Below are positions 1 to 39,625 of a stretch of 39,625 bases of DNA, in pieces (positions within the stretch are counted from its first letter, which is position 1; each line of letters begins with the position of its first letter). Origin of the DNA: a virus (taxonomy: Duplodnaviria > Heunggongvirae > Uroviricota > Caudoviricetes). Position numbers and translations under genes: made by a program. The stretch lies in the IMG/VR virus record IMGVR_UViG_2545824712_000011. The stretch is one strand, 5' to 3'. The notes below the pieces were generated by a model. That model did not search any database. It worked only from the letters and a program-made list of their open reading frames with translations, and was not told the origin of the DNA.

Positions 1-327
1 CTACTTTTTTGCACGCCCATATTCAACGGCTTCTTTAAGGAGTTCATTTTCCATCGTTTTTTTGCCGAGCAGGCGCTGGAGTTCTTTAATCTGCTTCATG
101 GCAGCAGCAAGTTCAGAGGCAGGAACGACCTGTTCTCCTGCGGCCACAGCAGTAAGACTTCCCTCCTGGTATTGCTTGCGCCAGAGAAATAACTGGCTGG
201 CTGCCACACCGTGTTGCCGGGCAACAAGGGAGACCGTCATTCCCGGTTCAAAACTCTGCTGAACAATAGCGATCTTTTCCTGTGTAGTACGCCGTCTGCG
301 TTTCTCCGGTCCTAAGACATCAATCAT
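1..327 (-). CDS. insC: IS2 transposase OrfA (InsC); 3' end coincides with window edge
   Basis: Translation [56 protein letters not shown]... matches IS2 InsC as recalled; A6G slippery run sits just before the apparent TAG at the window edge. Confidence 0.85.
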
Positions 328-418
328 CTGCTCTCCAATGACTAGTCTAAAAACTAGTATTAAGACTATCACTTATTTAAGTGATATTGGTTGTCTGGAG
401 ATTCAGGGGGCCAGTCTA
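1..418 (-). mobile_element. IS2 (IS3 family) terminal segment; element continues beyond window start
   Basis: 381-418 is the reverse complement of the IS2 end TAGACTGGCCCCCTGAATCTCCAGACAACCAATATCAC; followed by IS2 orfA reading toward the window start. Confidence 0.9.
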
Positions 419-2217
419 GATGCCTGATGTAATGCTGAAAGTTTAGTGCCATTAGAGCCTGTCTGATAACCAATACCTGTATGTTCACCATAGAATCTTG
501 AATGATATTTACTCCCTCTAACGTAGTCATCAGCGATAGAACTACCGCTTGTTTGCTTTATGAATTTGAACCCATCACAAATATCAAACCCACGGCATTG
601 ATACTGGCTTAACTCGTCAGATGTATTCTTAAGAAGGGTAATCCCTTTGTGTGCCCGAACATATCCAGATGATATCCTAACTTGTGTTGGTCCATTCTGT
701 TCATTAGTTGGCAATGATATGAAGTGCGTCACACCTACCGCATTGTCTTCCTTAAGATCGCATGAGATATTTGACAACTCCATTAGCGAAGTAGCATCCT
801 GCTGAACTATATCTGTAAAATCTAAGCAATGATCTCCTGTGACACCCTCAATACCTAGACCATCAATACTTAAAGATCTAAATTGATAGAACTTATGTGG
901 TAATTTACATCCATCCGACGCGATATTTGTGGCCTTAACATACATCAATGGGTAAGGACTGTTCACCGGATCATATGTTGTTCTATCAATAGCCGCGCCC
1001 CACAGATATCCGTAGTCACAATGCCTTGCCCAGTTGGAAGAGAATGTAGTAGATGTGCCAGCCAAACCGAAACCATAGATACAATCATATGCTTGGTTGT
1101 TTGTAACATTACTGACAAAGCATGATAAGGGAAGTGCAAATTTATAATGTAGAAATATGTTATTTTTAATATCATATTCACTACCACCGCCAAAAGTTTG
1201 TGTTTGACCAGAAATGACCAATGGGCTACCTGAATATTCATCGTCAGCGTTGCGAAAACACATATTCTTTACTTTAAGATTGTGCCCCCAACTTCCCATA
1301 ACAAAACCACCACTTCCTGATGTATAAACAATACTTTTTTGTGGATTAATCCCATATAGATTTAGACTAATCCCTTCCCATCTAAACTGGCTAATGTCAA
1401 TTTGAGTGTTACCAATATATATAGGCTGGTCTATGAAAACAGGAAGCTTAGTTAGATAAGCTTTATTAAGTGCTAATCCATCATTTGTTACACCTGTTAA
1501 ATCAACGCCACCCATGCTTGGCGCTCTAGGATACCCTGTGGCCTGAATAGTACTCCAGTCAATATATGGAGCATCCATCCACGCTCCAAACATACGTGGT
1601 GTTACGTACCCCTTACCTTGAAGATCACGTTTCCAGCGTTTACCACCCGCAGTGACAATGACCATGCCGTTATCATCTGCAGAAGTAGAATCTGTGAAAT
1701 CGGCCACAAACAGACCACCACCAGTATCACCTGATACTGTCGGCTTCATGCCTGTAGTGTGGAAGTCGACGAAAATCTTTTGCTGATCTCGCTCAGGCTC
1801 AATTGTCCTTAACATTGCTATATCAGGGCATGTCCCGATGTATTTAAGACCGTCTTCCCCTGATAGAGATACTTTAAGCTGATCAGGATCATATTTAAGA
1901 ACATTCGGAAAATAGAACTGCTGTGCACCATATGCATCATAAACAGCCATAGAATGGCCTTGCACAGTTACGAACTTGGCAATCTGTCCGTTATATACAG
2001 GGTAACCAGCAGCGTTAATGATTATTGGTTGCGAAACAGGAACATGAGAACCGTCTTCATTCTCTACATAAACCTGAATCCGGTTTTCAGGATTTACCGG
2101 GTCAGTGTCAATTTTCCCGATATAAATTTCGCCATTGGCTACGGCTTTAAAAGAACGCGCCATAGTGAAAAGTTGCGAAGGCATCGATACGATCACATTG
2201 GCTGTAATGTCTGTCAT
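403..2217 (-). CDS. Tailspike protein: P22/Sf6/HK620-type N-terminal head-binding domain plus divergent receptor-binding domain; 3' end replaced by IS2
   Basis: N-terminus [59 protein letters not shown]... matches tailspike head-binding domains; last four to five codons and the stop are IS2-derived (IS2 end at 418). Confidence 0.85.
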
Positions 2218-2271
2218 TTAATTTGCTCCAGATACAAGGAATCGCCGCAGCATGGCTACGGTGAATTTTGG

Positions 2272-2300
2272 GCATAAAAAAACCCAGCCGAAGCTGGGTT
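2272..2300 (-). terminator. Intrinsic terminator between ant and tailspike gene
   Basis: Minus strand reads ACCCAGC-TTCG-GCTGGGT followed by TTTTTTTAT. Confidence 0.6.
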
Positions 2301-2317
2301 GTCGCGTTGGTTATCTG

Positions 2318-3253
2318 TCAGTAGTTATGTACTGAAGGAGGTAATTCTTTATTCTTAAGTCTCATCCATGCGGAAAGATTCGTTGGTCCGTCTGGCTCAT
2401 TGATATCAACATCGCGTGTGTGATTGATTAAAACGTCTCTCGCCATTCCGATAACATACGAGAATTCATGACCGTAGTCGTAGCATCTGCCGGAATAGTT
2501 CGATTGAATTTGTTTTAATGCCGGATACAGTTCGCGGAATAATGCCTGTGAGCGGTTAGCATAATCCCATAACCATACAAGGCTGTTTGCTTCTTTTGCA
2601 GAAAGCTCGTTGGTTTTCTTCTCTTGTTTGCCAATGAACTCACCTTCAAGTGGAACTCGAGCTGCAAGTGATAGTGCTTCGGTAAACTGCTCCTCACTGA
2701 TTTCTTTGTACGAACATCCAAAATGGGATTTCAGTGACGACCACATGGTGATCATCGCCTTAGCCTGTTTTTCTTTTGGCAGAGACTGACCGCGACTCAT
2801 GACGAGTTGTTTAATGGCTTCCTGCTGTTCAGTGGTGATTTTACCCGGCAACGCCTTTTTAGCTTTGCGTGGGTTAACTACATGACCTTTAGTCCAGTAG
2901 TCATGCAGCACGCTAAAGCATTCTTCCTGGTACTGAATCAGTTTATCACGGATGTCAGCACGAACTTTCTCAGGGTTGATGCTGAACAGCCATCCATTTA
3001 ACTTCTTCAGCGGGATGCATAAAAGCTTACGTAACTTGCCATCAGCAGCAACCATAGAGATATCTCTACAGTTGAATTTGTCCTTCATTTTACGCAACTT
3101 AACAGATTGACCAGTCCAGTCGATACCAATGTTTTCCACAATTTGACGCATCGCTACATAAGTCACTCCGGCAGCCACAGCGGTTAAAATCTGCTGACCA
3201 TTGAAAGGCACGTAAGAGGTGTTCACTGCTTCTAAAATTGCTATACTATTCAT
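2318..3253 (-). CDS. ant: Antirepressor Ant
   Basis: Starts [21 protein letters not shown]... at ATG 3253 with GGAG upstream; position downstream of arc as in P22 immI. Confidence 0.8.
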
Positions 3254-3321
3254 GTTGGTTTTTCTCCACGAATTTACCGACAACCGAAGCCCTGACTGTT
3301 CCCGCAGTTGGGGCTTCAACT

Positions 3322-3483
3322 TTACGCGCCAATGCGCCCTTCCTTCTTAAAGCTGTCCATTACTCTCTGATAAATCTCAGAGTTAACAGACCGACCATTC
3401 TCTTCCGCCACCTTGCGTACCAAATCCAATACTTCTTTAGGCCACCGCAAATTGAACTGCGGCATTTTTCTTGCGCCTTGCAT
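3322..3483 (-). CDS. arc: Arc repressor (ribbon-helix-helix)
   Basis: 53 aa [53 protein letters not shown], near-identical to P22 Arc as recalled. Confidence 0.9.
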
Positions 3484-3576
3484 ATTCCACTCCATTCCAT
3501 TAAATGATAGCACCGTACTACTATTGAAAGCGTACTACTACCGTTCTAGCATGTCAACAAATAACAGGAGAGCGAC
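3484..3576. promoter_or_regulatory. immI divergent promoter/operator region (Pant / Pmnt)
   Basis: Intergenic between divergent arc and mnt; contains direct repeat GTACTACTA x2 (CCGTACTACTATTGAAAGCGTACTACTACCG). Confidence 0.55.
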
Positions 3577-3816
3577 GTGGCTAGAAACGATCCACAATTT
3601 AACGTAAGAATGCCAAGTGAAATCAAGCAGCAGCTTACTCACATTGCGGCAACAAACAGGCGCTCTATCAATGCTGAAATCATAGCTGCAATACAGCTAT
3701 GGATTAAGATTAACAGAGAAAAGGTCATACCATCGACATCTCAAGATCTCACAAAAACAGAGAAGGAAGCAATGGATATTGCAATTAGCGTACTTAAGAA
3801 GATTCGAGGCCAATAA
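3577..3816 (+). CDS. mnt: Mnt-like ribbon-helix-helix repressor
   Basis: MARNDPQFNVRMPSEIKQQL... resembles P22 Mnt N-terminus; GTG start with AGGAG 7 nt upstream; divergent from arc. Confidence 0.75.
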   Translation: MARNDPQFNVRMPSEIKQQLTHIAATNRRSINAEIIAAIQLWIKINREKVIPSTSQDLTKTEKEAMDIAISVLKKIRGQ

Positions 3817-4163
3817 TGAGCAGTAAGGAGCAATACTTAAAAGTTACTTTTGAGTCTTTTAGTAATTACTTGACTTCATTCAAAAAAACTTATGTATGCC
3901 CAATATGCAGCAATACAAACTGGACTCTTTTAGCACCTGAGCATCTTAAAAAAGATGATGGTGTTGAAGTTATAGGCCCATCCATACCAGGTAAAAGCTT
4001 GCCTAATAATCCTGTTAATCAAGATACTTATAGCAACGATAGTCTTAACATGGTAGCCATGCAATGCACCACTTGCGGTTTCTTCCACTTTTTTAGTTTA
4101 AACAAAGTTAGTGAAAATATCTCTTCTGGAAAATTCGTAAAGGGTGATGGAGATAATGTTTGA
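3816..4163 (+). CDS. Hypothetical zinc-ribbon protein (CxxC...CxxC), first gene of AT-rich cassette
   Basis: ATG overlaps mnt stop (TAATG); CPIC at residues 28-31 and CTTC at 84-87; about 30-35% G+C by rough count. Confidence 0.6.
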   Translation: MSSKEQYLKVTFESFSNYLTSFKKTYVCPICSNTNWTLLAPEHLKKDDGVEVIGPSIPGKSLPNNPVNQDTYSNDSLNMVAMQCTTCGFFHFFSLNKVSENISSGKFVKGDGDNV

Positions 4164-4656
4164 CCAACATGTTCACAATAAATCACCTAGTATTTATGGA
4201 GATGCTCAAAGCCAACATGAAAACCTTGACTTTGACAAATCGTTATGGAGTTCAATAGAAAACGCTAAATATTCAGAGTATTACAGACCAACTGACAGAA
4301 ATCCGTCAAAGGAACCACAAATATTTAGCCTACAAGAAGAGCAACACAAAGAAGAAGGTCGTGATACCGTGAAACGTTTAGAGCTATACGGGGTTGCAGT
4401 TGCTATCATTGGTTCTATCGTTGCCGCCACATGGACGATTCGAGGCACTATAGATGATAAAGTTGAATCATCACGACAAGAGCTAACAGGAAACATCCAA
4501 ACCAGTAAGGCAGAGATAATGGCTACTATCCAAAACAACCAATCAGTATTACAGTCAAGGATTGATAACACTGATCAAAAATTAGACTCAACAAACCAAT
4601 CTCTTTATAAGGTATTGGCTATATTAGAGTCTCAAAAAGACAAACGTTCTCAATAG
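4144..4656 (+). CDS. Hypothetical single-pass membrane protein with C-terminal coiled-coil-like domain
   Basis: Start overlaps upstream gene (alternative ATG at 4156 overlapping its TGA); hydrophobic segment LELYGVAVAIIGSIVAATWTI; polar heptad-like C-terminal region. Confidence 0.6.
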   Translation: MMEIMFDQHVHNKSPSIYGDAQSQHENLDFDKSLWSSIENAKYSEYYRPTDRNPSKEPQIFSLQEEQHKEEGRDTVKRLELYGVAVAIIGSIVAATWTIRGTIDDKVESSRQELTGNIQTSKAEIMATIQNNQSVLQSRIDNTDQKLDSTNQSLYKVLAILESQKDKRSQ

Positions 4657-4677
4657 TTTCTTGATTTATTACCTATA

Positions 4678-4712
4678 GCTGCATGATTGATGTCTGTTGA
4701 AAATCATGCAGC
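4678..4712. repeat. Perfect 11-bp inverted repeat GCTGCATGATT-N13-AATCATGCAGC
   Basis: Read directly; lies between second and third cassette genes, no T-tract after it. Confidence 0.8.
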
Positions 4713-4736
4713 ATTGATAAATCTAAGGAGATCGGC

Positions 4737-5057
4737 ATGTACATATCGCTCTCTACCATTTTTTTCATCTGCTTAGCTATTTGGCTTTTAAGAATATGGC
4801 AGGATTGCTCTGTCAGCCATGCTGCTGCGGTGAGAAATAAAAACGCCCTCATAAAAGAAGCTGAAAACGTTGTCTTATCAATGGATCACCTTTCATGGAC
4901 CGAGATGACTACAGGGCAACAAGAGGTTTATGAGTGTGCGATTGAGCGGTTAAGGCTGCTTAAATCGTACAAAAAGAACCACGCTCCCGACTCATTCCCA
5001 TTCCTGAAAGAATGGCCGAGATGGTATGACCCGAAAAAAGCAACCATCAACCGCTAA
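4737..5057 (+). CDS. Hypothetical small membrane-anchored protein
   Basis: AAGGAG 8 nt upstream of ATG; N-terminal hydrophobic segment MYISLSTIFFICLAIWLLRIW; stop 8 bp from convergent gp16 stop. Confidence 0.55.
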   Translation: MYISLSTIFFICLAIWLLRIWQDCSVSHAAAVRNKNALIKEAENVVLSMDHLSWTEMTTGQQEVYECAIERLRLLKSYKKNHAPDSFPFLKEWPRWYDPKKATINR

Positions 5058-5065
5058 CCAACTTT

Positions 5066-7069
5066 TTACTGCTGGGCTTGCTCACTTGAAGCCTGAATTA
5101 GAGGTGTAAGAGTTTCAGATACCCGTCTGATCGCTCTATCATAAGCAGTACTTCCTTTTGGCGTGTTTGCTAACTTTAGTAATGCGTTCCTCATCGCGCG
5201 TGACTCATAGCCCCTGCCAGCCATACCGATACCAGCTCCAACTGCCGCAACTTTTGCAAACATTGGATTTGTAACAGACGCAAGAGCTGTTATCAGCGCT
5301 GCTGGACCAGCTACCATTTGCCCTGTTAGTGGGCTTGCGGCAGCAGTAGCTGCCTGTCTAGTGGAATCAAGATATTTCATTATCCCATCAAGCTGTTTCC
5401 CATGCTCTCCTCTGAAGAACGTCTCAGCCTGCTTCCGATTCCTTTTCATTTCATTAATAAACTTCTCAACGCTAAGCTTTCCTGAATCGCTTGTCGCCTT
5501 ATCCATTGCACGCTGAACAAGTGCTGCTCTAGCATTTTGACGCCCACTATCATCAAGCAATCGATAAAGTTGCGCCCTTTCCGCTGGGCTTTGGCTGAAT
5601 ACTAGTTTAGTGACATCTTCTGGCGTTGTTTTACCACTCTGAATAGCTTTTTGGACACGTGTATTGCTCATCATGTCGTTGAACTTTGCCCAAGAACGAT
5701 CAACACGCGACATGTTTTGCGCTTCCTTCGCACCTAGTTTTGCGCCAACCGCTTTTTTCATGTCTGTTGTGTATGCGTTATAAACAGACTGCGCAGCTTT
5801 CTCCAGCGTATCTCTATCGACCTCGTCAGGTGCTGCCATAAAGCGCTTACGTAAGTTTGTACGGTTTTCTCTAGCTAATTGCAGGTTATTTGGACCGCTG
5901 GTGATGTCATTTCTAAACTGTTGAAGGACAGAAACAGCTGAGCGGTCTTGCGATACTCCTGGGCGAGTTAACTTGGAAATCTGCTCATCAATTGCTTTCA
6001 CTGTTCCAGTGATGTCAACAGGAGTATCCCCCATCAAACTGATGATCCTGTCGTACCGCTTGCCAGCAGCCTGAATAAATTGCTGCTGACCACGAGTAGC
6101 TGATTGGTAAAGTTGTGCGTCAGATATTCCACCAACATTATCGCTAAATGTTCTAACTAAATCTTCCCTGGCCTTTTGCTGTGCATTTCTTATCCCACCT
6201 GTTCCGGCTATTGGGATTCGCTCAGCCATAGCTCGTGCTTGCTTACCAATATTTGTTCCCGGTTCCACAAGATCTGTTGTCATCAGTGGCAAGTTGTTCT
6301 GCTTGGCAAAGTCAATCTGAGCTTGTTTTTCAGGAGCAATCTTACCCATAGCAGAACGAGACACTGCGCTTGCGGTGTTTTCTACACCCTTTAGTACCCC
6401 ACCAAGACCAGCAGAAATTGCAGTTTGAACTGGATTAACATTCTCACCGCCAGCGATCTTAGTGGCACCCTGTAAAGCTAAATCAGTAGCGCCTGATTTT
6501 AGTGTTGCACCTACAACAGACGCAGCTCTACCTGCTGGAGTGAATGCAAGAGCATTTGCCAAGAATGACGTTATATCCTGCGGTGACAAACCAGGCTTGT
6601 TAAGTGCATATTCCCCTGAAGGAAGGGTGACTATGGAATTTCCCTTCTCATCCTTCCGGATTTTCCCGCCAATACTTTGCAGTATTTTCTCCTGTGAAGC
6701 GTCGGAACCAAATAGCTGCCCCAATCCAGCACGCAGCGCATCAGTGCTTAAGCTATTAAGCTCTGGAGCAGACCCAACATTTTGCAGTCTCTCCATTTCT
6801 GGTGTCATTCGGCTTTCACCGGTAACGGCATCGCGCATTGCAGCACCTAAAACAGCCCCTTGCTCAGCAGAGCGATCTAGTCCTTCCTTCTGCTGAGTGG
6901 CAAGCTGTGCATATCCTGATGCAAGTGAGTTGTCTGCTGGCGATTGCTGAACACCTTGTTGTGTTGGTGCTGACTGACCAGCAAAATACTCATCAATGGC
7001 GGTGCCAATATCTTCGGTGCTCGTACCATCAGGAAAGGTAAATGTCTTACCGTTTGCAGTTACTTTCAT
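5066..7069 (-). CDS. Ejection (DNA transfer) protein, P22 gp16-like
   Basis: [29 protein letters not shown]... and gene order gp7-gp20-gp16 as in P22; ATG overlaps gp20 stop. Confidence 0.75.
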   Translation of the reverse strand: MKVTANGKTFTFPDGTSTEDIGTAIDEYFAGQSAPTQQGVQQSPADNSLASGYAQLATQQKEGLDRSAEQGAVLGAAMRDAVTGESRMTPEMERLQNVGSAPELNSLSTDALRAGLGQLFGSDASQEKILQSIGGKIRKDEKGNSIVTLPSGEYALNKPGLSPQDITSFLANALAFTPAGRAASVVGATLKSGATDLALQGATKIAGGENVNPVQTAISAGLGGVLKGVENTASAVSRSAMGKIAPEKQAQIDFAKQNNLPLMTTDLVEPGTNIGKQARAMAERIPIAGTGGIRNAQQKAREDLVRTFSDNVGGISDAQLYQSATRGQQQFIQAAGKRYDRIISLMGDTPVDITGTVKAIDEQISKLTRPGVSQDRSAVSVLQQFRNDITSGPNNLQLARENRTNLRKRFMAAPDEVDRDTLEKAAQSVYNAYTTDMKKAVGAKLGAKEAQNMSRVDRSWAKFNDMMSNTRVQKAIQSGKTTPEDVTKLVFSQSPAERAQLYRLLDDSGRQNARAALVQRAMDKATSDSGKLSVEKFINEMKRNRKQAETFFRGEHGKQLDGIMKYLDSTRQAATAAASPLTGQMVAGPAALITALASVTNPMFAKVAAVGAGIGMAGRGYESRAMRNALLKLANTPKGSTAYDRAIRRVSETLTPLIQASSEQAQQ

Positions 7070-8484
7070 CATTCCACCGTAAATTGAATGCCTGATTTTG
7101 AGGTATATGATCCAACCTGACTCCGTGGTTCTCCTGAAGGTGTCGAATCTTGTGCTGGCGCTGCGTCAGTATTCATTGACATATACCGCTTAACGGCACT
7201 CCCCAATGATTCACCTTTTTTAACATCCAACCCCAATATCTGACCGCCATTACGCGATTGTCCAGGGTTGCCATTCGCGCTCATCCACTCGGCTTTAAAC
7301 TCATTAAACTGCGCGTTTCGTCGCTCAAGGTTTGCCATTGCATCAAGCCATCTTGCGACCGTCTCAGGGTTATCCATGTCAGTTGGCGCCCCCTGTCTAA
7401 CGATCTCAACGTCTTTATCCGTTGCTGGGCCGGGAGGTAGGAATTTAAGAACCTGACTGTTAACAAGGGCATTTTGGCGAATGCGCAAATCACGCAATGT
7501 CGTATCGCTTCCGGTAAGTTTTGCGAACATGTTCTGTGCGTTACCGAACAAACCTGTCGTTGGTTTTTCTGCTCTGAACTGTTGAGCAAGCGCACTCATG
7601 GAATTGGCTGAGTTTGATGATGCTGTGGCATTGTTTACAGCCGTCTCGATTCCTTTTTCCATGTTTACTGACAGCTTAGGTGCTTCGCTAATCAACTGCT
7701 GAGCCTTTTCCTGCGCTTGCTGCATCTTAAACCCGAACTCTTGCTGATCCAGAGCCAAGCGTTGTGCTGCGATATTGTGCCCAGTCATTGCTGACTGATA
7801 GGAAAGGTTTTGCCCTCTCGCCTGAAGTGCTTCACCAGCCTGATTGCTGCGGATTGTCTCTGCCAGCCTGCCTCGGTCAATTTCACGACCAGCCATCTTA
7901 TCCTGAACAGCAAACGCCTTTTCTGGTCCAAGCGCACCGAGAGACATAGTAGTCAGCATGTGTGATAGCTGCTCTGGATTCTGGATACCTGTCTGAATCA
8001 TCCAGTCAGCATTAGCACCAACGCGATTTAACCTGTCCTTGTTGTCAGTAATGAATTTACTGTAGGCTTCCGGCCCCTGAGAAAGAGCGACGTTAGCCCT
8101 CATGGCTAAATCGCCCATATCGTTGCGTTGCTGATCATTAAGACCGGAAAACGCCTGTTGTGCCTGTGCAACAAACGCTGGATTTTCCTGGGCAAACTTA
8201 AATAGTCCCGATGGATCACCAGAAGCCCATGCATCAGCGTGAACCTTATTGAACGCACTAATAGCTTTCTGTTGCTGTTCCTGATTGTAAATATCAGCAA
8301 CTCCAGCCAGACCACGTAACGCGGTCAGGCCAACGTTATTTGCACCTGAGCGAGCCAGTTCATTGTTTTCGCGGATCAGACCAAGCGTTGCGTTAATGTC
8401 GCTTGCCTTTGGCGCATTCTCATTTTGCGTACCGATGCCAGCCAGAAAACCACCAGAATTAATACCCTGTTGCCACGTAGCCAT
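7069..8484 (-). CDS. Ejection protein, P22 gp20-like
   Basis: 471 aa, same length and position as P22 gp20. Confidence 0.75.
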
Positions 8485-8494
8485 TGATTACCCC

Positions 8495-9187
8495 TTAAAA
8501 CAACGAGCCAAGCAGACCAAGACCGCCGCCGATCGCAGCCCCCCACGGAGTTGATGAACCAATTAATTTCGCAAGTCCGGCCCCAGCAATAGCACCAGAC
8601 GCACCTCCGCCAATAGCAGATTGCATTGCTGATGGTCTGTTGGCATTTGCCGCTGCAAGAGCCGCACTTTGCTGCGAAATCTGACTCATGTTGTTGGCAT
8701 ATGTTTGCCCGGCGTTTGCCTGTCCCTGAAGAGCGCCAAGACCGATATTTGCCAGGTTGTTGTAATTGTTCATTTGTCCAGATAGCCATTGCTGACCAAG
8801 CGTTGGTGCGATTGTTGCTAACTGATTACTGGTTGCGGTGGAACCCAATCCACCTGTTGCTTCCGCTGCCGCCAGACTCTGATAGCGAGCCTGACCTGCA
8901 AGGTCTTTATACTGCTGAGAGTTGTAATACTGGTTAAGTGCCTGACCTTGCCCCTCCAGAGACGATAAGTTTTCGAGGCTGCCGACATACTTCTCAGCCA
9001 GAGGAGTAAACGGCTTCAGGTTATTCATGATGGTGTTGAACTGCTGATTTTGCAGGTCTGCGGCATACTTCTGAGCTTCTGCTGCATACTTTGCGCTTTT
9101 ATCAGAACTGCCACCTTTCCCGCCTTTTTCAGGGCAATAAGGTTCCTCGCCACGCAGTTTTCTGCCCATCTTAAATGCATATAACAT
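8495..9187 (-). CDS. Ejection protein, P22 gp7-like
   Basis: 230 aa, Gln/Ala/Gly-rich, position between gp14 and gp20. Confidence 0.7.
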   Translation of the reverse strand: MLYAFKMGRKLRGEEPYCPEKGGKGGSSDKSAKYAAEAQKYAADLQNQQFNTIMNNLKPFTPLAEKYVGSLENLSSLEGQGQALNQYYNSQQYKDLAGQARYQSLAAAEATGGLGSTATSNQLATIAPTLGQQWLSGQMNNYNNLANIGLGALQGQANAGQTYANNMSQISQQSAALAAANANRPSAMQSAIGGGASGAIAGAGLAKLIGSSTPWGAAIGGGLGLLGSLF

Positions 9188-9189
9188 GG

Positions 9190-9645
9190 CTATCTCCCGT
9201 GATTCAGGAAGTCGATTAGTTCTTCGCGTGTTGCGCTGTAAAAAGTCACATCATCCACGCCTTTGAAGTATTTCTTGATGGTTCCTACACGCTTAAGGCC
9301 AATCATTGCGCAGTAAATCTGCCCGTGGCGGAATTTGCGTGCGGCGAACGATGTGACGCACTGAACGGTGGTGTTAGTCAGAATGTATCGCCAGAACGCC
9401 AGCCCGATTTCCTTGCTGAAGCCGCGAATCTCTGGCAGGTACATGGCGTGGCAATCGAATGTCAGCGGCTGAATCTCCTGATAGTAAACAATGCCGCCGA
9501 ACTGCCCGTGCACGTTCACCTCAAAGTAACGGCATTCAGGCTTGTAGTCGTATCCATCACCGTTGTTGCTTCCGGCAATAATGTCAGGGTGATTTCCGAC
9601 TGCTTCGATCAGGTCGATGTTTCGCGTTGGTTTGAACTGAATCAT
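9190..9645 (-). CDS. P22 gp14-like virion protein
   Basis: 151 aa; synteny between tail needle and gp7. Confidence 0.6.
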   Translation of the reverse strand: MIQFKPTRNIDLIEAVGNHPDIIAGSNNGDGYDYKPECRYFEVNVHGQFGGIVYYQEIQPLTFDCHAMYLPEIRGFSKEIGLAFWRYILTNTTVQCVTSFAARKFRHGQIYCAMIGLKRVGTIKKYFKGVDDVTFYSATREELIDFLNHGR

Positions 9646-10493
9646 TACTGCTCCGCGATTATCTTGATGGTTGTGGCAGTAAACGCCGCCCCATTTGACT
9701 GAATGGTTAACGTACTGCCATTTGTGGCAAGAAAGCCGTCTTTATCCACGCTGAAGAACGTAGCTAACAGGATGTTGTCGGTTGTTGTCTCCGCATTACG
9801 ACTGCTGACCAGTGTGTCAGGAACAGAGCCGGAAAAGGTTAGCTGCATTGACCTGTTTGCGGTTCCGCTGGGCCACGTCCCGACGATCGACAGCTTGAAG
9901 AACAAGGTTTTGTTCTCGTTGAACACAACCATCTTGTTGTTAACGGTGTCGAAGAATGGTGCCAACGTGCCGGATGACGGCGTGAGCGTTTTCAGCAGGC
10001 TAACAAGGTTGGTCGGCGCTGTCGGAATGGTTACTGATACGCCAGAGTAAACAACCTCTGACTTCTTGCGAGTAGTGGCATACTCCAGAGCATCGATGCG
10101 CGTTTCATGGTCTGAAACCTGCGATTCCAGCGACTGAACTCTGGTATCAAGCGACGCAATATCGCTTTCATTCTGAGTGATTCGCGTTTCATGTTCCTGA
10201 AGAGTTGATTCTGCCTGGCTGATTCGCTCCTCATGATTAACAAGCGTTGCTTCCGCAGCAGAAATTCGTTGCTCATGGTCAGAGAGAATCACATCCTGCT
10301 CATCGTTCCTGACTTGTGCATCATAAGCGCCCTGCCCTGCTTCGTTGGCCTTGTTCGCCACGTTACCAACATCAGTACCCTGTGCGATAACGTACAGCAG
10401 ATATGACTGCGAGAAGATATTGCGTGGAAGGACTGATGTGTCGAGTCGTGTAGCCTGAATGATTACCGGCTCATTGAGATTCGAATCAGCCAT
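9645..10493 (-). CDS. Tail needle protein (P22 gp26-like) with Sf6-type C-terminal knob
   Basis: [43 protein letters not shown]... matches gp26 N-terminus; heptad repeats; C-terminal domain longer than P22 (282 aa); ATG overlaps gp10 stop. Confidence 0.85.
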
Positions 10494-11911
10494 TACTCGA
10501 TCCTTATCTGGCAGCCTGACAGAGTGACAGGTGACTTCGTGATAACGCGCAATTTGAAGCCGACATTTTTCCTGATGCGCCCGACACGCTTCCACAAAAC
10601 ACGTTTGTCGTAAATGAACGGTTCATTCTGTTCAATCATCTGCTCACGCCCGTAATTTATGCCGTCAGTGGTTGCAGAGAGGAACAGGCGGTCGGCGTAC
10701 TGAGCTACGCCAGTGGATGATTCCACCTCCAGATCGAAGCATCTGGCGTTATCCGCTTTGAACAGTGGAGTAAACAGCAGGTGTTCCTGTTGCTTGTCGT
10801 ACTGGCTGCTGATGTCGAATTGCAATTTCCCGGTCACGGACTCCAGTTTATCGCCGCACGTTATCTGATTGCCTTCGTAAATGAAGTCGATAGCGCGGTA
10901 CACATCGTCATACAGACCTGTTTTCAGCACACACCATTGCGGACCATTGGCGCTTGAAGATGCGTCGTACACGAGAACATGGCGCGGAAGGTGGATAATC
11001 AGCAACTCATGAGCATCAAATCGCAGCGATTCCATCACACCATCAGCCAGTTCATCAGCAGTGTAGGAGCGGAGGATTTTCTCAATGCTCGCGCTGGCGA
11101 TTGGTGACACCTGACCGGAGCCGATGATGTATACAGACGGCGCACCCGTTGCCGGATTGCTGATGAACGCATACGAATCAGCAAACGGCGTTTTGCAGTA
11201 AGTCCCGGCGATGCCTTTTTGCACCATCAGTGATGGCTGTGCGACATACAAAGCAGCACCAACGGTGGTTGCGCCAGTCAGGGAGAAATATTCAATAGTC
11301 GATGAACCAAAGCAGACGATGAAGTCTCGCCATGTCCCGATACCGATGATGCCGTCCGGCTGAGACTCGGCACGATATTGTGCGCTGTAACGGTCAGGAT
11401 GCGATTCGTCTTCAAGGTCAGTGATAAACCATGAATCAGTGCCGTCTTTTGACCACGCATAACGCCCACGTAAACGAGTAATGTCGCGAACCGAACCTAA
11501 CTCATACTGAGTGAATCCGCTGTCTGTAGGCCAGTTTGAGACTGTTTTAACCGTGCCATCATAGCGATACTCTACCAGTTGACCATTAACGCCTACAGCC
11601 TGAGATGTCCGACCATGCGCCATTGATACACGACCACTTCCGGCAACATCACCGACTTCGCTTTCGCCCTTATACAGCTTGCCCCCACACACGCGATATA
11701 CAGCACTCTGCGCCATGTTGTACTCGACGCCGCGCGATATACCGTTCACATCAGAACGTTTGGCAATGCCCGGGAATGAGCGAAGATATCCGCTGCTGTT
11801 AAGGATTTCTTTTGGTGTAGCCAGCATATTCACTGGCAGATAGTCGATATAGTCGGCGTTTCGAAAGTCTTTGCCGACACCTTTCATAAGCGGAAGTTGC
11901 TGAATCGGCAT
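10493..11911 (-). CDS. Tail accessory/hub protein, P22 gp10-like
   Basis: 472 aa, same size and position as P22 gp10. Confidence 0.75.
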
Positions 11912-11919
11912 TTATTCAC

Positions 11920-12402
11920 CTATGCGTTTGGGATATCGCCATCAATCATAGGGAGATCGCCTGGATAATATCGGTCAGATGTAAACACGTCATATTTATT
12001 ACCCTGTCCTACAGGAAAATCTCCACGTCGTCGCATTGAAGGAACAACCAGAGTGTCGGTCATCAAGGCATCATATGAGCGTTGGGCGTTACTGAGAACT
12101 TGCGGAGTTGGCTCAAGGCTGTAATCAGATAGCATTCTCAGCAATAACTGATAGCCTACTGCGTGTTTGTATTTTCTTGGAAGACCTGACTCATCATCTG
12201 GTAATGGCTGCTCATCTCCAGTTGCGAAAGCGTAACCAATGTCGCCGGGGTTAATCATCCACTCGGACATCATATCTTCCAGATCATTTACACCATCTTC
12301 AATTGATTGCGGCTCAACATCAGTCAGCGATGCATTAGAAGCAATAGCAAACTTACGAAGCGCAAAAAGGACGATCTCACCCTTTGTCAGTACTGTTGCC
12401 AT
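11920..12402 (-). CDS. Tail adaptor protein, P22 gp4-like
   Basis: 160 aa; synteny downstream of coat. Confidence 0.7.
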   Translation of the reverse strand: MATVLTKGEIVLFALRKFAIASNASLTDVEPQSIEDGVNDLEDMMSEWMINPGDIGYAFATGDEQPLPDDESGLPRKYKHAVGYQLLLRMLSDYSLEPTPQVLSNAQRSYDALMTDTLVVPSMRRRGDFPVGQGNKYDVFTSDRYYPGDLPMIDGDIPNA

Positions 12403-12562
12403 TGTCTGCCGCCTTACGACCTCGCTTACTGGTCGGTTTCAATTCATCAACTGAGGCAACAAAGCCCAACTTTTCGAAAAACTGGAAGTCTTTTTCTGCG
12501 ATAACGGCCTGTACATGTCCGGATTCGTTATCTGCGGCAAGGAATACACTCATGCGATCCAT
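12377..12562 (-). CDS. Small hypothetical protein between coat and gp4
   Basis: 61-aa ORF in the late operon, overlapping gp4 start by 26 bp; Sf6-like genomes carry a small ORF here as I recall. Confidence 0.4.
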   Translation of the reverse strand: MDRMSVFLAADNESGHVQAVIAEKDFQFFEKLGFVASVDELKPTSKRGRKAADNGNSTDKG

Positions 12563-12572
12563 ATTGTTTCCT

Positions 12573-12600
12573 TAAAACATAAAAGGGGCGGAAGCCCCTT
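12573..12600 (-). terminator. Intrinsic terminator immediately downstream of coat gene
   Basis: Minus strand AAGGGGC-TTCC-GCCCCTT followed by TTATGTTTT. Confidence 0.65.
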
Positions 12601-12604
12601 GTTA

Positions 12605-13876
12605 TTACGGATTACCGAAGAACTGACCGCCCATGTGAGGGTTAAAGCACACATATGCAGGCAGTAAGTCAAAGCGCATTTTTTGCACGTTGGCATCGCC
12701 ATCTGCGTATTTATGTACGCGGATGGAGAAACCTTCATATGTTGCAACAGCAGAATCAATACTGTGCAGTTTCGGCAGTGGGATAGAGCCAAGTCCACAG
12801 AAGAACTTGTTATAGAACAGGTTTGGCTTCATTGTCTGGCTAGCAGTGCCTACTACAGATACGGCATCGCCTGCCGCTACCTGACGACTTACAGAGTTGT
12901 ACTGCGGGTTTGTAGTGTCATAAATCGGAACACCAGAAAGCGTAACCGTCACATCGCCACTGCTGTCTGAATTAGCATCAGCAGTAACCGTTGCAGTGAA
13001 GCTAATTGGTGTGGCTCCGTTATACAACGCCTGTTTGGTCTGCTGTTGCAGCCAGTAGGTATTGGTGAATTTAACCTGATCACCAGCTTTCAGAAAACCT
13101 GTAACGCTGGCTGTCGCTCCGGTCAATGTTACAGTGAACTGGTATGAGTCTTTAACTGCGTTATAGGTAACAGTTGGCTGTGTTTTGACTGTCAGTGTTC
13201 CGCCAAATGCCCCCTGCGTACGAGAGGCAAGCCCATTAGACATCAGTGCGCGAATGCCGCCAAAATTGGTTGGGATCTGTGCATTCTCCCATGCAGTACG
13301 AACCAATTGATCTGAAGCGTGCAAACCAGTCTGCGCATCAGCAAGTCGCTGTGCAGACCATGGATCCATTACAGCATAGTTTTCACCTTCATTAACGCCG
13401 AGGTCTTTCAGGAAAGATGCCGTCTGCGCAACATCAGACCATTTGGTGATTGGAGTATTGGGGCTACCAAGTGACAACGCACCGTTATTCATCATGAAGT
13501 GAGCAAGCTCTGTTTCAAGGTCGGTAACGATTCGCTGGCGAACCGGCGCGAGAATTTCTTCCAGCTGGTTAAGCTTGATCGCTTCCTCCAGTTGCTGATA
13601 TTCAACAGCAACAGTGATGTAGTTACCTACACGCCCCGTAGCTTTACCTGAGATCAGGTTGTTTTTATTTTGCCCTGAAATATCACCAGTGGGAGTACGG
13701 AGGGATGAGAATTGATGCGGACGTTTAAAGCTAACGCTATCGCCAGTGCTGGAGTTGATTTCACCTGCCAGCAACTGACGGTCTACGGTTTTCGCCAGAA
13801 CTAAATCTGACATAAAACCCGGAAGGAATTTTTTCAGAACGATTTGACTGACGTTACTGTCGAGATTGTTAGGCAT
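12605..13876 (-). CDS. Major coat protein (Sf6/CUS-3 type)
   Basis: 423 aa MPNNLDSNVSQIVLKKFLPGF...; follows scaffold gene; differs from P22 gp5 and matches the Sf6-type coat as recalled. Confidence 0.8.
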   Translation of the reverse strand: MPNNLDSNVSQIVLKKFLPGFMSDLVLAKTVDRQLLAGEINSSTGDSVSFKRPHQFSSLRTPTGDISGQNKNNLISGKATGRVGNYITVAVEYQQLEEAIKLNQLEEILAPVRQRIVTDLETELAHFMMNNGALSLGSPNTPITKWSDVAQTASFLKDLGVNEGENYAVMDPWSAQRLADAQTGLHASDQLVRTAWENAQIPTNFGGIRALMSNGLASRTQGAFGGTLTVKTQPTVTYNAVKDSYQFTVTLTGATASVTGFLKAGDQVKFTNTYWLQQQTKQALYNGATPISFTATVTADANSDSSGDVTVTLSGVPIYDTTNPQYNSVSRQVAAGDAVSVVGTASQTMKPNLFYNKFFCGLGSIPLPKLHSIDSAVATYEGFSIRVHKYADGDANVQKMRFDLLPAYVCFNPHMGGQFFGNP

Positions 13877-13887
13877 TTATCTTTTCC

Positions 13888-14772
13888 TTATTCGATTTTT
13901 GCGCCGGGGCATAATTTGTTGAATTCGTCTTGTTTCGCATCAGCACCGCCACCACGTACTTCCGGCTCTGGCTTGATGGCTTTCTTTGGTTTTGGAGCAA
14001 GGCTTACCTGTTTGCTAATCTGCCCCAAGAGGAATGCTGCGCGAATTGGATCTGTCTCAGCGGCTACACGCTGGCGTAATTGCTGGCTCTTACCTAAGCC
14101 ATAGGCGAGTAGTTCAGAGCCTTCGTCTGCACAGTGAATGATGATTTCCTGCTGAATTGGTGGTAGCTCACTAAGAACAATGGCTTCCATTTCCTGATAA
14201 TCTTTCACAGGAAGTTTGGCTGCCCGTTGTTTATGCGCTTCTACCCTTTGCTGGAAACGCTGCTGGTATTCCTGTTGCTGACGTAGTTTTTGTTGCTGCT
14301 GCTGTTCGACACGGCCTTTTTTCTCATGCCAATCAGTCAATGCCTGTTCAAACGCCTGTTCGTCATAATCACACGACTCAAGAGTCGGTTTTGGTGGAAT
14401 AGCGTCTGGTTGTGGTTGCTGATGTTCCGCTGGCTTGGCTAATGCTTCCTCAAGCTGGCGGCGCAACTCACGGTTTTCTTTCTGTGTTTCTTTGAAGCCT
14501 TTGCGAAGATCTTTCACCCATTGCGGTGCAGGTTGCCCGTCAATGTGATCATCATCGTCAGCGTTAAGCTGAATTTCTTCATCACCAATACGCAAGGCGT
14601 AATCTTCTGGTGTCTCTTCGGTTTTTTCAGGCTCAGTTGCCACCTCTTTACCGTTGTCATCCTGGCTTTCATTCTCAGGCTGTGACTCTGTTTGGATGAT
14701 GGTTTCTTCTGCATTTTCCTGTGCTTCAGACAGGTCAATAACCTGACCGTCGATGATCAGTTCGTTTTCCAT
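13888..14772 (-). CDS. Scaffolding protein
   Basis: 294 aa, highly acidic and Gln-rich helical composition, between portal and coat. Confidence 0.75.
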   Translation of the reverse strand: MENELIIDGQVIDLSEAQENAEETIIQTESQPENESQDDNGKEVATEPEKTEETPEDYALRIGDEEIQLNADDDDHIDGQPAPQWVKDLRKGFKETQKENRELRRQLEEALAKPAEHQQPQPDAIPPKPTLESCDYDEQAFEQALTDWHEKKGRVEQQQQQKLRQQQEYQQRFQQRVEAHKQRAAKLPVKDYQEMEAIVLSELPPIQQEIIIHCADEGSELLAYGLGKSQQLRQRVAAETDPIRAAFLLGQISKQVSLAPKPKKAIKPEPEVRGGGADAKQDEFNKLCPGAKIE

Positions 14773-14785
14773 TGATTACTCCTGG

Positions 14786-16912
14786 TTAACTCGGCATTAA
14801 GTCTGCCGGTGACTGTGGTGGTGACTGGAATTGCTGTTGTTGTGACTCGGCGACATCTTTCAGAAGGCGTATTGCCTCCATCACTGCTTTGTCATCGATG
14901 TTTCTGGCTTGAGCCAGTTTATAGACAGTGTTTGCCTGACTCTCCATCGCATCCTGCTGGGCAGTAAATGCTTTGATTTGAGTTTGAGCAGTTTCGTTAG
15001 TTGCTTTTTGCGCTTCTGCCTGCGCTGCTACCATTTGCGCCTGAGCGAGAACCATTTCAGGATTTGGCTGGCTTTGTGCTGCCATTTGCGCCTGTTGAAC
15101 AATCTGCTGCTCTTTCTCATTGCGTGGTTTTGCAATACCAGATATCAGCAGTTGGTTTCGGTTGTACTCTTTGAAGTCATCAAGGCCTTCGCCATCGATA
15201 TTGTCCAGAATAATACCCTGAATTGCCTGGCGCATTGGGTCTGTTGGAAGCATAGAGCTAAGGACATTTGTCAGTACAGAAACCGTTGCATCACGTCGTG
15301 CTGTGTAGCTTGGTCCAACATCAACCGTCACATCGTATCGACCGACAGAAAGGTCATTTAACGCAACAACAGCCCCTGTTTGCCTGTCAACAACCTGTGC
15401 GCTCAGGACAGCGATATCATCACTTCCATCTTCGTTAACGATGCGCACTTCACGTTCTGAACCGTACACTTCACGCGCCATTGACAGCCATACTTCACCA
15501 GCGCGTTTAAGACTTTTCGCCATATTGTCCAGATAGATAAACGAAGCCATATCTGCTCTGTTCATCAAGTTGTTAACCGTTTCCTGAGCAATATTACTTG
15601 GCATCTGCTGCATGGCCTGACTGCCGCCTGTAACCTCCTGAATATCAGCACTGGTTTGCTGTAGTAATGCAGCCAATGCCTGATTCATAACCGCAGGCTG
15701 TGTATATCCTGCCGGGGTAGCTCCAGCGATAATGTTGCCAGATTTATCTCTCACTTCGCGCAACGGCAAGAACGCTGGGCGTTTCTTGTTGCGAGCCTCC
15801 CAGTGCTTCTCAAGTCCACGAATTTGCTCCATGCCAACTATAGGGATCTGACCGGGGTCTTGCGCTGCAGTATCAGCCAGCATTGAAACCTGAAGGTTGT
15901 ACAAACGCTGTGGATCCATTGCTTTTGCAATGTGCCCTTCGACACGCTCAATGTCATCAATGAACCAGCGTTTTCCATAAACCGGGATGAGGGGGATATG
16001 CTCACCAGGAATACGTCGAGGTTTCTCAAGGAAACCATCACCATCCACTACGGATACATACACACGACGGCGCTTCACTGAGCGCCTTGCCACTTCCTGA
16101 AATCCAGCTATTGCCAGTTCATCTTCAATATCTTCAACCTGATCACTGTCGTATGTTGCAATCTCTCCAGTGATTGGATGTCGATAACTGATGACGTCAA
16201 CAGACTCTTTACGAACTTCGTAATACTTCGCTATGTAAATAACATCTGCACCAAACCAGTTATATTCCCAACTGGTCATAGACGTTACATCCAGAGAAGC
16301 AGGAGGTTTCTTTCCGTATTCAGCCTCATATTTTTCAGGTGACAACGAATACATACAGAACGCCCACAACGCGTCAGATTTGTCGTACTTCTTAGCGTCA
16401 GGGTCAAACCACACAGAGCGCGACGGGTCGTATATTGGTTCAATAGCAATACGCTGACGATCGTCCATGGGGTCGTATTCATTGACCAGCATCGACGTCA
16501 AACGGAAGCAACCGAAACCACCAGTAGCAGCGTCGTCAAATGCATTATCGCAAGCCTCACCGCCATCAGTTTCTTCGTAGTCAGCACGGAACAGACCATT
16601 TAATTTATTGGCTAACTCTTCGCTTGCCTCTCTGTCACCAGGACGAAACTTAACGGTGATTCTGTTATTGCGGTATTCTGCAATGATGCGGTTAAGTTCA
16701 GTTGCTACCTTATTGATTTCAAACTTAGGATACTTCTCGAACTGCTCATCAAGCTTAGTTCCAGCCGCCGTTGCTCCTTCCCATTGACCTCCGGGGACAC
16801 GAGCAAACCTCGTAGCTTCAATGCACTTTTCGCGCACTTCCTTCTGTGGAGAATAGGCGCGGTCAAACCTGAGCATGATCCGCTCATGTTTTTTCTCTAA
16901 TGTCTCTGCCAT
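14786..16912 (-). CDS. Portal protein
   Basis: Start MAETLEKKHERIM...; central region (YYEVRKESVDVISYRHPITGE..., GEHIPLIPVYG) resembles P22 gp1; directly downstream of terL. Confidence 0.85.
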   Translation of the reverse strand: MAETLEKKHERIMLRFDRAYSPQKEVREKCIEATRFARVPGGQWEGATAAGTKLDEQFEKYPKFEINKVATELNRIIAEYRNNRITVKFRPGDREASEELANKLNGLFRADYEETDGGEACDNAFDDAATGGFGCFRLTSMLVNEYDPMDDRQRIAIEPIYDPSRSVWFDPDAKKYDKSDALWAFCMYSLSPEKYEAEYGKKPPASLDVTSMTSWEYNWFGADVIYIAKYYEVRKESVDVISYRHPITGEIATYDSDQVEDIEDELAIAGFQEVARRSVKRRRVYVSVVDGDGFLEKPRRIPGEHIPLIPVYGKRWFIDDIERVEGHIAKAMDPQRLYNLQVSMLADTAAQDPGQIPIVGMEQIRGLEKHWEARNKKRPAFLPLREVRDKSGNIIAGATPAGYTQPAVMNQALAALLQQTSADIQEVTGGSQAMQQMPSNIAQETVNNLMNRADMASFIYLDNMAKSLKRAGEVWLSMAREVYGSEREVRIVNEDGSDDIAVLSAQVVDRQTGAVVALNDLSVGRYDVTVDVGPSYTARRDATVSVLTNVLSSMLPTDPMRQAIQGIILDNIDGEGLDDFKEYNRNQLLISGIAKPRNEKEQQIVQQAQMAAQSQPNPEMVLAQAQMVAAQAEAQKATNETAQTQIKAFTAQQDAMESQANTVYKLAQARNIDDKAVMEAIRLLKDVAESQQQQFQSPPQSPADLMPS

Positions 16913-16914
16913 GT

Positions 16915-18327
16915 TTACCAACCGGAGGATGAGGGGACGTATATTTCTGTTTCTTCGCGGACCAATGCCGGGCAATGCATACACATCATCAGCGCATCAG
17001 CCAGGTTAGGAGATGGAATACCGAGCTTCTGCTTCATTTCGACCTTAGTCATTAGCTCCAGCTTCCCGTTGTTATTGAATTTGCGCTGAATCTGCGTCAG
17101 TTCTGCAAACAGCTTCTCCAGCATCTTCTCGCCTATCGCTTCTTTGTCGAAACTCAGCATGTCGTCGGGGTCTGCATACTCACCGTGGACAACCGCCCGA
17201 TATGTCAGATACAGCCTGTCAGCCAGCGCGTAATAGAATTGCGCTCGCTTATTACGGAACACATCGCCAATAGTGCGAACGTTGTCGCCCTGCACGACTT
17301 CATCAGCCCATGCTCCGGCCTGATATGGTGCACCTTCATCGAATGGCGATTCGCTGCCCTTGAACATCGTGGCGGTGATTTTCTTGCCGGAGAACGCTTC
17401 TGTTGTCTGTCTGCGTAGCCCGGCACCAACACCATCACCATCCCACAGGTAATGGTCAGCGCCGTCTTCAATCGCCAGCGAAGTAGCCCAATCAGCGCCC
17501 TCGTTGATGTCCATCAGCAGACCTTCGGCAATACGCTTAACTACCGAACCGTGACGCGATGCGTAACCTTTAGCATCTGGCCCTGTATCTGATGGATCAT
17601 GCGCAGAGACAACAGCGCCTTTCGCTTTCCATCCGAGTTTCTTGTGCGCATCGGTTGCGGCTTCAAGCCATTCACGTTTGATGATTGCCATATCACTTGC
17701 GCTCACTGGCTCACCAAGCCAGATGTGACGATACAGTGTCGGATTTCTGCGTTTGCACTCTTCCATCTCCAGACGGAGAACTTCAGGAAAGTGCGGGTTG
17801 TCGGTGTAGTTCACCGTCAGCAGACAAATATCATCGGGAGGATTTACAACGAATCGCTGATAGGTATCGTCGAGGATGTTTTTCGGGTTGAAGCTCACCC
17901 ATATTTCGGAAAATGGCTTGCGGATGGTTGGTATCAGGATATCCCATGATTCCTTCGTTACCGCTTCCGCTTCTTCCACCCAGCAGATATCAATGCCTTC
18001 GAGCGATTTAATCTTCGTCGGGTTGTTTTTGATGCCGTAGAACATGAACTCAGCATTCGTTCCGAGATGACGAATCATGGAACGCTGAATTTCAAACTCA
18101 GCCGTATACCCTTCACGCTCTATGGTGTCTTCAAGCAGCCGGATTACCGAATCGCTGATACTGTTTTGCAGTTCACGAGCACAGAGAATACGCACTGGCT
18201 GCCGACGCGCCGCTTCAACAAGCAGTCTCGCAATTGCCCATGATTTACCGCTACCTCGACCGCCTTTGGCGACTTTGTAGCGATGCGCCTCAATGAACGG
18301 TTCAAAGATAGGATTAATCGAGGTCAT
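16915..18327 (-). CDS. terL: Terminase large subunit
   Basis: Walker A KGGRGSGKS; 470 aa as in Sf6 gp2. Confidence 0.9.
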   Translation of the reverse strand: MTSINPIFEPFIEAHRYKVAKGGRGSGKSWAIARLLVEAARRQPVRILCARELQNSISDSVIRLLEDTIEREGYTAEFEIQRSMIRHLGTNAEFMFYGIKNNPTKIKSLEGIDICWVEEAEAVTKESWDILIPTIRKPFSEIWVSFNPKNILDDTYQRFVVNPPDDICLLTVNYTDNPHFPEVLRLEMEECKRRNPTLYRHIWLGEPVSASDMAIIKREWLEAATDAHKKLGWKAKGAVVSAHDPSDTGPDAKGYASRHGSVVKRIAEGLLMDINEGADWATSLAIEDGADHYLWDGDGVGAGLRRQTTEAFSGKKITATMFKGSESPFDEGAPYQAGAWADEVVQGDNVRTIGDVFRNKRAQFYYALADRLYLTYRAVVHGEYADPDDMLSFDKEAIGEKMLEKLFAELTQIQRKFNNNGKLELMTKVEMKQKLGIPSPNLADALMMCMHCPALVREETEIYVPSSSGW

Positions 18328-18749
18328 TTTCCGAATAGAGTGCTCATCGGTGATGTTTCAATCTGGATTGCGCCGCCGTCTTTGCCGACAAGCTCGTTAG
18401 TTACCTTGTCGCCATACTTACGGGGATTCATTCGGGCCAGCGCCCATTTGCGGGTATCAACGCGAAGTCTTGCCTTTGCCACCTCAGCAGCATCTGGAAT
18501 CGCAGTGTCAGCAATTTCGAATATCTCTTCGAAAATAGAATCAGCTCGTGCCTCAGTTGCCTTCGCGTACTTGTCTCTAAATTCTTCATGCTCTGACAGC
18601 CAGCGAAATACAGTAGCCTTTGCTGGCATGCCTGGGCGCTTGCAAACCTTAACCAGACTTTCCCCGGAGGCAAGCAGCGCACAGATATCATCAGCCACCT
18701 CCGGCAGGTAATCCGAAGGGCGACCGACATTCTTTTTCTCAGTCGCCAT
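18324..18749 (-). CDS. terS: Terminase small subunit (Sf6 gp1-like)
   Basis: MATEKKNVGRPSDYLPEVADDICALLASGESLVKVCKRPGMP...; overlaps terL start. Confidence 0.85.
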   Translation of the reverse strand: MATEKKNVGRPSDYLPEVADDICALLASGESLVKVCKRPGMPAKATVFRWLSEHEEFRDKYAKATEARADSIFEEIFEIADTAIPDAAEVAKARLRVDTRKWALARMNPRKYGDKVTNELVGKDGGAIQIETSPMSTLFGK

Positions 18750-18828
18750 ATTGATTATTTCCCTTCTGCTTGCTTATCCCATTCATCGCGGAATTTGGAT
18801 GGGTTGTCGAAACCTTGAGTTGCCATGT

Positions 18829-19083
18829 TTATGCTCCGGTGGTGAACAGGTCTAACGCTTCCTTAGATTTACGCACCGCTTCGAATGTGCGGATCGTGAT
18901 ATCTGAATTAGCGCCGCCTGACTGGAAGTGAATTTTGAATAGCTCAAGCTTCAGTTCGTCAGTGCCAATGAATTGAAATGCTTCTTCTGCGGCTGCGTTC
19001 TGGTTCATGACCAGTTTGTAAATCTCTAACTGGAATTTCTGTTCTTCAGTCATGGGAATAATCTCTGCCATTGTTGGCTCCAT
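18829..19083 (-). CDS. Hypothetical protein upstream of terS
   Basis: 84-aa ORF in late orientation, no recognisable motif. Confidence 0.4.
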   Translation of the reverse strand: MEPTMAEIIPMTEEQKFQLEIYKLVMNQNAAAEEAFQFIGTDELKLELFKIHFQSGGANSDITIRTFEAVRKSKEALDLFTTGA

Positions 19084-19375
19084 TTATCCGTTAAAAGGGA
19101 TATCAGTTAAGTTATCCCGTGTAGGGTATAAGCCATTATCAAAGCCACTCTGTAGGAAGTGGCTTTTGTAATGGCAATAAAAAGCCCCGCGAATGCGAGG
19201 CTAAATCCTGGTATTTGTAATGACTGGCTCTTATCTCAACGCAGCCCCTTACCGCGCGCAAAATGCTCAATATCAAGCATCAGCAATGAGATGTTTAATC
19301 TGGATTCACTCCAGAAGTGATCACCACCCTGTCTACAGAGCCAGATGTGAAGGATGATGAGTAAAATTATCGCTA

Positions 19376-19843
19376 TCATCGAAGGCATTGCGTCCTGATG
19401 TATTCCTGAAGCGTTCTCAGTGCTGTTTGGTCGCGGATAATTCCGTCCCGGACACCGAGAACGTTTCGTCCAGCAACTGGAGAGAGTTCGACGGTGGCAT
19501 CATTGCCCATGCCGGAGGCGCCGGAGGTTTCGGATGAGGATGGCACAGGGCATTTTCCTTTGACGAGCACCCTGCCACCATTATCAAGCTTGCGCCGAAG
19601 AGCATCATTTTCAGCTTTCGCATCAGCTAACTCCTTCGTGTATTTAGCATCGAGTGCATCAGCAGCACGCTGGCGTTGCTGCATGTCAGTAATGGTGGCG
19701 GTCGCCTGCTTCAGCTCACTGACTTTTTTATCACGCTGTTCTTTATAGGCGATGGCGTTATCACGGTAATGATTAACAGCCCATGACAGGCAGACGATGA
19801 TGCAGATAACCAGAGCGGAGATAATCGCGGTGACTCTGCTCAT
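19376..19843 (-). CDS. Rz: Rz i-spanin
   Basis: [31 protein letters not shown]... matches lambda Rz; ATG overlaps endolysin stop. Confidence 0.9.
19417..19623 (-). CDS. Rz1: Rz1 o-spanin lipoprotein, embedded in Rz in another frame
   Basis: [19 protein letters not shown] lipobox followed by Pro-rich [11 protein letters not shown]. Confidence 0.75.
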
Positions 19844-20343
19844 TGCTGCCCCCACAAACAGACTTCACGCTCAATCTCACGGCGAGTCATCAGCCCTTTC
19901 CATTGCTTACCGCCAGCGTATGTCCAGCGACGTAGCTGGTCACATGCGCCATTGATATCGCCCTGGTTGATTTTGCGAAGAAGCGTCGATGTTCTGAAAT
20001 TGCCTGCGCCCACGTTATAGACGAACGAATAAAGAGCGCCGCGCGTTGTTTCCGGTATATCGACTTTGATGTACGGGTTAATTTGTCTGGCGACCGTGGC
20101 AAGGTCTTTATTCAGGAGGGCTTTGCATTCTGCTTCGGTATACGTTTTACCGAGCACGATGTCTTTTCCGGTATGTCCGTGACATACAGTCCATACACCA
20201 ACAATATCTTTGTATGGTATGTAGCTGACACCTTCCAGACCATCGTTACCACTTGGCCCAGTGATTAACACAGATGCTATAGCAATAGCCCCGCCACTTA
20301 TCGCCGCTATTACGCTATTTCGTAGTGCCGGTGACATTGCCAT
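19840..20343 (-). CDS. SAR endolysin (lysozyme, P21 R-like)
   Basis: N-terminal weakly hydrophobic SAR segment [22 protein letters not shown] then lysozyme core; close to P21 R as recalled. Confidence 0.85.
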
Positions 20344-20518
20344 TCAATCTGTCCTCGCGCTCTTTGCGCTTGTAGTACCAGTTGATGCCAAATGTGCCGA
20401 CAGTACAAAGAATACCAATGATGACAGCCCAGTCATTCAGGGAGAGAATGCCACCCATCGCAGTCAGTCCTCCGAAGCTGTAACTGAACCATTCTCTGAT
20501 TTTGTCCATACGGTACAT
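20315..20518 (-). CDS. Pinholin-like class II holin with dual start
   Basis: MYRMDKI... dual Met start, two hydrophobic segments, charged C-terminus KRKEREDRL; overlaps endolysin start. Confidence 0.75.
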
Positions 20519-21029
20519 GCTCTACCCCTTCATTGAGGGGATTTGCTCTATTTAATTAGGAATAAGGTCGATTACTGATAGAACAAATCCAGGCTACTGT
20601 GTTTAGCAATCAGATTTGTTCGTGACCGATATGCACGGGCAAAACGGCATGAGGTTGTTAGCGCAGCCTCCTGCCACCCGCTTTCACGAAGATCATGTGT
20701 AGAAGGCCGCAGCGTAACTATCACTGATGAATTCAGGATAGCCAGTGGCTACGGCTCAGTTTGGGTTGTGGCGGCCGGAATCGAACCGGCTTCCATCGGT
20801 GCGCTGCCGATTGCAGTACGCGCGGCGGTCAGCTACATGACTAGTATTTTCACTGTCGCCTATCTGCTAGCTCGCCATTGAGCTTCACCACAACGATAAG
20901 AGCACTGCGCGGCACCTTTCACCAATTCCGCGAGGTCTGCGGGTTCAATGCTCTTACCTGTTGTGCAAACAAAAAAAGCCACCGTTGCAACTTAAGAGTC
21001 ACTAACGGCAGCTTACCTTCTAATTATGG
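20519..21029 (-). promoter_or_regulatory. Late regulatory region between Q and lysis genes (expected PR-prime/qut/tR-prime)
   Basis: About 510 bp noncoding; hairpin plus U-tract on minus strand near 20957-21003 (GCUGCCGUU...AACGGUGGC then UUUUUUU). Confidence 0.5.
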
Positions 21030-21548
21030 CTAAATGGATAATTGCATGTCAAGGCTTTTAACAGCAACATGCTTAACTTTCTCAACACGTTTACGCATTT
21101 TGAAAGCATTTTGCATTGGCTGGTACAAAACAAATAACGACGCTTTCAGGATGTCGTCAATTTCGTTTCTACAGGTTGCCAGTGAAGGTTTTCTCCATCC
21201 CTCGCCACCACGTCCACACATCTTGCGTGGCTTTGCAGTCGCGTGATAGTAGGATGCAATTGCTCGCTTAGATGAACCATGAGCGTAGTAGCTGAGGAGG
21301 ATGCCAAAGGCTTTCTTGTCAATGTACATGACGGAATCGACGACCTGAGAAATCAACATTCCATCATCATCATTACACATTGGCCTTGTCATAACTCTTC
21401 CCGGCTCTACGCTCTCCATGAACTTCGCTATTACGCTGCTCATGCGCTTTTCCAAGCGGCCTGAATAAACCCATGCGCCCCACAGTTCAAGCCAGCCATT
21501 CAGCCAATCGTGCTGTTCTTTGGTGAGGTTTAGTTCTCTTATGCCCAC
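21030..21548 (-). CDS. Late antiterminator Q family protein
   Basis: Position at end of nin region ahead of lysis genes; motif [12 protein letters not shown] and WGAW resemble Q proteins. Confidence 0.7.
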
Positions 21549-22210
21549 GCGCCTTCTCCCTGTACCTGAATCAATGTGAGGTTTCCGCAGAACACTGCGC
21601 CGGTATCGATATACATCTGGTTGGCAAATTTGAGTGGTTTCACTGCTGGCGTATGACCAAAGATGAACGTGTCCGCTCCTTTGATTTCTTTTACGATCCC
21701 GTCTTGTGAGTTGCTGATTCGTTCGCGGTTCCAGATTACCTGCTGATGATCAACTGGCTTTCCAAACTCGTATTCGTCACAAGGATAATCGGCGTGGCAG
21801 ATGACATATTTTTTATCTTTGCTCACCAGTTCGATGATTAACGGAAGTTCATCTGCTTTATGGGCAAGAGCTTTAGCCAGAATTTCTTTGTCGTAATCGA
21901 GATTAAAGAACCAGCCACCGCCATTAAGCATCCAGTGATTGACGTTTCCGCGCTCTGATAAGCCATCAATCATCATTTGCTCATGGTTTCCACGTACAGC
22001 TCTGAACCAGGGGAATGTGATTAATTCCAGGCATTCGACGTTCTCTGTACCGCGATCGACCAAATCGCCAACCGAGATAAGCAGGTCTTTTTTGGTGTCG
22101 AATCCTATCGTCTCCAGTTTTTTCATCAGGTTCGTGTAGCATCCGTGCAGATCGCCAACTACCCAAATATTTCGGTATTTGCTGCCATCAATTTTTTCGT
22201 AATAGCGCAT
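21539..22210 (-). CDS. Ser/Thr protein phosphatase (lambda orf221 / NinI-like)
   Basis: [25 protein letters not shown]..., GDLVDRG, GNHE metallophosphatase motifs. Confidence 0.9.
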
Positions 22211-22394
22211 CTCTTTCACTCCATCCGCGATGAACCATGAGAACGTCGTTGACGATGGCGTGCATTTTCCCGTCTTTATCATCAACGTATTTTCTGACCG
22301 TACCGCGACTACATTTCAGTCTGCGTGCTACTTCTGTCTGGTTTCCGTATGCTTCAACGAGCATGTCTGGAATGGTTTTTACTGAGAACGTCAT
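22188..22394 (-). CDS. ninH: NinH
   Basis: 68 aa [37 protein letters not shown]... as lambda NinH. Confidence 0.85.
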
Positions 22395-23002
22395 GCGGCC
22401 TCACTTCTGCTATTTCGCAGGTCTTTGAGTTTCTGCTGATACTCTGACTTGATCGCCTTGCACTCTTCGACAGTCCAGCGATGGCGGCTATGGTTTGATT
22501 CGATTTCGTCTACTGCTTCCTGCCCGATACGGCTAATCAGTTCGACGCGATACGGAACGAGATTTCCGCTTTTGTGCTGGTTGCACACCACGCATTGCTT
22601 GTGAATATTGCGTTCATCAAATCGGAGTTGAGGTGCCGCAGCAGTTGTCCGGTAATGTCCGGCATCCCACTGAGCAGACGTGAGCGTTCCGCACGAGATA
22701 CATGGTAAGTCGCGGTCTCTTTCTCTGATGAAGGCGTTTACGGCTTGTTGGGCTTGTTTAATCCAGTAACTGCGGGGCTTTAAGGCGAGTTTTCGAATCT
22801 TAAGTTTATCTTTCTGTTTCTGATCCTCTCGTCGTCGTTTCTTCTCTGCTGCTTTTTCCGCTTTTTCGCGTTCTTTACTTCGTCGTTCGAGTGCTATCTT
22901 GGTTCCACACTCTGGAGAGCACCACCACTGATTAGCGAATGCAGGGTGAAACCATTCCCGACATTCATCGTTTTTACATCGTCTTCGCGCTGGTTTAGCC
23001 AT
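22391..23002 (-). CDS. ninG: NinG / Rap recombination-associated protein
   Basis: 203 aa [22 protein letters not shown]... as lambda NinG. Confidence 0.85.
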
Positions 23003-23164
23003 CGTCTTCTTCCTCGTACATTGAGCTATTCGGATCGCTCATCAGTTCTGCGCAGCAGTGCTCACACACGTGAACTTCCAGCACATGCAGCTTCTGACCG
23101 CAGTTAGCGCACGTTAAAGCCCGCTCGACGCTTTCTTGTTCGTAACTTCGATTTTGGTCAATCA
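22994..23164 (-). CDS. ninF: NinF (not in ORF track; GTG start)
   Basis: Hand translation gives (M)[55 protein letters not shown]; GTG overlaps ninE stop, stop overlaps ninG ATG. Confidence 0.65.
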
Positions 23165-23344
23165 CCTTGTTTTCCTCGCACGTTCTCTAAGCCACCGGAT
23201 ATCCCACAGGTGAGCCGTGTAATTGAAGGTTTTTACGTCAGATTCTTTTGGGATTGGCTTTCGTTTATTTCTGGAACGCTTCGTTGGAAGGTATTTGCAG
23301 TTTTCGCAGATGATGTCGGTGATACTTCGTCGCTGTCGTCTCAT
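23162..23344 (-). CDS. ninE: NinE
   Basis: 60 aa [23 protein letters not shown]...; ATG overlaps methyltransferase stop. Confidence 0.8.
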
Positions 23345-23868
23345 GCCGCCCTCCTGACGCCCTGCCCGATCGCCATCAATGCCGCTTTGGATACGGTAGT
23401 AAACATCCGTCGAGGACTGATGAACGGTCGCCAAATCAGCAGCATTGAGCCTTTACTGTTTCCCTTCTTCTCCAGCCCTGTCGATGGTTCGATAAAATTA
23501 ATCCGTCCATCAGTGATGATGCGAACTTCGTCAACACTCTCCAGAGCCTTGCTGAACCATCCGACTGACATATCCTCTGGCACAAGCATAACTACCGTCT
23601 GTCGCTGTTGTATGCACTGCTCAGCGGCTTTTTCCACCCACGGCCTGATATTGCTGTACGGTGGGTTATTCCAGATTGCACCGTGGCTTACCCACTCAGA
23701 ATTGAGCGCGTCGTCGACCTCAGTTAGCCAGTGAGCGCACAGAGCGTTTTTGTCGCTCGCTGCCGAATCCAGCCAGAATCCAAACTCAATATCCAGTGCA
23801 TCAAAAAGCCAAAGCGGCGTTTGCCAGCAGTCCTTGTCGTGTGCTGGCGTATTTGATTTGATAGTCAT
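23341..23868 (-). CDS. Orphan DNA N6-adenine methyltransferase (phage Dam-like)
   Basis: NPPY catalytic motif (WNNPPYS); start [25 protein letters not shown] typical of small phage N6A methyltransferases; no adjacent restriction gene. Confidence 0.75.
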
Positions 23869-24305
23869 GCAGCCCGGTCTCCCCATCTCGCTTTCCACTC
23901 CAGAGCCAGTCGCGCTTCGTCTGACCACTTAACGCCACGTTCTGTACCGAATGCCTGTATAAGCTCTAATATCTCCGCAAATTCGCTTACACGCATCCTG
24001 CTGGTTGACTGGCCTATTACCACAAAGCCATTCCCGGCAAGGTTAGGAACAACGTCCTGCTGCTTTAATGCTGCGGTAAACACACACTTCCAGCTTTCTG
24101 CATCCAGCCAGCGACCATGCCATTCAACCTGACGAGAGACGTCACCAAGGCAAGCCCAAAGCTTTCTGTTTTGGTCTAAGCTGCGGTTGCGTTCCTGAAT
24201 GGTTACTACGATTGGTTTGGTTGGGTCTGGAAGAATTTGCTGTACTGCGTGAATAGCGTTTTGCTGATGTGCTGGAGATCGAATTTCAAAGGTTAGTTTT
24301 TTCAT
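23865..24305 (-). CDS. ninB: NinB
   Basis: 146 aa MKKLTFEIRSPAHQQNAIHAVQQILPDPTKPIVVTIQERNRSLDQNRKLWACLGDV... as lambda NinB. Confidence 0.9.
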   Translation of the reverse strand: MKKLTFEIRSPAHQQNAIHAVQQILPDPTKPIVVTIQERNRSLDQNRKLWACLGDVSRQVEWHGRWLDAESWKCVFTAALKQQDVVPNLAGNGFVVIGQSTSRMRVSEFAEILELIQAFGTERGVKWSDEARLALEWKARWGDRAA

Positions 24306-24319
24306 GACTTCCCTCTCCC

Positions 24320-24352
24320 CCAAATAAAAAGGCCTGCGATTACCAGCAGGCC
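24320..24352 (-). terminator. tR2-like intrinsic terminator between helicase gene and ninB
   Basis: Minus strand AGGCCTGC-N8-GCAGGCCT followed by TTTTTATTT. Confidence 0.65.
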
Positions 24353-24381
24353 TGTTATTAGCTCAGTTATGTAGATGGTCA

Positions 24382-26847
24382 TCAGAATCCTCCTTTCTTC
24401 TTGGACTGCGGTTCCTCGCGTTCACGGCGGCGCATTTCAGCAGACTGTTGGTCTGTGTCATAAATAGCGCCATTTGCCTGAATGCAATACACCGTGCCGG
24501 TATTGCCATGACGATTGAGACGAAGGATTAGTTCGGTTTCACCAGGTGGAACACTGTCATCAAAAGCACCTTCACGATGGATCCCAACCCAATAATCGCA
24601 ATCCTGTTCAATCTGCCCTGTATCTCGCGAGTCACTTGGTAATGGGCGTTTATTGGTTCGGCTTTCCAATGCGCGGTTAAGCTGCGTCAGAAGCACAACA
24701 ACGCAATCAAGCTCTTTGGCAAGGTTCTTCAGTCCTTTGGTGATCATGCCGTAAGCAAGGTCGTTACGATCGGCTTTCTCAGCGGTCATTAGTGTCAGGT
24801 AATCGACCAGAATCATCCCAACACATCCTTTTTCTCGCTTGATTCGACGGCTTTCGCTGACGATTTGAGCCAGAGATAATCCAGGCGTGTCGTCGATGTA
24901 AAGCAGGTCGATTTCACTCAAGCGATTGGCTGTTTCGATCGCCCTGTTGAAGTCACCATCGTAATCACCCTGATAGCCGTCATCGGCGTCATTTGTCGCC
25001 GGAAGGTAAAAAATATTCGGGTTAACACCAGACTTCTGCCCTACCAGTTTTTCCAGTATCTGATCACCTGGCATTTCAAGGCTGAACATCAAAGCGGGCT
25101 TTTTCTCATGCACTGCGCAATTGATTGCCATCTGGCTGTATAGCGTGGTGTTGTGGGTTAGAATGTATCCGTCAGTTGCATACAAATGTCTCTCGTGGGA
25201 TACCATGATGCAAATGCACTCTTCACGTCCAATATACTCAACCGACGTGATAACAGGCGCACTTGTTTTGATGCGTTTTGCAGTGAATTTTTGCTTCAGG
25301 CGTGGAGATTTTATGTGTGATAGAACCTCATCAGGCAACCTGATTGCGCAAATATGGGCATCCATACCTTTGCGCATTTCTCCCTTATAACTGAATTTCG
25401 GCTCCTGTTTGGTTGTCATACGACACACGCCACCAAGAGAATGCACCAGCCGCTTTACACCATCTGACAGGAACTTGCTTGCCGAGCTAAAGCGCAGGGC
25501 ATTATTTCCTTCAACCCAACCATCGGTTTCAAGTAATCCGCATAGAACATCAATACGAGTTTTCTTATCAGCAGAAAAAATAATATCTGGGATAATTTTA
25601 ATCTCTGACATCCGGCCGTAGATACCAAGCCGTTGCATAACCCGCGTAAGAGATAATTTGCGGCTAAACTTGTGAGATAGGGAGTAATCGCAGCCAGAAA
25701 CATGTCTGACTTCAATATCGTCACCCACTTCAGATCTTACTCGCTCAATGATGTATGGTTCCGTCATGCTGATTCGTGGCGTACCTGCAAGATTTCCATC
25801 GCCAAGTAACGCACCTAACAGCCATGGGCTAATCCCTAAATCAACAGGCAATCCGAAGTCACCGCTAATACCAGGAACATGAATGCGGCTTTGATAGCGA
25901 ACGCATTCCATCATGTCCCGTAGGCGGCAGGTGTCTACAACATCAACGCCACCGGTAATACGGTTACTATGAATTTCCCACAAATGATCATCCGCGCAAT
26001 CAACGGTTCTTCCGTCAGAGAACGTAACTCGGTAAATATCTCGCTCCCCTTGAGGAAAAACTCCAGACACGAATGATGGTTGTCCATCCACTGATGCTAG
26101 GGAATCTCCAACACATACGTCACGAAATGTTGTCCATGAACCATCAGCAAGCAAAATGCGTGAATTAAGCGGTTGCGCTTTCCCCATCTTAGGGCGAGCG
26201 CCAATGACAAACAGAGAGCCTTTCACCAGACCTTTCGGTGACAGCATCCTGTCCAGCGATGGGATCCCTGTGCTCATTCCCCGTTGTTCGCCTGATGGGT
26301 CAAATCGCTTCTCAAGGTCGCTAACCCAGTCTTCCATGACCTCACCAAATGAACGAAGGCCGCGACGCGATCCGGTTTTTGCATGGTCTGTCAGTTGCGT
26401 GAAAATCGACTGAATAGCTTCGTACTTCTGCGTTGCAGTCATTCCGTTGCGGGAATAGAGCAATTCCGTCGCTTCAGTCATGCGGTTGATGGCGTAGCGT
26501 TCCATTGCGGTTTCACGAACCTGCATTGCATAGGCAACGATGTTTGCGGCGCTTGGCGTGTTCTTTGCGATCTCAGCGATATAAGCAAAACCGCCAACAG
26601 ACGCCGTTAATGATTTGCGCTCCAGTTCATCGAAAAGCGTCAGCCCATCTACTGGCTTTTGCTCCCGGTGCATTCTGGTTATTTCATCGAAAATGATTTT
26701 GTGTGGTCGGCTGTAAAATGAATCAGGCTTCAGCATCGCCAGAACTTTCCGGACGCGCTCACTGCTGTCATCATCCAGAAGCAATCCACCAATAACCGCC
26801 TGCTCTGCCTCGATGCTATGGGGCGGCGCATAAAAATTATCGGTCAT
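24382..26847 (-). CDS. Replicative DnaB-like helicase (P22 gene 12 / lambda P position) interrupted by an intein
   Basis: DnaB N-terminal domain (PHSIEAEQAVIGGLLLDD), Walker A GARPKMGK split from TTLYSQMAINCA...KPALMFSLEM by a 343-aa insert, C-terminal RecA-like core. Confidence 0.85.
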   Translation of the reverse strand: MTDNFYAPPHSIEAEQAVIGGLLLDDDSSERVRKVLAMLKPDSFYSRPHKIIFDEITRMHREQKPVDGLTLFDELERKSLTASVGGFAYIAEIAKNTPSAANIVAYAMQVRETAMERYAINRMTEATELLYSRNGMTATQKYEAIQSIFTQLTDHAKTGSRRGLRSFGEVMEDWVSDLEKRFDPSGEQRGMSTGIPSLDRMLSPKGLVKGSLFVIGARPKMGKAQPLNSRILLADGSWTTFRDVCVGDSLASVDGQPSFVSGVFPQGERDIYRVTFSDGRTVDCADDHLWEIHSNRITGGVDVVDTCRLRDMMECVRYQSRIHVPGISGDFGLPVDLGISPWLLGALLGDGNLAGTPRISMTEPYIIERVRSEVGDDIEVRHVSGCDYSLSHKFSRKLSLTRVMQRLGIYGRMSEIKIIPDIIFSADKKTRIDVLCGLLETDGWVEGNNALRFSSASKFLSDGVKRLVHSLGGVCRMTTKQEPKFSYKGEMRKGMDAHICAIRLPDEVLSHIKSPRLKQKFTAKRIKTSAPVITSVEYIGREECICIMVSHERHLYATDGYILTHNTTLYSQMAINCAVHEKKPALMFSLEMPGDQILEKLVGQKSGVNPNIFYLPATNDADDGYQGDYDGDFNRAIETANRLSEIDLLYIDDTPGLSLAQIVSESRRIKREKGCVGMILVDYLTLMTAEKADRNDLAYGMITKGLKNLAKELDCVVVLLTQLNRALESRTNKRPLPSDSRDTGQIEQDCDYWVGIHREGAFDDSVPPGETELILRLNRHGNTGTVYCIQANGAIYDTDQQSAEMRRREREEPQSKKKGGF
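25150..26178 (-). other. Intein (343 aa, Ala1 ... THN) with LAGLIDADG homing-endonuclease domain, in helicase P-loop
   Basis: Insert between GK and T of Walker A; block A-like RILLADGSWTTFRDV, block B DHLW, two dodecapeptide motifs WLLGALLGDGN and VLCGLLETDGW, C-terminal YILTHN followed by Thr. Confidence 0.8.
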
Positions 26848-27727
26848 CGTGTTCACCCTCACGAACTTTCAGGTAGGTATTGTCGTTAAGCAGGAAATCA
26901 AATCCCTTTTTGTGCCAGACGGTTCCGCGTTGATGGTTTGGGCGTTCTTCGAACATCCATCGGCAATTTTCGCCTACGTAGCTCAAATAATTTCTCCAGT
27001 CCTGCATCGTGAACCCATGCCCGTCAAGCTGGCGGGTTATCACTCCGGCTTTGCGCCAGAACGTTCGGATCTGGTTTTTACGCTTGTCATTCAGTGCGCG
27101 GATTCTTGGCGCTTCAGGAAGGATTTCGTGGTAAGCATCGACAACATCCTGACAGCTAACGGAAGGTTTTTTCTTGTCAGACTTTTTGTCTGCTGTGGCA
27201 CTCTCTAATACGTCAGTATTAGAGATATTATTTATATTATTGTTTATGGACAACCGTTGGACAACCGTTGGACAATCTCCGCTGAGAGCCGCGCCATTAC
27301 TGGTGTTTGCGTTGGACAACCGTTGGACAACCGTTGGACAATTTTTTGCCTGAAAATCGTCATATTTAACGATTGTAAACAGGCTAAATTTCTTCCCCAT
27401 CGAGCAAATATTAAGCATCCCTTTCGACTCAAAAGTCCGTAATAAGCTCCGAACTTTGTTGTCGGGGATGAATGTTTCTCTGACCAGCGACGGGCGTCCA
27501 GTTATCATCTGACCGCGATCAACAGTTATCGGACCGATATCCGTATTGACGACAGTAGATTCGTGATTAGCCTTGAGGATTAAGTGAAGCCAAAGATGTA
27601 CTGCCTGAGAGTCCTTATAGAGCCTGCTGTCCATAAACTGGCGGTGTATAGAGACATACCCCATACTGGATGCCTCCTGATGTTGTACAGGGTTATGCCT
27701 GTAATCAGCTAACTTAACGACGCCCAT
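26837..27727 (-). CDS. Replication initiator (lambda O / P22 gene 18 analogue)
   Basis: Position between cII and helicase; contains the iteron array in its coding sequence. Confidence 0.7.
   Translation of the reverse strand: MGVVKLADYRHNPVQHQEASSMGYVSIHRQFMDSRLYKDSQAVHLWLHLILKANHESTVVNTDIGPITVDRGQMITGRPSLVRETFIPDNKVRSLLRTFESKGMLNICSMGKKFSLFTIVKYDDFQAKNCPTVVQRLSNANTSNGAALSGDCPTVVQRLSINNNINNISNTDVLESATADKKSDKKKPSVSCQDVVDAYHEILPEAPRIRALNDKRKNQIRTFWRKAGVITRQLDGHGFTMQDWRNYLSYVGENCRWMFEERPNHQRGTVWHKKGFDFLLNDNTYLKVREGEHDDR
27244..27346. repeat. Origin iterons: two clusters of three 11-bp direct repeats GGACAACCGTT, followed by A+T-rich stretch
   Basis: GGACAACCGTT GGACAACCGTT GGACAATCTCC at 27248-27280 and again at 27314-27346; AT-rich 27341-27400. 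Confidence 0.8.
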
Positions 27728-27875
27728 GTTTCACTCCTGCTTTGGCTAGTCTGTAAACACCAACAAGGCGCTCTGCGAACGCCCTGTTATTTACTGCGGC
27801 TACCACTAATCCCTCAGGTGAATCAGGGTGTCGAATCTCTTCTTTTTCCTGGTATTTCTTACGACGTTTTGTCAT
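27714..27875 (-). CDS. Small basic hypothetical protein (not in ORF track)
   Basis: Hand translation MTKRRKKYQEKEEIRHPDSPEGLVVAAVNNRAFAERLVGVYRLAKAGVKHGRR; stop lies 8 bp upstream of the O-like ATG. Confidence 0.4.
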   Translation of the reverse strand: MTKRRKKYQEKEEIRHPDSPEGLVVAAVNNRAFAERLVGVYRLAKAGVKHGRR

Positions 27876-27909
27876 AATGACTCCTGTGGATTGATCCAGT
27901 CTTTCTACA

Positions 27910-28188
27910 TCAGGCCTCGAAGAATTCGCCGTTCTTCGGGGCTTTTTCTTTTGTCAGCATTCTGGCTACTTTCTTAGCCAGTTCCGCCAACTCCTCGTCT
28001 TCAACACCCCATTCAAGAACAGCCAGAAGCATTCCCATTTTGGGGATGAAGCTGTCTTTCCATCGCGAAATTTGCGATTCATTAATCCCTAATGCATCAG
28101 CAACCTTTCGCTGACCACGTACAGCAATTCGATTCAGGATGTTGCTTGTAATTGCATTCGCTTTCTTGCGAGTACTTGTAAGTTGCAT
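27910..28188 (-). CDS. cII: CII-like transcriptional activator
   Basis: SQISRWK...IPKMGMLLAVLEWGV matches lambda CII core; start chosen at MQLTSTRKK because nutR lies upstream. Confidence 0.8.
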   Translation of the reverse strand: MQLTSTRKKANAITSNILNRIAVRGQRKVADALGINESQISRWKDSFIPKMGMLLAVLEWGVEDEELAELAKKVARMLTKEKAPKNGEFFEA

Positions 28189-28246
28189 ATGTAAGTATTT
28201 CCTTAACAAATAAGAAGTTATACGCATCAACTTATGTGCGTTGTAT

Positions 28247-28289
28247 TCCCGCATTTCGGCGGGAATGAGGACCATGACTGTTAAAGAGC
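28247..28289 (-). promoter_or_regulatory. nutR (boxA GCTCTTTAACA, boxB hairpin TCCCGC-CGAAAT-GCGGGA)
   Basis: Read on minus strand 8 nt after cro stop; boxB identical to nutL boxB. Confidence 0.7.
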
Positions 28290-28296
28290 AATTTGC

Positions 28297-28482
28297 TTAT
28301 GCCGCTTTGCGGTAAGCGCTTTCTTGATACTTCAGGGCGCCAGCTGTAACGACTTCCAGTCGATAGGCGTCTTTCTCTGGGATGACTTCCTTCCACTGAG
28401 AGACTGCTGCGTCGCTAATGCCTAACGCTTTAGCTACAGCACGCTGGGTTCCGAAGTGGTCGATAACATCTTTCTTGTACAT
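28297..28482 (-). CDS. cro: Cro repressor (P22 type)
   Basis: MYKKDVIDHFGTQRAVAKALGISDAAVSQWKEVIPEKDAYRLEVVTAGALKYQESAYRKAA matches P22 Cro as recalled. Confidence 0.9.
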   Translation of the reverse strand: MYKKDVIDHFGTQRAVAKALGISDAAVSQWKEVIPEKDAYRLEVVTAGALKYQESAYRKAA

Positions 28483-28562
28483 AGACTCGCTCCGAAATTA
28501 AAGAACACTTAAATTATCCACTAAAGGAATCTTAAGTCAAGTTTATTTAAGATGTCTTAACT
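28483..28562. promoter_or_regulatory. OR / PR / PRM region
   Basis: Divergent cro and c2; several CTTAA...TTAAG operator-like half sites. Confidence 0.6.
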
Positions 28563-29213
28563 ATGAAAACTCAATTGATGGGAGAGCGCATTCGCGCTCG
28601 GAGAAAAGAACTCAAGATCAGGCAGGCCGCACTTGGAAAGATGGTCGGCGTGTCTAATGTTGCCATATCTCAGTGGGAACGCTCTGAGACAGAGCCAAAT
28701 GGAGAGAATCTTCTCGCCCTGGCTAATGCGTTGAAGTGTTCCCCTGACTATCTGATGAAAGGAGAGGAAAGTCTTTCAAATATTGCCTATCACAGTAGGC
28801 ATGATCCAAGAGGGTCATACCCTCTGATTAGCTGGGTGAGCGCAGGATGCTGGATGGAAGCTGTAGAACCATATCATAAGCGTGCAATAGATAACTGGTA
28901 CGATACAACCGTAGACTGTTCAGAAGATTCGTTTTGGTTGGACGTGAAGGGAGACTCAATGACGGCTCCGGCCGGTCTCAGTATCCCTGAAGGAATGATA
29001 ATACTCGTCGATCCTGAAGTAGAGCCGCGTAACGGGAAACTGGTAGTTGCAAAGCTCGAAGGAGAAAACGAGGCAACTTTCAAGAAGTTAGTTATTGATG
29101 CAGGCAGGAAGTTTCTAAAACCACTTAACCCACAATATCCGATGATCGAGATCAACGGAAACTGCAAAATCATCGGCGTAGTTGTCGATGCAAAACTAGC
29201 AAACCTTCCATAA
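28563..29213 (+). CDS. c2: Prophage repressor C2 (P22 type, LexA-like C-terminal domain)
   Basis: MKTQLMGERIRARRKELKIRQAALGKMVGVSNVAISQWERSETEPNGENL... near-identical to P22 C2 as recalled. Confidence 0.95.
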   Translation: MKTQLMGERIRARRKELKIRQAALGKMVGVSNVAISQWERSETEPNGENLLALANALKCSPDYLMKGEESLSNIAYHSRHDPRGSYPLISWVSAGCWMEAVEPYHKRAIDNWYDTTVDCSEDSFWLDVKGDSMTAPAGLSIPEGMIILVDPEVEPRNGKLVVAKLEGENEATFKKLVIDAGRKFLKPLNPQYPMIEINGNCKIIGVVVDAKLANLP

Positions 29214-29237
29214 GGGGGCATTCGCCCCTTTTTTTTA
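29214..29237 (+). terminator. Intrinsic terminator after c2
   Basis: GGGGGC-ATTC-GCCCC followed by TTTTTTTT. Confidence 0.75.
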
Positions 29238-29254
29238 TTTCCTTTAAAAATCAA

Positions 29255-29340
29255 AGCCAAACTTAAGTTACGAAAGAAAATTTAAGTTTTCTTCAAAAAT
29301 ACTCTTGACCATTAATTAAAGAGATCTTAAATTTAAGCCA
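29255..29340 (+). promoter_or_regulatory. OL / PL
   Basis: TTAAG operator-like repeats; TTGACC (29305-29310), 17 bp spacer, TAAATT (29328-29333). Confidence 0.55.
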
Positions 29341-29379
29341 TCAGCAGGACGCTGGTAGCCAAACGGAACAGATTGGCAG

Positions 29380-29420
29380 GCTCTTTAACATTGATGGGAT
29401 TGTCCCGCCGAAATGCGGGA
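29380..29420 (+). promoter_or_regulatory. nutL (boxA GCTCTTTAACA, boxB TCCCGC-CGAAAT-GCGGGA)
   Basis: Same boxA/boxB as nutR, upstream of N. Confidence 0.7.
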
Positions 29421-29778
29421 ACTGAGTTTAACCAAACAGGAGGTGCCGTAATGGTGCACTAACGCGGTTAGACCGCAGCCGAAAGGCAATGCAGCAGTAA
29501 TGATGCTGCCCCGAGTCGCGTAATGGCGAGCAGGTTTAGCAGACCGATGTGAGGGTAAATAAGGGAACATGCTCCGGAAAGGCAGCGCGAATGCCAGACG
29601 CGCACCGGTTATCAGCGGCTAATAAGCGACAGAGACTCAAGGGCATGAGCGCGCTCACTGCGAGAGTGTGAGTCAAAGAGTAGTTGGCTTTGGGGTGACG
29701 TGAAGTGCAGCTGCACGACGGCAACCGGAAGATAAGCACCCGGCGCGTCACCGCCAAAGTCAATCATCGGAGGTCAAC

Positions 29779-30078
29779 ATGACAGTAGTCATTACATATC
29801 TGGCTGACGATAACGCCAGAAATCGCCGCAGAGCACGCAGACAGGCTCAACGTGAACAGGCAATGCAAGAGCAGCGACTGGCGCGAAAAATTGCGCTAAA
29901 GCTCTCTGGTTGCGTCAGAGCAGATAAAGCAGCATCACTCGGAAGCCTTCGCTGCAAGAAGGCAGAAGAAATCGAGCGTAAACAGAATCGTATTTACTAC
30001 CGCAAGCCACGCAGTGAAATGGGTGTGACTTGTGTTGGTCGCCAGAAAATGAAATTAGGCAGCAAACCACTTATTTGA
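29779..30078 (+). CDS. Antiterminator N-like protein (arginine-rich motif)
   Basis: N-terminal ARM DNARNRRRARRQAQREQ; located downstream of PL/nutL. Confidence 0.75.
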   Translation: MTVVITYLADDNARNRRRARRQAQREQAMQEQRLARKIALKLSGCVRADKAASLGSLRCKKAEEIERKQNRIYYRKPRSEMGVTCVGRQKMKLGSKPLI

Positions 30079-30086
30079 GGTGAGAT

Positions 30087-30557
30087 ATGACAAAATCATG
30101 GAGCGTACCTTTTCCTGAATCAGAAACTGAACATGATGGAATGCCTGTTTTCTGGAGATTCCAAGCGACAGTTGAAGAAGATGGAATCAAAATATTCGCA
30201 CTTCAATATATAGCTTTTCATCAGACAGAGCATTATGCATGGTTGGTTCCTGCGCATTGGATTGTTAATTTTAAACCAGCACCAAATCAGTGGTTACAGG
30301 AATGGAAACAAAGGAGAAATAGATATGCAATTAAGAAAGTAGCAAAAAATGCAGAAAGATCTTTTGCATTCCCAACGAAGAAACTTGCCATTGAGAGTTT
30401 ATTGCGCCGGAAGAAATACCATTTAATGAGAATCAAACAAGATTTGGCTGTTGTATCAACTCTTGTTGATGGGATGAAGAATATTGATACATCAACACCA
30501 GATATTGAATATAACTTTGGGCACAACCAAGAAACAGAAAATTGGGTATTTTATTAG
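30087..30557 (+). CDS. Hypothetical protein, AT-rich moron downstream of N
   Basis: 156-aa ORF, start 9 nt after N stop with GAGG upstream; low G+C; no recognisable motif. Confidence 0.55.
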   Translation: MTKSWSVPFPESETEHDGMPVFWRFQATVEEDGIKIFALQYIAFHQTEHYAWLVPAHWIVNFKPAPNQWLQEWKQRRNRYAIKKVAKNAERSFAFPTKKLAIESLLRRKKYHLMRIKQDLAVVSTLVDGMKNIDTSTPDIEYNFGHNQETENWVFY

Positions 30558-30617
30558 TACGAGTAAGCACTGTGTATTCATTCCAACGAGTGAATACACG
30601 GAGCAATGTCGCTCGTA
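30558..30617 (+). promoter_or_regulatory. Nested inverted repeats (outer TACGAG/CTCGTA, inner 9-bp GTGTATTCA/TGAATACAC)
   Basis: Read directly, immediately after the moron stop. Confidence 0.6.
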
Positions 30618-30661
30618 ACTAAACAGGAGCCGACTTGTTCTGATTATTGGAAATCTTCTTT

Positions 30662-30688
30662 GCCCTCCAGTGTGAGGGCCTTTTTATA
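30662..30688 (+). terminator. tL1-like intrinsic terminator
   Basis: GCCCTC-CAGTGT-GAGGGC followed by CTTTTTAT; a second weaker hairpin plus T-tract at about 30701-30728. Confidence 0.7.
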
Positions 30689-30751
30689 TGCATACCAATA
30701 ACGCTTCACTCGAGGCGTTTTCGTTATGCAATCAAACAGAAGGAGCATCCT

Positions 30752-30922
30752 ATGCAACAGTTCGCTATTGCAGGGGCGGCATCGGTTCGCCCTTTCAACC
30801 CGATTTTATCGGTACAGCATTCACGAAAAAATATTTTAACCGGAGCAGACTTTAAACAACCAAGAATGAAAAGTTTGCTCGAAAAGCTTTGGGATATTTT
30901 GAAACAACAAGGCCGTCCATGA
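30752..30922 (+). CDS. CIII-like protein (candidate FtsH inhibitor)
   Basis: MQQFAIAG... and SLLEKLWDILKQQGRP resemble lambda CIII (MQYAIAG..., LLERITRKL...LIDILNQPGVP); AGGAG upstream. Confidence 0.5.
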   Translation: MQQFAIAGAASVRPFNPILSVQHSRKNILTGADFKQPRMKSLLEKLWDILKQQGRP

Positions 30923-31077
30923 GTTTTACAGATAACTGGTCAGACGAAGAATTCATTCGTCAGATGAAAGATTTAATCGGTAACGAAGGAGATATTCATG
31001 TCACTTGCAACCACAGTGAAGGAGAGCAAGTTACAGAGACGCATGTACACGCAGAAAGCTCTCTGGTATCGCCATAA
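30919..31077 (+). CDS. Small hypothetical protein
   Basis: 52-aa ORF, ATG overlapping cIII-like stop (ATGA). Confidence 0.4.
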   Translation: MSFTDNWSDEEFIRQMKDLIGNEGDIHVTCNHSEGEQVTETHVHAESSLVSP

Positions 31078-31176
31078 TGGTGACCGCGAAGGAATGCGGG
31101 TATGCCTTAATTTGTCCCGAGTCGAAGTATTAAATCAGCGTTATTTCCTTGGGCCATGTCCATTCTGAGGTGAATT

Positions 31177-31884
31177 ATGGATTTGAATAAATTCGATGAG
31201 CCATTCAGCCCTGAAGATATCGAATGGCGAATACAGCAAAGCGGTAAAACACGCGATGGCAAGGTGTGGGCTATGGTGCTGGCTTATGTAACGAACCGGG
31301 CAATCATGAAACGCCTGGACGATGTTTGCGGCAAAGCAGGATGGCGCAATGAATACCGCGATATTCCCAACAACGGCGGCGTTGAATGCGGCATATCAAT
31401 AAAGATTGATTCCGAATGGGTAACCAAATGGGATGCTGCTGAAAACACGCAGGTAGAAGCCGTCAAAGGTGGTCGTTCCGGTGCAATGAAGCGCGCTGCC
31501 GTTCAGTGGGGAATCGGTCGGTATCTGTATAACCTTGAGGAAGGTTTCGCACAAACATCTCTCGATAAAAAGCAGGGGTGGCACAGGGCAAAACTGAAGG
31601 ATGGAACAGGATTTTACTGGCTCCCTCCATCGCTGCCGGGATGGGCAATCCCAGCATCATATAACAAACCATCACCAGAAAATACCAACCAGAAATCTCC
31701 ATCGGTTGACTGCGAACAAATCCTGAAAGACTTCAGCGATTATGCATCAACAGAAACTGACAAGAAAAAACTCATCGAGCGTTATCAGCGTGACTGGCAA
31801 TTAATGGCTGGCAACGAGGAGGCGCAGGCTAAATGCGTTCAGGTAATGAACATCAGAGTTAACGAACTAAAACAGGCGGCATAA
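31177..31884 (+). CDS. Single-strand annealing protein: Rad52-like N-terminal domain fused to Erf-type C-terminal domain
   Basis: WGIGRYLY Rad52-type motif; C-terminus ...ETDKKKLIERYQRDWQLMAGNEEAQAKCVQVMNIRVNELKQAA matches P22 Erf C-terminus as recalled. Confidence 0.75.
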   Translation: MDLNKFDEPFSPEDIEWRIQQSGKTRDGKVWAMVLAYVTNRAIMKRLDDVCGKAGWRNEYRDIPNNGGVECGISIKIDSEWVTKWDAAENTQVEAVKGGRSGAMKRAAVQWGIGRYLYNLEEGFAQTSLDKKQGWHRAKLKDGTGFYWLPPSLPGWAIPASYNKPSPENTNQKSPSVDCEQILKDFSDYASTETDKKKLIERYQRDWQLMAGNEEAQAKCVQVMNIRVNELKQAA

Positions 31885-32391
31885 ATGGCAAGCAGAGGCG
31901 TAAATAAGGTGATTATCCTTGGTCGGGTAGGACAAGACCCGGAAGTTCGATACTCACCATCAGGTACAGCGTTCGCTAACCTGACAATAGCCACGTCAGA
32001 ACAATGGCGAGATAAAAATACTGGCGAGCAAAAGGAATTGACTGAATGGCATCGTGTTGCTGTATCCGGGAAACTGGCTGAGGTCGTGGGGCAGTATGTG
32101 AAAAAAGGTGATCAGATTTATTTCGAGGGAATGCTGAGAACCAGAAAGTGGAAAGACCAGTCAGGGCAAGACCGTTACACAACCGAGGTTCATGTCGGAA
32201 TTAATGGCGTGATGCAAATGCTTGGCGGCATTGGCGACAGCAAACAACAAGCAGCCAGCAGGCAATCACAGAAGCCACAGCAGCAATCATCACCAGCACA
32301 ACACAACGAACCTCCGATGGATTTTGACGACGATATACCCTTTGCACCAGTAACTCTCCCCTTCCCTCGTCACGCTATTCACGCAATTTAA
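31885..32391 (+). CDS. ssb: Single-stranded DNA-binding protein with 15-residue extension past the DDDIPF tip
   Basis: [23 protein letters not shown]...[13 protein letters not shown]... OB fold as E. coli SSB; [11 protein letters not shown] followed by [15 protein letters not shown]. Confidence 0.85.
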
Positions 32392-32404
32392 TCAGGAGAA
32401 AATC

Positions 32405-32701
32405 ATGCCAGCGCCTCTGTATGGTGCGGATGACCCGCGCAACTGCTCCGGTAGCTCCAAGGCGGAGGTGCTGGAAAATATCAAAAACATTTTCGACACG
32501 TTTATTGATCTGCCACCAGAAACAAAAGCAGAACGGATGTACCGACGCGATATACAACTCGCGTTAAAAGATGAGAAGGACCGAACAAACGAAACAGCAA
32601 TGCGACCTTTGCGAAAAGCGACAATAGACAAATTCCCTGAATATATCGACCCGCGTCTGCGTAATTACCGCTCACGCTATGGCGCTATCAGTAATGACTA
32701 A
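32405..32701 (+). CDS. Hypothetical protein (ea region)
   Basis: 98-aa ORF following ssb. Confidence 0.45.
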
Positions 32702-32876
32702 GGAATTTACCACGAGAGGACTTGCATACAATCCCGGCATTCTTCCGGCAGAAATGATTATTCGCCAACGCGTAAAGCCAATGCCATCGAGAGAGGAATT
32801 GCTTAAGAGAAATTCTTTTCCATCAGTGAATCAAAACAAATATCTGAATGCGATGTGGCGGAGTGGGAAGAAATGA
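32694..32876 (+). CDS. Hypothetical protein (ea region)
   Basis: ATG overlapping upstream stop; 60 aa. Confidence 0.35.
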
Positions 32877-33322
32877 AACAAATGTCACTAATTGAGATGG
32901 ATGGTTTTCTGAAAGGTAAATGCATCCCCCGAGATTTAAAGGTTAACGAAACAAACGCTGAATATCTGGTGCGTAAGTTCGGTGAACTTGAATCAAAACT
33001 AGAAACGGCGTTGCGGGAGTGTCGTTCTGCTGGAATCACGATTGATAACCTTGAGGCTAAATGCGCGAAGATGGCTGCTGAAAATACCTCGCTTAAGCAA
33101 TCTGAGAAGGAATTTAATGACTTTTGTCGTGAGGAGTTTAGCGAATGGGAAGATGATGTTACTGAAACCCCAGCCACCGATGCTTTCCTGGCTGAAGTGC
33201 GGGCGCAGGGTGTTGAATTGTTGCGCGAGCATCCTGCTATCCAGATTTGCTCTTTAACGCACGTATGCGACGAGTTCGCCGCCCAGCTTCGTCAGGGGGG
33301 GAAGCGGTATGAGCATAGTTGA
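32855..33322 (+). CDS. Hypothetical protein (ea region)
   Basis: 155-aa ORF; start uncertain (Met at 1, 7, 10). Confidence 0.45.
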
Positions 33323-33911
33323 TGATTCACATCTTACAGACGAAGTGGTTAACGCCGCTTTCGAAGGTACCAATTTCGGGCGCACTGATTTCCGCACCAT
33401 TCTGGCAGAAACAGTTATGAAGCGTGCTGCTGGCTATCACTCTGGCTACACGGCAACGACTATCTGTATTCGCCTGGGATTGCTTGGCAAACACGATCGC
33501 CCGACAAAACTCGGCCTGACCTTCGCTTTCCATCACTACTACAGGCCATGCGTTCGCGAAGCGCTGATTTCGCATAACAGCCTTGAAGTATGGGGCAAAA
33601 CTTGGAGCACAGGAGTCCGCCAAATGAGCAACATCAACAAACAGGCGCTGATTGCAAAAATCAAAAAGCAGGCCGAAAGCTTCGACACAGTGGTGTTGAG
33701 AGAGGATGAAGCTAACGCGCTGCTGGATGAGCTGGAAGCAGCAGAGAAGCGGATTGCTGAACTGGAAGCGCGGGAAATACTGCTCCCGGAACGTAGCAGC
33801 ATGCTTCATCGAACAGATTTTCACGAGGATTACCAAACGGTAATGGCATACAAAGTTTCTGAAGTCATCGATGCAATCCGCGCTACTGGCATTCGCATCA
33901 AAGGAGAGTGA
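33309..33911 (+). CDS. Hypothetical protein (ea region)
   Basis: 200-aa ORF overlapping neighbours. Confidence 0.5.
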   Translation: MSIVDDSHLTDEVVNAAFEGTNFGRTDFRTILAETVMKRAAGYHSGYTATTICIRLGLLGKHDRPTKLGLTFAFHHYYRPCVREALISHNSLEVWGKTWSTGVRQMSNINKQALIAKIKKQAESFDTVVLREDEANALLDELEAAEKRIAELEAREILLPERSSMLHRTDFHEDYQTVMAYKVSEVIDAIRATGIRIKGE

Positions 33912-33912
33912 G

Positions 33913-34488
33913 ATGAGCACTATCACTAAAGAACGTATCGAATTGTTCATTAAATCCCCGCTTGAAAACGGGCTTACCCGTGGCGAACAAATGGAACTGG
34001 CACGAATTGCGCTGGCATCACTGGAAGCAGAGCCTATTGGCGCATTCCACATTGCAGAACAGCAAGTTGACGGCACAAGTGACTACATCAAGGATGGGGA
34101 ATGGCCTATTGATAATGGGATTATTGAGGTCTACGCCGCCCCACCCATTCCAGTAGTACCTGAAGAAAAACCAATGCCTAACCCTCTTAAAATGTACGCG
34201 GTCGATGCTGTTGCCGCTATTGCAGAGGTGAGAGGCTGGAATGCCTGTCGTGCCGCTATGCTTCAGGGTAAATCCGAACAACCACAAAACGCACAACAAA
34301 ATATTCCGGAAAATATTCCCGGTGGCAACTCTCCGGTAACTCCGGATGGTTGGGTTATGGTGCCGAAGGAGCCAACTCAGGCCATGATTAAAGCGTGGCT
34401 ATCAGAGATTGCTAACTTTCGCGGTCATGCTGCTGGTTACAGGGCTGCTATAGAAGCAGCACCACAACTGGAGGTTAACCGTGGCTAA
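33913..34488 (+). CDS. Hypothetical protein (ea region)
   Basis: Start MSTITKERIELF... with GGAG upstream. Confidence 0.5.
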   Translation: MSTITKERIELFIKSPLENGLTRGEQMELARIALASLEAEPIGAFHIAEQQVDGTSDYIKDGEWPIDNGIIEVYAAPPIPVVPEEKPMPNPLKMYAVDAVAAIAEVRGWNACRAAMLQGKSEQPQNAQQNIPENIPGGNSPVTPDGWVMVPKEPTQAMIKAWLSEIANFRGHAAGYRAAIEAAPQLEVNRG

Positions 34489-34765
34489 CCTGCAACTTGC
34501 CGTCAAAGGTGAATACTTCGATGCCATGATTCGAGGAGAGAAAACGGAAGAGTATCGACTGTGTAATGACTACTGGGATAAGCGAATTATGTTCCGGGAA
34601 TATGACCGCCTGATTATCACAAAGGGATATCCGAAGCGTGACGATTCCAGCCGCAGAATTGACGTTCCGTATAGCGGCTATGAAATCAAGACAATCACAC
34701 ATCCGCACTTCGGCGATAAACCGGTAAAGGTGTTCGCGATAAAGGTGAATATCAGCAATGAATAA
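34481..34765 (+). CDS. Small hypothetical protein, possible ASCH/PUA-like fold
   Basis: GTG start with GGAGG upstream; KGEYFDAMIRGEKTEEYR resembles ASCH-type motif (weak). Confidence 0.4.
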   Translation: MANLQLAVKGEYFDAMIRGEKTEEYRLCNDYWDKRIMFREYDRLIITKGYPKRDDSSRRIDVPYSGYEIKTITHPHFGDKPVKVFAIKVNISNE

Positions 34766-34769
34766 CAAT

Positions 34770-34797
34770 CCTCGCGCTCGCGGGGATTTCTTTTATA
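34770..34797 (+). terminator. Hairpin plus T-tract
   Basis: CCTCGCG...CGCGGGG then ATTTCTTTTAT. Confidence 0.45.
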
Positions 34798-34807
34798 TGG
34801 GGATAAT

Positions 34808-35608
34808 ATGACCATCCACTTTCACGGCAGCCCAATATGGGGTGATGAGCATGCCCATACAGATATGCTGATTAAAGCCCTTTACCGTGATGGTGGGGCT
34901 TTTGTTTCATTTGCCAGACCAGAGCAGATGAAAAAGATTGCCATGTTCCCTTGTGATATACGCCTTGATAACGGTGCTTTTAGCGACTGGATGAAAGCAT
35001 TAAAGAAAGGCACTCCGGTAGACTGGAGTAAGAGACGAGCAAAATTCTACGACTTTGTTGGGAAGTGGTTCAGCAGAATTGAATGGTTTCTTATACCTGA
35101 CGTTATCGAAGGGACAGAGGCAGAAAACGACGAGCAGATTGAGTTGGTTCCTGATTGGCTAAAATCAAAAGCGGTTCCGGTCTGGCATACCGACGAATCA
35201 ATTGAACGTCTTTTACGCCTTTCTGGCAAATTTGAATGGGTGGCGATTGGATGCTGCGGCCCACACAGGCACATACGCTCTAAATGGTGGGAACAGAGAA
35301 TGGATGAAGTTTTCACTGAGCTTTATATCAATCGTAATTTGAAAGTGAAAATTCATGGTCTTCGAATGCTCGACGTGAGAGTTCTTGGTATGTATCCGTT
35401 CGCCAGTGCGGATTCTACTAATGTTGCTGTTAACGTACCGAAGACAGAGAAGCGATTTCCTGAGATTACCGACAAACTGGCACGCACAGCTGTACTTCGC
35501 GCTGCTATTGAAAAGGTGCACCCGCCATCGATATCAGCATGGGTAGACAGAAAGATGAGAGAGCCGGCGCAAGCCGGTTTTTTATTTGAATTCACCGACG
35601 CCGCTTAA
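34808..35608 (+). CDS. Hypothetical 266-aa protein flanked by 16-bp direct repeats
   Basis: Long ORF with GGGGA upstream; function not recognisable. Confidence 0.55.
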   Translation: MTIHFHGSPIWGDEHAHTDMLIKALYRDGGAFVSFARPEQMKKIAMFPCDIRLDNGAFSDWMKALKKGTPVDWSKRRAKFYDFVGKWFSRIEWFLIPDVIEGTEAENDEQIELVPDWLKSKAVPVWHTDESIERLLRLSGKFEWVAIGCCGPHRHIRSKWWEQRMDEVFTELYINRNLKVKIHGLRMLDVRVLGMYPFASADSTNVAVNVPKTEKRFPEITDKLARTAVLRAAIEKVHPPSISAWVDRKMREPAQAGFLFEFTDAA

Positions 35609-35626
35609 TGCGGATTTCTTTTATAT
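35598..35626 (+). terminator. Hairpin plus T-tract
   Basis: GCCGC-TTAAT-GCGG then ATTTCTTTTAT. Confidence 0.45.
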
Positions 35627-35666
35627 GAACTCGCTACGGCGGTTTTTGTTTTATGGAGATGATAAA

Positions 35667-35837
35667 TGCACTTCCGAGTCACAGGTGAATGGAATGGAGA
35701 GCCATTCGACAGGGTTATCGAAGCAGAGGACATCAACGACTGCTATAACCACTGGATGATATGGGCGCAGATAGCGCATGCAGACGTAACCAATATTCGA
35801 ATTGAAGAACTGAAAGAACACCAAGACGCCTGATGGC
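35667..35837 (+). CDS. Small hypothetical protein (not in ORF track)
   Basis: Hand translation MHFRVTGEWNGEPFDRVIEAEDINDCYNHWMIWAQIAHADVTNIRIEELKEHQDA; GGAGATG upstream. Confidence 0.45.
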
Positions 35838-35850
35838 GGTTTTTTATTGC
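35829..35850 (+). terminator. Hairpin plus T-tract
   Basis: CGCC-TGAT-GGCG then GTTTTTTATT. Confidence 0.4.
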
Positions 35851-35855
35851 CTGAT

Positions 35856-35871
35856 TTGCAGGTTCGATTCC
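35856..35871 (+). other. tRNA T-arm-like fragment TTGCAGGTTCGATTCC
   Basis: Canonical T-stem/T-loop sequence with no upstream tRNA body; 19 bp before xis ATG. Confidence 0.6.
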
Positions 35872-35890
35872 CTATTCGGAGATAGCACTC

Positions 35891-36091
35891 ATGCAACACG
35901 AACTACAGCCTGATTCCCTGGTTGATTTGAAATTCATCATGGCTGATACTGGCTTTGGTAAAACCTTCATCTACGACCGGATTAAGTCCGGCGACCTGCC
36001 AAAAGCCAAAGTTATCCACGGTCGAGCAAGATGGTTATATCGTGACCATTGTGAATTCAAAAATAAGCTCTTAAGCCGCGCCAATGGGTAA
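35891..36091 (+). CDS. xis: Excisionase / AlpA-family DNA-binding protein
   Basis: HTH-like FIMADTGFGKTFIYDRIKSGDLPKAKVIHGRARWLYRD; last gene of early-left operon. Confidence 0.7.
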   Translation: MQHELQPDSLVDLKFIMADTGFGKTFIYDRIKSGDLPKAKVIHGRARWLYRDHCEFKNKLLSRANG

Positions 36092-36164
36092 AATAGCGGG
36101 TAAAATATTTCTCACATCTAAAAAATACCATTCCAATCAACCCCCTGCCGCTTCAAGTAGATGT

Positions 36165-36179
36165 CTGCAGGGGACACCA
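36165..36179 (+). other. tRNA 3' end fragment CTGCAGGGGACACCA (att core candidate)
   Basis: Abuts exactly the T-arm fragment at 35856-35871 to form ...GCAGG-TTCGATT-CCTGC-AGGGGAC-A-CCA; 165 bp upstream of int. Confidence 0.65.
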
Positions 36180-36303
36180 TCCCGCCGTACACTACCGTCT
36201 ACCATTGTCTATAAACCCCATGTAACCATATAAAAATAAAGAGATTTTATTCTCATGACGTCCATTGCCGTCTATTGAAATCAAGTAAATCTATGGGGCA
36301 TAA

Positions 36304-36343
36304 TTGGGGGCATTGCTGGTTCGATTGTAAATGTGCCCCCAAT
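36304..36343 (+). promoter_or_regulatory. Stem-loop (9-bp stem TTGGGGGCA/TGCCCCCAA) ending 1 nt before int ATG
   Basis: Read directly; 21-nt loop contains GGTTCGATT. Confidence 0.6.
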
Positions 36344-37630
36344 ATGTCCAGAAATACCCTCAACAAATTAACAGACCGTCAGTGCAAAGCAGCTAAGCCA
36401 CGAGACAAAACTTATAAATTGTCTGATGGTGGTGGTCTTTATCTTGAAGTATCCCAGACCGGGTCGAAGTATTGGCGAATGAAGTATCGCCGCCCATCAG
36501 ATAAGAAAGAAGACAGACTTGCTTTTGGTGTATATCCAACCATTAGCTTACAAGACGCCAGAGAAAAACGAGACAACGCCAAAAAGTTGTTAGTCAAGGG
36601 GATAGATCCCAAAGCAGAGCAAAGAGCAGCAAAAGCAGAAGAAAAAGGTGCATTCACTTTTGAGACAATAGGACGTCAATGGGTTGAAAGCCACCAGATG
36701 TGGAACGAAGCCCACCGAAAACGCGTACTTAGAAGCCTTGAAATGTATATTTTCCCTCACATTGGCACTTCGGATATTCGCAAACTGGAGGCGATGACAA
36801 TTTTACCTTTGTTTAAGAAGGTAGATGACGCCGGGAAACACGATACAGCCAACCGACTTAAACAACGAGTTAAGGACATCATACATAGCGCCCGTCTGAG
36901 CGGCATTAAGACAGAAATCATCACGAATGATCTCGATGTCCGGTTAATGCAATATGAAACTAAGCATCATGCCGCACTACATCCCAGAGATTTACCAGAC
37001 TTTTTCACTCGATTGGGCAGCTTTAAAGGTAATCCTCTTACCCGCCTTGCCATTGAGCTAACCATGTTGACCTTTGTTCGTTCAAGCGAGTTAAGGTTTG
37101 CCCGTTGGAAAGAGTTTGACCTTGATCGGGCTGAGTGGATTATCCCTAAAAAAAGAGAGCCTATCGATGGTGTGAGGTTTTCCACCCGTGGCACAAAGAC
37201 GGGAAAAGACGAACATATCGTGCTTCTTAGCCGTCAGGCTGTTTCTATTGTAAAGCAGTTGAGAGAACTAAGCGGAAGCTACGATGTTGTGTTTCCGAAT
37301 GAAAGAAACACCAAAGGCGTGATGAGTGAAAACACGGTAAACAAGGCATTACGCTTAATGGGCTATAACACGCAAGAAGACGTAACTGGACATGGATTCC
37401 GTGCCACAGCCTGTAGTTCCCTGATGGAGTCCGGTTTGTGGCAGGAGGACGCAGTAGAGCGCCAGATGAGCCACAAAGAATATAAAGACGTTAAAAGAGC
37501 CTACAAGCACAAGGCTGATTACTTAGAAGAGCGCAAACTAATGCTTCAATGGTGGGCAGATTATCTGGACGCCAATCGAGAAATACACATAAGCCCTTAC
37601 GAGTTCGGAAGGAGAACACGCCGTGACTAA
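36344..37630 (+). CDS. int: Tyrosine integrase, P4 family
   Basis: N-terminus MSRNTLNKLTDRQCKAAKPRDKTYKLSDGGGLYLEV... and C-terminal HGFRAT...VKRAYKHKADYLEERKLMLQWWADYLD typical of P4-like integrases. Confidence 0.9.
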   Translation: MSRNTLNKLTDRQCKAAKPRDKTYKLSDGGGLYLEVSQTGSKYWRMKYRRPSDKKEDRLAFGVYPTISLQDAREKRDNAKKLLVKGIDPKAEQRAAKAEEKGAFTFETIGRQWVESHQMWNEAHRKRVLRSLEMYIFPHIGTSDIRKLEAMTILPLFKKVDDAGKHDTANRLKQRVKDIIHSARLSGIKTEIITNDLDVRLMQYETKHHAALHPRDLPDFFTRLGSFKGNPLTRLAIELTMLTFVRSSELRFARWKEFDLDRAEWIIPKKREPIDGVRFSTRGTKTGKDEHIVLLSRQAVSIVKQLRELSGSYDVVFPNERNTKGVMSENTVNKALRLMGYNTQEDVTGHGFRATACSSLMESGLWQEDAVERQMSHKEYKDVKRAYKHKADYLEERKLMLQWWADYLDANREIHISPYEFGRRTRRD

Positions 37631-38378
37631 GATGACAGGACTAGATGCGTTTTATAACGAGTCAGAAGATAAAATCTGGTTTGGTAATCTGATCAGCGAA
37701 CTGGCAAGACTAAACAATGAAAATGAAAGAATGATAGCTGCCGCTATCTTAAGTAACTACAGATTGAGCAAGACTAAACCAGATACTTTAGGGGGGCTGG
37801 GCTTTTATCAGTTCGATTGGGTATCTGGTTTTACGACAAATGAAGACTTTGAAAAGCAGTGTGTGGAGTTTTTAGGTCTTCTGGCTATGGGGCATGAATA
37901 CAGGGAGAGCCCGATACCGGGGGAAGAAGGGACTTTCAACGTTAGGAAAGGAGAAGACTTTTTATATCACGATGATGAGGATGATTGGTATGGGTCTTAC
38001 GATTCGTTTTATTTCAAGCGATCCGAGGTTGTGAACTTCTTCCCAGAACTGGATATGAATGTTCCAGATAACGAACCAGAAATTGGAGCACTGTCAAAAA
38101 AAGTAGAAAGAGAACAAAACTGGAGAGGAAAAGATACGGCTTTAAAGATGATCGCCGGAATGGCGATTGCCTTATTTGAATCAAGCAAAGATTTCCATAG
38201 TGGAGGAAACCTTAGTATCAATAGGGTTAGTGCCCAAGTAATAGAAAACAACATAATATTCGGGAACGATGAAGACAGCGATACCCACCCAGATACATTT
38301 CGGAGATTGCTAACGAACGCTTTGGATAAGTACGCCCCCAAATTTAAGAACAAAGCAACCAAAAAGCGTCCAAAATAA
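37623..38378 (+). CDS. Hypothetical 251-aa protein co-transcribed with int
   Basis: Start overlaps int stop (GTG 37623 or ATG 37632); acidic, no recognisable motif. Confidence 0.55.
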   Translation: MTKMTGLDAFYNESEDKIWFGNLISELARLNNENERMIAAAILSNYRLSKTKPDTLGGLGFYQFDWVSGFTTNEDFEKQCVEFLGLLAMGHEYRESPIPGEEGTFNVRKGEDFLYHDDEDDWYGSYDSFYFKRSEVVNFFPELDMNVPDNEPEIGALSKKVEREQNWRGKDTALKMIAGMAIALFESSKDFHSGGNLSINRVSAQVIENNIIFGNDEDSDTHPDTFRRLLTNALDKYAPKFKNKATKKRPK

Positions 38379-38534
38379 AGGAAGGATGTTCCCAAATTGT
38401 GCGTTAGAACTAAAAAATAACGCCCAATTTGGGGTAATTCTATTCCCAAAAATTTTTTCTCCAAATTCACAGAAAACTTAAAAAAACAATGATTTACTAT
38501 CTCACATAGTCAAGCAACGTATTACGAGGTAGAT

Positions 38535-38726
38535 ATGAAAAAGTCGCTGATTCGGCTATCTGAGGTTTTGAAACGCACTGGCTATAGCAAGGCGTGGGTA
38601 TATGCTCTGATGAGCCGAGGACAATTCCCCCAATCAGTCAAGATTGGTGCTCGCGCAATAGCTTTTATTGAAAGCGAGATCGATGACTGGATCGATCAAC
38701 GTATAGCCGAATCGCGTAGCAACTAA
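38535..38726 (+). CDS. alpA: AlpA-family transcriptional regulator
   Basis: LIRLSEVLKRTGYSKAWVYALMSRGQFPQSVKIGARAIAFIESEIDDWI typical AlpA HTH. Confidence 0.8.
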   Translation: MKKSLIRLSEVLKRTGYSKAWVYALMSRGQFPQSVKIGARAIAFIESEIDDWIDQRIAESRSN

Positions 38727-38774
38727 AGAACAGAAACAAACAGGATACAAACAATACGTTATTAGGTATTAAGA

Positions 38775-38966
38775 ATGCAGTTGAAACCTACCAATCAAAA
38801 GCTGAACGTAACCCATGTTGATTTTGAAACCTTCGCGGCACTGATTAGATCAGAGCCACAAAAGGTGAGCACCAGCACCAGGGTTTATGATGTGAAATCC
38901 ACCAGCGGTGGAAAAGCTATCGGCATTGCCTCTGGCGATGATTACTTAGTAATAGATCTGATTTAA
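38775..38966 (+). CDS. Hypothetical protein
   Basis: 63-aa ORF downstream of alpA. Confidence 0.4.
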   Translation: MQLKPTNQKLNVTHVDFETFAALIRSEPQKVSTSTRVYDVKSTSGGKAIGIASGDDYLVIDLI

Positions 38967-39047
38967 TCGCACAAAAATTGTAGAGTAATTTGGGGAGACA
39001 GGAAGTCTCCTCCGTATTGCATTTTGGTACAACAGTAAGGGAATAAA

Positions 39048-39242
39048 ATGATTAATTACCTGACCGCTAAAGACGCAGCAGAATATCTTGGCGTCTGTCT
39101 GTCACGCTTCTATCAGTTAAAGCGATATATCCGAAGCTTTCCTCCCTATATAAATCAGACCATCAATGGTCGCAAGCGCCGGGTGTGGCTTGCCTCCAGC
39201 CTTGATCAATTTGCCGACAGATTTCTGGGGGGACGAAAATGA
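39048..39242 (+). CDS. Small HTH DNA-binding protein (excisionase/MerR-like)
   Basis: LTAKDAAEYLGVCLSRFYQLKR HTH-like. Confidence 0.5.
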   Translation: MINYLTAKDAAEYLGVCLSRFYQLKRYIRSFPPYINQTINGRKRRVWLASSLDQFADRFLGGRK

Positions 39243-39625
39243 GCACTCTTACACGCTCTCAGGTCGCCGCGAATATACGCGATATCCTACTAAGTGGCAG
39301 GAAGCTTACCCCAAAAGAGTTTGACGACATATTAAGGAAAGCCGGAAATCACGAACGTAGTCGCGTTTTAACGCTGTTACGCAACGATTGGGGAATTCCT
39401 GTTGAGCAGTTTAAAACAGGGGCGTATCACGTCACAGAACGCAATTTAGAAGCATACCACAGCGATAAAGACGAAACATTGAAGATCTGGAGGACGAACG
39501 CCAGATATGTAAAGACATTGCGTAAGGTAAACATAACGTTGTCGTTGTTGCGTGGGCTGGTGGGTAAAGTGCCTGAAGACACGCTTAGAACTGTTTACAA
39601 GGGTATTGAAACCAAATACCTGTGA
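39239..39625 (+). CDS. Hypothetical protein
   Basis: 128-aa ORF overlapping upstream stop; ends at window edge with TGA. Confidence 0.5.
   Translation: MSTLTRSQVAANIRDILLSGRKLTPKEFDDILRKAGNHERSRVLTLLRNDWGIPVEQFKTGAYHVTERNLEAYHSDKDETLKIWRTNARYVKTLRKVNITLSLLRGLVGKVPEDTLRTVYKGIETKYL

Follow-up and report, generated by a model that had tools for sequence, protein, structure and literature searches.

The stretch at positions 32405–35837, plus strand, of the E. coli prophage window (the whole DNA analysed, 39,625 nt) forms, with a probability of roughly three in four, the distal end of the early-left (PL-type) operon in a P22-like prophage, its accessory portion, and represents a mosaic of eight independently exchangeable genes rather than one system. 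That the window is P22-like is seen from its tailspike head-binding domain, P22 antirepressor, CI, and CII. As in a PL operon, the block follows erf and ssb and precedes xis. The Erf annealing protein (31177–31884, plus strand; PF04098, E=5e-26; phrog_1097, E=9e-130) precedes the phage SSB of 168 aa on the left flank (31885–32391, plus strand; TIGR00621, E=4.5e-49), and a TorI-type excisionase of 66 aa forms the right flank (35891–36091, plus strand; phrog_66, E=3e-8). The exact sequence of this excisionase is named 'response regulator inhibitor TorI' by the sources and is annotated as torI in E. coli genomes. The exo-xis region of lambda and the ea region of P22 are the counterparts of the block.

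Eight plus-strand ORFs fill the stretch, about 97% of which is coding. The sequence-only reading had described eight tightly packed plus-strand genes between ssb and xis, and they are real: all eight match a PHROG family at E <= 1e-37, genes 1–6 and 8 with refined starts are exact matches to proteins called in public E. coli genomes, and gene 7 has a 100% match (P0001) among public E. coli proteins. It had also stated that the genes overlap or abut each other, which holds for genes 1–6 but not further downstream, where spacers of 42 nt (genes 6/7), 57 nt (genes 7/8), and 57 nt (gene 8/xis) contain terminator-like hairpins. In the promoter scan, none of the eight genes had a promoter-like site ahead of it on the plus strand, as expected if transcription reads through from PL.

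Gene 1 (32405–32701, plus strand) encodes a 98-aa product identified by sequence as the P22-type anti-RecBCD protein Abc2 (anti-RecBCD protein 2). An AGGAG Shine–Dalgarno sequence is located 7 nt upstream. Residues 1–98 match positions 1–97 of the profile PF11043 (Anti-RecBCD_p2; E=3.3e-35, 120.6 bits against a cutoff of 25), phrog_656 is matched at E=6e-44, and the alignment with P22 Abc2 (PDB 8B1T chain A) runs end to end with 58 of 98 residues identical (59%, E=1e-31). The Erf and SSB genes lie directly upstream, so an Erf-type recombinase is encoded alongside, as expected for the family. The mechanism of Abc2 on RecBCD, a lytic-phase function, has been described (PMC9836394). No abc1 gene was recognised beside gene 1.

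Gene 2 (32694–32876, plus strand) overlaps gene 1 by 8 nt and codes for a 60-aa protein with DUF2737 (PF10930, E=4e-30, 103.9 bits; phrog_1117, E=6e-37); the exact protein is present in NCBI as 'DUF2737 family protein'. Gene 3 (32873–33322, plus strand; phrog_614, E=8e-60) shares an ATGA overlap with gene 2 and encodes a coiled-coil protein of 149 aa, present in this exact form in E. coli, with only weak coiled-coil matches in Pfam. It resembles HK620 p08, according to the note 'similar to HK620p08' on HK106 gp33. It is mosaic itself, because its N- and C-terminal parts match different PHROGs (phrog_583 at aa 9–49 and phrog_492 at aa 63–152). The 200-aa product of gene 4 (33309–33911, plus strand), named 'ead/Ea22-like family protein' by NCBI, has a probable Ea22-like architecture: an N-terminal module (aa 1–98; phrog_18088, E=2e-52), a coiled coil with a weak Ead_Ea22 signature (PF13935 at aa 134–166, E=0.024, 15.6 bits, below the cutoff of 27), and a C-terminal module (aa 134–200; phrog_1667/250/11761). 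An N-terminal segment, a coiled coil, and a variable C-terminal domain are the layout of Ead/Ea22 proteins (PMC10834534). Gene 5 (33913–34488, plus strand; phrog_60, E=4e-42) starts 1 nt past the gene 4 stop and has no Pfam match. Its 191-aa form is exact in NCBI, while the 205-aa form is absent there; in the long ORF, phrog_3323/5117 begin at residue 15 and phrog_12449 covers the C-terminal half. Since separate PHROGs cover its two halves, gene 5 is mosaic as well. Gene 8 (35666–35833, plus strand; 55 aa; phrog_676, E=2.5e-38) adjoins xis and corresponds to the p35 ORF that lies beside xis in lambda, in agreement with the note 'similar to lambdap35' on HK106 gp28. Its exact sequence was found on at least 1000 contigs, and it is very common in Enterobacteriaceae prophages. 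Genes 3, 5, and 8 fall in common phage families.

Gene 6 (34481–34765, plus strand; phrog_625, E=9e-51) has a GTG start, overlaps gene 5 by 8 nt, and encodes a small protein of 94 aa that NCBI names 'ASCH domain-containing protein'. A weak ASCH-like hint had been noticed in one of the genes, and by sequence it is weak indeed: PF04266 (ASCH) is matched at residues 6–28 only (E=0.055, 14.6 bits against a cutoff of 21.2), and there is no NCBIfam match. The AF2 model (pLDDT 87) supports the hint. In a Foldseek search of the PDB, ASCH-family chains made up 14 of the 15 top matches, including 3iuw, 5gus, 2z0t, 1xne, and YqfB 9kyh, although with E-values of only 0.01–0.5 and TM scores of 0.5–0.6. An ASCH-like (PUA-like) fold is thus predicted for gene 6.

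Gene 7 (34808–35608, plus strand) encodes a putative 'solo' DpdA-like DNA-guanine transglycosylase of 266 aa. It matches PHROG 887 'queuine tRNA-ribosyltransferase' (E=3e-102), and its model is a high-confidence TIM barrel, a minimal form of the TGT-type (beta/alpha)8 barrel. It is 98.5% identical to HK106 gp29, 58% to Salmonella phage 7-11 gp032, and 43% to Pantoea phage MED16 DpdA (gp38). When a family profile of 65 sequences was compared in hhalign with the DpdA of Streptococcus phage MS1 (gp6), which resides in a QueC-QueD-QueE-FolE-Vut_1 cluster, the probability was 98.6% (E=8e-16, 154 columns), with the motifs LDNGAF, PDVI, PVWH, KIHG, and SADST all aligned. Residues D54, D98, D202, H127, and H183 are invariant in the 65 sequences, down to 25% identity, and line up with the D/D/H/H/D motifs in MS1 DpdA. 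Judging from motif order, the Asp residues probably match Asp95, Asp130, and Asp256 of bacterial DpdA. The family has 2026 representatives at E <= 0.001. By these sequence comparisons, gene 7 is assigned to the phage DpdA family, which the literature connects with the modification of DNA by 7-deazaguanines and with protection against restriction. HK106 gp29 and 7-11 gp032 are listed as DpdA of phages without preQ0 genes (Hutinet et al. 2019), and the near-identical HK106 orthologue of gene 7 is already catalogued as a 'DpdA-only' case.

Standard profiles do not recognise the family. Gene 7 alone has no Pfam match at E <= 1, and none of the 65 members matches any Pfam family at E <= 0.01, including TGT PF01702 and DpdA PF23859; MS1 DpdA itself reaches only E=0.0011 with PF23859, below the cutoff. 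Neither the search of the family profile against PDB sequences nor the hhalign comparison with E. coli Tgt was significant. The structural zinc site CXCX2CX22H, one of the features that define TGT and bacterial DpdA, is absent from gene 7 and from the 65 sequences; gene 7 has only three Cys residues (C49, C149, and C150), kept in 1, 1, and 3 of the 65 sequences, respectively.

Apart from the ASCH hint, the block had been said to have no recognisable domains. This does not hold for gene 1 (Abc2, PF11043), gene 2 (DUF2737), gene 4 (Ea22-like), or gene 7 (PHROG 887), and two of the eight genes that were already identifiable had been missed. The view of the early-left region as a site of anti-restriction, anti-RecBCD, and host-takeover genes agrees with the presence of Abc2, with the DpdA family membership of gene 7, and with a Lar restriction-alleviation gene beside the same ASCH-DpdA pair in the related context L009. 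Only Abc2 is well characterised, so the eight are not all well-characterised proteins of mundane function.

It is unlikely, but it deserves to be weighed, that gene 7 shares its descent with DpdA but does not modify DNA, acting on another substrate (tRNA like TGT, or protein like CBASS Cap10) or persisting as a low-activity remnant without protective effect. Singleton DpdAs cluster apart from those of full-pathway phages, and functional divergence has been raised by the authors (Hutinet et al. 2019). Phages 7-11 and MED16, both without preQ0 genes, contain dADG in their DNA, but in these two tested solo-DpdA phages only 0.02% and 0.13% of G is modified, and MED16 DNA is still cut by all reported enzymes with G-containing sites, with no protection in vitro; any protective role is putative. 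Also consistent with a non-modifying protein are the missing Zn subdomain, the missing DNA-binding insertions of bacterial DpdA, and the length of 266 aa against 413 aa. Mycobacteriophage Orion, with a solo DpdA, has no 7-deazaguanine; this negative result is explained by its host, which lacks preQ0 synthesis. The DpdA of phage 9g alone in E. coli inserts dPreQ0 from the host precursor. Three Asp and two His residues kept invariant in a family of 2026 representatives argue for retained transglycosylase chemistry, and the closest significant outside relative is a DNA-modifying phage DpdA. Moreover, one relative is fused to a Dam (DNA adenine) methyltransferase and preceded by a gene for a YhhQ/Vut_1-type precursor transporter, and VUT (preQ0-type) transporters adjoin homologues in several other phages. 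No genes for synthesis of 7-deazaguanine precursors (preQ0 or G+) were found in the window.

Gene 7 is carried on a discrete cassette of 828 bp flanked by a 16-nt direct repeat, GGATTTCTTTTATATG, and hairpins. The left junction (34767–34799, plus strand; terminator scan) comprises a terminator-like hairpin after gene 6 and the left repeat copy at 34784–34799; the right junction (35601–35627, plus strand) comprises the hairpin CCGCTTAATGCGG, which overlaps the stop codon of gene 7, and the right copy at 35612–35627. An empty site lacking the cassette is found in E. coli 7/2. A cassette with its own hairpins has a moron-like anatomy, and defence genes are often found in the accessory regions of prophages. 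That some of the genes are lysogenic-conversion 'morons' guarding the host against superinfecting phages from the repressed prophage, and not serving phage counter-defence in lytic growth, is nevertheless highly improbable: gene 7, like the rest of the block, has no promoter-like site upstream, and from erf to xis all genes are read in the same direction as PL. The PADLOC defence models found nothing for seven of the eight proteins, and gene 3 has only weak coiled-coil matches, to JetC (E=4e-4) and to an RT model, regarded as noise. Abc2, finally, is a lytic-phase function (PMC9836394).

Pieces of the stretch are shared by 533 phage records and by 3601 of 5426 complete E. coli genomes, and none of these records covers at least 80% of it. 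Phage HK106 is the best phage, with 55% coverage and 93% identity. Related loci keep the gene order with modules swapped. As a whole the arrangement is new, a mosaic built from known modules, and no single record holds it in full. A single cooperating system of eight genes, in which, for example, the ASCH protein would read or process the DpdA-inserted base (preQ0 to ADG), might be suggested by tight packing, common orientation, and overlapping stop and start codons, by the binding of modified nucleic-acid bases by ASCH/PUA-like domains (YqfB being an amidohydrolase), and by the ASCH-DpdA adjacency also seen in E. coli 573 and L009, but it is scarcely credible, as identical DpdA genes occur with differing upstream neighbours (DUF551, DUF4752, or ASCH) and differing downstream genes, and with three different integrases, and ASCH occurs without DpdA in E. 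coli 7/2 and ST104. Moreover, an HMM of the ASCH family had no match in the retrieved DpdA loci of 7-11 (6.7 kb), MED16 (10.8 kb), and HK106 (8.4 kb), genes 6 and 7 are set apart by a terminator-like hairpin and by the cassette junction, and the whole set is in no record.

As an exchangeable accessory part of the PL-type operon, the eight genes would be transcribed with erf and ssb towards xis. After infection or induction, antiterminated transcription would read through the small hairpins; both steps are modelled on the lambda/P22 paradigm. By analogy with P22, Abc2 would bind RecC and, with host PpiB, reprogramme RecBCD, which would then stop destroying phage DNA ends and serve Erf/SSB recombination. 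The solo DpdA may act by double displacement via the conserved Asp pair, with D202 as the nucleophile and D54 as the general acid/base. In replicated phage DNA, it may replace a small share of the guanines with preQ0 from the host queuosine pathway (FolE, QueD, QueE, and QueC), the E. coli host presumably making this precursor. The result would be low-level dPreQ0 or dADG, which may weaken certain restriction systems or other defences that target DNA. For the Ea22-like protein and genes 2, 3, 5, and 8, the most likely role is to modulate host physiology or the lysis–lysogeny decision, a role that has been reported for lambda exo-xis genes.

The early-left regions of HK106, HK620, CUS-3, HK022, and P22-like phages ('ea' regions) have the same position and orientation, running from erf through abc2, DUF2737, Ea22-like, and small genes to xis, and pieces of the stretch are 88–95% identical to them at the nt level. 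The order in HK106 is Abc2, DUF2737, HK620 p08-like, further genes, DpdA, lambda-p35-like, and xis. Unlike in HK106, SSB stands here in place of gp36, genes 4–6 are other modules (HK106 has DUF4752 and a 29-aa ORF upstream of DpdA), and the excisionase is TorI-type instead of HK022-type. Gene 1 is a full-length homologue, of 98 aa, of P22 Abc2 (PDB 8B1T/8B1U) and, as in P22, adjoins the Erf recombinase gene, but here ssb separates erf from abc2.

The solo DpdAs of 7-11, MED16, and HK106 likewise occur without preQ0/G+ genes, in hosts with the full queuosine pathway. The MED16 cluster of solo DpdA has been named 'DpdA/TGT_1', and the group corresponds to the third group of Hutinet et al. (2019). 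Gene 7 sits on a small cassette in a temperate P22-like prophage, whereas 7-11 and MED16, where dADG was measured, are virulent or unrelated. Bacterial DpdA (Salmonella Montevideo, PDB 7UI4) is only 16% identical to gene 7; compared with bacterial DpdA/TGT, gene 7 has neither the zinc site nor the large insertions, and neither a DpdB ATPase partner nor DpdC.

The lambda exo-xis region (ea22, ea8.5, orf60a/61/63/73) has Gam instead of Abc2 and is without DpdA, and the Pfam and PHROG names of the eight genes reveal no similarity to the conserved orf60a-orf63-orf61-orf73 cassette. It likewise lies between recombination genes and xis, is transcribed early, and is mosaic; it and the present block both contain a lambda-p35-like ORF by xis and a coiled-coil protein, here of putative Ea22-like type, whose C-terminal domain is variable.

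The stretch at 32405-35837 carries eight consecutive ORFs on the plus strand (ORF listing of 30000-39625), and all of them match PHROG phage-protein families (8/8, E from 1e-37 to 1e-102). Start codons were refined using profile alignments and the DNA. With these starts, genes 1-6 and 8 are exact end-to-end matches to proteins of public E. coli genomes, and a public protein (P0001) is 100% identical to gene 7. The tight packing of eight genes reported in the sequence-only reading is thus real, and so are the flanks named there. The genes for the Erf annealing protein and SSB precede the block, and an excisionase gene follows it, for which public entries with the exact sequence say TorI. From gene 1 to gene 6, neighbors abut or overlap by 4-14 nt. 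The spacers between genes 6 and 7, genes 7 and 8, and gene 8 and xis are 42-57 nt long, each with terminator-like hairpins. No promoter-like site was found on the plus strand upstream of any of the eight genes. Within the stretch, ARAGORN predicted no tRNA and Rfam gave nothing above noise. NCBIfam has no name for any of the eight genes. The absence of recognizable domains, claimed earlier with the exception of a weak ASCH-like hint, did not hold, as Abc2 and DUF2737 (both Pfam) and the match of gene 7 to PHROG 887 were found. The result is largely an annotation clean-up, as the "eight unknown genes" include a classic anti-RecBCD gene and a gene for a DNA-modification enzyme of an already published class.

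Gene 1 (32405-32701, 98 aa) matches the Pfam family Anti-RecBCD_p2 over its full length with 120.6 bits and shares 59% identity with P22 Abc2 (PDB 8B1T); on this sequence evidence it is Abc2. The structure of P22 Abc2 has been solved in complex with RecBCD (PMC9836394). Gene 2 (32694-32876, 60 aa) is a DUF2737 protein (Pfam). The 60-aa form occurs on only four contigs, and the usual forms have 54-55 aa. At 32694-32714, the apparent start position of its relatives is occupied by ACG, so the upstream in-frame ATG overlapping the abc2 stop codon seems to be used here. Gene 3 (32873-33322, 149 aa) encodes a coiled-coil protein, the two halves of which match different PHROGs. Gene 4 (33309-33911, 200 aa) is named ead/Ea22-like by NCBI, with a score under the Pfam threshold. 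It is built of an N-terminal module, a coiled coil, and a C-terminal module, as described for Ea22 proteins (PMC10834534). Gene 5 (33913-34488, 191 aa) has PHROG matches only, which differ between its two halves. A literature search for DUF2737, DUF551, and DUF4752 returned no functional data for gene 2 or gene 5. Gene 8 (35666-35833, 55 aa) is a very common ORF adjoining xis, and the annotators of HK106 compared its counterpart to lambda p35.

Gene 6 (34481-34765, 94 aa) has an ASCH signal below the threshold in Pfam. Its AlphaFold model has a pLDDT of 87, and 14 of the 15 top Foldseek neighbors in PDB belong to the ASCH family, among them the ac4C amidohydrolase YqfB, with weak scores (E 0.01-0.5, TM 0.5-0.6). 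A 97-aa ORF antisense to this gene, at 34475-34768 on the minus strand, matches phrog_20945 with E=1e-58. The confident fold and the operon orientation belong to the plus-strand frame, and phrog_20945 therefore probably consists of shadow ORFs mis-called in other phage genomes.

Gene 7 (34808-35608, 266 aa) matches PHROG 887, "queuine tRNA-ribosyltransferase", with E=3e-102, and has no match in Pfam, NCBIfam, or PADLOC. In tblastn against phage genomes, its relatives were HK106 gp29 (98.5%), Salmonella phage 7-11 gp032 (58%), and Pantoea phage MED16 gp38 (43%). HK106 YP_007151699 and 7-11 YP_004782407 are both included as phage DpdAs in Supplementary Data 1 of Hutinet et al. 2019. DNA of phage 7-11 is reported to contain dADG at about 0.02% of G, and that of MED16 at about 0.13% of G. 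HHpred assigned the MED16 DpdA to Thermotoga TGT with 99.18% probability, and all reported enzymes with G-containing sites still cut MED16 DNA. The DpdA of phage 9g, expressed alone in E. coli, swaps guanines in DNA for host-made preQ0.

A model of gene 7 computed from a 39-sequence alignment is a confident TIM barrel (pLDDT 92), for which Foldseek returned generic TIM barrels only. Searches against PDB with phmmer and two family profiles gave no significant hit, hhalign of a shallow and a deeper family profile against E. coli Tgt was not significant, and Pfam matched 0 of 65 family members. Searched with the family profile, a representative library of 1.8 billion proteins gave 2026 representatives at E <= 0.001. 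The alignment of the 65 family members, reaching down to 25% identity, was compared in hhalign with the DpdA of Streptococcus phage MS1, which lies within a QueC-QueD-QueE-FolE-Vut_1-DpdA cluster, and matched it over 154 columns with 98.6% probability and E=8e-16. In register are the motifs LDNGAF/VDSSAY, PDVI/LDVI, PVWH/PVFH, KIHG/KVHG, and SADST/SADST (family/MS1). Residues D54, A57, D98, H127, H183, D202, and S203 are invariant across the family. By order and motif, D54/F58 would correspond to Asp95/Phe99 (acid/base, gate), D98 to Asp130 (base recognition), and D202 to Asp256 (nucleophile) of bacterial DpdA. Unlike TGT and bacterial DpdA, gene 7 has no zinc site, and its three cysteines are not conserved in the family. 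This zinc-free 266-aa enzyme may show the DNA transglycosylase family reduced to its minimal catalytic core.

Neighbors of gene 7 relatives support a connection with 7-deazaguanine and DNA. In P0006, a protein 76% identical to gene 7, the enzyme is fused to a Dam-type DNA adenine methyltransferase, and the preceding gene, with overlapping stop and start codons, encodes a Vut_1/YhhQ-type transporter of the preQ0 transporter family. VUT transporters flank gene 7 homologues in other phages as well. The 460-aa DpdA-Dam fusion coupled to the upstream Vut_1/YhhQ-type transporter was seen on three metagenomic prophage-like contigs (L011, 3540-5383, and also L012 and L013) and has the appearance of a small module that combines two modifications with import of the precursor.

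Gene 7 forms a mobile cassette. The locus of E. coli 7/2 shares the ASCH gene, the 55-aa gene, torI, and the element downstream with the window but lacks gene 7; the alignment of the two shows an 828-bp insertion with gene 7, and the empty site lies at about 5985-6013 of that locus (L005). A 16-nt direct repeat, GGATTTCTTTTATATG, flanks the cassette (34784-34799 and 35612-35627), and both copies serve as the U-tail of a small hairpin. The junction reads GGATTTCTTTTAT(A/C)TG, and HK106 has the same junctions with another upstream gene. Identical gene 7 proteins follow DUF551, DUF4752, or ASCH genes, their downstream genes vary, and they occur with three different integrases. About 1.5% of complete E. 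coli genomes have the cassette, and in 82 of the 82 complete genomes carrying gene 7 the PGAP label is "hypothetical protein".

That the ASCH protein and DpdA form a writer/reader or writer/processing pair was considered and rejected, as was a single system made of all eight genes. Identical DpdA proteins have varied neighbors, and the ASCH-family HMM had no match in the retrieved loci surrounding DpdA in 7-11, MED16, and HK106, which argues against both proposals. A terminator-like hairpin and the cassette junction stand between genes 6 and 7, ASCH is found without DpdA, and DpdA without ASCH. Coding on the minus strand was also rejected, as no family supports the large antisense ORFs except phrog_20945, the probable shadow-ORF family; those of 249, 124, and 102 aa have no PHROG match. 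A known defense system had no support in PADLOC.

Sequence markers identify the window as a P22-like prophage: a tailspike bearing the P22 head-binding domain, P22 antirepressor, CI, CII, and a DnaB-type helicase. Genes 1-8 prolong the erf-ssb transcription unit in the direction of xis. This arrangement is the PL operon layout in lambda and P22. Upstream of the early-left genes, a 99-aa ORF at 29779-30078 (plus strand) has the arginine-rich motif NARNRRRARRQAQREQ and no Pfam match; it is probably an N-type antiterminator. The 826-aa DnaB-like replicative helicase (24382-26862, minus strand) has a weak LAGLIDADG_3 match at aa 439-485, within a gap of about 450 aa between the DnaB N-terminal (aa 13-117) and C-terminal (aa 572-792) domains, which suggests an intein within the prophage helicase.

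The "int" following xis is a P4-type integrase (Arm-DNA-bind_3) with a 251-aa ORF overlapping its end, after which an AlpA regulator is encoded at 38535-38726 (PF05930, E=4e-18). The gene after AlpA in E. coli 7/2 encodes a rolling-circle Rep protein. The region 36275-39625 (plus strand) resembles an integrative element of the CP4-57/P4 type, distinct from the prophage and adjoining its TorI end. As the P4-type integrase seemingly belongs to this element, the integrase of the prophage itself may be encoded at another site, as in KplE1. Between gene 8 and xis, at 35857-35875, the sequence GCAGGTTCGATTCC resembles a tRNA T-loop, and a second GGTTCGATT is located near 36318. Neither ARAGORN nor Rfam found a tRNA at these sites, which may be remnants of an attachment site or of tRNA-derived sequence.

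Pieces of the stretch with 88-99% identity were found in 533 phage records and in 3601 of 5426 complete E. coli genomes, and no record among these phages and genomes covers 80% of it. The best phage match is HK106, with 93% identity over 55% coverage. Gene order is kept and single modules are exchanged in HK106, E. coli 573, and E. coli 7/2, and the stretch follows the usual mosaic logic of lambdoid accessory regions. On an E. coli contig (L009, 235-1657), a Lar restriction-alleviation gene (PF14354) precedes the same ASCH-DpdA pair, which underlines the role of this slot as a collector of anti-restriction functions.

Identities and anatomy come from the analysis; the steps proposed here follow the lambda/P22 model and the literature cited. 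Once the phage infects or the prophage is induced, PL transcription would pass the hairpins by antitermination. Abc2 would re-program RecBCD so that Erf/SSB recombination can proceed, and the solo DpdA would exchange a small fraction of phage DNA guanines for host-made preQ0. The Ea22-like and small proteins would probably act on the lysis-lysogeny decision or on host physiology, as reported for exo-xis genes. A more far-reaching reading, given a probability of only about 0.3, has two parts. Temperate lambdoid and P22-like coliphages with this zinc-less, minimal solo DpdA cassette may mark their DNA with 7-deazaguanine from host preQ0 at induction, and genes 2, 3, 5, 8, and the ASCH gene could include at least one new anti-defense or host-takeover factor. 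If true, the marking would be an epigenetic counter-defense dependent on host metabolism. A temperate P22-like or HK97-like coliphage with its tractable host could settle whether zinc-less singleton DpdAs modify DNA with host precursors. The same setting suits the questions of the modified sequence motif, of dADG rather than dPreQ0, and of protection by sparse modification.

Public databases already contain the eight proteins, and a published catalogue of DpdAs lists the key orthologue; the novelty is confined to this particular mosaic. The phage literature already has the HK106 orthologue as DpdA, while bacterial annotation still calls the protein hypothetical. The nearest known relatives of the stretch include the early-left accessory regions of HK106, HK620, CUS-3, and P22, and also the lambda exo-xis region and P22 Abc2. 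For gene 7, the solo DpdAs of 7-11, MED16, and HK106 are the nearest known, and bacterial DpdA and TGT are more distant.

Follow-up and report, generated by a model that had tools for sequence, protein, structure and literature searches.

Why should a single open reading frame in the distal part of a prophage operon be bracketed by two copies of the same 16-bp sequence, what does that frame encode, and how did it come to lie between them? The window analyzed here, that is, the whole stretch of 39,625 nucleotides (39.6 kb), carries the exact 16-mer GGATTTCTTTTATATG at 34784-34799 and again at 35612-35627, both copies on the + strand and flanking an ORF of 266 aa. With up to two mismatches permitted, these were the only two matches to GGATTTCTTTTATATG in the window; two matches were obtained in 0 of 100 shuffles, and by our own estimate ~0.01 exact 16-mer pairs would be expected by chance within 1 kb of each other in DNA of the size of the window. 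The pair was first pointed out in a preliminary description made from the sequence alone, and it is confirmed as exact and as the only such pair in the window. The same description proposed that both copies form part of hairpin terminators and that the gene between them is a moron inserted as a cassette, and it could place the encoded protein in no family; these proposals fared differently and are taken up below.

The genes of the region all lie on the + strand, in the order repressor, Rad52-type recombinase, SSB, Abc2, ea-type genes, ASCH, dpdA (the 266-aa ORF; 34808-35608, +), orf55, xis and int, and this array is the pL operon of a P22-like prophage of E. coli. The left neighbor of dpdA is an ASCH-like gene (94 aa, phrog_625; 34481-34765, +) and the right neighbor an orf55-like gene (55 aa, phrog_676; 35666-35833, +), and both are the same at sites with and without dpdA. 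They are followed by an excisionase gene (35891-36091, +; annotated as TorI/xis in relatives) and by an integrase gene (36275-37630, +; Arm-DNA-bind_3, Phage_int_M and Phage_integrase domains), which marks the distal end of the operon. The linker order of tL4 hairpin, second hairpin and orf55 is conserved in the distal pL operon of lambdoid and P22-like phages. The second hairpin with its T-tract (35629-35652, +) reads ACTCGCTACGGCG[A/G]GTTTTGTTTT in relatives; in the window, a base change (GGCGGTTTTTG) makes it weaker.

The protein does belong to a recognizable family. It matched PHROG 887, "queuine tRNA-ribosyltransferase", at E = 3e-102, as did the DpdA of phage 9g (E = 7e-98), and hhalign comparison of a 40-sequence profile with 9g DpdA gave a probability of 95.2% (E = 2.7e-8), with the motif pairs LDNGAFS/LDSGAFS, VPVWH/LPCFH, KIHGL/KVHGF and SADST/SCDSS in register. 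Residues D54, D98, H127, H183, D189 and D202 were invariant among the 40 homologues; D54 (in LDNGAFS), H127, H183-G184 and D202-S203 align with the 9g motifs, and D54, H127 and D202 are candidate counterparts, by spacing only, of D95, H181 and D256 of bacterial DpdA, where the active site has two Asp residues (general acid/base and nucleophile) and a His that recognizes the base. The predicted structure is a TGT-like TIM barrel, and the named BFVD matches were all phage queuine tRNA-ribosyltransferases. By these sequence and fold comparisons the protein is a singleton phage DpdA, a member of the TGT-like DNA guanine transglycosylases. It has the marks of neither a tRNA-guanine transglycosylase nor the DpdA of a bacterial Dpd system: no match was found in Pfam (E <= 0.1; PF01702 included), NCBIfam (E <= 1), the PADLOC DpdA model (E <= 1) or PDB sequences (single-sequence and profile searches), and the 9g DpdA likewise gave no Pfam TGT match. 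No invariant cysteine for a TGT-type zinc site was present in the 40-sequence alignment, the protein ends ~15 residues beyond the barrel, and the neighbors of the gene are ea genes, xis and int in place of dpdB-K partners. In the E. coli genomes its RefSeq label is still "hypothetical protein".

E. coli, as a host, makes preQ0 (7-cyano-7-deazaguanine), and the Vut_1/YhhQ family is a family of queuosine-precursor (preQ0) transporters. Close homologues of the window dpdA are translationally coupled to a gene of this transporter family, and distant members adjoin or are fused with Dam: in Pantoea a dpdA homologue is followed by a Dam methyltransferase gene, and one protein (P0006) is a DpdA-Dam fusion. 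The coupling to YhhQ and the adjacency or fusion to Dam point to a 7-deazaguanine precursor and to DNA. Because of the homology and this gene context, we infer that the protein most likely replaces guanine after replication; DpdA would swap guanines of the phage DNA for host-made preQ0 and so blunt restriction. When expressed alone in E. coli, the 9g DpdA put host preQ0 into plasmid DNA, and phages of the DpdA-only kind have hosts with genes for the complete queuosine pathway (Hutinet et al. 2019, PMC6884629).

It is rather unlikely, though far from negligible, that the protein is something other than a preQ0 DNA insertase, whether acting on tRNA like TGT, inserting another base, serving as a glycosylase or anti-defence factor, or modifying the DNA of the lysogen. 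Such a departure would suit the warning of the family's describers that gamma-proteobacterial singleton DpdAs cluster apart and may have diverged in function (PMC6884629), the length of the protein (266 aa versus 413 for bacterial DpdA), its want of conserved zinc-site cysteines and of Pfam TGT or PADLOC DpdA matches, and the lack of precursor-synthesis genes in the window, in which none of folE, queD, queE, queC, yhhQ or dam was found. Against it stand the PHROG and the aligned motifs shared with the validated 9g DpdA, itself without a Pfam TGT match, the association of homologues with YhhQ and Dam, and the fact that E. coli supplies preQ0, which the 9g enzyme uses on its own. A literature search found no main-text study of the function of the HK106 protein (see below) or of singleton DpdAs. 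Insertion of host preQ0 into DNA is retained as the preferred reading in what follows.

The two repeat copies stand in different settings. The left copy overlaps a hairpin with a 9-bp stem, AAUCCUCGC-GCUC-GCGGGGAUU (about -13 to -14 kcal/mol, z = -2.6), which was positive in a terminator scan, and the repeat itself supplies the tract after the 3' arm (UUCUUUUAU). An identical element is labelled "tL4 terminator" in the HK022 record X51962. Scan, fold and this annotation together delimit a tL4-type intrinsic terminator at 34767-34798 (+), composed of the stem-loop AATCCTCGCGCTCGCGGGGATT and the tract TCTTTTATAT; tL4 in the window is, by hairpin and annotation, a predicted terminator. The repeat is the tail of it, made up of the two G residues that close the 3' stem arm and of the tract ATTTCTTTTAT; the left copy thus holds the last bases of the arm and the U-tract and closes with an ATG that is peculiar to sites containing dpdA. 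The proposal that both copies lie in hairpin terminators held for this one and failed for the other. Ahead of the right copy there is only a 4-bp stem (CCGC-UUAAU-GCGG), which spans the stop codon (35601-35613, +; -6.8 kcal/mol, z = -1.2) and folds no better than shuffles, so that a GC-rich hairpin followed directly by a U-tract is present at the left copy and not at the right. The stem is probably a remnant of the terminator of dpdA itself. Downstream, the right copy runs on into the sequence of sites without dpdA, reading ..TATATG in the window and ..TATCTG in most relatives.

Comparison of related phages and E. coli genomes supported the proposal of an inserted cassette, the repeats being the exact limits between which the gene is either found or missing. 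In phages HF4s and HK022 the ASCH gene is followed by the tL4 hairpin, GGATTTCTTTTATCTG, AACTCGCTACGG.. and orf55, with a single copy of the repeat and no dpdA (an empty site); both read through the empty junction as ...GCGGGGATTTCTTTTATCTGAACTCGCTACGG... and have the second hairpin. HK106 and 38 IMG/VR loci contain dpdA and two copies of the repeat (filled sites). Among complete E. coli genomes, dpdA was found in 82 of 5426, every one chromosomal, and a contiguous empty site in at least 502. When 120 IMG/VR loci with the right-hand linker were sampled, 112 were empty, 5 contained dpdA and 3 contained an unrelated cassette of ~330 bp. From the empty/filled comparison, the inserted segment is 812 bp in length (34800-35611, +) and comprises a remnant of a ribosome-binding site (GGGATAAT), dpdA and 3 nt past the stop codon; its base composition is about 44-45% GC as against 47-50% in the flanks, with no sharp discontinuity. 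The preliminary description had named wide occurrence of the repeat as a generic terminator, unconnected with gene gain or loss, as the observation that would count against a cassette. As a generic terminator tail the repeat does occur widely, in single copy behind the tL4 hairpin in 112/120 sampled loci; its duplication is confined to sites with inserted dpdA.

The perfect 16-bp match is itself a minority state. In the 31 filled loci in which both junctions could be read, the two copies agreed at 16/16 positions in 4 (the window included), at 15/16 in 21 and at 14/16 in 6, the 15/16 loci having ..TATATG on the left and ..TATCTG on the right. Empty sites end in CTG in 119/120 cases. Since the left copy of filled sites always ends in ATG and the right copy mostly in CTG, as in empty sites, the segment duplicated by descent appears to be the 13-mer GGATTTCTTTTAT, and the full identity in the window would be due to a secondary C-to-A change, or to conversion, in the right copy.

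All 31 filled loci share the left junction ..TTTTATATGGG[G/A]ATAATATG and the right junction, in which ..GCCGCTTAATGC is joined to GGATTTCTTTTAT.., and they span 14 upstream and 9 downstream contexts. The recurrence of the same two junctions suggests one event, and the filled sites likely derive from a single origin and spread afterwards. One locus (L036) carries a chimeric dpdA, of which the first ~600 nt resemble a diverged lineage (L033) and the last ~200 nt the window, and this chimera indicates that homologous recombination within dpdA also carries the gene between contexts. The same locus had been considered as an intermediate with the old left context and the new right junction; this was dropped in favor of the chimera. 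Also set aside was the pairing of an empty locus that ends in ..TATATG (L179) with a filled locus (L019) as a recent precise-excision pair: the right flanks are 98.6% identical, the left flank is a mosaic and the pair is not clean.

As to origin, an 812-bp segment would have been spliced into the linker formed by tL4, the second hairpin and orf55, bringing with it dpdA, a few upstream RBS bases and the 5' half of the terminator that belongs to dpdA and spans its stop codon. The donor was probably the yhhQ-dpdA module of related enterobacterial temperate phages. In homologues at 76-87% amino-acid identity (L032-L041), no tL4 lies upstream. There a gene scoring 31-37 bits with the Vut_1/YhhQ model (gathering score, 27.2) extends across the dpdA start codon, and the yhhQ-dpdA pair is located immediately before xis and int. 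Three of these loci (L037-L039) have an intact terminator over the stop codon, GCCGCC-TAAG-GGCGGC-T6, and the window sequence GCCGC-TTAAT-GCGG followed by ATTTCTTTTAT reads as the 5' arm of that terminator joined, within GCGG, to the 3' arm and tract of tL4. On the left side the tL4 tract CTTTTAT adjoins a purine-rich ..GATAAT-ATG that resembles the yhhQ 3' end and dpdA RBS (ATTTTAAGGAAAAGATAATG in L038), although the 11 nt from the left repeat to the start codon bear only a loose likeness to the yhhQ 3' end. No dpdA alleles between 87% and 99% identity, which would be candidates for the direct donor, were found, and the crossover points are therefore estimated from more distant relatives.

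On this evidence the left crossover would have fallen at the 3' end of the tL4 T-tract, CTTTTAT pairing against ATTTTAA just upstream of dpdA, and the right crossover within the GCGG of the 3' stem arms of both terminators. Crossovers staggered in this way would leave the ~13 bp between them (GGATTTCTTTTAT) on both sides of the insert. Staggered microhomology crossovers in T-rich terminator sequence are thus the likely origin of the repeats, and the duplicated 13-16 bp would be a by-product of them rather than a functional recombination site. Later spread among E. coli prophages may have proceeded by homologous recombination in the conserved flanks as well as within dpdA. The account as a whole, from staggered-crossover insertion of dpdA into the tL4 linker through its spread to a predicted function in preQ0 insertion, is one that we consider probable.

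The edges of the repeat are used by other joints as well. In Stx2a phages a different cassette of ~330 bp (a 61-63-aa ORF, phrog_16329), for which the consensus scan found no promoter clearly serving it, occupies the position of the tL4 stem and has its joint precisely at the 5' edge of GGATTTCTTTTAT, and in another locus (L023) divergence begins immediately past ..TATCT, the 3' edge of the repeat, leading into another downstream gene (phrog_1229). In lambdoid phages, short conserved intergenic linkers serve as mosaic joints, and by analogy the reuse of the repeat edges fits this pattern. The dpdA junction is an ordinary mosaic joint around a catalogued gene.

Gain of the gene is favored rather than proven, as loss between the repeats would leave an identical empty site. 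The opposite course, in which dpdA is ancestral at this site and was repeatedly lost through slippage or short-homology recombination between the direct repeats, leaving the empty sites, is nevertheless improbable. Deletion between repeats of 13-16 bp would produce exactly the single-copy site observed, and some losses are plausible, given that the empty L179 has the cassette-type ..TATATG and a right flank nearly identical to that of the filled L019. An ancestral dpdA gives no account, however, of where the repeats came from, or of a right copy without the tL4 5' arm, joined instead to what is left of a different terminator; single-copy sites carry the CTG ending, not the ATG of the left copy, in all but one of the 120 sampled; the ratio of empty to filled sites exceeds 6 to 1, with far more contexts represented among the empty ones; and the diverged dpdA homologues reside in a separate yhhQ-dpdA module without tL4.

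Very much less probable, and largely refuted, is that a transposase or site-specific recombinase inserted a mobile cassette and in doing so duplicated its target site, giving the repeats. This would explain why direct repeats precisely bracket a single-gene insert and why different cassettes use the same repeat edges, the Stx2a-phage cassette at the 5' edge and the L023 joint at the 3' edge; but no terminal inverted repeats were detected at the cassette ends in a repeat scan, the cassette holds no transposase or recombinase gene, its sole ORF being that of the TIM-barrel enzyme, the Stx cassette has no second repeat copy and takes the place of the tL4 stem, and the right junction is accounted for by terminator-to-terminator microhomology. 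A target-site duplication of 13-16 bp would also be atypically long. That the copies are independent, convergent terminator T-tracts, alike by chance or functional constraint and not by duplication, is refuted: the sequence is T-rich and of low complexity, and in relatives the terminator belonging to dpdA contains a comparable tract (GCGGCTTCTTTTTTG in L039), yet the right copy passes unbroken into empty-site sequence (TATCTGAACTCGCTACGG...) and its GGATTTC part agrees with tL4 and not with the dpdA terminator. Insertion by staggered crossovers between terminators remains the preferred explanation.

How the inserted gene is expressed bears on whether it is a moron, an accessory gene with a terminator and a promoter of its own, the latter permitting expression from the repressed prophage; the class was reportedly defined by Hendrix and colleagues. 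A consensus scan, whose reach does not extend to weak promoters or those of other types, found no sigma-70-like promoter ahead of dpdA on the + strand between 33800 and 36300. Since dpdA has no detected promoter and lies behind tL4, it is probably expressed by antiterminated pL read-through of tL4 during lytic growth only; with no promoter of its own detected, expression in the lysogen is not expected. A terminator-like hairpin with a T-run (35558-35593, +; -17.9 kcal/mol, z = -4.3; found by the scan) lies within the final 15 codons of dpdA, where it is translated as EPAQAGFLFEF. This hairpin, conserved across the subclade, is the strongest terminator-like element past the enzyme domain, and the C-terminal tail encoded there is variable and of low pLDDT. 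The moron proposal accordingly stood in part: the gene is present or absent between constant neighbors and has a predicted terminator of its own (that at 35558-35593), whereas the consensus scan detected no promoter of its own, so that dpdA would be better described as an operon-embedded accessory cassette than as a classical moron. As in lambdoid module exchange at linker or boundary sequences, and as with morons, one accessory gene may or may not occur between flanks that are conserved; as in lambdoid module exchange, the joints are located in terminator sequence, and unrelated cassettes make use of the same repeat edges. It is in the want of a detected promoter that dpdA is unlike morons.

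The closest known counterpart is gp29 of phage HK106 (YP_007151699), an orthologue with 97% nucleotide identity over the gene and junctions. HK106 is a siphovirus and the window a P22-like prophage, yet the two have in common the tL4 hairpin upstream, the right junction and orf55 downstream; in HK106 the upstream gene is a 29-aa ORF in place of ASCH, and the right repeat is GGGTTTCTTTTATCTG, a 14/16 match. Supplementary Data 1 of Hutinet et al. 2019 (PMC6884629) enters YP_007151699 as "DpdA only". The DpdA of phage 9g (DpdA1), a validated preQ0 DNA insertase, shows only about 25% identity with the window protein over 151 columns, and the singletons form a cluster separate from DpdA1 in the published similarity network (PMC6884629). 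The DpdA of Salmonella Montevideo (PDB 7UI4), part of the Dpd restriction-modification system, is more distant (16% identity, 413 aa against 266 in the window). It resides in a defence island, whereas the window gene is in a phage, without dpdB-K partners or a PADLOC DpdA match.

The gene family, the HK106 orthologue and the type of junction are already known, and because the orthologue was catalogued in 2019 and terminators are common places for mosaic joints in lambdoid phages, no new category is opened. What the locus adds is a clean before-and-after pair of likely single origin, showing the entry of an accessory gene into a conserved terminator linker and its later spread, and the coupling to YhhQ together with the adjacency and fusion to Dam strengthens the reading of the singleton clade in terms of 7-deazaguanine and DNA. 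Carriers of a lone DpdA make up about 1.5% of complete E. coli genomes, E. coli W among them, and include phage HK106; HK106 and the E. coli W prophage are easy test systems. We hold it as a tentative proposal, somewhat short of an even chance, that the lambdoid and P22-like temperate coliphages with a lone DpdA replace some of their guanines with a 7-deazaguanine drawn wholly from the queuosine precursors of the host, or else that the substrate or target of the clade has diverged, the cassette then being a minimal anti-restriction module. If this is true, these would be the first classical temperate coliphages with deazaguanine in their DNA, and the dpdA cassette would be a minimal, one-gene anti-restriction module, derived from the yhhQ-dpdA pair and shuffled horizontally.

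In diverged relatives (L033, 2306-3001; L037, 2540-3001; L038, 2501-3001), a Vut_1/YhhQ-family gene (queuosine-precursor transporter) overlapped the start of dpdA, the gene that in the window encodes the 266-aa protein and is bracketed by the two direct repeats, and yhhQ and dpdA together formed one module beside xis and int. The dpdA of a further related locus, L036 (3001-3801), was chimeric, its 5' ~600 nt belonging to the yhhQ-linked lineage and its 3' ~200 nt being of the window type; this gene was flanked by yhhQ upstream and by the lambdoid linker downstream, and the junction with the tail of the tL4 terminator lay directly after it. At the left junction of the window, the ATG of the left repeat was found to begin a 4-codon mini-ORF (ATG GGG ATA ATA TGA, 34797-34811), the stop of which overlaps the dpdA start codon (ATGA) and mimics the overlap between the yhhQ stop and the dpdA start in the relatives.

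Joints at the repeat edges were also formed by other genes. In the Stx2a phage LC645439 (L096, 608-937) and in L120, an AT-rich cassette of ~330 bp, different from that of dpdA and encoding a 61-63-aa ORF (phrog_16329), takes the place of the tL4 stem, and its joint with GGATTTCTTTTAT falls precisely on the 5' edge of this sequence; a second repeat copy was absent from these sites. On the other side, L023 (3805-4135) carried a different gene (phrog_1229) after the right repeat, in place of the second hairpin and orf55, and this mosaic joint was located immediately 3' of the sequence ending in TTTTATCT. Among 120 single-copy (empty) sites, the ending TATATG, as in the left copy of filled sites, was observed once, in L179 at about 8848. 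The right flank of L179 was 98.6% identical to that of the filled locus L019, and L179 is possibly the product of a deletion between repeats.

A strong intrinsic-terminator-like hairpin with a T-run was located at 35558-35593, within the final 15 codons of dpdA, where its translation is EPAQAGFLFEF. In homologues at 83-87% identity the stem was conserved and the loop bases changed. The DpdA tail had low pLDDT and its sequence varied across the wider family; the dpdA ORF therefore seems to extend across its own terminator. The second linker hairpin (35629-35652) was weakened in the window, having GGCGGTTTTTG versus GGCGAGTTTTG or GGCGGGTTTTG in relatives, and folded no better than shuffled sequence. 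Further along, the integrase ORF as mechanically called (36275-37630, TTG start, 451 aa) contained an Arm-DNA-binding domain starting only at residue 32, and the real integrase start is probably downstream of the TTG.

The dpdA gene was also found at 4508459-4509259 of NZ_CM135829.1, a 4.83-Mb assembly labelled E. coli DH5alpha; a dpdA prophage gene is unexpected in a K-12 derivative, and the strain may have been mislabelled or lysogenised. In a prophage of E. coli strain 573 (L051), dpdA was 100% identical to that of the window over all 801 bases, and the pL operon encoded an "Nmad5 family putative nucleotide modification protein" (14670-15293). In a Pantoea dispersa prophage (L052, 3974-6095) dpdA was followed directly by a Dam gene, and the homologous protein P0006 (460 aa, 76% identity to the DpdA of the window) was a DpdA-Dam methyltransferase fusion, with PF05869 at residues 283-452.

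Follow-up and report, generated by a model that had tools for sequence, protein, structure and literature searches.

The prophages KplE1 (CPS-53), HK620 and Sf6 share a recombination module in which the excision factor, TorI, and the integrase, IntS, are encoded at opposite ends of the prophage. The crossover core of KplE1 is the 16-bp sequence CTGCAGGGGACACCAT (PMC2951348), annotated likewise in HK620 and Sf6 and given also in the Kapi1 paper. IntS arm-type sites have TAAA in common, and TorI recognizes five sites (I1–I5) reading GTTCG, GATCG or GTCCG, whose mutation abolishes TorI repression of intS (PMC2951348). TorI and IntS each repress intS by binding at the att site (PMC2951348), and the winged-helix excision factor RdfS binds and represses its own promoter (PMC11963761). 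In these systems the recombination proteins double as repressors by way of att-type sites of their own near a promoter (PintS and PrdfS, respectively). IntS/TorI phages produce the integrase at a constant low level, and synthesis of the excision factor is what triggers excision. The group that characterized the module named the check on this synthesis as an open question and concluded that excision control depends on excision-factor expression, which was then not understood (PMC2951348).

We analyzed a 39,625-nt stretch of a virus record (IMGVR_UViG_2545824712_000011), hereafter the window, that carries the torI-attR part of this module near its right end (Table 1). The encoded TorI is 100% identical to HkaC of HK620 and gp18 of Sf6, the 16-bp core lies about 70 bp past torI, TAAA-containing arm sites (GGGTAAA) mark the 3′ end of torI, and its leader holds the same copy of a piece of the argW tRNA gene. 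The module itself is no different from that of KplE1, HK620 and Sf6. What is new is our reading of a 13-mer in the torI leader.

Table 1. Features of the window discussed in the text, in order of position.
Feature	Position	Strand	Remarks
Right-hand ~36 kb of P22-like prophage (Lederbergvirus, HK620/Sf6/CUS-3-type)	1–36180	+	Integrated in argW
HK620-annotated cII site of 'phage integration' promoter (pI), TTGC-CTGAT-TTGC	35847–35859	+	Overlaps first 4 nt of piece 1
Piece 1, TTGCAGGTTCGATTCC	35856–35871	+	Exact 16-nt copy of argW nt 46–61
Conserved 13-mer, CAGGTTCGATTCC	35859–35871	+	argW nt 49–61; ends 19 nt before torI ATG
GTTCG pentamer inside 13-mer	35862–35866	+	Same as TorI recognition pentamer (PMC2951348)
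torI Shine-Dalgarno, GGAG	35878–35881	+	Read from sequence; 6 nt past 13-mer
torI (hkaC/gene 18), 66-aa winged-helix recombination directionality factor (excisionase) of prophage	35891–36091	+	By identity and RefSeq name
Two tandem IntS arm-type sites, GGGTAAA (P arm of attR)	36086–36092, 36098–36104	+	At and just past torI stop codon
Piece 2, CTGCAGGGGACACCA	36165–36179	+	argW nt 61–75
16-bp core, CTGCAGGGGACACCAT	36165–36180	+	Piece 2 plus T36180 (argW nt 61–75 plus 1); attR core of prophage; also truncated left island junction
Left 3.4 kb of separate ~9.5-kb argW-specific integrative island	36181–39625	+	
Second T-arm-like sequence, TTGCTGGTTCGATTGT	36313–36328	+	3 mismatches to piece 1; just upstream of island integrase start
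Island P4-family integrase	36344–37630	+	Pfam Arm-DNA-bind_3, Phage_int_M, Phage_integrase
Island AlpA-type excision factor	38535–38726	+	Pfam Phage_AlpA

A prophage and an island in tandem at argW

The window is part of a tandem array at argW in which the right end of a prophage of the HK620/Sf6/KplE1 type, ending in torI, the P arm and the 16-bp core, is followed by an unrelated argW island. The evidence for this arrangement is that nucleotide similarity to HK620, Sf6, N7 and Kapi1 runs up to 36179/36180 and then ceases, that the island sits alone and directly at an intact argW in strain 600468, where the DNA after the tRNA gene is exactly that found here past 36180, and that a related complete genome has the order argW-intS...torI-core-island-core-dsdC, with three cores and two 13-mers. 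An earlier note on this DNA, made from the letters alone, had proposed to seek an intact tRNA-Arg and further core copies in the flanking genome; the related complete genome has both. The IntS integrase of the prophage and argW are located to the left of the window, whose left end carries an IS element, a tailspike head-binding domain, ant/arc and the sar RNA.

The island occurs in 240 E. coli genomes and is adjacent to torI in 27 of them. Besides the integrase and AlpA it encodes a 251-aa ORF and HTH proteins. It resembles the P4-family islands known from tandem arrays at tRNA genes in having an integrase with all three domains next to the tRNA 3′ end, direct repeats of the tRNA 3′ segment at both ends and an AlpA of its own. 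The far-end repeat in strain 600468 is the 23-bp sequence TTCGATTCCTGCAGGGGACACCA. This terminal repeat begins in the T-loop (TTCGATTCC...), and the island crossover is probably within the T-loop. The array departs from the usual ones in that the phage is integrated between argW and the island, as a result of which only 15 of the 23 repeat bases remain at the left island junction, without the T-loop part. Tandem arrays are common at argW.

The earlier note had read the second of two tRNA-like pieces (piece 2 in Table 1) as the most likely att core for the integrase directly downstream. A partnership of this integrase with TorI is contradicted by the point at which phage similarity ends and by the layouts of strain 600468 and the complete genome, as well as by an identity of only 33% between the island integrase and IntS. 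Arrays at argW can present an unrelated integrase as the partner of an excision factor.

Two pieces of the argW gene

The right end of the prophage holds two pieces of tRNA sequence, which we compared with the annotated E. coli gene for tRNA-Arg(CCU), argW, reading ...GCTAATTGCAGGTTCGATTCCTGCAGGGGACACCA. Piece 1 runs from the T-stem 5′ strand through the T-loop and 2 nt into the 3′ strand. Together with piece 2 it gives argW nt 46–75 with zero mismatches, one C (nt 61) being common to both. This bears out the earlier observation of a continuous tRNA 3′ part on two fragments, together with its identification as argW. The 293 bp separating the pieces carry a single 66-aa ORF, whose product RefSeq names 'response regulator inhibitor TorI'. 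The gene called xis in the earlier note is therefore torI, which encodes the excision factor of the KplE1/HK620/Sf6 module. That the excision gene stands alone between the pieces and that no tRNA body precedes them is likewise supported by the ORF list, by ARAGORN (0 tRNAs in the window) and by Rfam (only the sar RNA, no tRNA); the DNA preceding piece 1 bears no relation to argW. With no cloverleaf recognized by ARAGORN or Rfam, piece 1 was rejected as a tRNA gene or pseudogene. A chance origin was also ruled out. By arithmetic, an exact 16-mer is expected about 2 × 39625/4^16 = 2e-5 times in the window, and a search allowing up to 3 mismatches gave 3 matches against 0.47 expected, a number reached in 0 shuffles.

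Piece 2, with T36180, is the IntS/TorI crossover core, the 16 bp of which are the only sequence that attP, attL and attR share. The earlier designation of piece 2 as an att core holds, both for IntS/TorI and as the left junction of the island, whose integrase is argW-specific. Many lineages retain TTCGAT on the left side of the attP core, aligned with the tRNA register (TTCGATGTA followed by TGCAGG). This side of the attP core is unneeded for tRNA rebuilding, and its retention suggests that the integrase reads TTCGAT.

Piece 1, by contrast with piece 2, does not act as an att core: the attR that is functional in vitro starts within torI. This attR is 135 bp long and begins at CTCTTAAGCCGCGCCAATGG (PMC3509656), which maps to window position 36069 and leaves piece 1 about 200 bp outside the DNA needed for recombination by IntS, TorI and IHF. 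The primer for the minimal attR (PMC3509656) lies just upstream of the GGGTAAA pair, and the HK620 record annotates an 'attP' repeat in the region of these arm-type sites.

The annotation of phage CUS-3 is at odds with this placement. Its record (GenBank CP000711) labels as the attL/attR core the same 16 bp as piece 1, together with the argW counterpart. Judged from sequence comparison, the label appears mistaken and is explained by a truncated record. CUS-3 has an IntS-type integrase and an HK620-type arm; strain IHE3034, with a right end identical to that of CUS-3, continues into torI and then dsdC, and K-12, read directly, has the order torI, 16-bp core, dsdC. The CUS-3 record stops at the piece 1 repeat and leaves out torI and the true attR. 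Piece 1 and the argW T-arm form a 16-bp repeat that can mislead the calling of prophage boundaries.

A conserved 13-mer in the torI leader

The 16-mer of piece 1 is present, identical, upstream of torI in K-12 KplE1, HK620, Sf6 and CUS-3. We also found the 13-mer, or a core of 10–13 nt, in the Erwinia phages Midgardsormr38 (two tandem copies) and phiEt88, in Salmonella phage Emek, and in Edwardsiella, Hafnia, Pantoea (two species), Citrobacter and a MAG, and two copies of the 13-mer or its core in a metagenomic relative. The range of the 13-mer takes in six genera beyond the E. coli-type phages, plus metagenomic contigs. In 11 of 13 lineage leaders, the longest argW match has its last base at nt 61; seven leaders match over nt 49–61 and the two E. 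coli-type leaders over nt 46–61. The distance from the end of the 13-mer to the ATG is 17–21 nt in 11 of the 13, the exceptions being the two leaders with tandem copies, in which the first copy lies 31–32 nt away. GGAG(A/T) and the spacer are kept along with the motif in other lineages.

The sequence flanking the 13-mer is unrelated among lineages. Excision factors of the carriers are 30–100% identical, and some with unrelated flanks are only 30–50% identical. For example, phiEt88 keeps the motif with an integrase 75% identical to IntS and an excision factor of only 36–39% identity, and the metagenomic relative L106, whose excision factor is about 30% identical, keeps it as well. Among viral contig loci with a 100%-identical TorI, the E. 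coli-type leaders are almost invariant from −50 to −1 and mosaic beyond about −53, with either C or A at position 35872, the first after the motif. The 13-mer is therefore kept at a fixed distance from the excision-factor start in many members of the module, and the neighboring bases are not. Piece 1 thus lies within conserved, candidate regulatory sequence of related phages, an outcome that the earlier note had named as grounds to refute its own reading. Published site maps covering attL and the 135-bp attR make no mention of the leader 13-mer (PMC2951348; PMC3509656). The leader element appears undescribed; older papers on the module may mention the upstream argW identity.

Roughly half of the lineages we sampled have no copy of the motif (Chronis, EhrS49, Cronobacter, Tatumella, Arsenophonus, Yersinia, Serratia DD3 and some Pantoea and Citrobacter), which shows that it is dispensable for the module. 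Every integrase with 61% or more identity to IntS targets argW, and we found no module of the same layout targeting another tRNA among IntS relatives. The next integrase relatives, at most 37% identical (Rhodobacter, Stenotrophomonas, Acinetobacter, epsilon15 and Pseudomonas phi297), have different gene layouts.

Conservation of this kind makes it unlikely that piece 1 is a neutral relic. In such a scenario, an ancestral attP with contiguous argW nt 46/49–75 would have been split between nt 61 and 62, either by insertion of torI and the P arm or by fusion of two att junctions, and piece 1 would now be functionless. The exact abutment of the two pieces (nt ..61 and 61..75) fits a split, as does the break at one tRNA position in nearly all lineages, which one ancient event predicts. 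The absence of the motif from about half of the lineages is also what a functionless remnant would allow. However, the 13-mer is intact where both flanks have diverged beyond recognition and the excision factors are 30–50% identical, it is duplicated in tandem in two lineages, and its 17–21 nt to the ATG are fixed. Furthermore, a simple insertion would not leave attP with a T-loop-like TTCGATGTA of its own, in register, to the left of the core. A search for the un-split pattern CTGATTTGCAGGTTCGATTCCTGCAGG gave 0 matches in IMG/VR (2.9 million viral contigs), so neither an un-split ancestor nor a torI-deleted derivative came to light, and the sole variant past piece 1 was the C-to-A change. The conserved 13-mer between unconserved flanks and the absence of an un-split form among these contigs speak against both suggestions of the earlier note, a relic of an older junction and an insertion of the excision gene into an att site. 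An ancient split may be the origin of the arrangement; it leaves the persistence of the 13-mer unexplained. Step-by-step origins of the T-arm piece through tandem lysogens, aberrant excision or recombination between two argW att types were also considered, and none yields the observed order.

Candidate roles of the leader 13-mer

We propose tentatively, and with somewhat less than even confidence, that the 13-mer is an operator in the torI leader for TorI, IntS or both. It is a candidate control because it carries the TorI pentamer, copies the host target and stands a few bases before the torI ribosome-binding site. The 13-mer would imitate the argW side of the attachment site, as it corresponds to the exact stretch that adjoins the predicted crossover block in attB, where the core-binding domain of the integrase would be expected to sit. 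We infer the crossover position, and hence the label 'half-site', from the blocks of identity between attP and attB. Binding of TorI and/or IntS to the leader 13-mer would damp torI expression, and IntS bound to its arm-type sites, which lie about 200 bp further on at the 3′ end of torI, could form a bridge to the leader. The outcome would be negative feedback on TorI, the protein whose synthesis triggers excision. The 13-mer would have arisen by capture or duplication of part of the tRNA gene and would persist for its function. Autorepression by RdfS offers a precedent. The putative torI operator would differ from the sites used by IntS/TorI and RdfS in copying a host tRNA rather than a phage arm site.

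Several points count against an operator. Pentamers of the GTTCG type are frequent (1.6 expected per 421 bp versus 3 seen), and the five proven TorI sites have only the pentamer, plus a loose CAG, in common. TorI binding alone thus does not account for 13 conserved bases. The motif is also dispensable, as about half of the lineages sampled do without it. Lone core-type half-sites are usually weak integrase binders, as is the case for lambda Int. The 13-mer is a concrete and testable candidate for torI control.

A role at the RNA level appears quite unlikely. The T-arm-like leader could fold as a T-arm mimic or pair with the Shine-Dalgarno and so govern translation or processing, consistent with the constant orientation of the motif and its fixed distance to the Shine-Dalgarno and ATG. 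A full hairpin, GACAGG-TTCGATTC-CCTGTC, occurs in Edwardsiella and P. stewartii and a partly compensated one in Hafnia; GGUU..AUUCC can pair with GGAG(U/A)..AACC in several lineages, and UUCGA of E. coli with UCGGA of the Shine-Dalgarno. However, most lineages are without stems. Eight leaders were no better folded than their shuffles (z −1.3 to +0.8) and their predicted structures disagree, which leaves a stable or conserved RNA structure unsupported. The motif is invariant, and covariation is hence unscorable. A terminator-like hairpin followed by T6 just before the leader also puts upstream-derived transcription in doubt.

We regard as very unlikely that the leader is conserved as a pI-type promoter, activated by cII (C1) and driving the integrase for lysogeny, with an incidental tRNA identity. 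HK620 has a 'promoter, phage integration' and a cII site annotated exactly here, and Sf6 has a 'pI'. The place is that of lambda pI and its cII site upstream of xis, after a terminator-like sequence shared with lambda and before the excision-factor start, with positionally homologous TTGC repeats. An Arsenophonus relative has a lambda-like TTGCGTGTAATTG box in place of the motif. However, the spacing is N5 rather than the N6 of lambda. TTAC replaces the first TTGC in K-12 and in 30% of E. coli-type sequences, and the second is likewise variable, reading TTAC in some. Other genera have neither TTGC, and the conserved bases are downstream of the box. Thus, the lambda-type arrangement (TTGC-N6-TTGC on either side of a weak −35, conserved among relatives) was not found. 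Nor did we find sigma-70-like hexamers in the torI leader.

It is highly improbable that integrases with a crossover in the argW T-loop, the one of the neighboring island among them, use piece 1 as a docking site or pseudo-attB through which the phage could recombine with satellites or islands (for example, to excise torI plus island): the island repeat starts in the T-loop, piece 1 offers the left T-stem strand and T-loop and is the nearest copy (293 bp off) for a left island junction that lacks the T-loop, and argW arrays are common, but no insertion at piece 1 or recombinant junction through it was seen among viral contigs, most lineages lack the right half-site (CCTGC), and a phage should not conserve a site that benefits a parasite.

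The operator proposal can be widened to argW phages and islands in general, which would keep a T-arm copy by the start of a recombination gene (that of the excision factor in IntS/TorI phages and of the integrase in P4-type islands) as an 'attB-mimic' operator. We consider this generalization doubtful. If true, proteins that read the chromosomal target would also read the T-arm copy and determine how much of the excision trigger is made. Captured tRNA sequence would then have a new regulatory use, apart from tRNA rebuilding at integration. The second T-arm-like sequence of the window, in the island, is flanked by arm-type repeats (GGGGCAT). The same type of layout is found in attR-adjacent islands of Tatumella and Escherichia sp. 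E1V33 and, in a looser form, in Edwardsiella piscicida.

The torI end of the prophage and its attachment core

The two tRNA-like fragments described in the earlier note (pieces 1 and 2) together cover nt 46–75 of the tRNA-Arg gene argW without a mismatch, which bears out their proposed origin. The nucleotide assignments follow from the RefSeq-annotated argW gene adjoining yfdC in E. coli, whose 3′ end reads ...GCTAATTGCAGGTTCGATTCCTGCAGGGGACACCA. Shuffled sequences never reached the observed number of T-arm-like matches even with 3 mismatches allowed, so the exact 16-mer match is not due to chance. A tRNA body is lacking: neither ARAGORN nor Rfam detected a tRNA in the window. The 293 bp between the pieces contain a single ORF (66 aa) encoding TorI (HkaC/gp18); HK620, Sf6, Kapi1 and other phages have an excision factor with 100% identity to it.

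Coordinates of the features discussed (window positions, except for the comparison sequences in the last row, whose coordinates are local to each)
Feature	Sequence	Position	Strand	Remark
IS3-type transposase ORF		1–372	−	HTH_Tnp_1 domain
sar antisense RNA		3254–3321		Rfam RF00262, 94 bits
T-arm-like hairpin	GCCGG-TTCGATT-CCGGC, then CGCCACAACC	20777–20792	−	inside prophage
Piece 1	TTGCAGGTTCGATTCC	35856–35871	+	argW nt 46–61
13-mer (inner part of piece 1)		35859–35871		argW nt 49–61
Pentamer at 13-mer centre	GTTCG	35862–35866		
torI		35891–36091		
Second GTTCG pentamer	TAGTTCGTG	35899–35903	−	torI codons 3–5; inverted relative to the piece 1 copy
Phage-side attR primer	CTCTTAAGCCGCGCCAATGG	36069–36088		
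49-aa ORF		36084–36233		
Piece 2	CTGCAGGGGACACCA	36165–36179	+	argW nt 61–75
Island T-arm-like sequence	TTGCTGGTTCGATTGT	36313–36328		between arm-type repeats (GGGGCAT), just 5′ of the integrase start codon
Island integrase		36344–37630		
Island AlpA		38535–38726		
T-arm-like sequences of other argW islands		L114, about 1905–1960; L109, about 1915–1975; L116, about 1905–1965		

The match to HK620/Sf6/Kapi1-type phages ends at 36179/36180, where piece 2 ends. Piece 2 plus T36180 forms the 16-nt core CTGCAGGGGACACCAT, which borders KplE1/CPS-53 in K-12 and carries the attP core annotation of HK620 and Sf6 (PMC2951348). Piece 2 is an att core as first proposed, that of the KplE1/HK620/Sf6 module, and it doubles as the truncated left junction of the adjoining island. 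In this family, attP is flanked by the integrase and excision-factor genes, which therefore lie at opposite ends of the prophage (argW-intS ... torI-core). This order, together with the contents of the left edge of the window (IS fragment, tailspike, ant/arc and sar), places IntS and argW just left of the window. The window carries the features of a KplE1/HK620/Sf6-type module and of a tandem island, with the IntS end lying outside it. The prophage, core, TorI, arm sites and tandem island are all of well-described kinds.

The sar antisense RNA of the P22 immI region identifies the prophage as P22-like. The transposase ORF occupies the left edge of the window, with the tailspike gene on one side and the expected integrase region on the other, and seems to mark an IS element inserted in the prophage. 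The internal T-arm-like hairpin resembles the 3′ part of a tRNA, and ARAGORN and Rfam call nothing there. Some P22-like phages carry tRNA genes; the hairpin may be a tRNA remnant or simply coding sequence. The 49-aa ORF, equivalent to HK620 hkaB and Sf6 gene 17, extends from the torI stop through the P arm and att core into the island. Because its 3′ part depends on whether the phage is integrated, the ORF is unlikely to be a real gene.

Piece 1 is neither an att core nor a relic confined to this element. Excisive recombination proceeds in vitro with a 135-bp attR (PMC3509656) whose boundary falls about 200 bp short of piece 1, which rules out an att core there. The TorI binding sites (n = 5) are all on attL, the integrase side (PMC3509656; PMC2951348). 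Furthermore, piece 1 or its inner part recurs in the excision-factor leaders of relatives. The GenBank record of CUS-3 (CP000711; L002/L004) spans the DNA from the argW T-arm to piece 1, labelling both 16-mers 'att core'. In strain IHE3034, a stretch identical to the last 1732 bp of the record is followed by torI and then dsdC (L128 3233–3640), and K-12, read directly, has the same torI, 16-bp core and dsdC order. From these layouts, the CUS-3 record appears to end ~308 bp before the true prophage end and seems to omit torI and the real attR.

A separate island in tandem at argW

The DNA from 36181 on is present in 240 complete E. coli genomes and joined to torI in only 27. In strain 600468, the island directly follows an intact argW without a prophage and ends ~9.5 kb on at a 23-bp repeat (TTCGATTCCTGCAGGGGACACCA); among its products are a rolling-circle Rep, a SIR2 protein and a recombinase. 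Its integrase has the P4-family domain set and shares 33% identity with IntS. Contrary to the earlier pairing, this integrase, which belongs to a separate element, is the wrong partner for TorI.

The whole array is seen in the complete genome of Z1323HEC0011 (yfdC-argW-intS-(prophage remnant)-torI-core-island-core-dsdC), where the core occurs three times and the 13-mer twice. The phage arm (GATGT), not the tRNA (GATTC), immediately precedes piece 2. This implies IntS-mediated integration of the phage between argW and a pre-existing island, which left the island with only 15 of the 23 repeat bases at its left junction. Between strains, the integrase and Rep ends of the island stay the same while the cargo changes, being a SIR2-family protein in 600468 and GapS6a/GapS6b in Z1323HEC0011 (L005 21273–23753 versus L232 3609–7235). 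It seems to be a vehicle for interchangeable defence genes. The island integrase of Z1323HEC0011 is truncated (258 aa).

A conserved 13-mer in the excision-factor leader

The identical 16-mer lies 5′ of torI in K-12 KplE1, HK620, Sf6 and CUS-3. Among 46 distinct E. coli-type leaders, positions −50 to −1 from the ATG are nearly invariant and the sequence is mosaic beyond about −53; the main variant replaces the G of the first TTGC with A (30%). Directly 3′ of piece 1 stands either C or A; the sequence TTTACAGG occurs in some leaders. We also drew TorI relatives from a phage collection, from a protein database and from genomes taken one per species. CAGGTTCGATTCC, or a 10–13-nt core of it, recurs in constant orientation in relatives from six other genera and in metagenomic contigs. 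Carriers include Erwinia phages Midgardsormr38 (two tandem copies) and phiEt88, Salmonella phage Emek, Edwardsiella (3 species), Hafnia, Pantoea stewartii, Pantoea sp. BAV3049, Citrobacter sp., one MAG and one metagenomic relative with two copies. The motif is absent from about half of the sampled lineages.

The motif lies 17–21 nt from the ATG in 11 of 13 leaders; the other two are those with tandem copies, the first copy being 31–32 nt away. Flanking sequences cannot be aligned between lineages. Identity to argW stops at nt 61 in 11 of the 13, one base inside the IntS core, so that motif and core tile argW nt 49–75. The un-split arrangement was not found in any IMG/VR phage. In many lineages, attP itself carries T-loop-like DNA in tRNA register left of the core (TTCGATGTA followed by TGCAGG), which is not what splitting a tRNA segment by simple insertion would produce. 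A TorI relative from Arsenophonus nasoniae (78% identical) lacks the T-arm motif (L118 about 1440–1500) and has a lambda-pI-like box, TTGCGTGAGATTTGCGTGTAATTG, in its position. In this excision-factor family, leaders seem to behave as exchangeable regulatory cassettes. The accessible literature on the module makes no mention of a tRNA-derived leader 13-mer, though an earlier description is possible.

Possible roles of the leader motif

The pentamers GTTCG, GATCG and GTCCG are recognized by TorI and mediate its repression of intS, a gene repressed by IntS as well; torI expression is thought to govern excision (PMC2951348). RdfS, another winged-helix excision factor, binds its own promoter, leading to autorepression (PMC11963761). 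GTTCG lies in the middle of the 13-mer, whose 3′ half (GATTCC) adjoins the block common to attP and attB. The attP inverted repeat GATGTC-TGCAGGG-GACACC leads us to infer TGCAGGG as the putative 7-bp overlap and GATTCC as the putative attB-side integrase half-site. We tentatively prefer a model, possible rather than probable, in which the 13-mer mimics the attB left arm and would be bound in the torI leader by TorI and/or IntS as an operator. phiEt88 retains the motif with an integrase 75% identical to IntS, an excision factor only 36–39% identical and different P′-arm repeats, which argues that TorI-type binding is not the sole constraint. The leader motif is a regulatory candidate open to testing.

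A neutral relic is an unlikely account of the motif. An RNA leader element is decidedly unlikely, as the leader folds are neither significant nor consistent. Membership in the annotated cII/pI promoter is very unlikely, for its N5-spaced TTGC boxes are not conserved. That the motif docks T-loop-specific integrases, for example that of the neighbouring island, is highly improbable, as no recombinants through piece 1 were found among viral contigs.

The two GTTCG pentamers bracket the torI SD and ATG; the second is not kept in Midgardsormr38, and the regional pentamer count is not above chance.

The T-arm-like sequence of the island is flanked by two direct arm-type repeats and one inverted. The same layout occurs in the attR-following islands of Tatumella and Escherichia sp. 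E1V33 and, more loosely, of Edwardsiella piscicida. Three of the four islands keep GGTTCGAT although their arm repeats differ, Tatumella and Escherichia sp. among them; the Edwardsiella version is TGTTCAAT. These copies hint that T-loop sequences near the starts of recombination genes may be a wider trait of argW-targeting elements.

Follow-up and report, generated by a model that had tools for sequence, protein, structure and literature searches.

An independent island in tandem with an HK620/Sf6-like prophage at argW, and a candidate regulator of its AlpA switch

At the right end of the Caudoviricetes DNA analysed here (39,625 nucleotides in all, hereafter the window), an integrase gene follows the excisionase gene of a P22-like prophage on the same strand, which raises the question of whether this integrase belongs to the prophage or opens a second element. 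The original prediction placed a second integrative element in tandem with the prophage at positions 36165-39625 and regarded the 251-codon gene between int and alpA as cargo. The best overall explanation of our data, which we hold with good confidence, is a separate argW island in which the product of that gene, protein X, acts as a regulator of the AlpA switch.

The junction at the argW core

The 3′ end of tRNA argW recurs as a 16-bp copy, CTGCAGGGGACACCAT, at 36165-36180 (+ strand). This sequence occurs once in the window and equals both the annotated attP core of HK620 and, by alignment, the 3′-terminal stretch of tRNA-Arg in strain 600468. ARAGORN found zero tRNA genes over the window, so that argW is represented there by the 16-bp core fragment only. 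Alignment identifies a phage arm to the left of the core and an island arm to its right. The last prophage gene, torI/xis (35891-36091, + strand), which lies outside the island and is given for context, matches the excisionase/TorI genes of phages N7, HK620, Sf6, and Kapi1 at 97-98% identity, and its counterpart is annotated as torI in E. coli genomes. The homology with HK620, Sf6, and Kapi1 stops at 36180, the end of the annotated HK620 attP core. Because the HK620 gene order is xis, core, int, with attP between xis and int in HK620, Sf6, and Kapi1 alike, the phage integrase ends up at the argW side; in the lysogen of strain 7/2 the order is argW-intS...torI-core-island-core, the phage's own intS adjoining argW.

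The genomes of HK620, Sf6, and Kapi1 end at the core without the island, no phage record contains the island or matches its Int, and the adjacent prophage and the island have no common sequence beyond the core. Right beside argW, without a phage, the left end of the island is found 100% identical in strain 600468, and among 5426 complete genomes such a phage-free argW-island junction is present in 196 E. coli genomes; the torI-island junction is counted in 36, and about 25-36 genomes have the segment behind a torI-type prophage end. We are nearly certain that an independent tandem island specific for the argW 3′ end begins here and that 36165-39625 covers its left 3.4 kb. In this genome the argW site also carries an HK620/Sf6-like prophage, which lies between the tRNA gene and the island, and the core is therefore a hybrid att site, prophage attR core and island attL core at once. 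The prediction of a tandem element thus stands, as does the claim that the window spans the junction of two elements, the core separating the torI arm from the island int arm. An att core joining int with xis, named beforehand as evidence to the contrary, was not found; the core lies between xis and the island int, with the phage intS at the other end.

That int and the genes downstream of it form a single element with the P22-like prophage has a superficial appeal, in that xis and int are read in the same direction with 250 bp between them, much as in lambda or P22, but we consider this practically untenable and the assignment of the island int to the prophage refuted, given that the homology with phages breaks off at the core, which lies between these two genes, that an HK620-type attP lies between xis and int and the HK620-type Int is only 31% identical, that the segment sits beside argW without a phage in the 196 genomes, that no phage record has it, and that in a related lysogen the phage's intS adjoins argW.

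The island left arm (36181-36343, + strand), which is 100% identical to the sequence just downstream of argW in strain 600468, contains candidate arm-type sites and a candidate int promoter. These comprise CCGTCTA at 36195 and 36268, GGGGCA repeats at 36296-36312 with an inverted copy at 36334-36343 (GGGGCAC copies occur in the island right arm also), and a promoter-like TTGAAA-18-CATAAT at 36275-36304 that is a consensus match only, from a promoter scan. Transcribed away from the core and starting 164 bp from it, the island tyrosine integrase is of the P4/IntS type (36344-37630, + strand; 428 aa when counted from the first ATG at 36344, the mechanical call being a longer ORF from a TTG at 36275), with the Pfam domains Arm-DNA-bind_3, Phage_int_M, and Phage_integrase (E values from 7e-29 to 8e-17). 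The island shares its attB core, at the 3′ end of argW, with the IntS-TorI systems of KplE1/CPS-53 and HK620/Sf6 and likewise pairs a P4-family arm-binding integrase leaving the core with a small AlpA/TorI-like HTH protein. It differs from them in that its integrase is only 31% identical (to HK620 Int), its arm sequences are unrelated, its RDF-like gene lies 0.9 kb downstream of int at the same end of the element instead of the opposite end, and it is not a phage.

The int-X-alpA module and a candidate regulator of alpA

The predicted arrangement of tRNA core, int, orf251, alpA, and small genes on one strand was found in full, at the coordinates given, as was the overlap between the orf251 start and the int stop. 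This overlap is 8 nt: orf251 (37623-38378, + strand) starts at a GTG placed 8 nt ahead of where the int TAA stop ends. GGAAGGAG precedes the GTG by 8 nt, and an alternative ATG at 37632 would fall 2 nt past the int stop. The encoded protein X (251 aa) has two domains, an N-domain (aa 1-145) that is almost invariant among island-family members and a C-domain of about aa 166-246 (38118-38360 in the window) that represents an unnamed family of ~80 aa. Of the profile and structure methods suggested at the outset for orf251, searches of Pfam, PHROGs, PADLOC, NCBIfam, and PDB sequences returned zero matches; an AF2 model was obtained with a pLDDT of 82.7, and residues 166-242 proved homologous, by hmmsearch matches and hhalign, to a W.F.GKDTALMxIAGLAIALEKS...NKSAVA...ALTxLI domain (alignment A4; hhalign probability 98%, E 8.5e-14).

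All seven distant loci (from Pantoea, Mangrovibacter, Leclercia, Pseudocitrobacter, Escherichia sp., Rahnella, and one Enterobacterales MAG) have the order tRNA/tmRNA-int-X-alpA on one strand, the Rahnella relative (L014) being at tmRNA. The int-X-alpA order recurs in loci L022, L024, and L026, and L025 has int-X on a contig that ends before the alpA position. On this comparative evidence, orf251 is a backbone part of a conserved int-X-alpA module in many genera, and its description as cargo is not supported; the true variable slot of the island lies elsewhere, between rep and the serine recombinase.

Downstream of orf251 by 156 bp, alpA (38535-38726, + strand) encodes a 63-aa AlpA-family HTH regulator or excisionase (Phage_AlpA, E 3.6e-18) that is identical in the window, L005, L006, and L007. 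Between the two conserved parts lies a hypervariable cassette (38025-38470, + strand) consisting of the X C-domain coding sequence and the repeats upstream of the alpA promoter. Its DNA identity to L005-L007 drops to 37-72%, with flanks that are 90-100% identical, and its borders are the X domain border and the alpA −35. A promoter-like TTCACA-16-AATGAT (38466-38493, + strand; consensus match only) lies upstream of alpA in the conserved DNA directly downstream of the cassette. A repeat search placed the CCCAAATT-type cluster at 38336-38468, with repeats at 38336-38344, 38390-38398, 38426-38434 (− strand), 38443-38451, and 38459-38468 and a 16-nt inverted repeat at 38391-38406 and 38418-38433. 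When one mismatch is allowed, TCCCAAATT has six matches in the whole window, half of which (3/6) fall in the 100 bp of this cluster; an extra CCCCAAATT copy (38987-38995, − strand) is located in the intergenic spacer that precedes the 64-aa HTH gene.

Comparison among loci links these repeats to the X C-domain. GKDTALM-type C-domains are accompanied by ACTTCCA(A) repeats at eight loci, window-type C-domains by CCCAAAT(T) repeats in the window, L005, and L024, L006/L007-type C-domains by ATTACCAAAC repeats, and a non-homologous C-domain by ACCCTNAGGGT repeats in L019, L020, and L022. Loci L022, L024, and L026 were fetched only after this rule had been stated, and the predicted repeat class was found in all three. 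The C-domain and the repeats are physically adjacent, and linkage co-inheritance could give part of the correlation. The three repeat classes paired with homologous C-domains also have a common CCAAA core, which could be recognised by a single other protein.

As far as these alignments go, the repeat class upstream of alpA tracks the X C-domain, not AlpA, and we lean, by a small degree, towards X as a backbone regulator that acts on the alpA-upstream repeats. In the mechanism we propose, int and X would be co-transcribed from the left-arm promoter and translationally coupled, and the X C-domain would bind the short repeats just upstream of, and overlapping, the alpA −35, and would so set alpA expression, acting on the promoter either as a repressor or as a cue-dependent activator. 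A published analogy is PICMI115, a Vibrio island discussed below, in which the int-overlapping gene between int and alpA (iolg) is essential for excision (PMC10803314). That its deletion abolishes excision fits poorly with a simple repressor.

The repeats could instead be AlpA autoregulation sites or host-factor sites, with X an unrelated accessory or excision cofactor or an accessory anti-phage gene, which we judge unlikely though not negligible. AlpA does activate its own promoter in EcCICFT073 and EcCIMP1 (PMC6092414, PMC11773190), and CCAAA, common to three repeat classes, would suit AlpA or a host factor; yet identical AlpA proteins stand behind different repeats in the window and L006, AlpA proteins 82-84% identical with the same RTGYSKAWIYRL helix do so in L011 and L019, and AlpA proteins only 40% identical are found behind common repeats in L011 and L014. 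The correct forecast for the three new loci came, moreover, from the X C-domain. A role in excision would accord with the proposal that the PICMI IOLG is part of the excision complex (PMC10803314), and the int-alpA slot of EcCIMP1 has been treated as holding an accessory gene (PMC11773190), but X has no PADLOC match that would mark it as an anti-phage gene.

Three small genes complete the window. The 63-aa backbone gene orf63 (38775-38966, + strand) is conserved in all island copies; the next gene (39048-39242, + strand) encodes a 64-aa HTH_17/excisionase-like DNA-binding protein (HTH_17 E 5.6e-5, 23.8 bits where the gathering score is 27, with a weak match to TIGR01764 excise) whose counterparts are annotated as DNA-binding or MerR family in RefSeq; and the 128-aa backbone gene orf128 (39239-39625, + strand) has its stop as the last codon of the window. 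Searches of protein profiles found no family for orf63 or orf128. In relatives, 69 bp separate orf128 from the start of the HUH Rep gene (context in L004).

The whole island and its place among mobile elements

The right part of the window copy lies beyond the window end, and statements about the full island rest on relatives. Each of these islands has exactly two copies of the core CTGCAGGGGACACCA, spanning 7.9-10.3 kb (L001, L004-L007), and the right core repeat is 23 bp of argW. Downstream of the left module come a gene for an HUH rolling-circle Rep, then the variable slot with its defence-type cargo, then a serine recombinase gene, and lastly the second core; gtr and tailspike genes, which would have spoken against the original prediction, are absent there. 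After rep, full copies hold only defence-type cargo, a 58-aa ORF, and the serine recombinase; the cargo between rep and the recombinase is PDC-S06, SIR2-STAND, a GTPase pair, or unknown genes. In full copies, replication is represented by one gene only, for a 350-aa HUH protein (PF23343). Family searches of full copies found no primase domain, the scanned backbone proteins include no capsid-size or late-control family (sid, psu, delta), and Rfam over 35500-39625 returned no C4 or isrK RNA.

The resemblance to a P4-like satellite or Gram-negative PICI that was first proposed therefore holds for one end of the island. The int-X-alpA left module is an integration/regulation module typical of Gram-negative PICI/PICMI-like elements, but the island as a whole, lacking primase and capsid/packaging genes, is by its gene content neither a P4-like satellite nor a canonical PICI; of the primase or replicase, capsid-redirection genes, and terminal repeat that were to be looked for to the right, relatives have an HUH Rep and the second core. 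With P4-like satellites the island shares the P4-family integrase, and it differs from them in having no alpha primase-helicase and no sid-, psu-, or delta-type genes among its scanned backbone proteins. Like the Gram-negative PICIs EcCICFT073 and EcCIMP1, it has an inward P4-type int at a tRNA-derived att followed by a same-strand AlpA, the "integration zone" (PMC6092414, PMC11773190, PMC10111431). Its AlpA is 65-83% identical to that of primase-bearing PICI-like islands, many of which also have a gene in the int-alpA slot. Unlike these PICIs, the island is smaller, has an HUH-type replication gene, and lacks the primase/pri-rep, the Bro/AntA zone, and the late (capsid/packaging, terS) zone. 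Kapi1, an HK620-like argW phage, is a proven PICI helper (PMC6092414, PMC11773190, PMC10111431).

By analogy of layout, the nearest counterparts are the phage-inducible chromosomal minimalist islands (PICMI) of Vibrionaceae, exemplified by PICMI115, where alpA serves as the inducible switch and expression of int and iolg is presumed to be constitutive (Barcia-Cruz et al. 2024, PMC10803314). Both have int, an int-overlapping gene, alpA, a small unknown gene, and a replication gene, the likeness of orf251 to iolg being positional, and both combine small size with a variable defence-gene slot next to the far att and no capsid-remodelling or packaging genes. PICMI, however, have a primase, lie downstream of fis in Vibrionaceae, and measure about 6 kb, whereas the island has an HUH Rep and a terminal serine recombinase, lies at tRNA argW in Escherichia, and measures 8-10 kb. 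Another instance of int, one gene, and alpA beside a tRNA-like gene is CP4-57 at ssrA of E. coli K-12, a 22-kb cryptic prophage-like element with the order intA-yfjH-alpA, in which YfjH is on the opposite strand and is not known to be related.

The island may be a phage satellite, although we put this at somewhat below an even chance; since it has no primase, packaging, or capsid gene and no sequence in common with the prophage beyond the core, its satellite status is weak. Less probable still is an integrative mobilizable element whose HUH protein would be a relaxase at oriT and whose transfer would depend on a co-resident conjugative system and not on a phage. The HUH and Y motifs of the protein, its match to the MobA/VirD2 relaxase nuclease in Pfam (E 0.0098, weak and below threshold), the lack of phage-interaction or packaging genes, and the absence of the island from phage collections are all compatible with such an element. 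Yet the best family match of the HUH protein is the RCR initiator REP_ORF2-G2P, the inward int and AlpA zone is reported as a phage-satellite signature (PMC10111431), primases of the PICI type and Bro, AntA, Ash, or Icd genes accompany the int-X-alpA module in all its relatives, and all 251 island places are chromosomal, with no plasmid copies seen.

We regard it as more doubtful again that the island is a decaying, immobile remnant that merely occupies the argW site. Some copies do look eroded: H107, H109, and H110 retain no more of the island than 140-860 bp from the 5′ end of int, beside dsdC, the Rep ORF is shortened from 350 to 215 or 285 aa in some, and a few (H87, H94) have IS insertions. 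All five copies examined, by contrast, have intact backbone ORFs and both core repeats, the backbone is 96-100% identical among copies with different cargo, and the E. albertii island proteins are 97-100% identical (five of six at 100%). This combination of backbone identity and differing cargo points to recent horizontal spread with cassette exchange. The island family is present in E. albertii as well, and among complete E. coli genomes in about 4%.

Implications for prophage boundaries and satellite control

Prophage callers would fuse this island with the P22-like prophage, the true boundary being the 16-bp core and the phage integrase lying at the other end. The island slot is swappable and holds known or candidate anti-phage genes (PDC-S06, SIR2-STAND), and the island is therefore a defence-gene vehicle, neither P4-like nor a canonical PICI. 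Within our proposal, AlpA and Int would drive excision, the HUH Rep would then amplify the circle, and transfer would depend either on a conjugative helper or on a helper phage that, as in PICMI, packages concatemers by the headful mechanism.

The published discussion of PICMI leaves open how alpA is switched on by helper phages in Gram-negative satellites (PMC10803314); an int-coupled X with its cognate repeats is now a candidate for this role. More tentatively, X and its relatives might be the input device still missing from the picture of AlpA-controlled Enterobacterales satellites, a modular protein expressed together with int, whose exchangeable C-domain would dock on cognate alpA-promoter repeats and whose exchangeable N-domain would sense a helper-phage cue. 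If so, the swapped cassette at 38025-38470 would set the signal and operator used by each island, and X would be functionally analogous to the Stl repressors of Gram-positive PICIs, but with an unrelated fold.

Two elements in tandem at argW

The right end of the window contains every feature listed in the original prediction. A copy of the 3′ end of the tRNA gene argW, the 16-bp core (CTGCAGGGGACACCAT; 36165-36180), occurs as a single exact copy in the window. Downstream of it on the + strand lies int (first ATG 36344; TAA 37628-37630), encoding a 428-aa tyrosine recombinase of P4/IntS architecture, and its assignment to the P4 family is confirmed by Pfam matches to Arm-DNA-bind_3 (6.7e-29), Phage_int_M (1e-18), and Phage_integrase (8e-17). 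The start of orf251 (251 aa, +) does overlap the int stop, as its GTG at 37623 falls within the last int codons, with GGAAGGAG 8 nt upstream. It is followed on the same strand by alpA (38535-38726; 63 aa, AlpA family; Phage_AlpA 3.6e-18) and three small ORFs, namely orf63 (63 aa, without a family) directly after alpA, HTH64 (64 aa, weak HTH_17), and orf128 (128 aa), the last ORF, whose stop is the exact end of the window.

ARAGORN found no tRNA gene in the window, and an Rfam scan of 35500-39625 gave no match, including none to a P4-type immunity RNA in this part of the window. Two GGTTCGATT-like strings (35861 and 36320) were rejected as tRNA remnants, since neither program reports anything there and the true core is the one at 36165-36180. 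A perfect 10-nt inverted repeat (ATTGGGGGCA/TGCCCCCAAT, 21 nt between arms; 36303-36343) overlaps GGGGCA arm-type repeats and ends directly 5′ of the int ATG, which has no obvious Shine-Dalgarno sequence; this arrangement could link the binding of Int to the translation or transcription of its gene.

The original prediction allowed, as its alternative, that int belongs to the P22-like prophage itself. When 35600-39625 was compared by megablast with 50,697 phage records, 167 hits resulted, none of which extends past position 36180; the matches to HK620, Sf6, HK633, N7, HF4s, and Kapi1 all end there, at 95-98% identity. In the annotated HK620 genome, the match stops at the feature "attP core" in the order hkaC (TorI/xis), attP core, int, which implies that integration places int next to the tRNA gene and xis at the opposite end. 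HK620 Int and the window integrase are only 31% identical. A four-way alignment identifies the core as a hybrid, with the HK620 attP arm on its left and, on its right, the sequence that directly follows tRNA-Arg in Escherichia coli 600468. That strain carries the 3445 bases of 36181-39625 at 100% identity (yfdC, tRNA-Arg, int, orf251, alpA) without the prophage. In E. coli 7/2, the full tandem reads yfdC, argW, intS (385 aa), P22-like structural genes, torI (the last prophage gene), core, island, core, csc genes, and dsdA. The end of phage homology at the core that separates torI from int, the phage-free copy in 600468, and the 7/2 tandem with its own intS together refute the alternative. The window spans the junction of two tandem elements, a phage arm left of the core and an island arm right of it; the original observation is confirmed, and its main interpretation stands.

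Two smaller features of this junction deserve mention. On the phage side of the core, two tandem copies of GGGTAAAATA, spaced by 12 nt, span the stop codon of torI (36086-36107); this repeat is conserved in HK620 and is a candidate arm site for TorI or Int in the phage attP. In the tandem, the left junction of the island retains 16-17 bp of argW identity, versus 23 bp, a difference that might influence island excision as long as the prophage remains.

Of 5426 complete E. coli genomes, 240 carry the left 3.4 kb of the island, in every case on the chromosome. Junction-spanning queries recovered the argW-island junction in 196 genomes and the torI-core-island junction in 36, at least 25 of the latter with the full left end and some with int remnants. 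Some genomes (hits H107, H109, and H110 with the left 3.4 kb, and H124 and H127-H129 with the torI junction) keep only 140-860 bp of the 5′ end of the island int, fused to the LysR regulator (dsdC) region and sometimes behind torI; such remnants resemble scars left when the island was lost or the argW-dsd locus suffered a deletion. As for the prophage, the head-binding N-terminal part of its tailspike (403-2217, −; from ≈1871) is 96-99% identical to the best complete E. coli genomes, and the receptor-binding part (≈403-1870) lies outside the top hits, suggesting a rare tailspike specificity.

The complete island and its possible kinship with satellites

We compared five copies of the same argW island in relatives (L001, L004-L007). 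Each contains exactly two CTGCAGGGGACACCA copies, 7.9 to 10.3 kb apart, so that the terminal direct repeat of the core sought by the original prediction is present in these relatives; the right-hand repeat is longer, comprising 23 bp of the argW 3′ end. The backbone order is int, orf251, alpA, orf63, HTH64, orf128, and a gene for a 350-aa Rep with a REP_ORF2-G2P match (7e-7), the HUH motif HVHAII, and the Y motif IDYMAKP. After Rep come a variable slot, a 58-aa ORF, and a 208-aa serine recombinase (phrog_125 DNA invertase, 1.6e-40). The same backbone is found on a contig of Escherichia albertii NBRC 107761 (L015, 1-3164), its proteins being 97-100% identical, with five of six given as 100%; by protein, identity is 100% for orf251, AlpA, orf63, and orf128, 98% for HTH64, and 97% for Rep. 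This near-identity indicates recent interspecies transfer.

The annotated length of the Rep ORF varies, being 350 aa in certain copies and 285 or 215 aa in others (24278-25135 in L001, 12905-13552 in L005, and 12914-13561 in L007, versus 15514-16566 in L004); the short forms may reflect frameshifts or alternative starts, and the capacity to replicate may have partly decayed. Between rep and the serine recombinase, each copy examined has its own set of genes in the slot: a SIR2 plus STAND NTPase protein (L004, 17273-19753, −), an 858-aa ATPase with a full-length PADLOC PDC-S06 match (E = 0; L006, 14495-17071, +), a GTPase-like pair (L005, 14494-15771, −), a 470-aa protein (L007, 14233-15645, −), or 821-aa and 330-aa proteins (L001, 25934-29388, −). 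The last three proteins, of unknown function, have no match in the defense databases and are candidate new defense genes.

The resemblance to P4-like satellites or PICIs that was originally proposed stands in part. An inward int plus AlpA "integration zone" is a reported signature of Gram-negative PICIs versus prophages (PMC10111431), and the island has this zone. Related int-X-alpA islands, X being orf251 and its relatives, are found in further genera and at additional tRNA sites of E. coli; they encode primases (D5_N or DUF927/Toprim) as well as Bro-N, AntA, Ash, and Icd-like genes. Their content, PICI or P4-like in look, favors a satellite, as does the fact that Kapi1, an HK620-like argW phage among our phage matches, is an experimentally proven PICI helper (PMC11773190). 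The rightward sequence in relatives supplies the Rep gene and the second core, but neither a primase nor capsid-redirection genes, and the argW island is likewise without a Bro zone or packaging genes. The phage records contain no copy of the island nor, at the protein level, of its Rep, and a search for a pac-like sequence common to the island and the adjacent prophage yielded chance 13-14-mers only, with nothing shared beyond the core. The missing genes, the lack of sequence shared with the prophage, and the absence of a P4-type immunity RNA from the window part argue against a satellite; the island lacks defining features of both P4-like satellites and canonical PICIs.

Among described elements, the Vibrio PICMI comes closest in architecture, with int, an int-overlapping gene (iolg), alpA, a small gene, a replication gene, and a defense hotspot (PMC10803314). 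PICMI also lacks capsid genes and is packaged as rolling-circle concatemers (PMC10803314); the argW island differs from it in its HUH Rep instead of a primase, its integration site, and its host. A literature search for an argW island with AlpA, with a defense hotspot, or in tandem with a satellite found nothing specific. We consider it quite possible, at somewhat under even odds, that the island is a phage satellite; conjugative mobilization is unlikely, and an island that is currently immobile a little more so. We class the element with the PICI/PICMI kind, as an unnamed variant that is neither a P4-like satellite nor a canonical PICI.

orf251 as a two-domain backbone gene

No family in Pfam, PHROGs, PADLOC, or NCBIfam matches orf251, orf63, or orf128, and a PDB sequence profile search with alignment A3 found no match. 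Close orf251 homologs are few and confined to Escherichia. In their alignment, residues 1-143 are nearly invariant and 144-251 strongly diverged; at the DNA level, identity to L005-L007 falls from 90-100% to 37-72% between ≈38025 and 38470 and returns to 98-100% from ≈38480, just downstream of the −35 element (38466-38471) of a promoter-like site before alpA. An exhaustive profile search gave 30 representatives, among which the N- and C-terminal halves of X are paired differently. The C-domain is an unnamed domain of ≈80 aa (W.F.GKDTALMxIAGLAIALEKS..F.RGGKLNKSAVA.AA..AI..YG.G...T.KALT.LI..AL), which residues 166-242 of orf251 fit with an hhalign probability of 98%. Pfam at E values up to 10 gave no consistent match to this C-domain family, and DUF6387 proteins and the class-D C-domain were rejected as homologs after direct comparison. 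AF2 modeling of orf251 from six near-identical sequences was unusable (pLDDT 40), and 22 diverse sequences gave a good model (pLDDT 82.7).

Scanning one genome per species with the C-domain profile located seven loci outside the island family, in Pantoea, an Enterobacterales MAG, Mangrovibacter, Leclercia, Pseudocitrobacter, Escherichia sp., and Rahnella. At each of these loci, X lies between a P4-type int (34-37% identical) and alpA (40-74% identical) on the same strand, immediately downstream of a tRNA-Arg, tRNA-Thr, tRNA-Gly, or tmRNA gene. Of four further relatives, L022, L024, and L026 have int-X-alpA, L024 with an 8-nt int overlap as in the window, and L025 shows int-X up to the contig end. 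The earlier view of orf251 as unknown cargo is not borne out, given that this order is kept in distant loci and the cargo slot is elsewhere; orf251 is backbone. In other E. coli islands with ≈70%-identical alpA, the position is filled by a DUF6387 protein (L017, L021) or a 265-aa protein with an unrelated C-domain (L019, L020), or is empty (L018). The DUF6387 genes (L017, 2907-3788; L021, 2827-3672) belong to PICI-like islands at tRNA-Thr at proA or near ypjA, and each has inverted repeats of its own behind it; in function, DUF6387 may correspond to orf251.

Repeats upstream of alpA and a proposed regulatory role

The X-alpA spacer contains clustered short repeats in all loci compared. Loci with the canonical GKDTALM C-domain (L008-L014) have two to five copies of ACTTCCA(A), L009 being placed in this class because its X is near-identical to that of L008, its spacer not being listed. 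The window-type C-domain (window, L005) goes with four to five CCCAAATT-type copies that include a 16-nt inverted repeat, the L006/L007-type with three ATTACCAAAC-type copies, and the unrelated C-domain of L019 and L020 with four to six copies of ACCCT(G/T)AGGGT. With one mismatch allowed, TCCCAAATT has six matches in the window, three of them inside a 100-bp stretch of this spacer. The 16-nt inverted repeat (38391-38433) was rejected as a terminator, having an AT-rich stem and its T-run 20 nt away.

The class rule was stated before three further loci were fetched, and all three show the predicted class: L026, with an orf251-like N-domain and a GKDTALM C-domain, has ACTTCCAAA three times; L022, with an orf251-like N-domain and an unrelated C-domain, has TACCCTNA repeats; and L024, the closest orf251 homolog, has CCCAAAT/CCCAATTT repeats. 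AlpA is identical in the window, L005, L006, and L007. The AlpA proteins of L011 (ACTTCCA) and of L019/L020 (ACCCTNAGGGT) are 82-84% identical and have the same RTGYSKAWIYRL helix; those of L011 and L014, both ACTTCCA, are only 40% identical. At the sequence level, repeat class correlates with the C-domain of X and not with AlpA, although part of this correlation possibly reflects co-inheritance, since the C-domain coding sequence adjoins the repeats. The three repeat classes with homologous C-domains have a common CCAAA core, as expected from diverging specificities of one DNA-binding fold.

These features suggest a model in which int and X would be cotranscribed from an arm promoter at 36275-36304 (TTGAAA-18-CATAAT, promoter-like by consensus match only) and translationally coupled. 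X would occupy the repeats up to the −35 element of PalpA, gating alpA; AlpA with Int would then excise the island, and the HUH Rep would amplify it. As a repressor, X would parallel Stl. Deletion of iolg in PICMI, however, abolishes excision (PMC10803314), a phenotype that a cue-dependent activator or excision cofactor fits better. Overall, the reading of orf251 that best fits these sequence comparisons is a regulator belonging to the element itself, whose specificity cassette can be exchanged.
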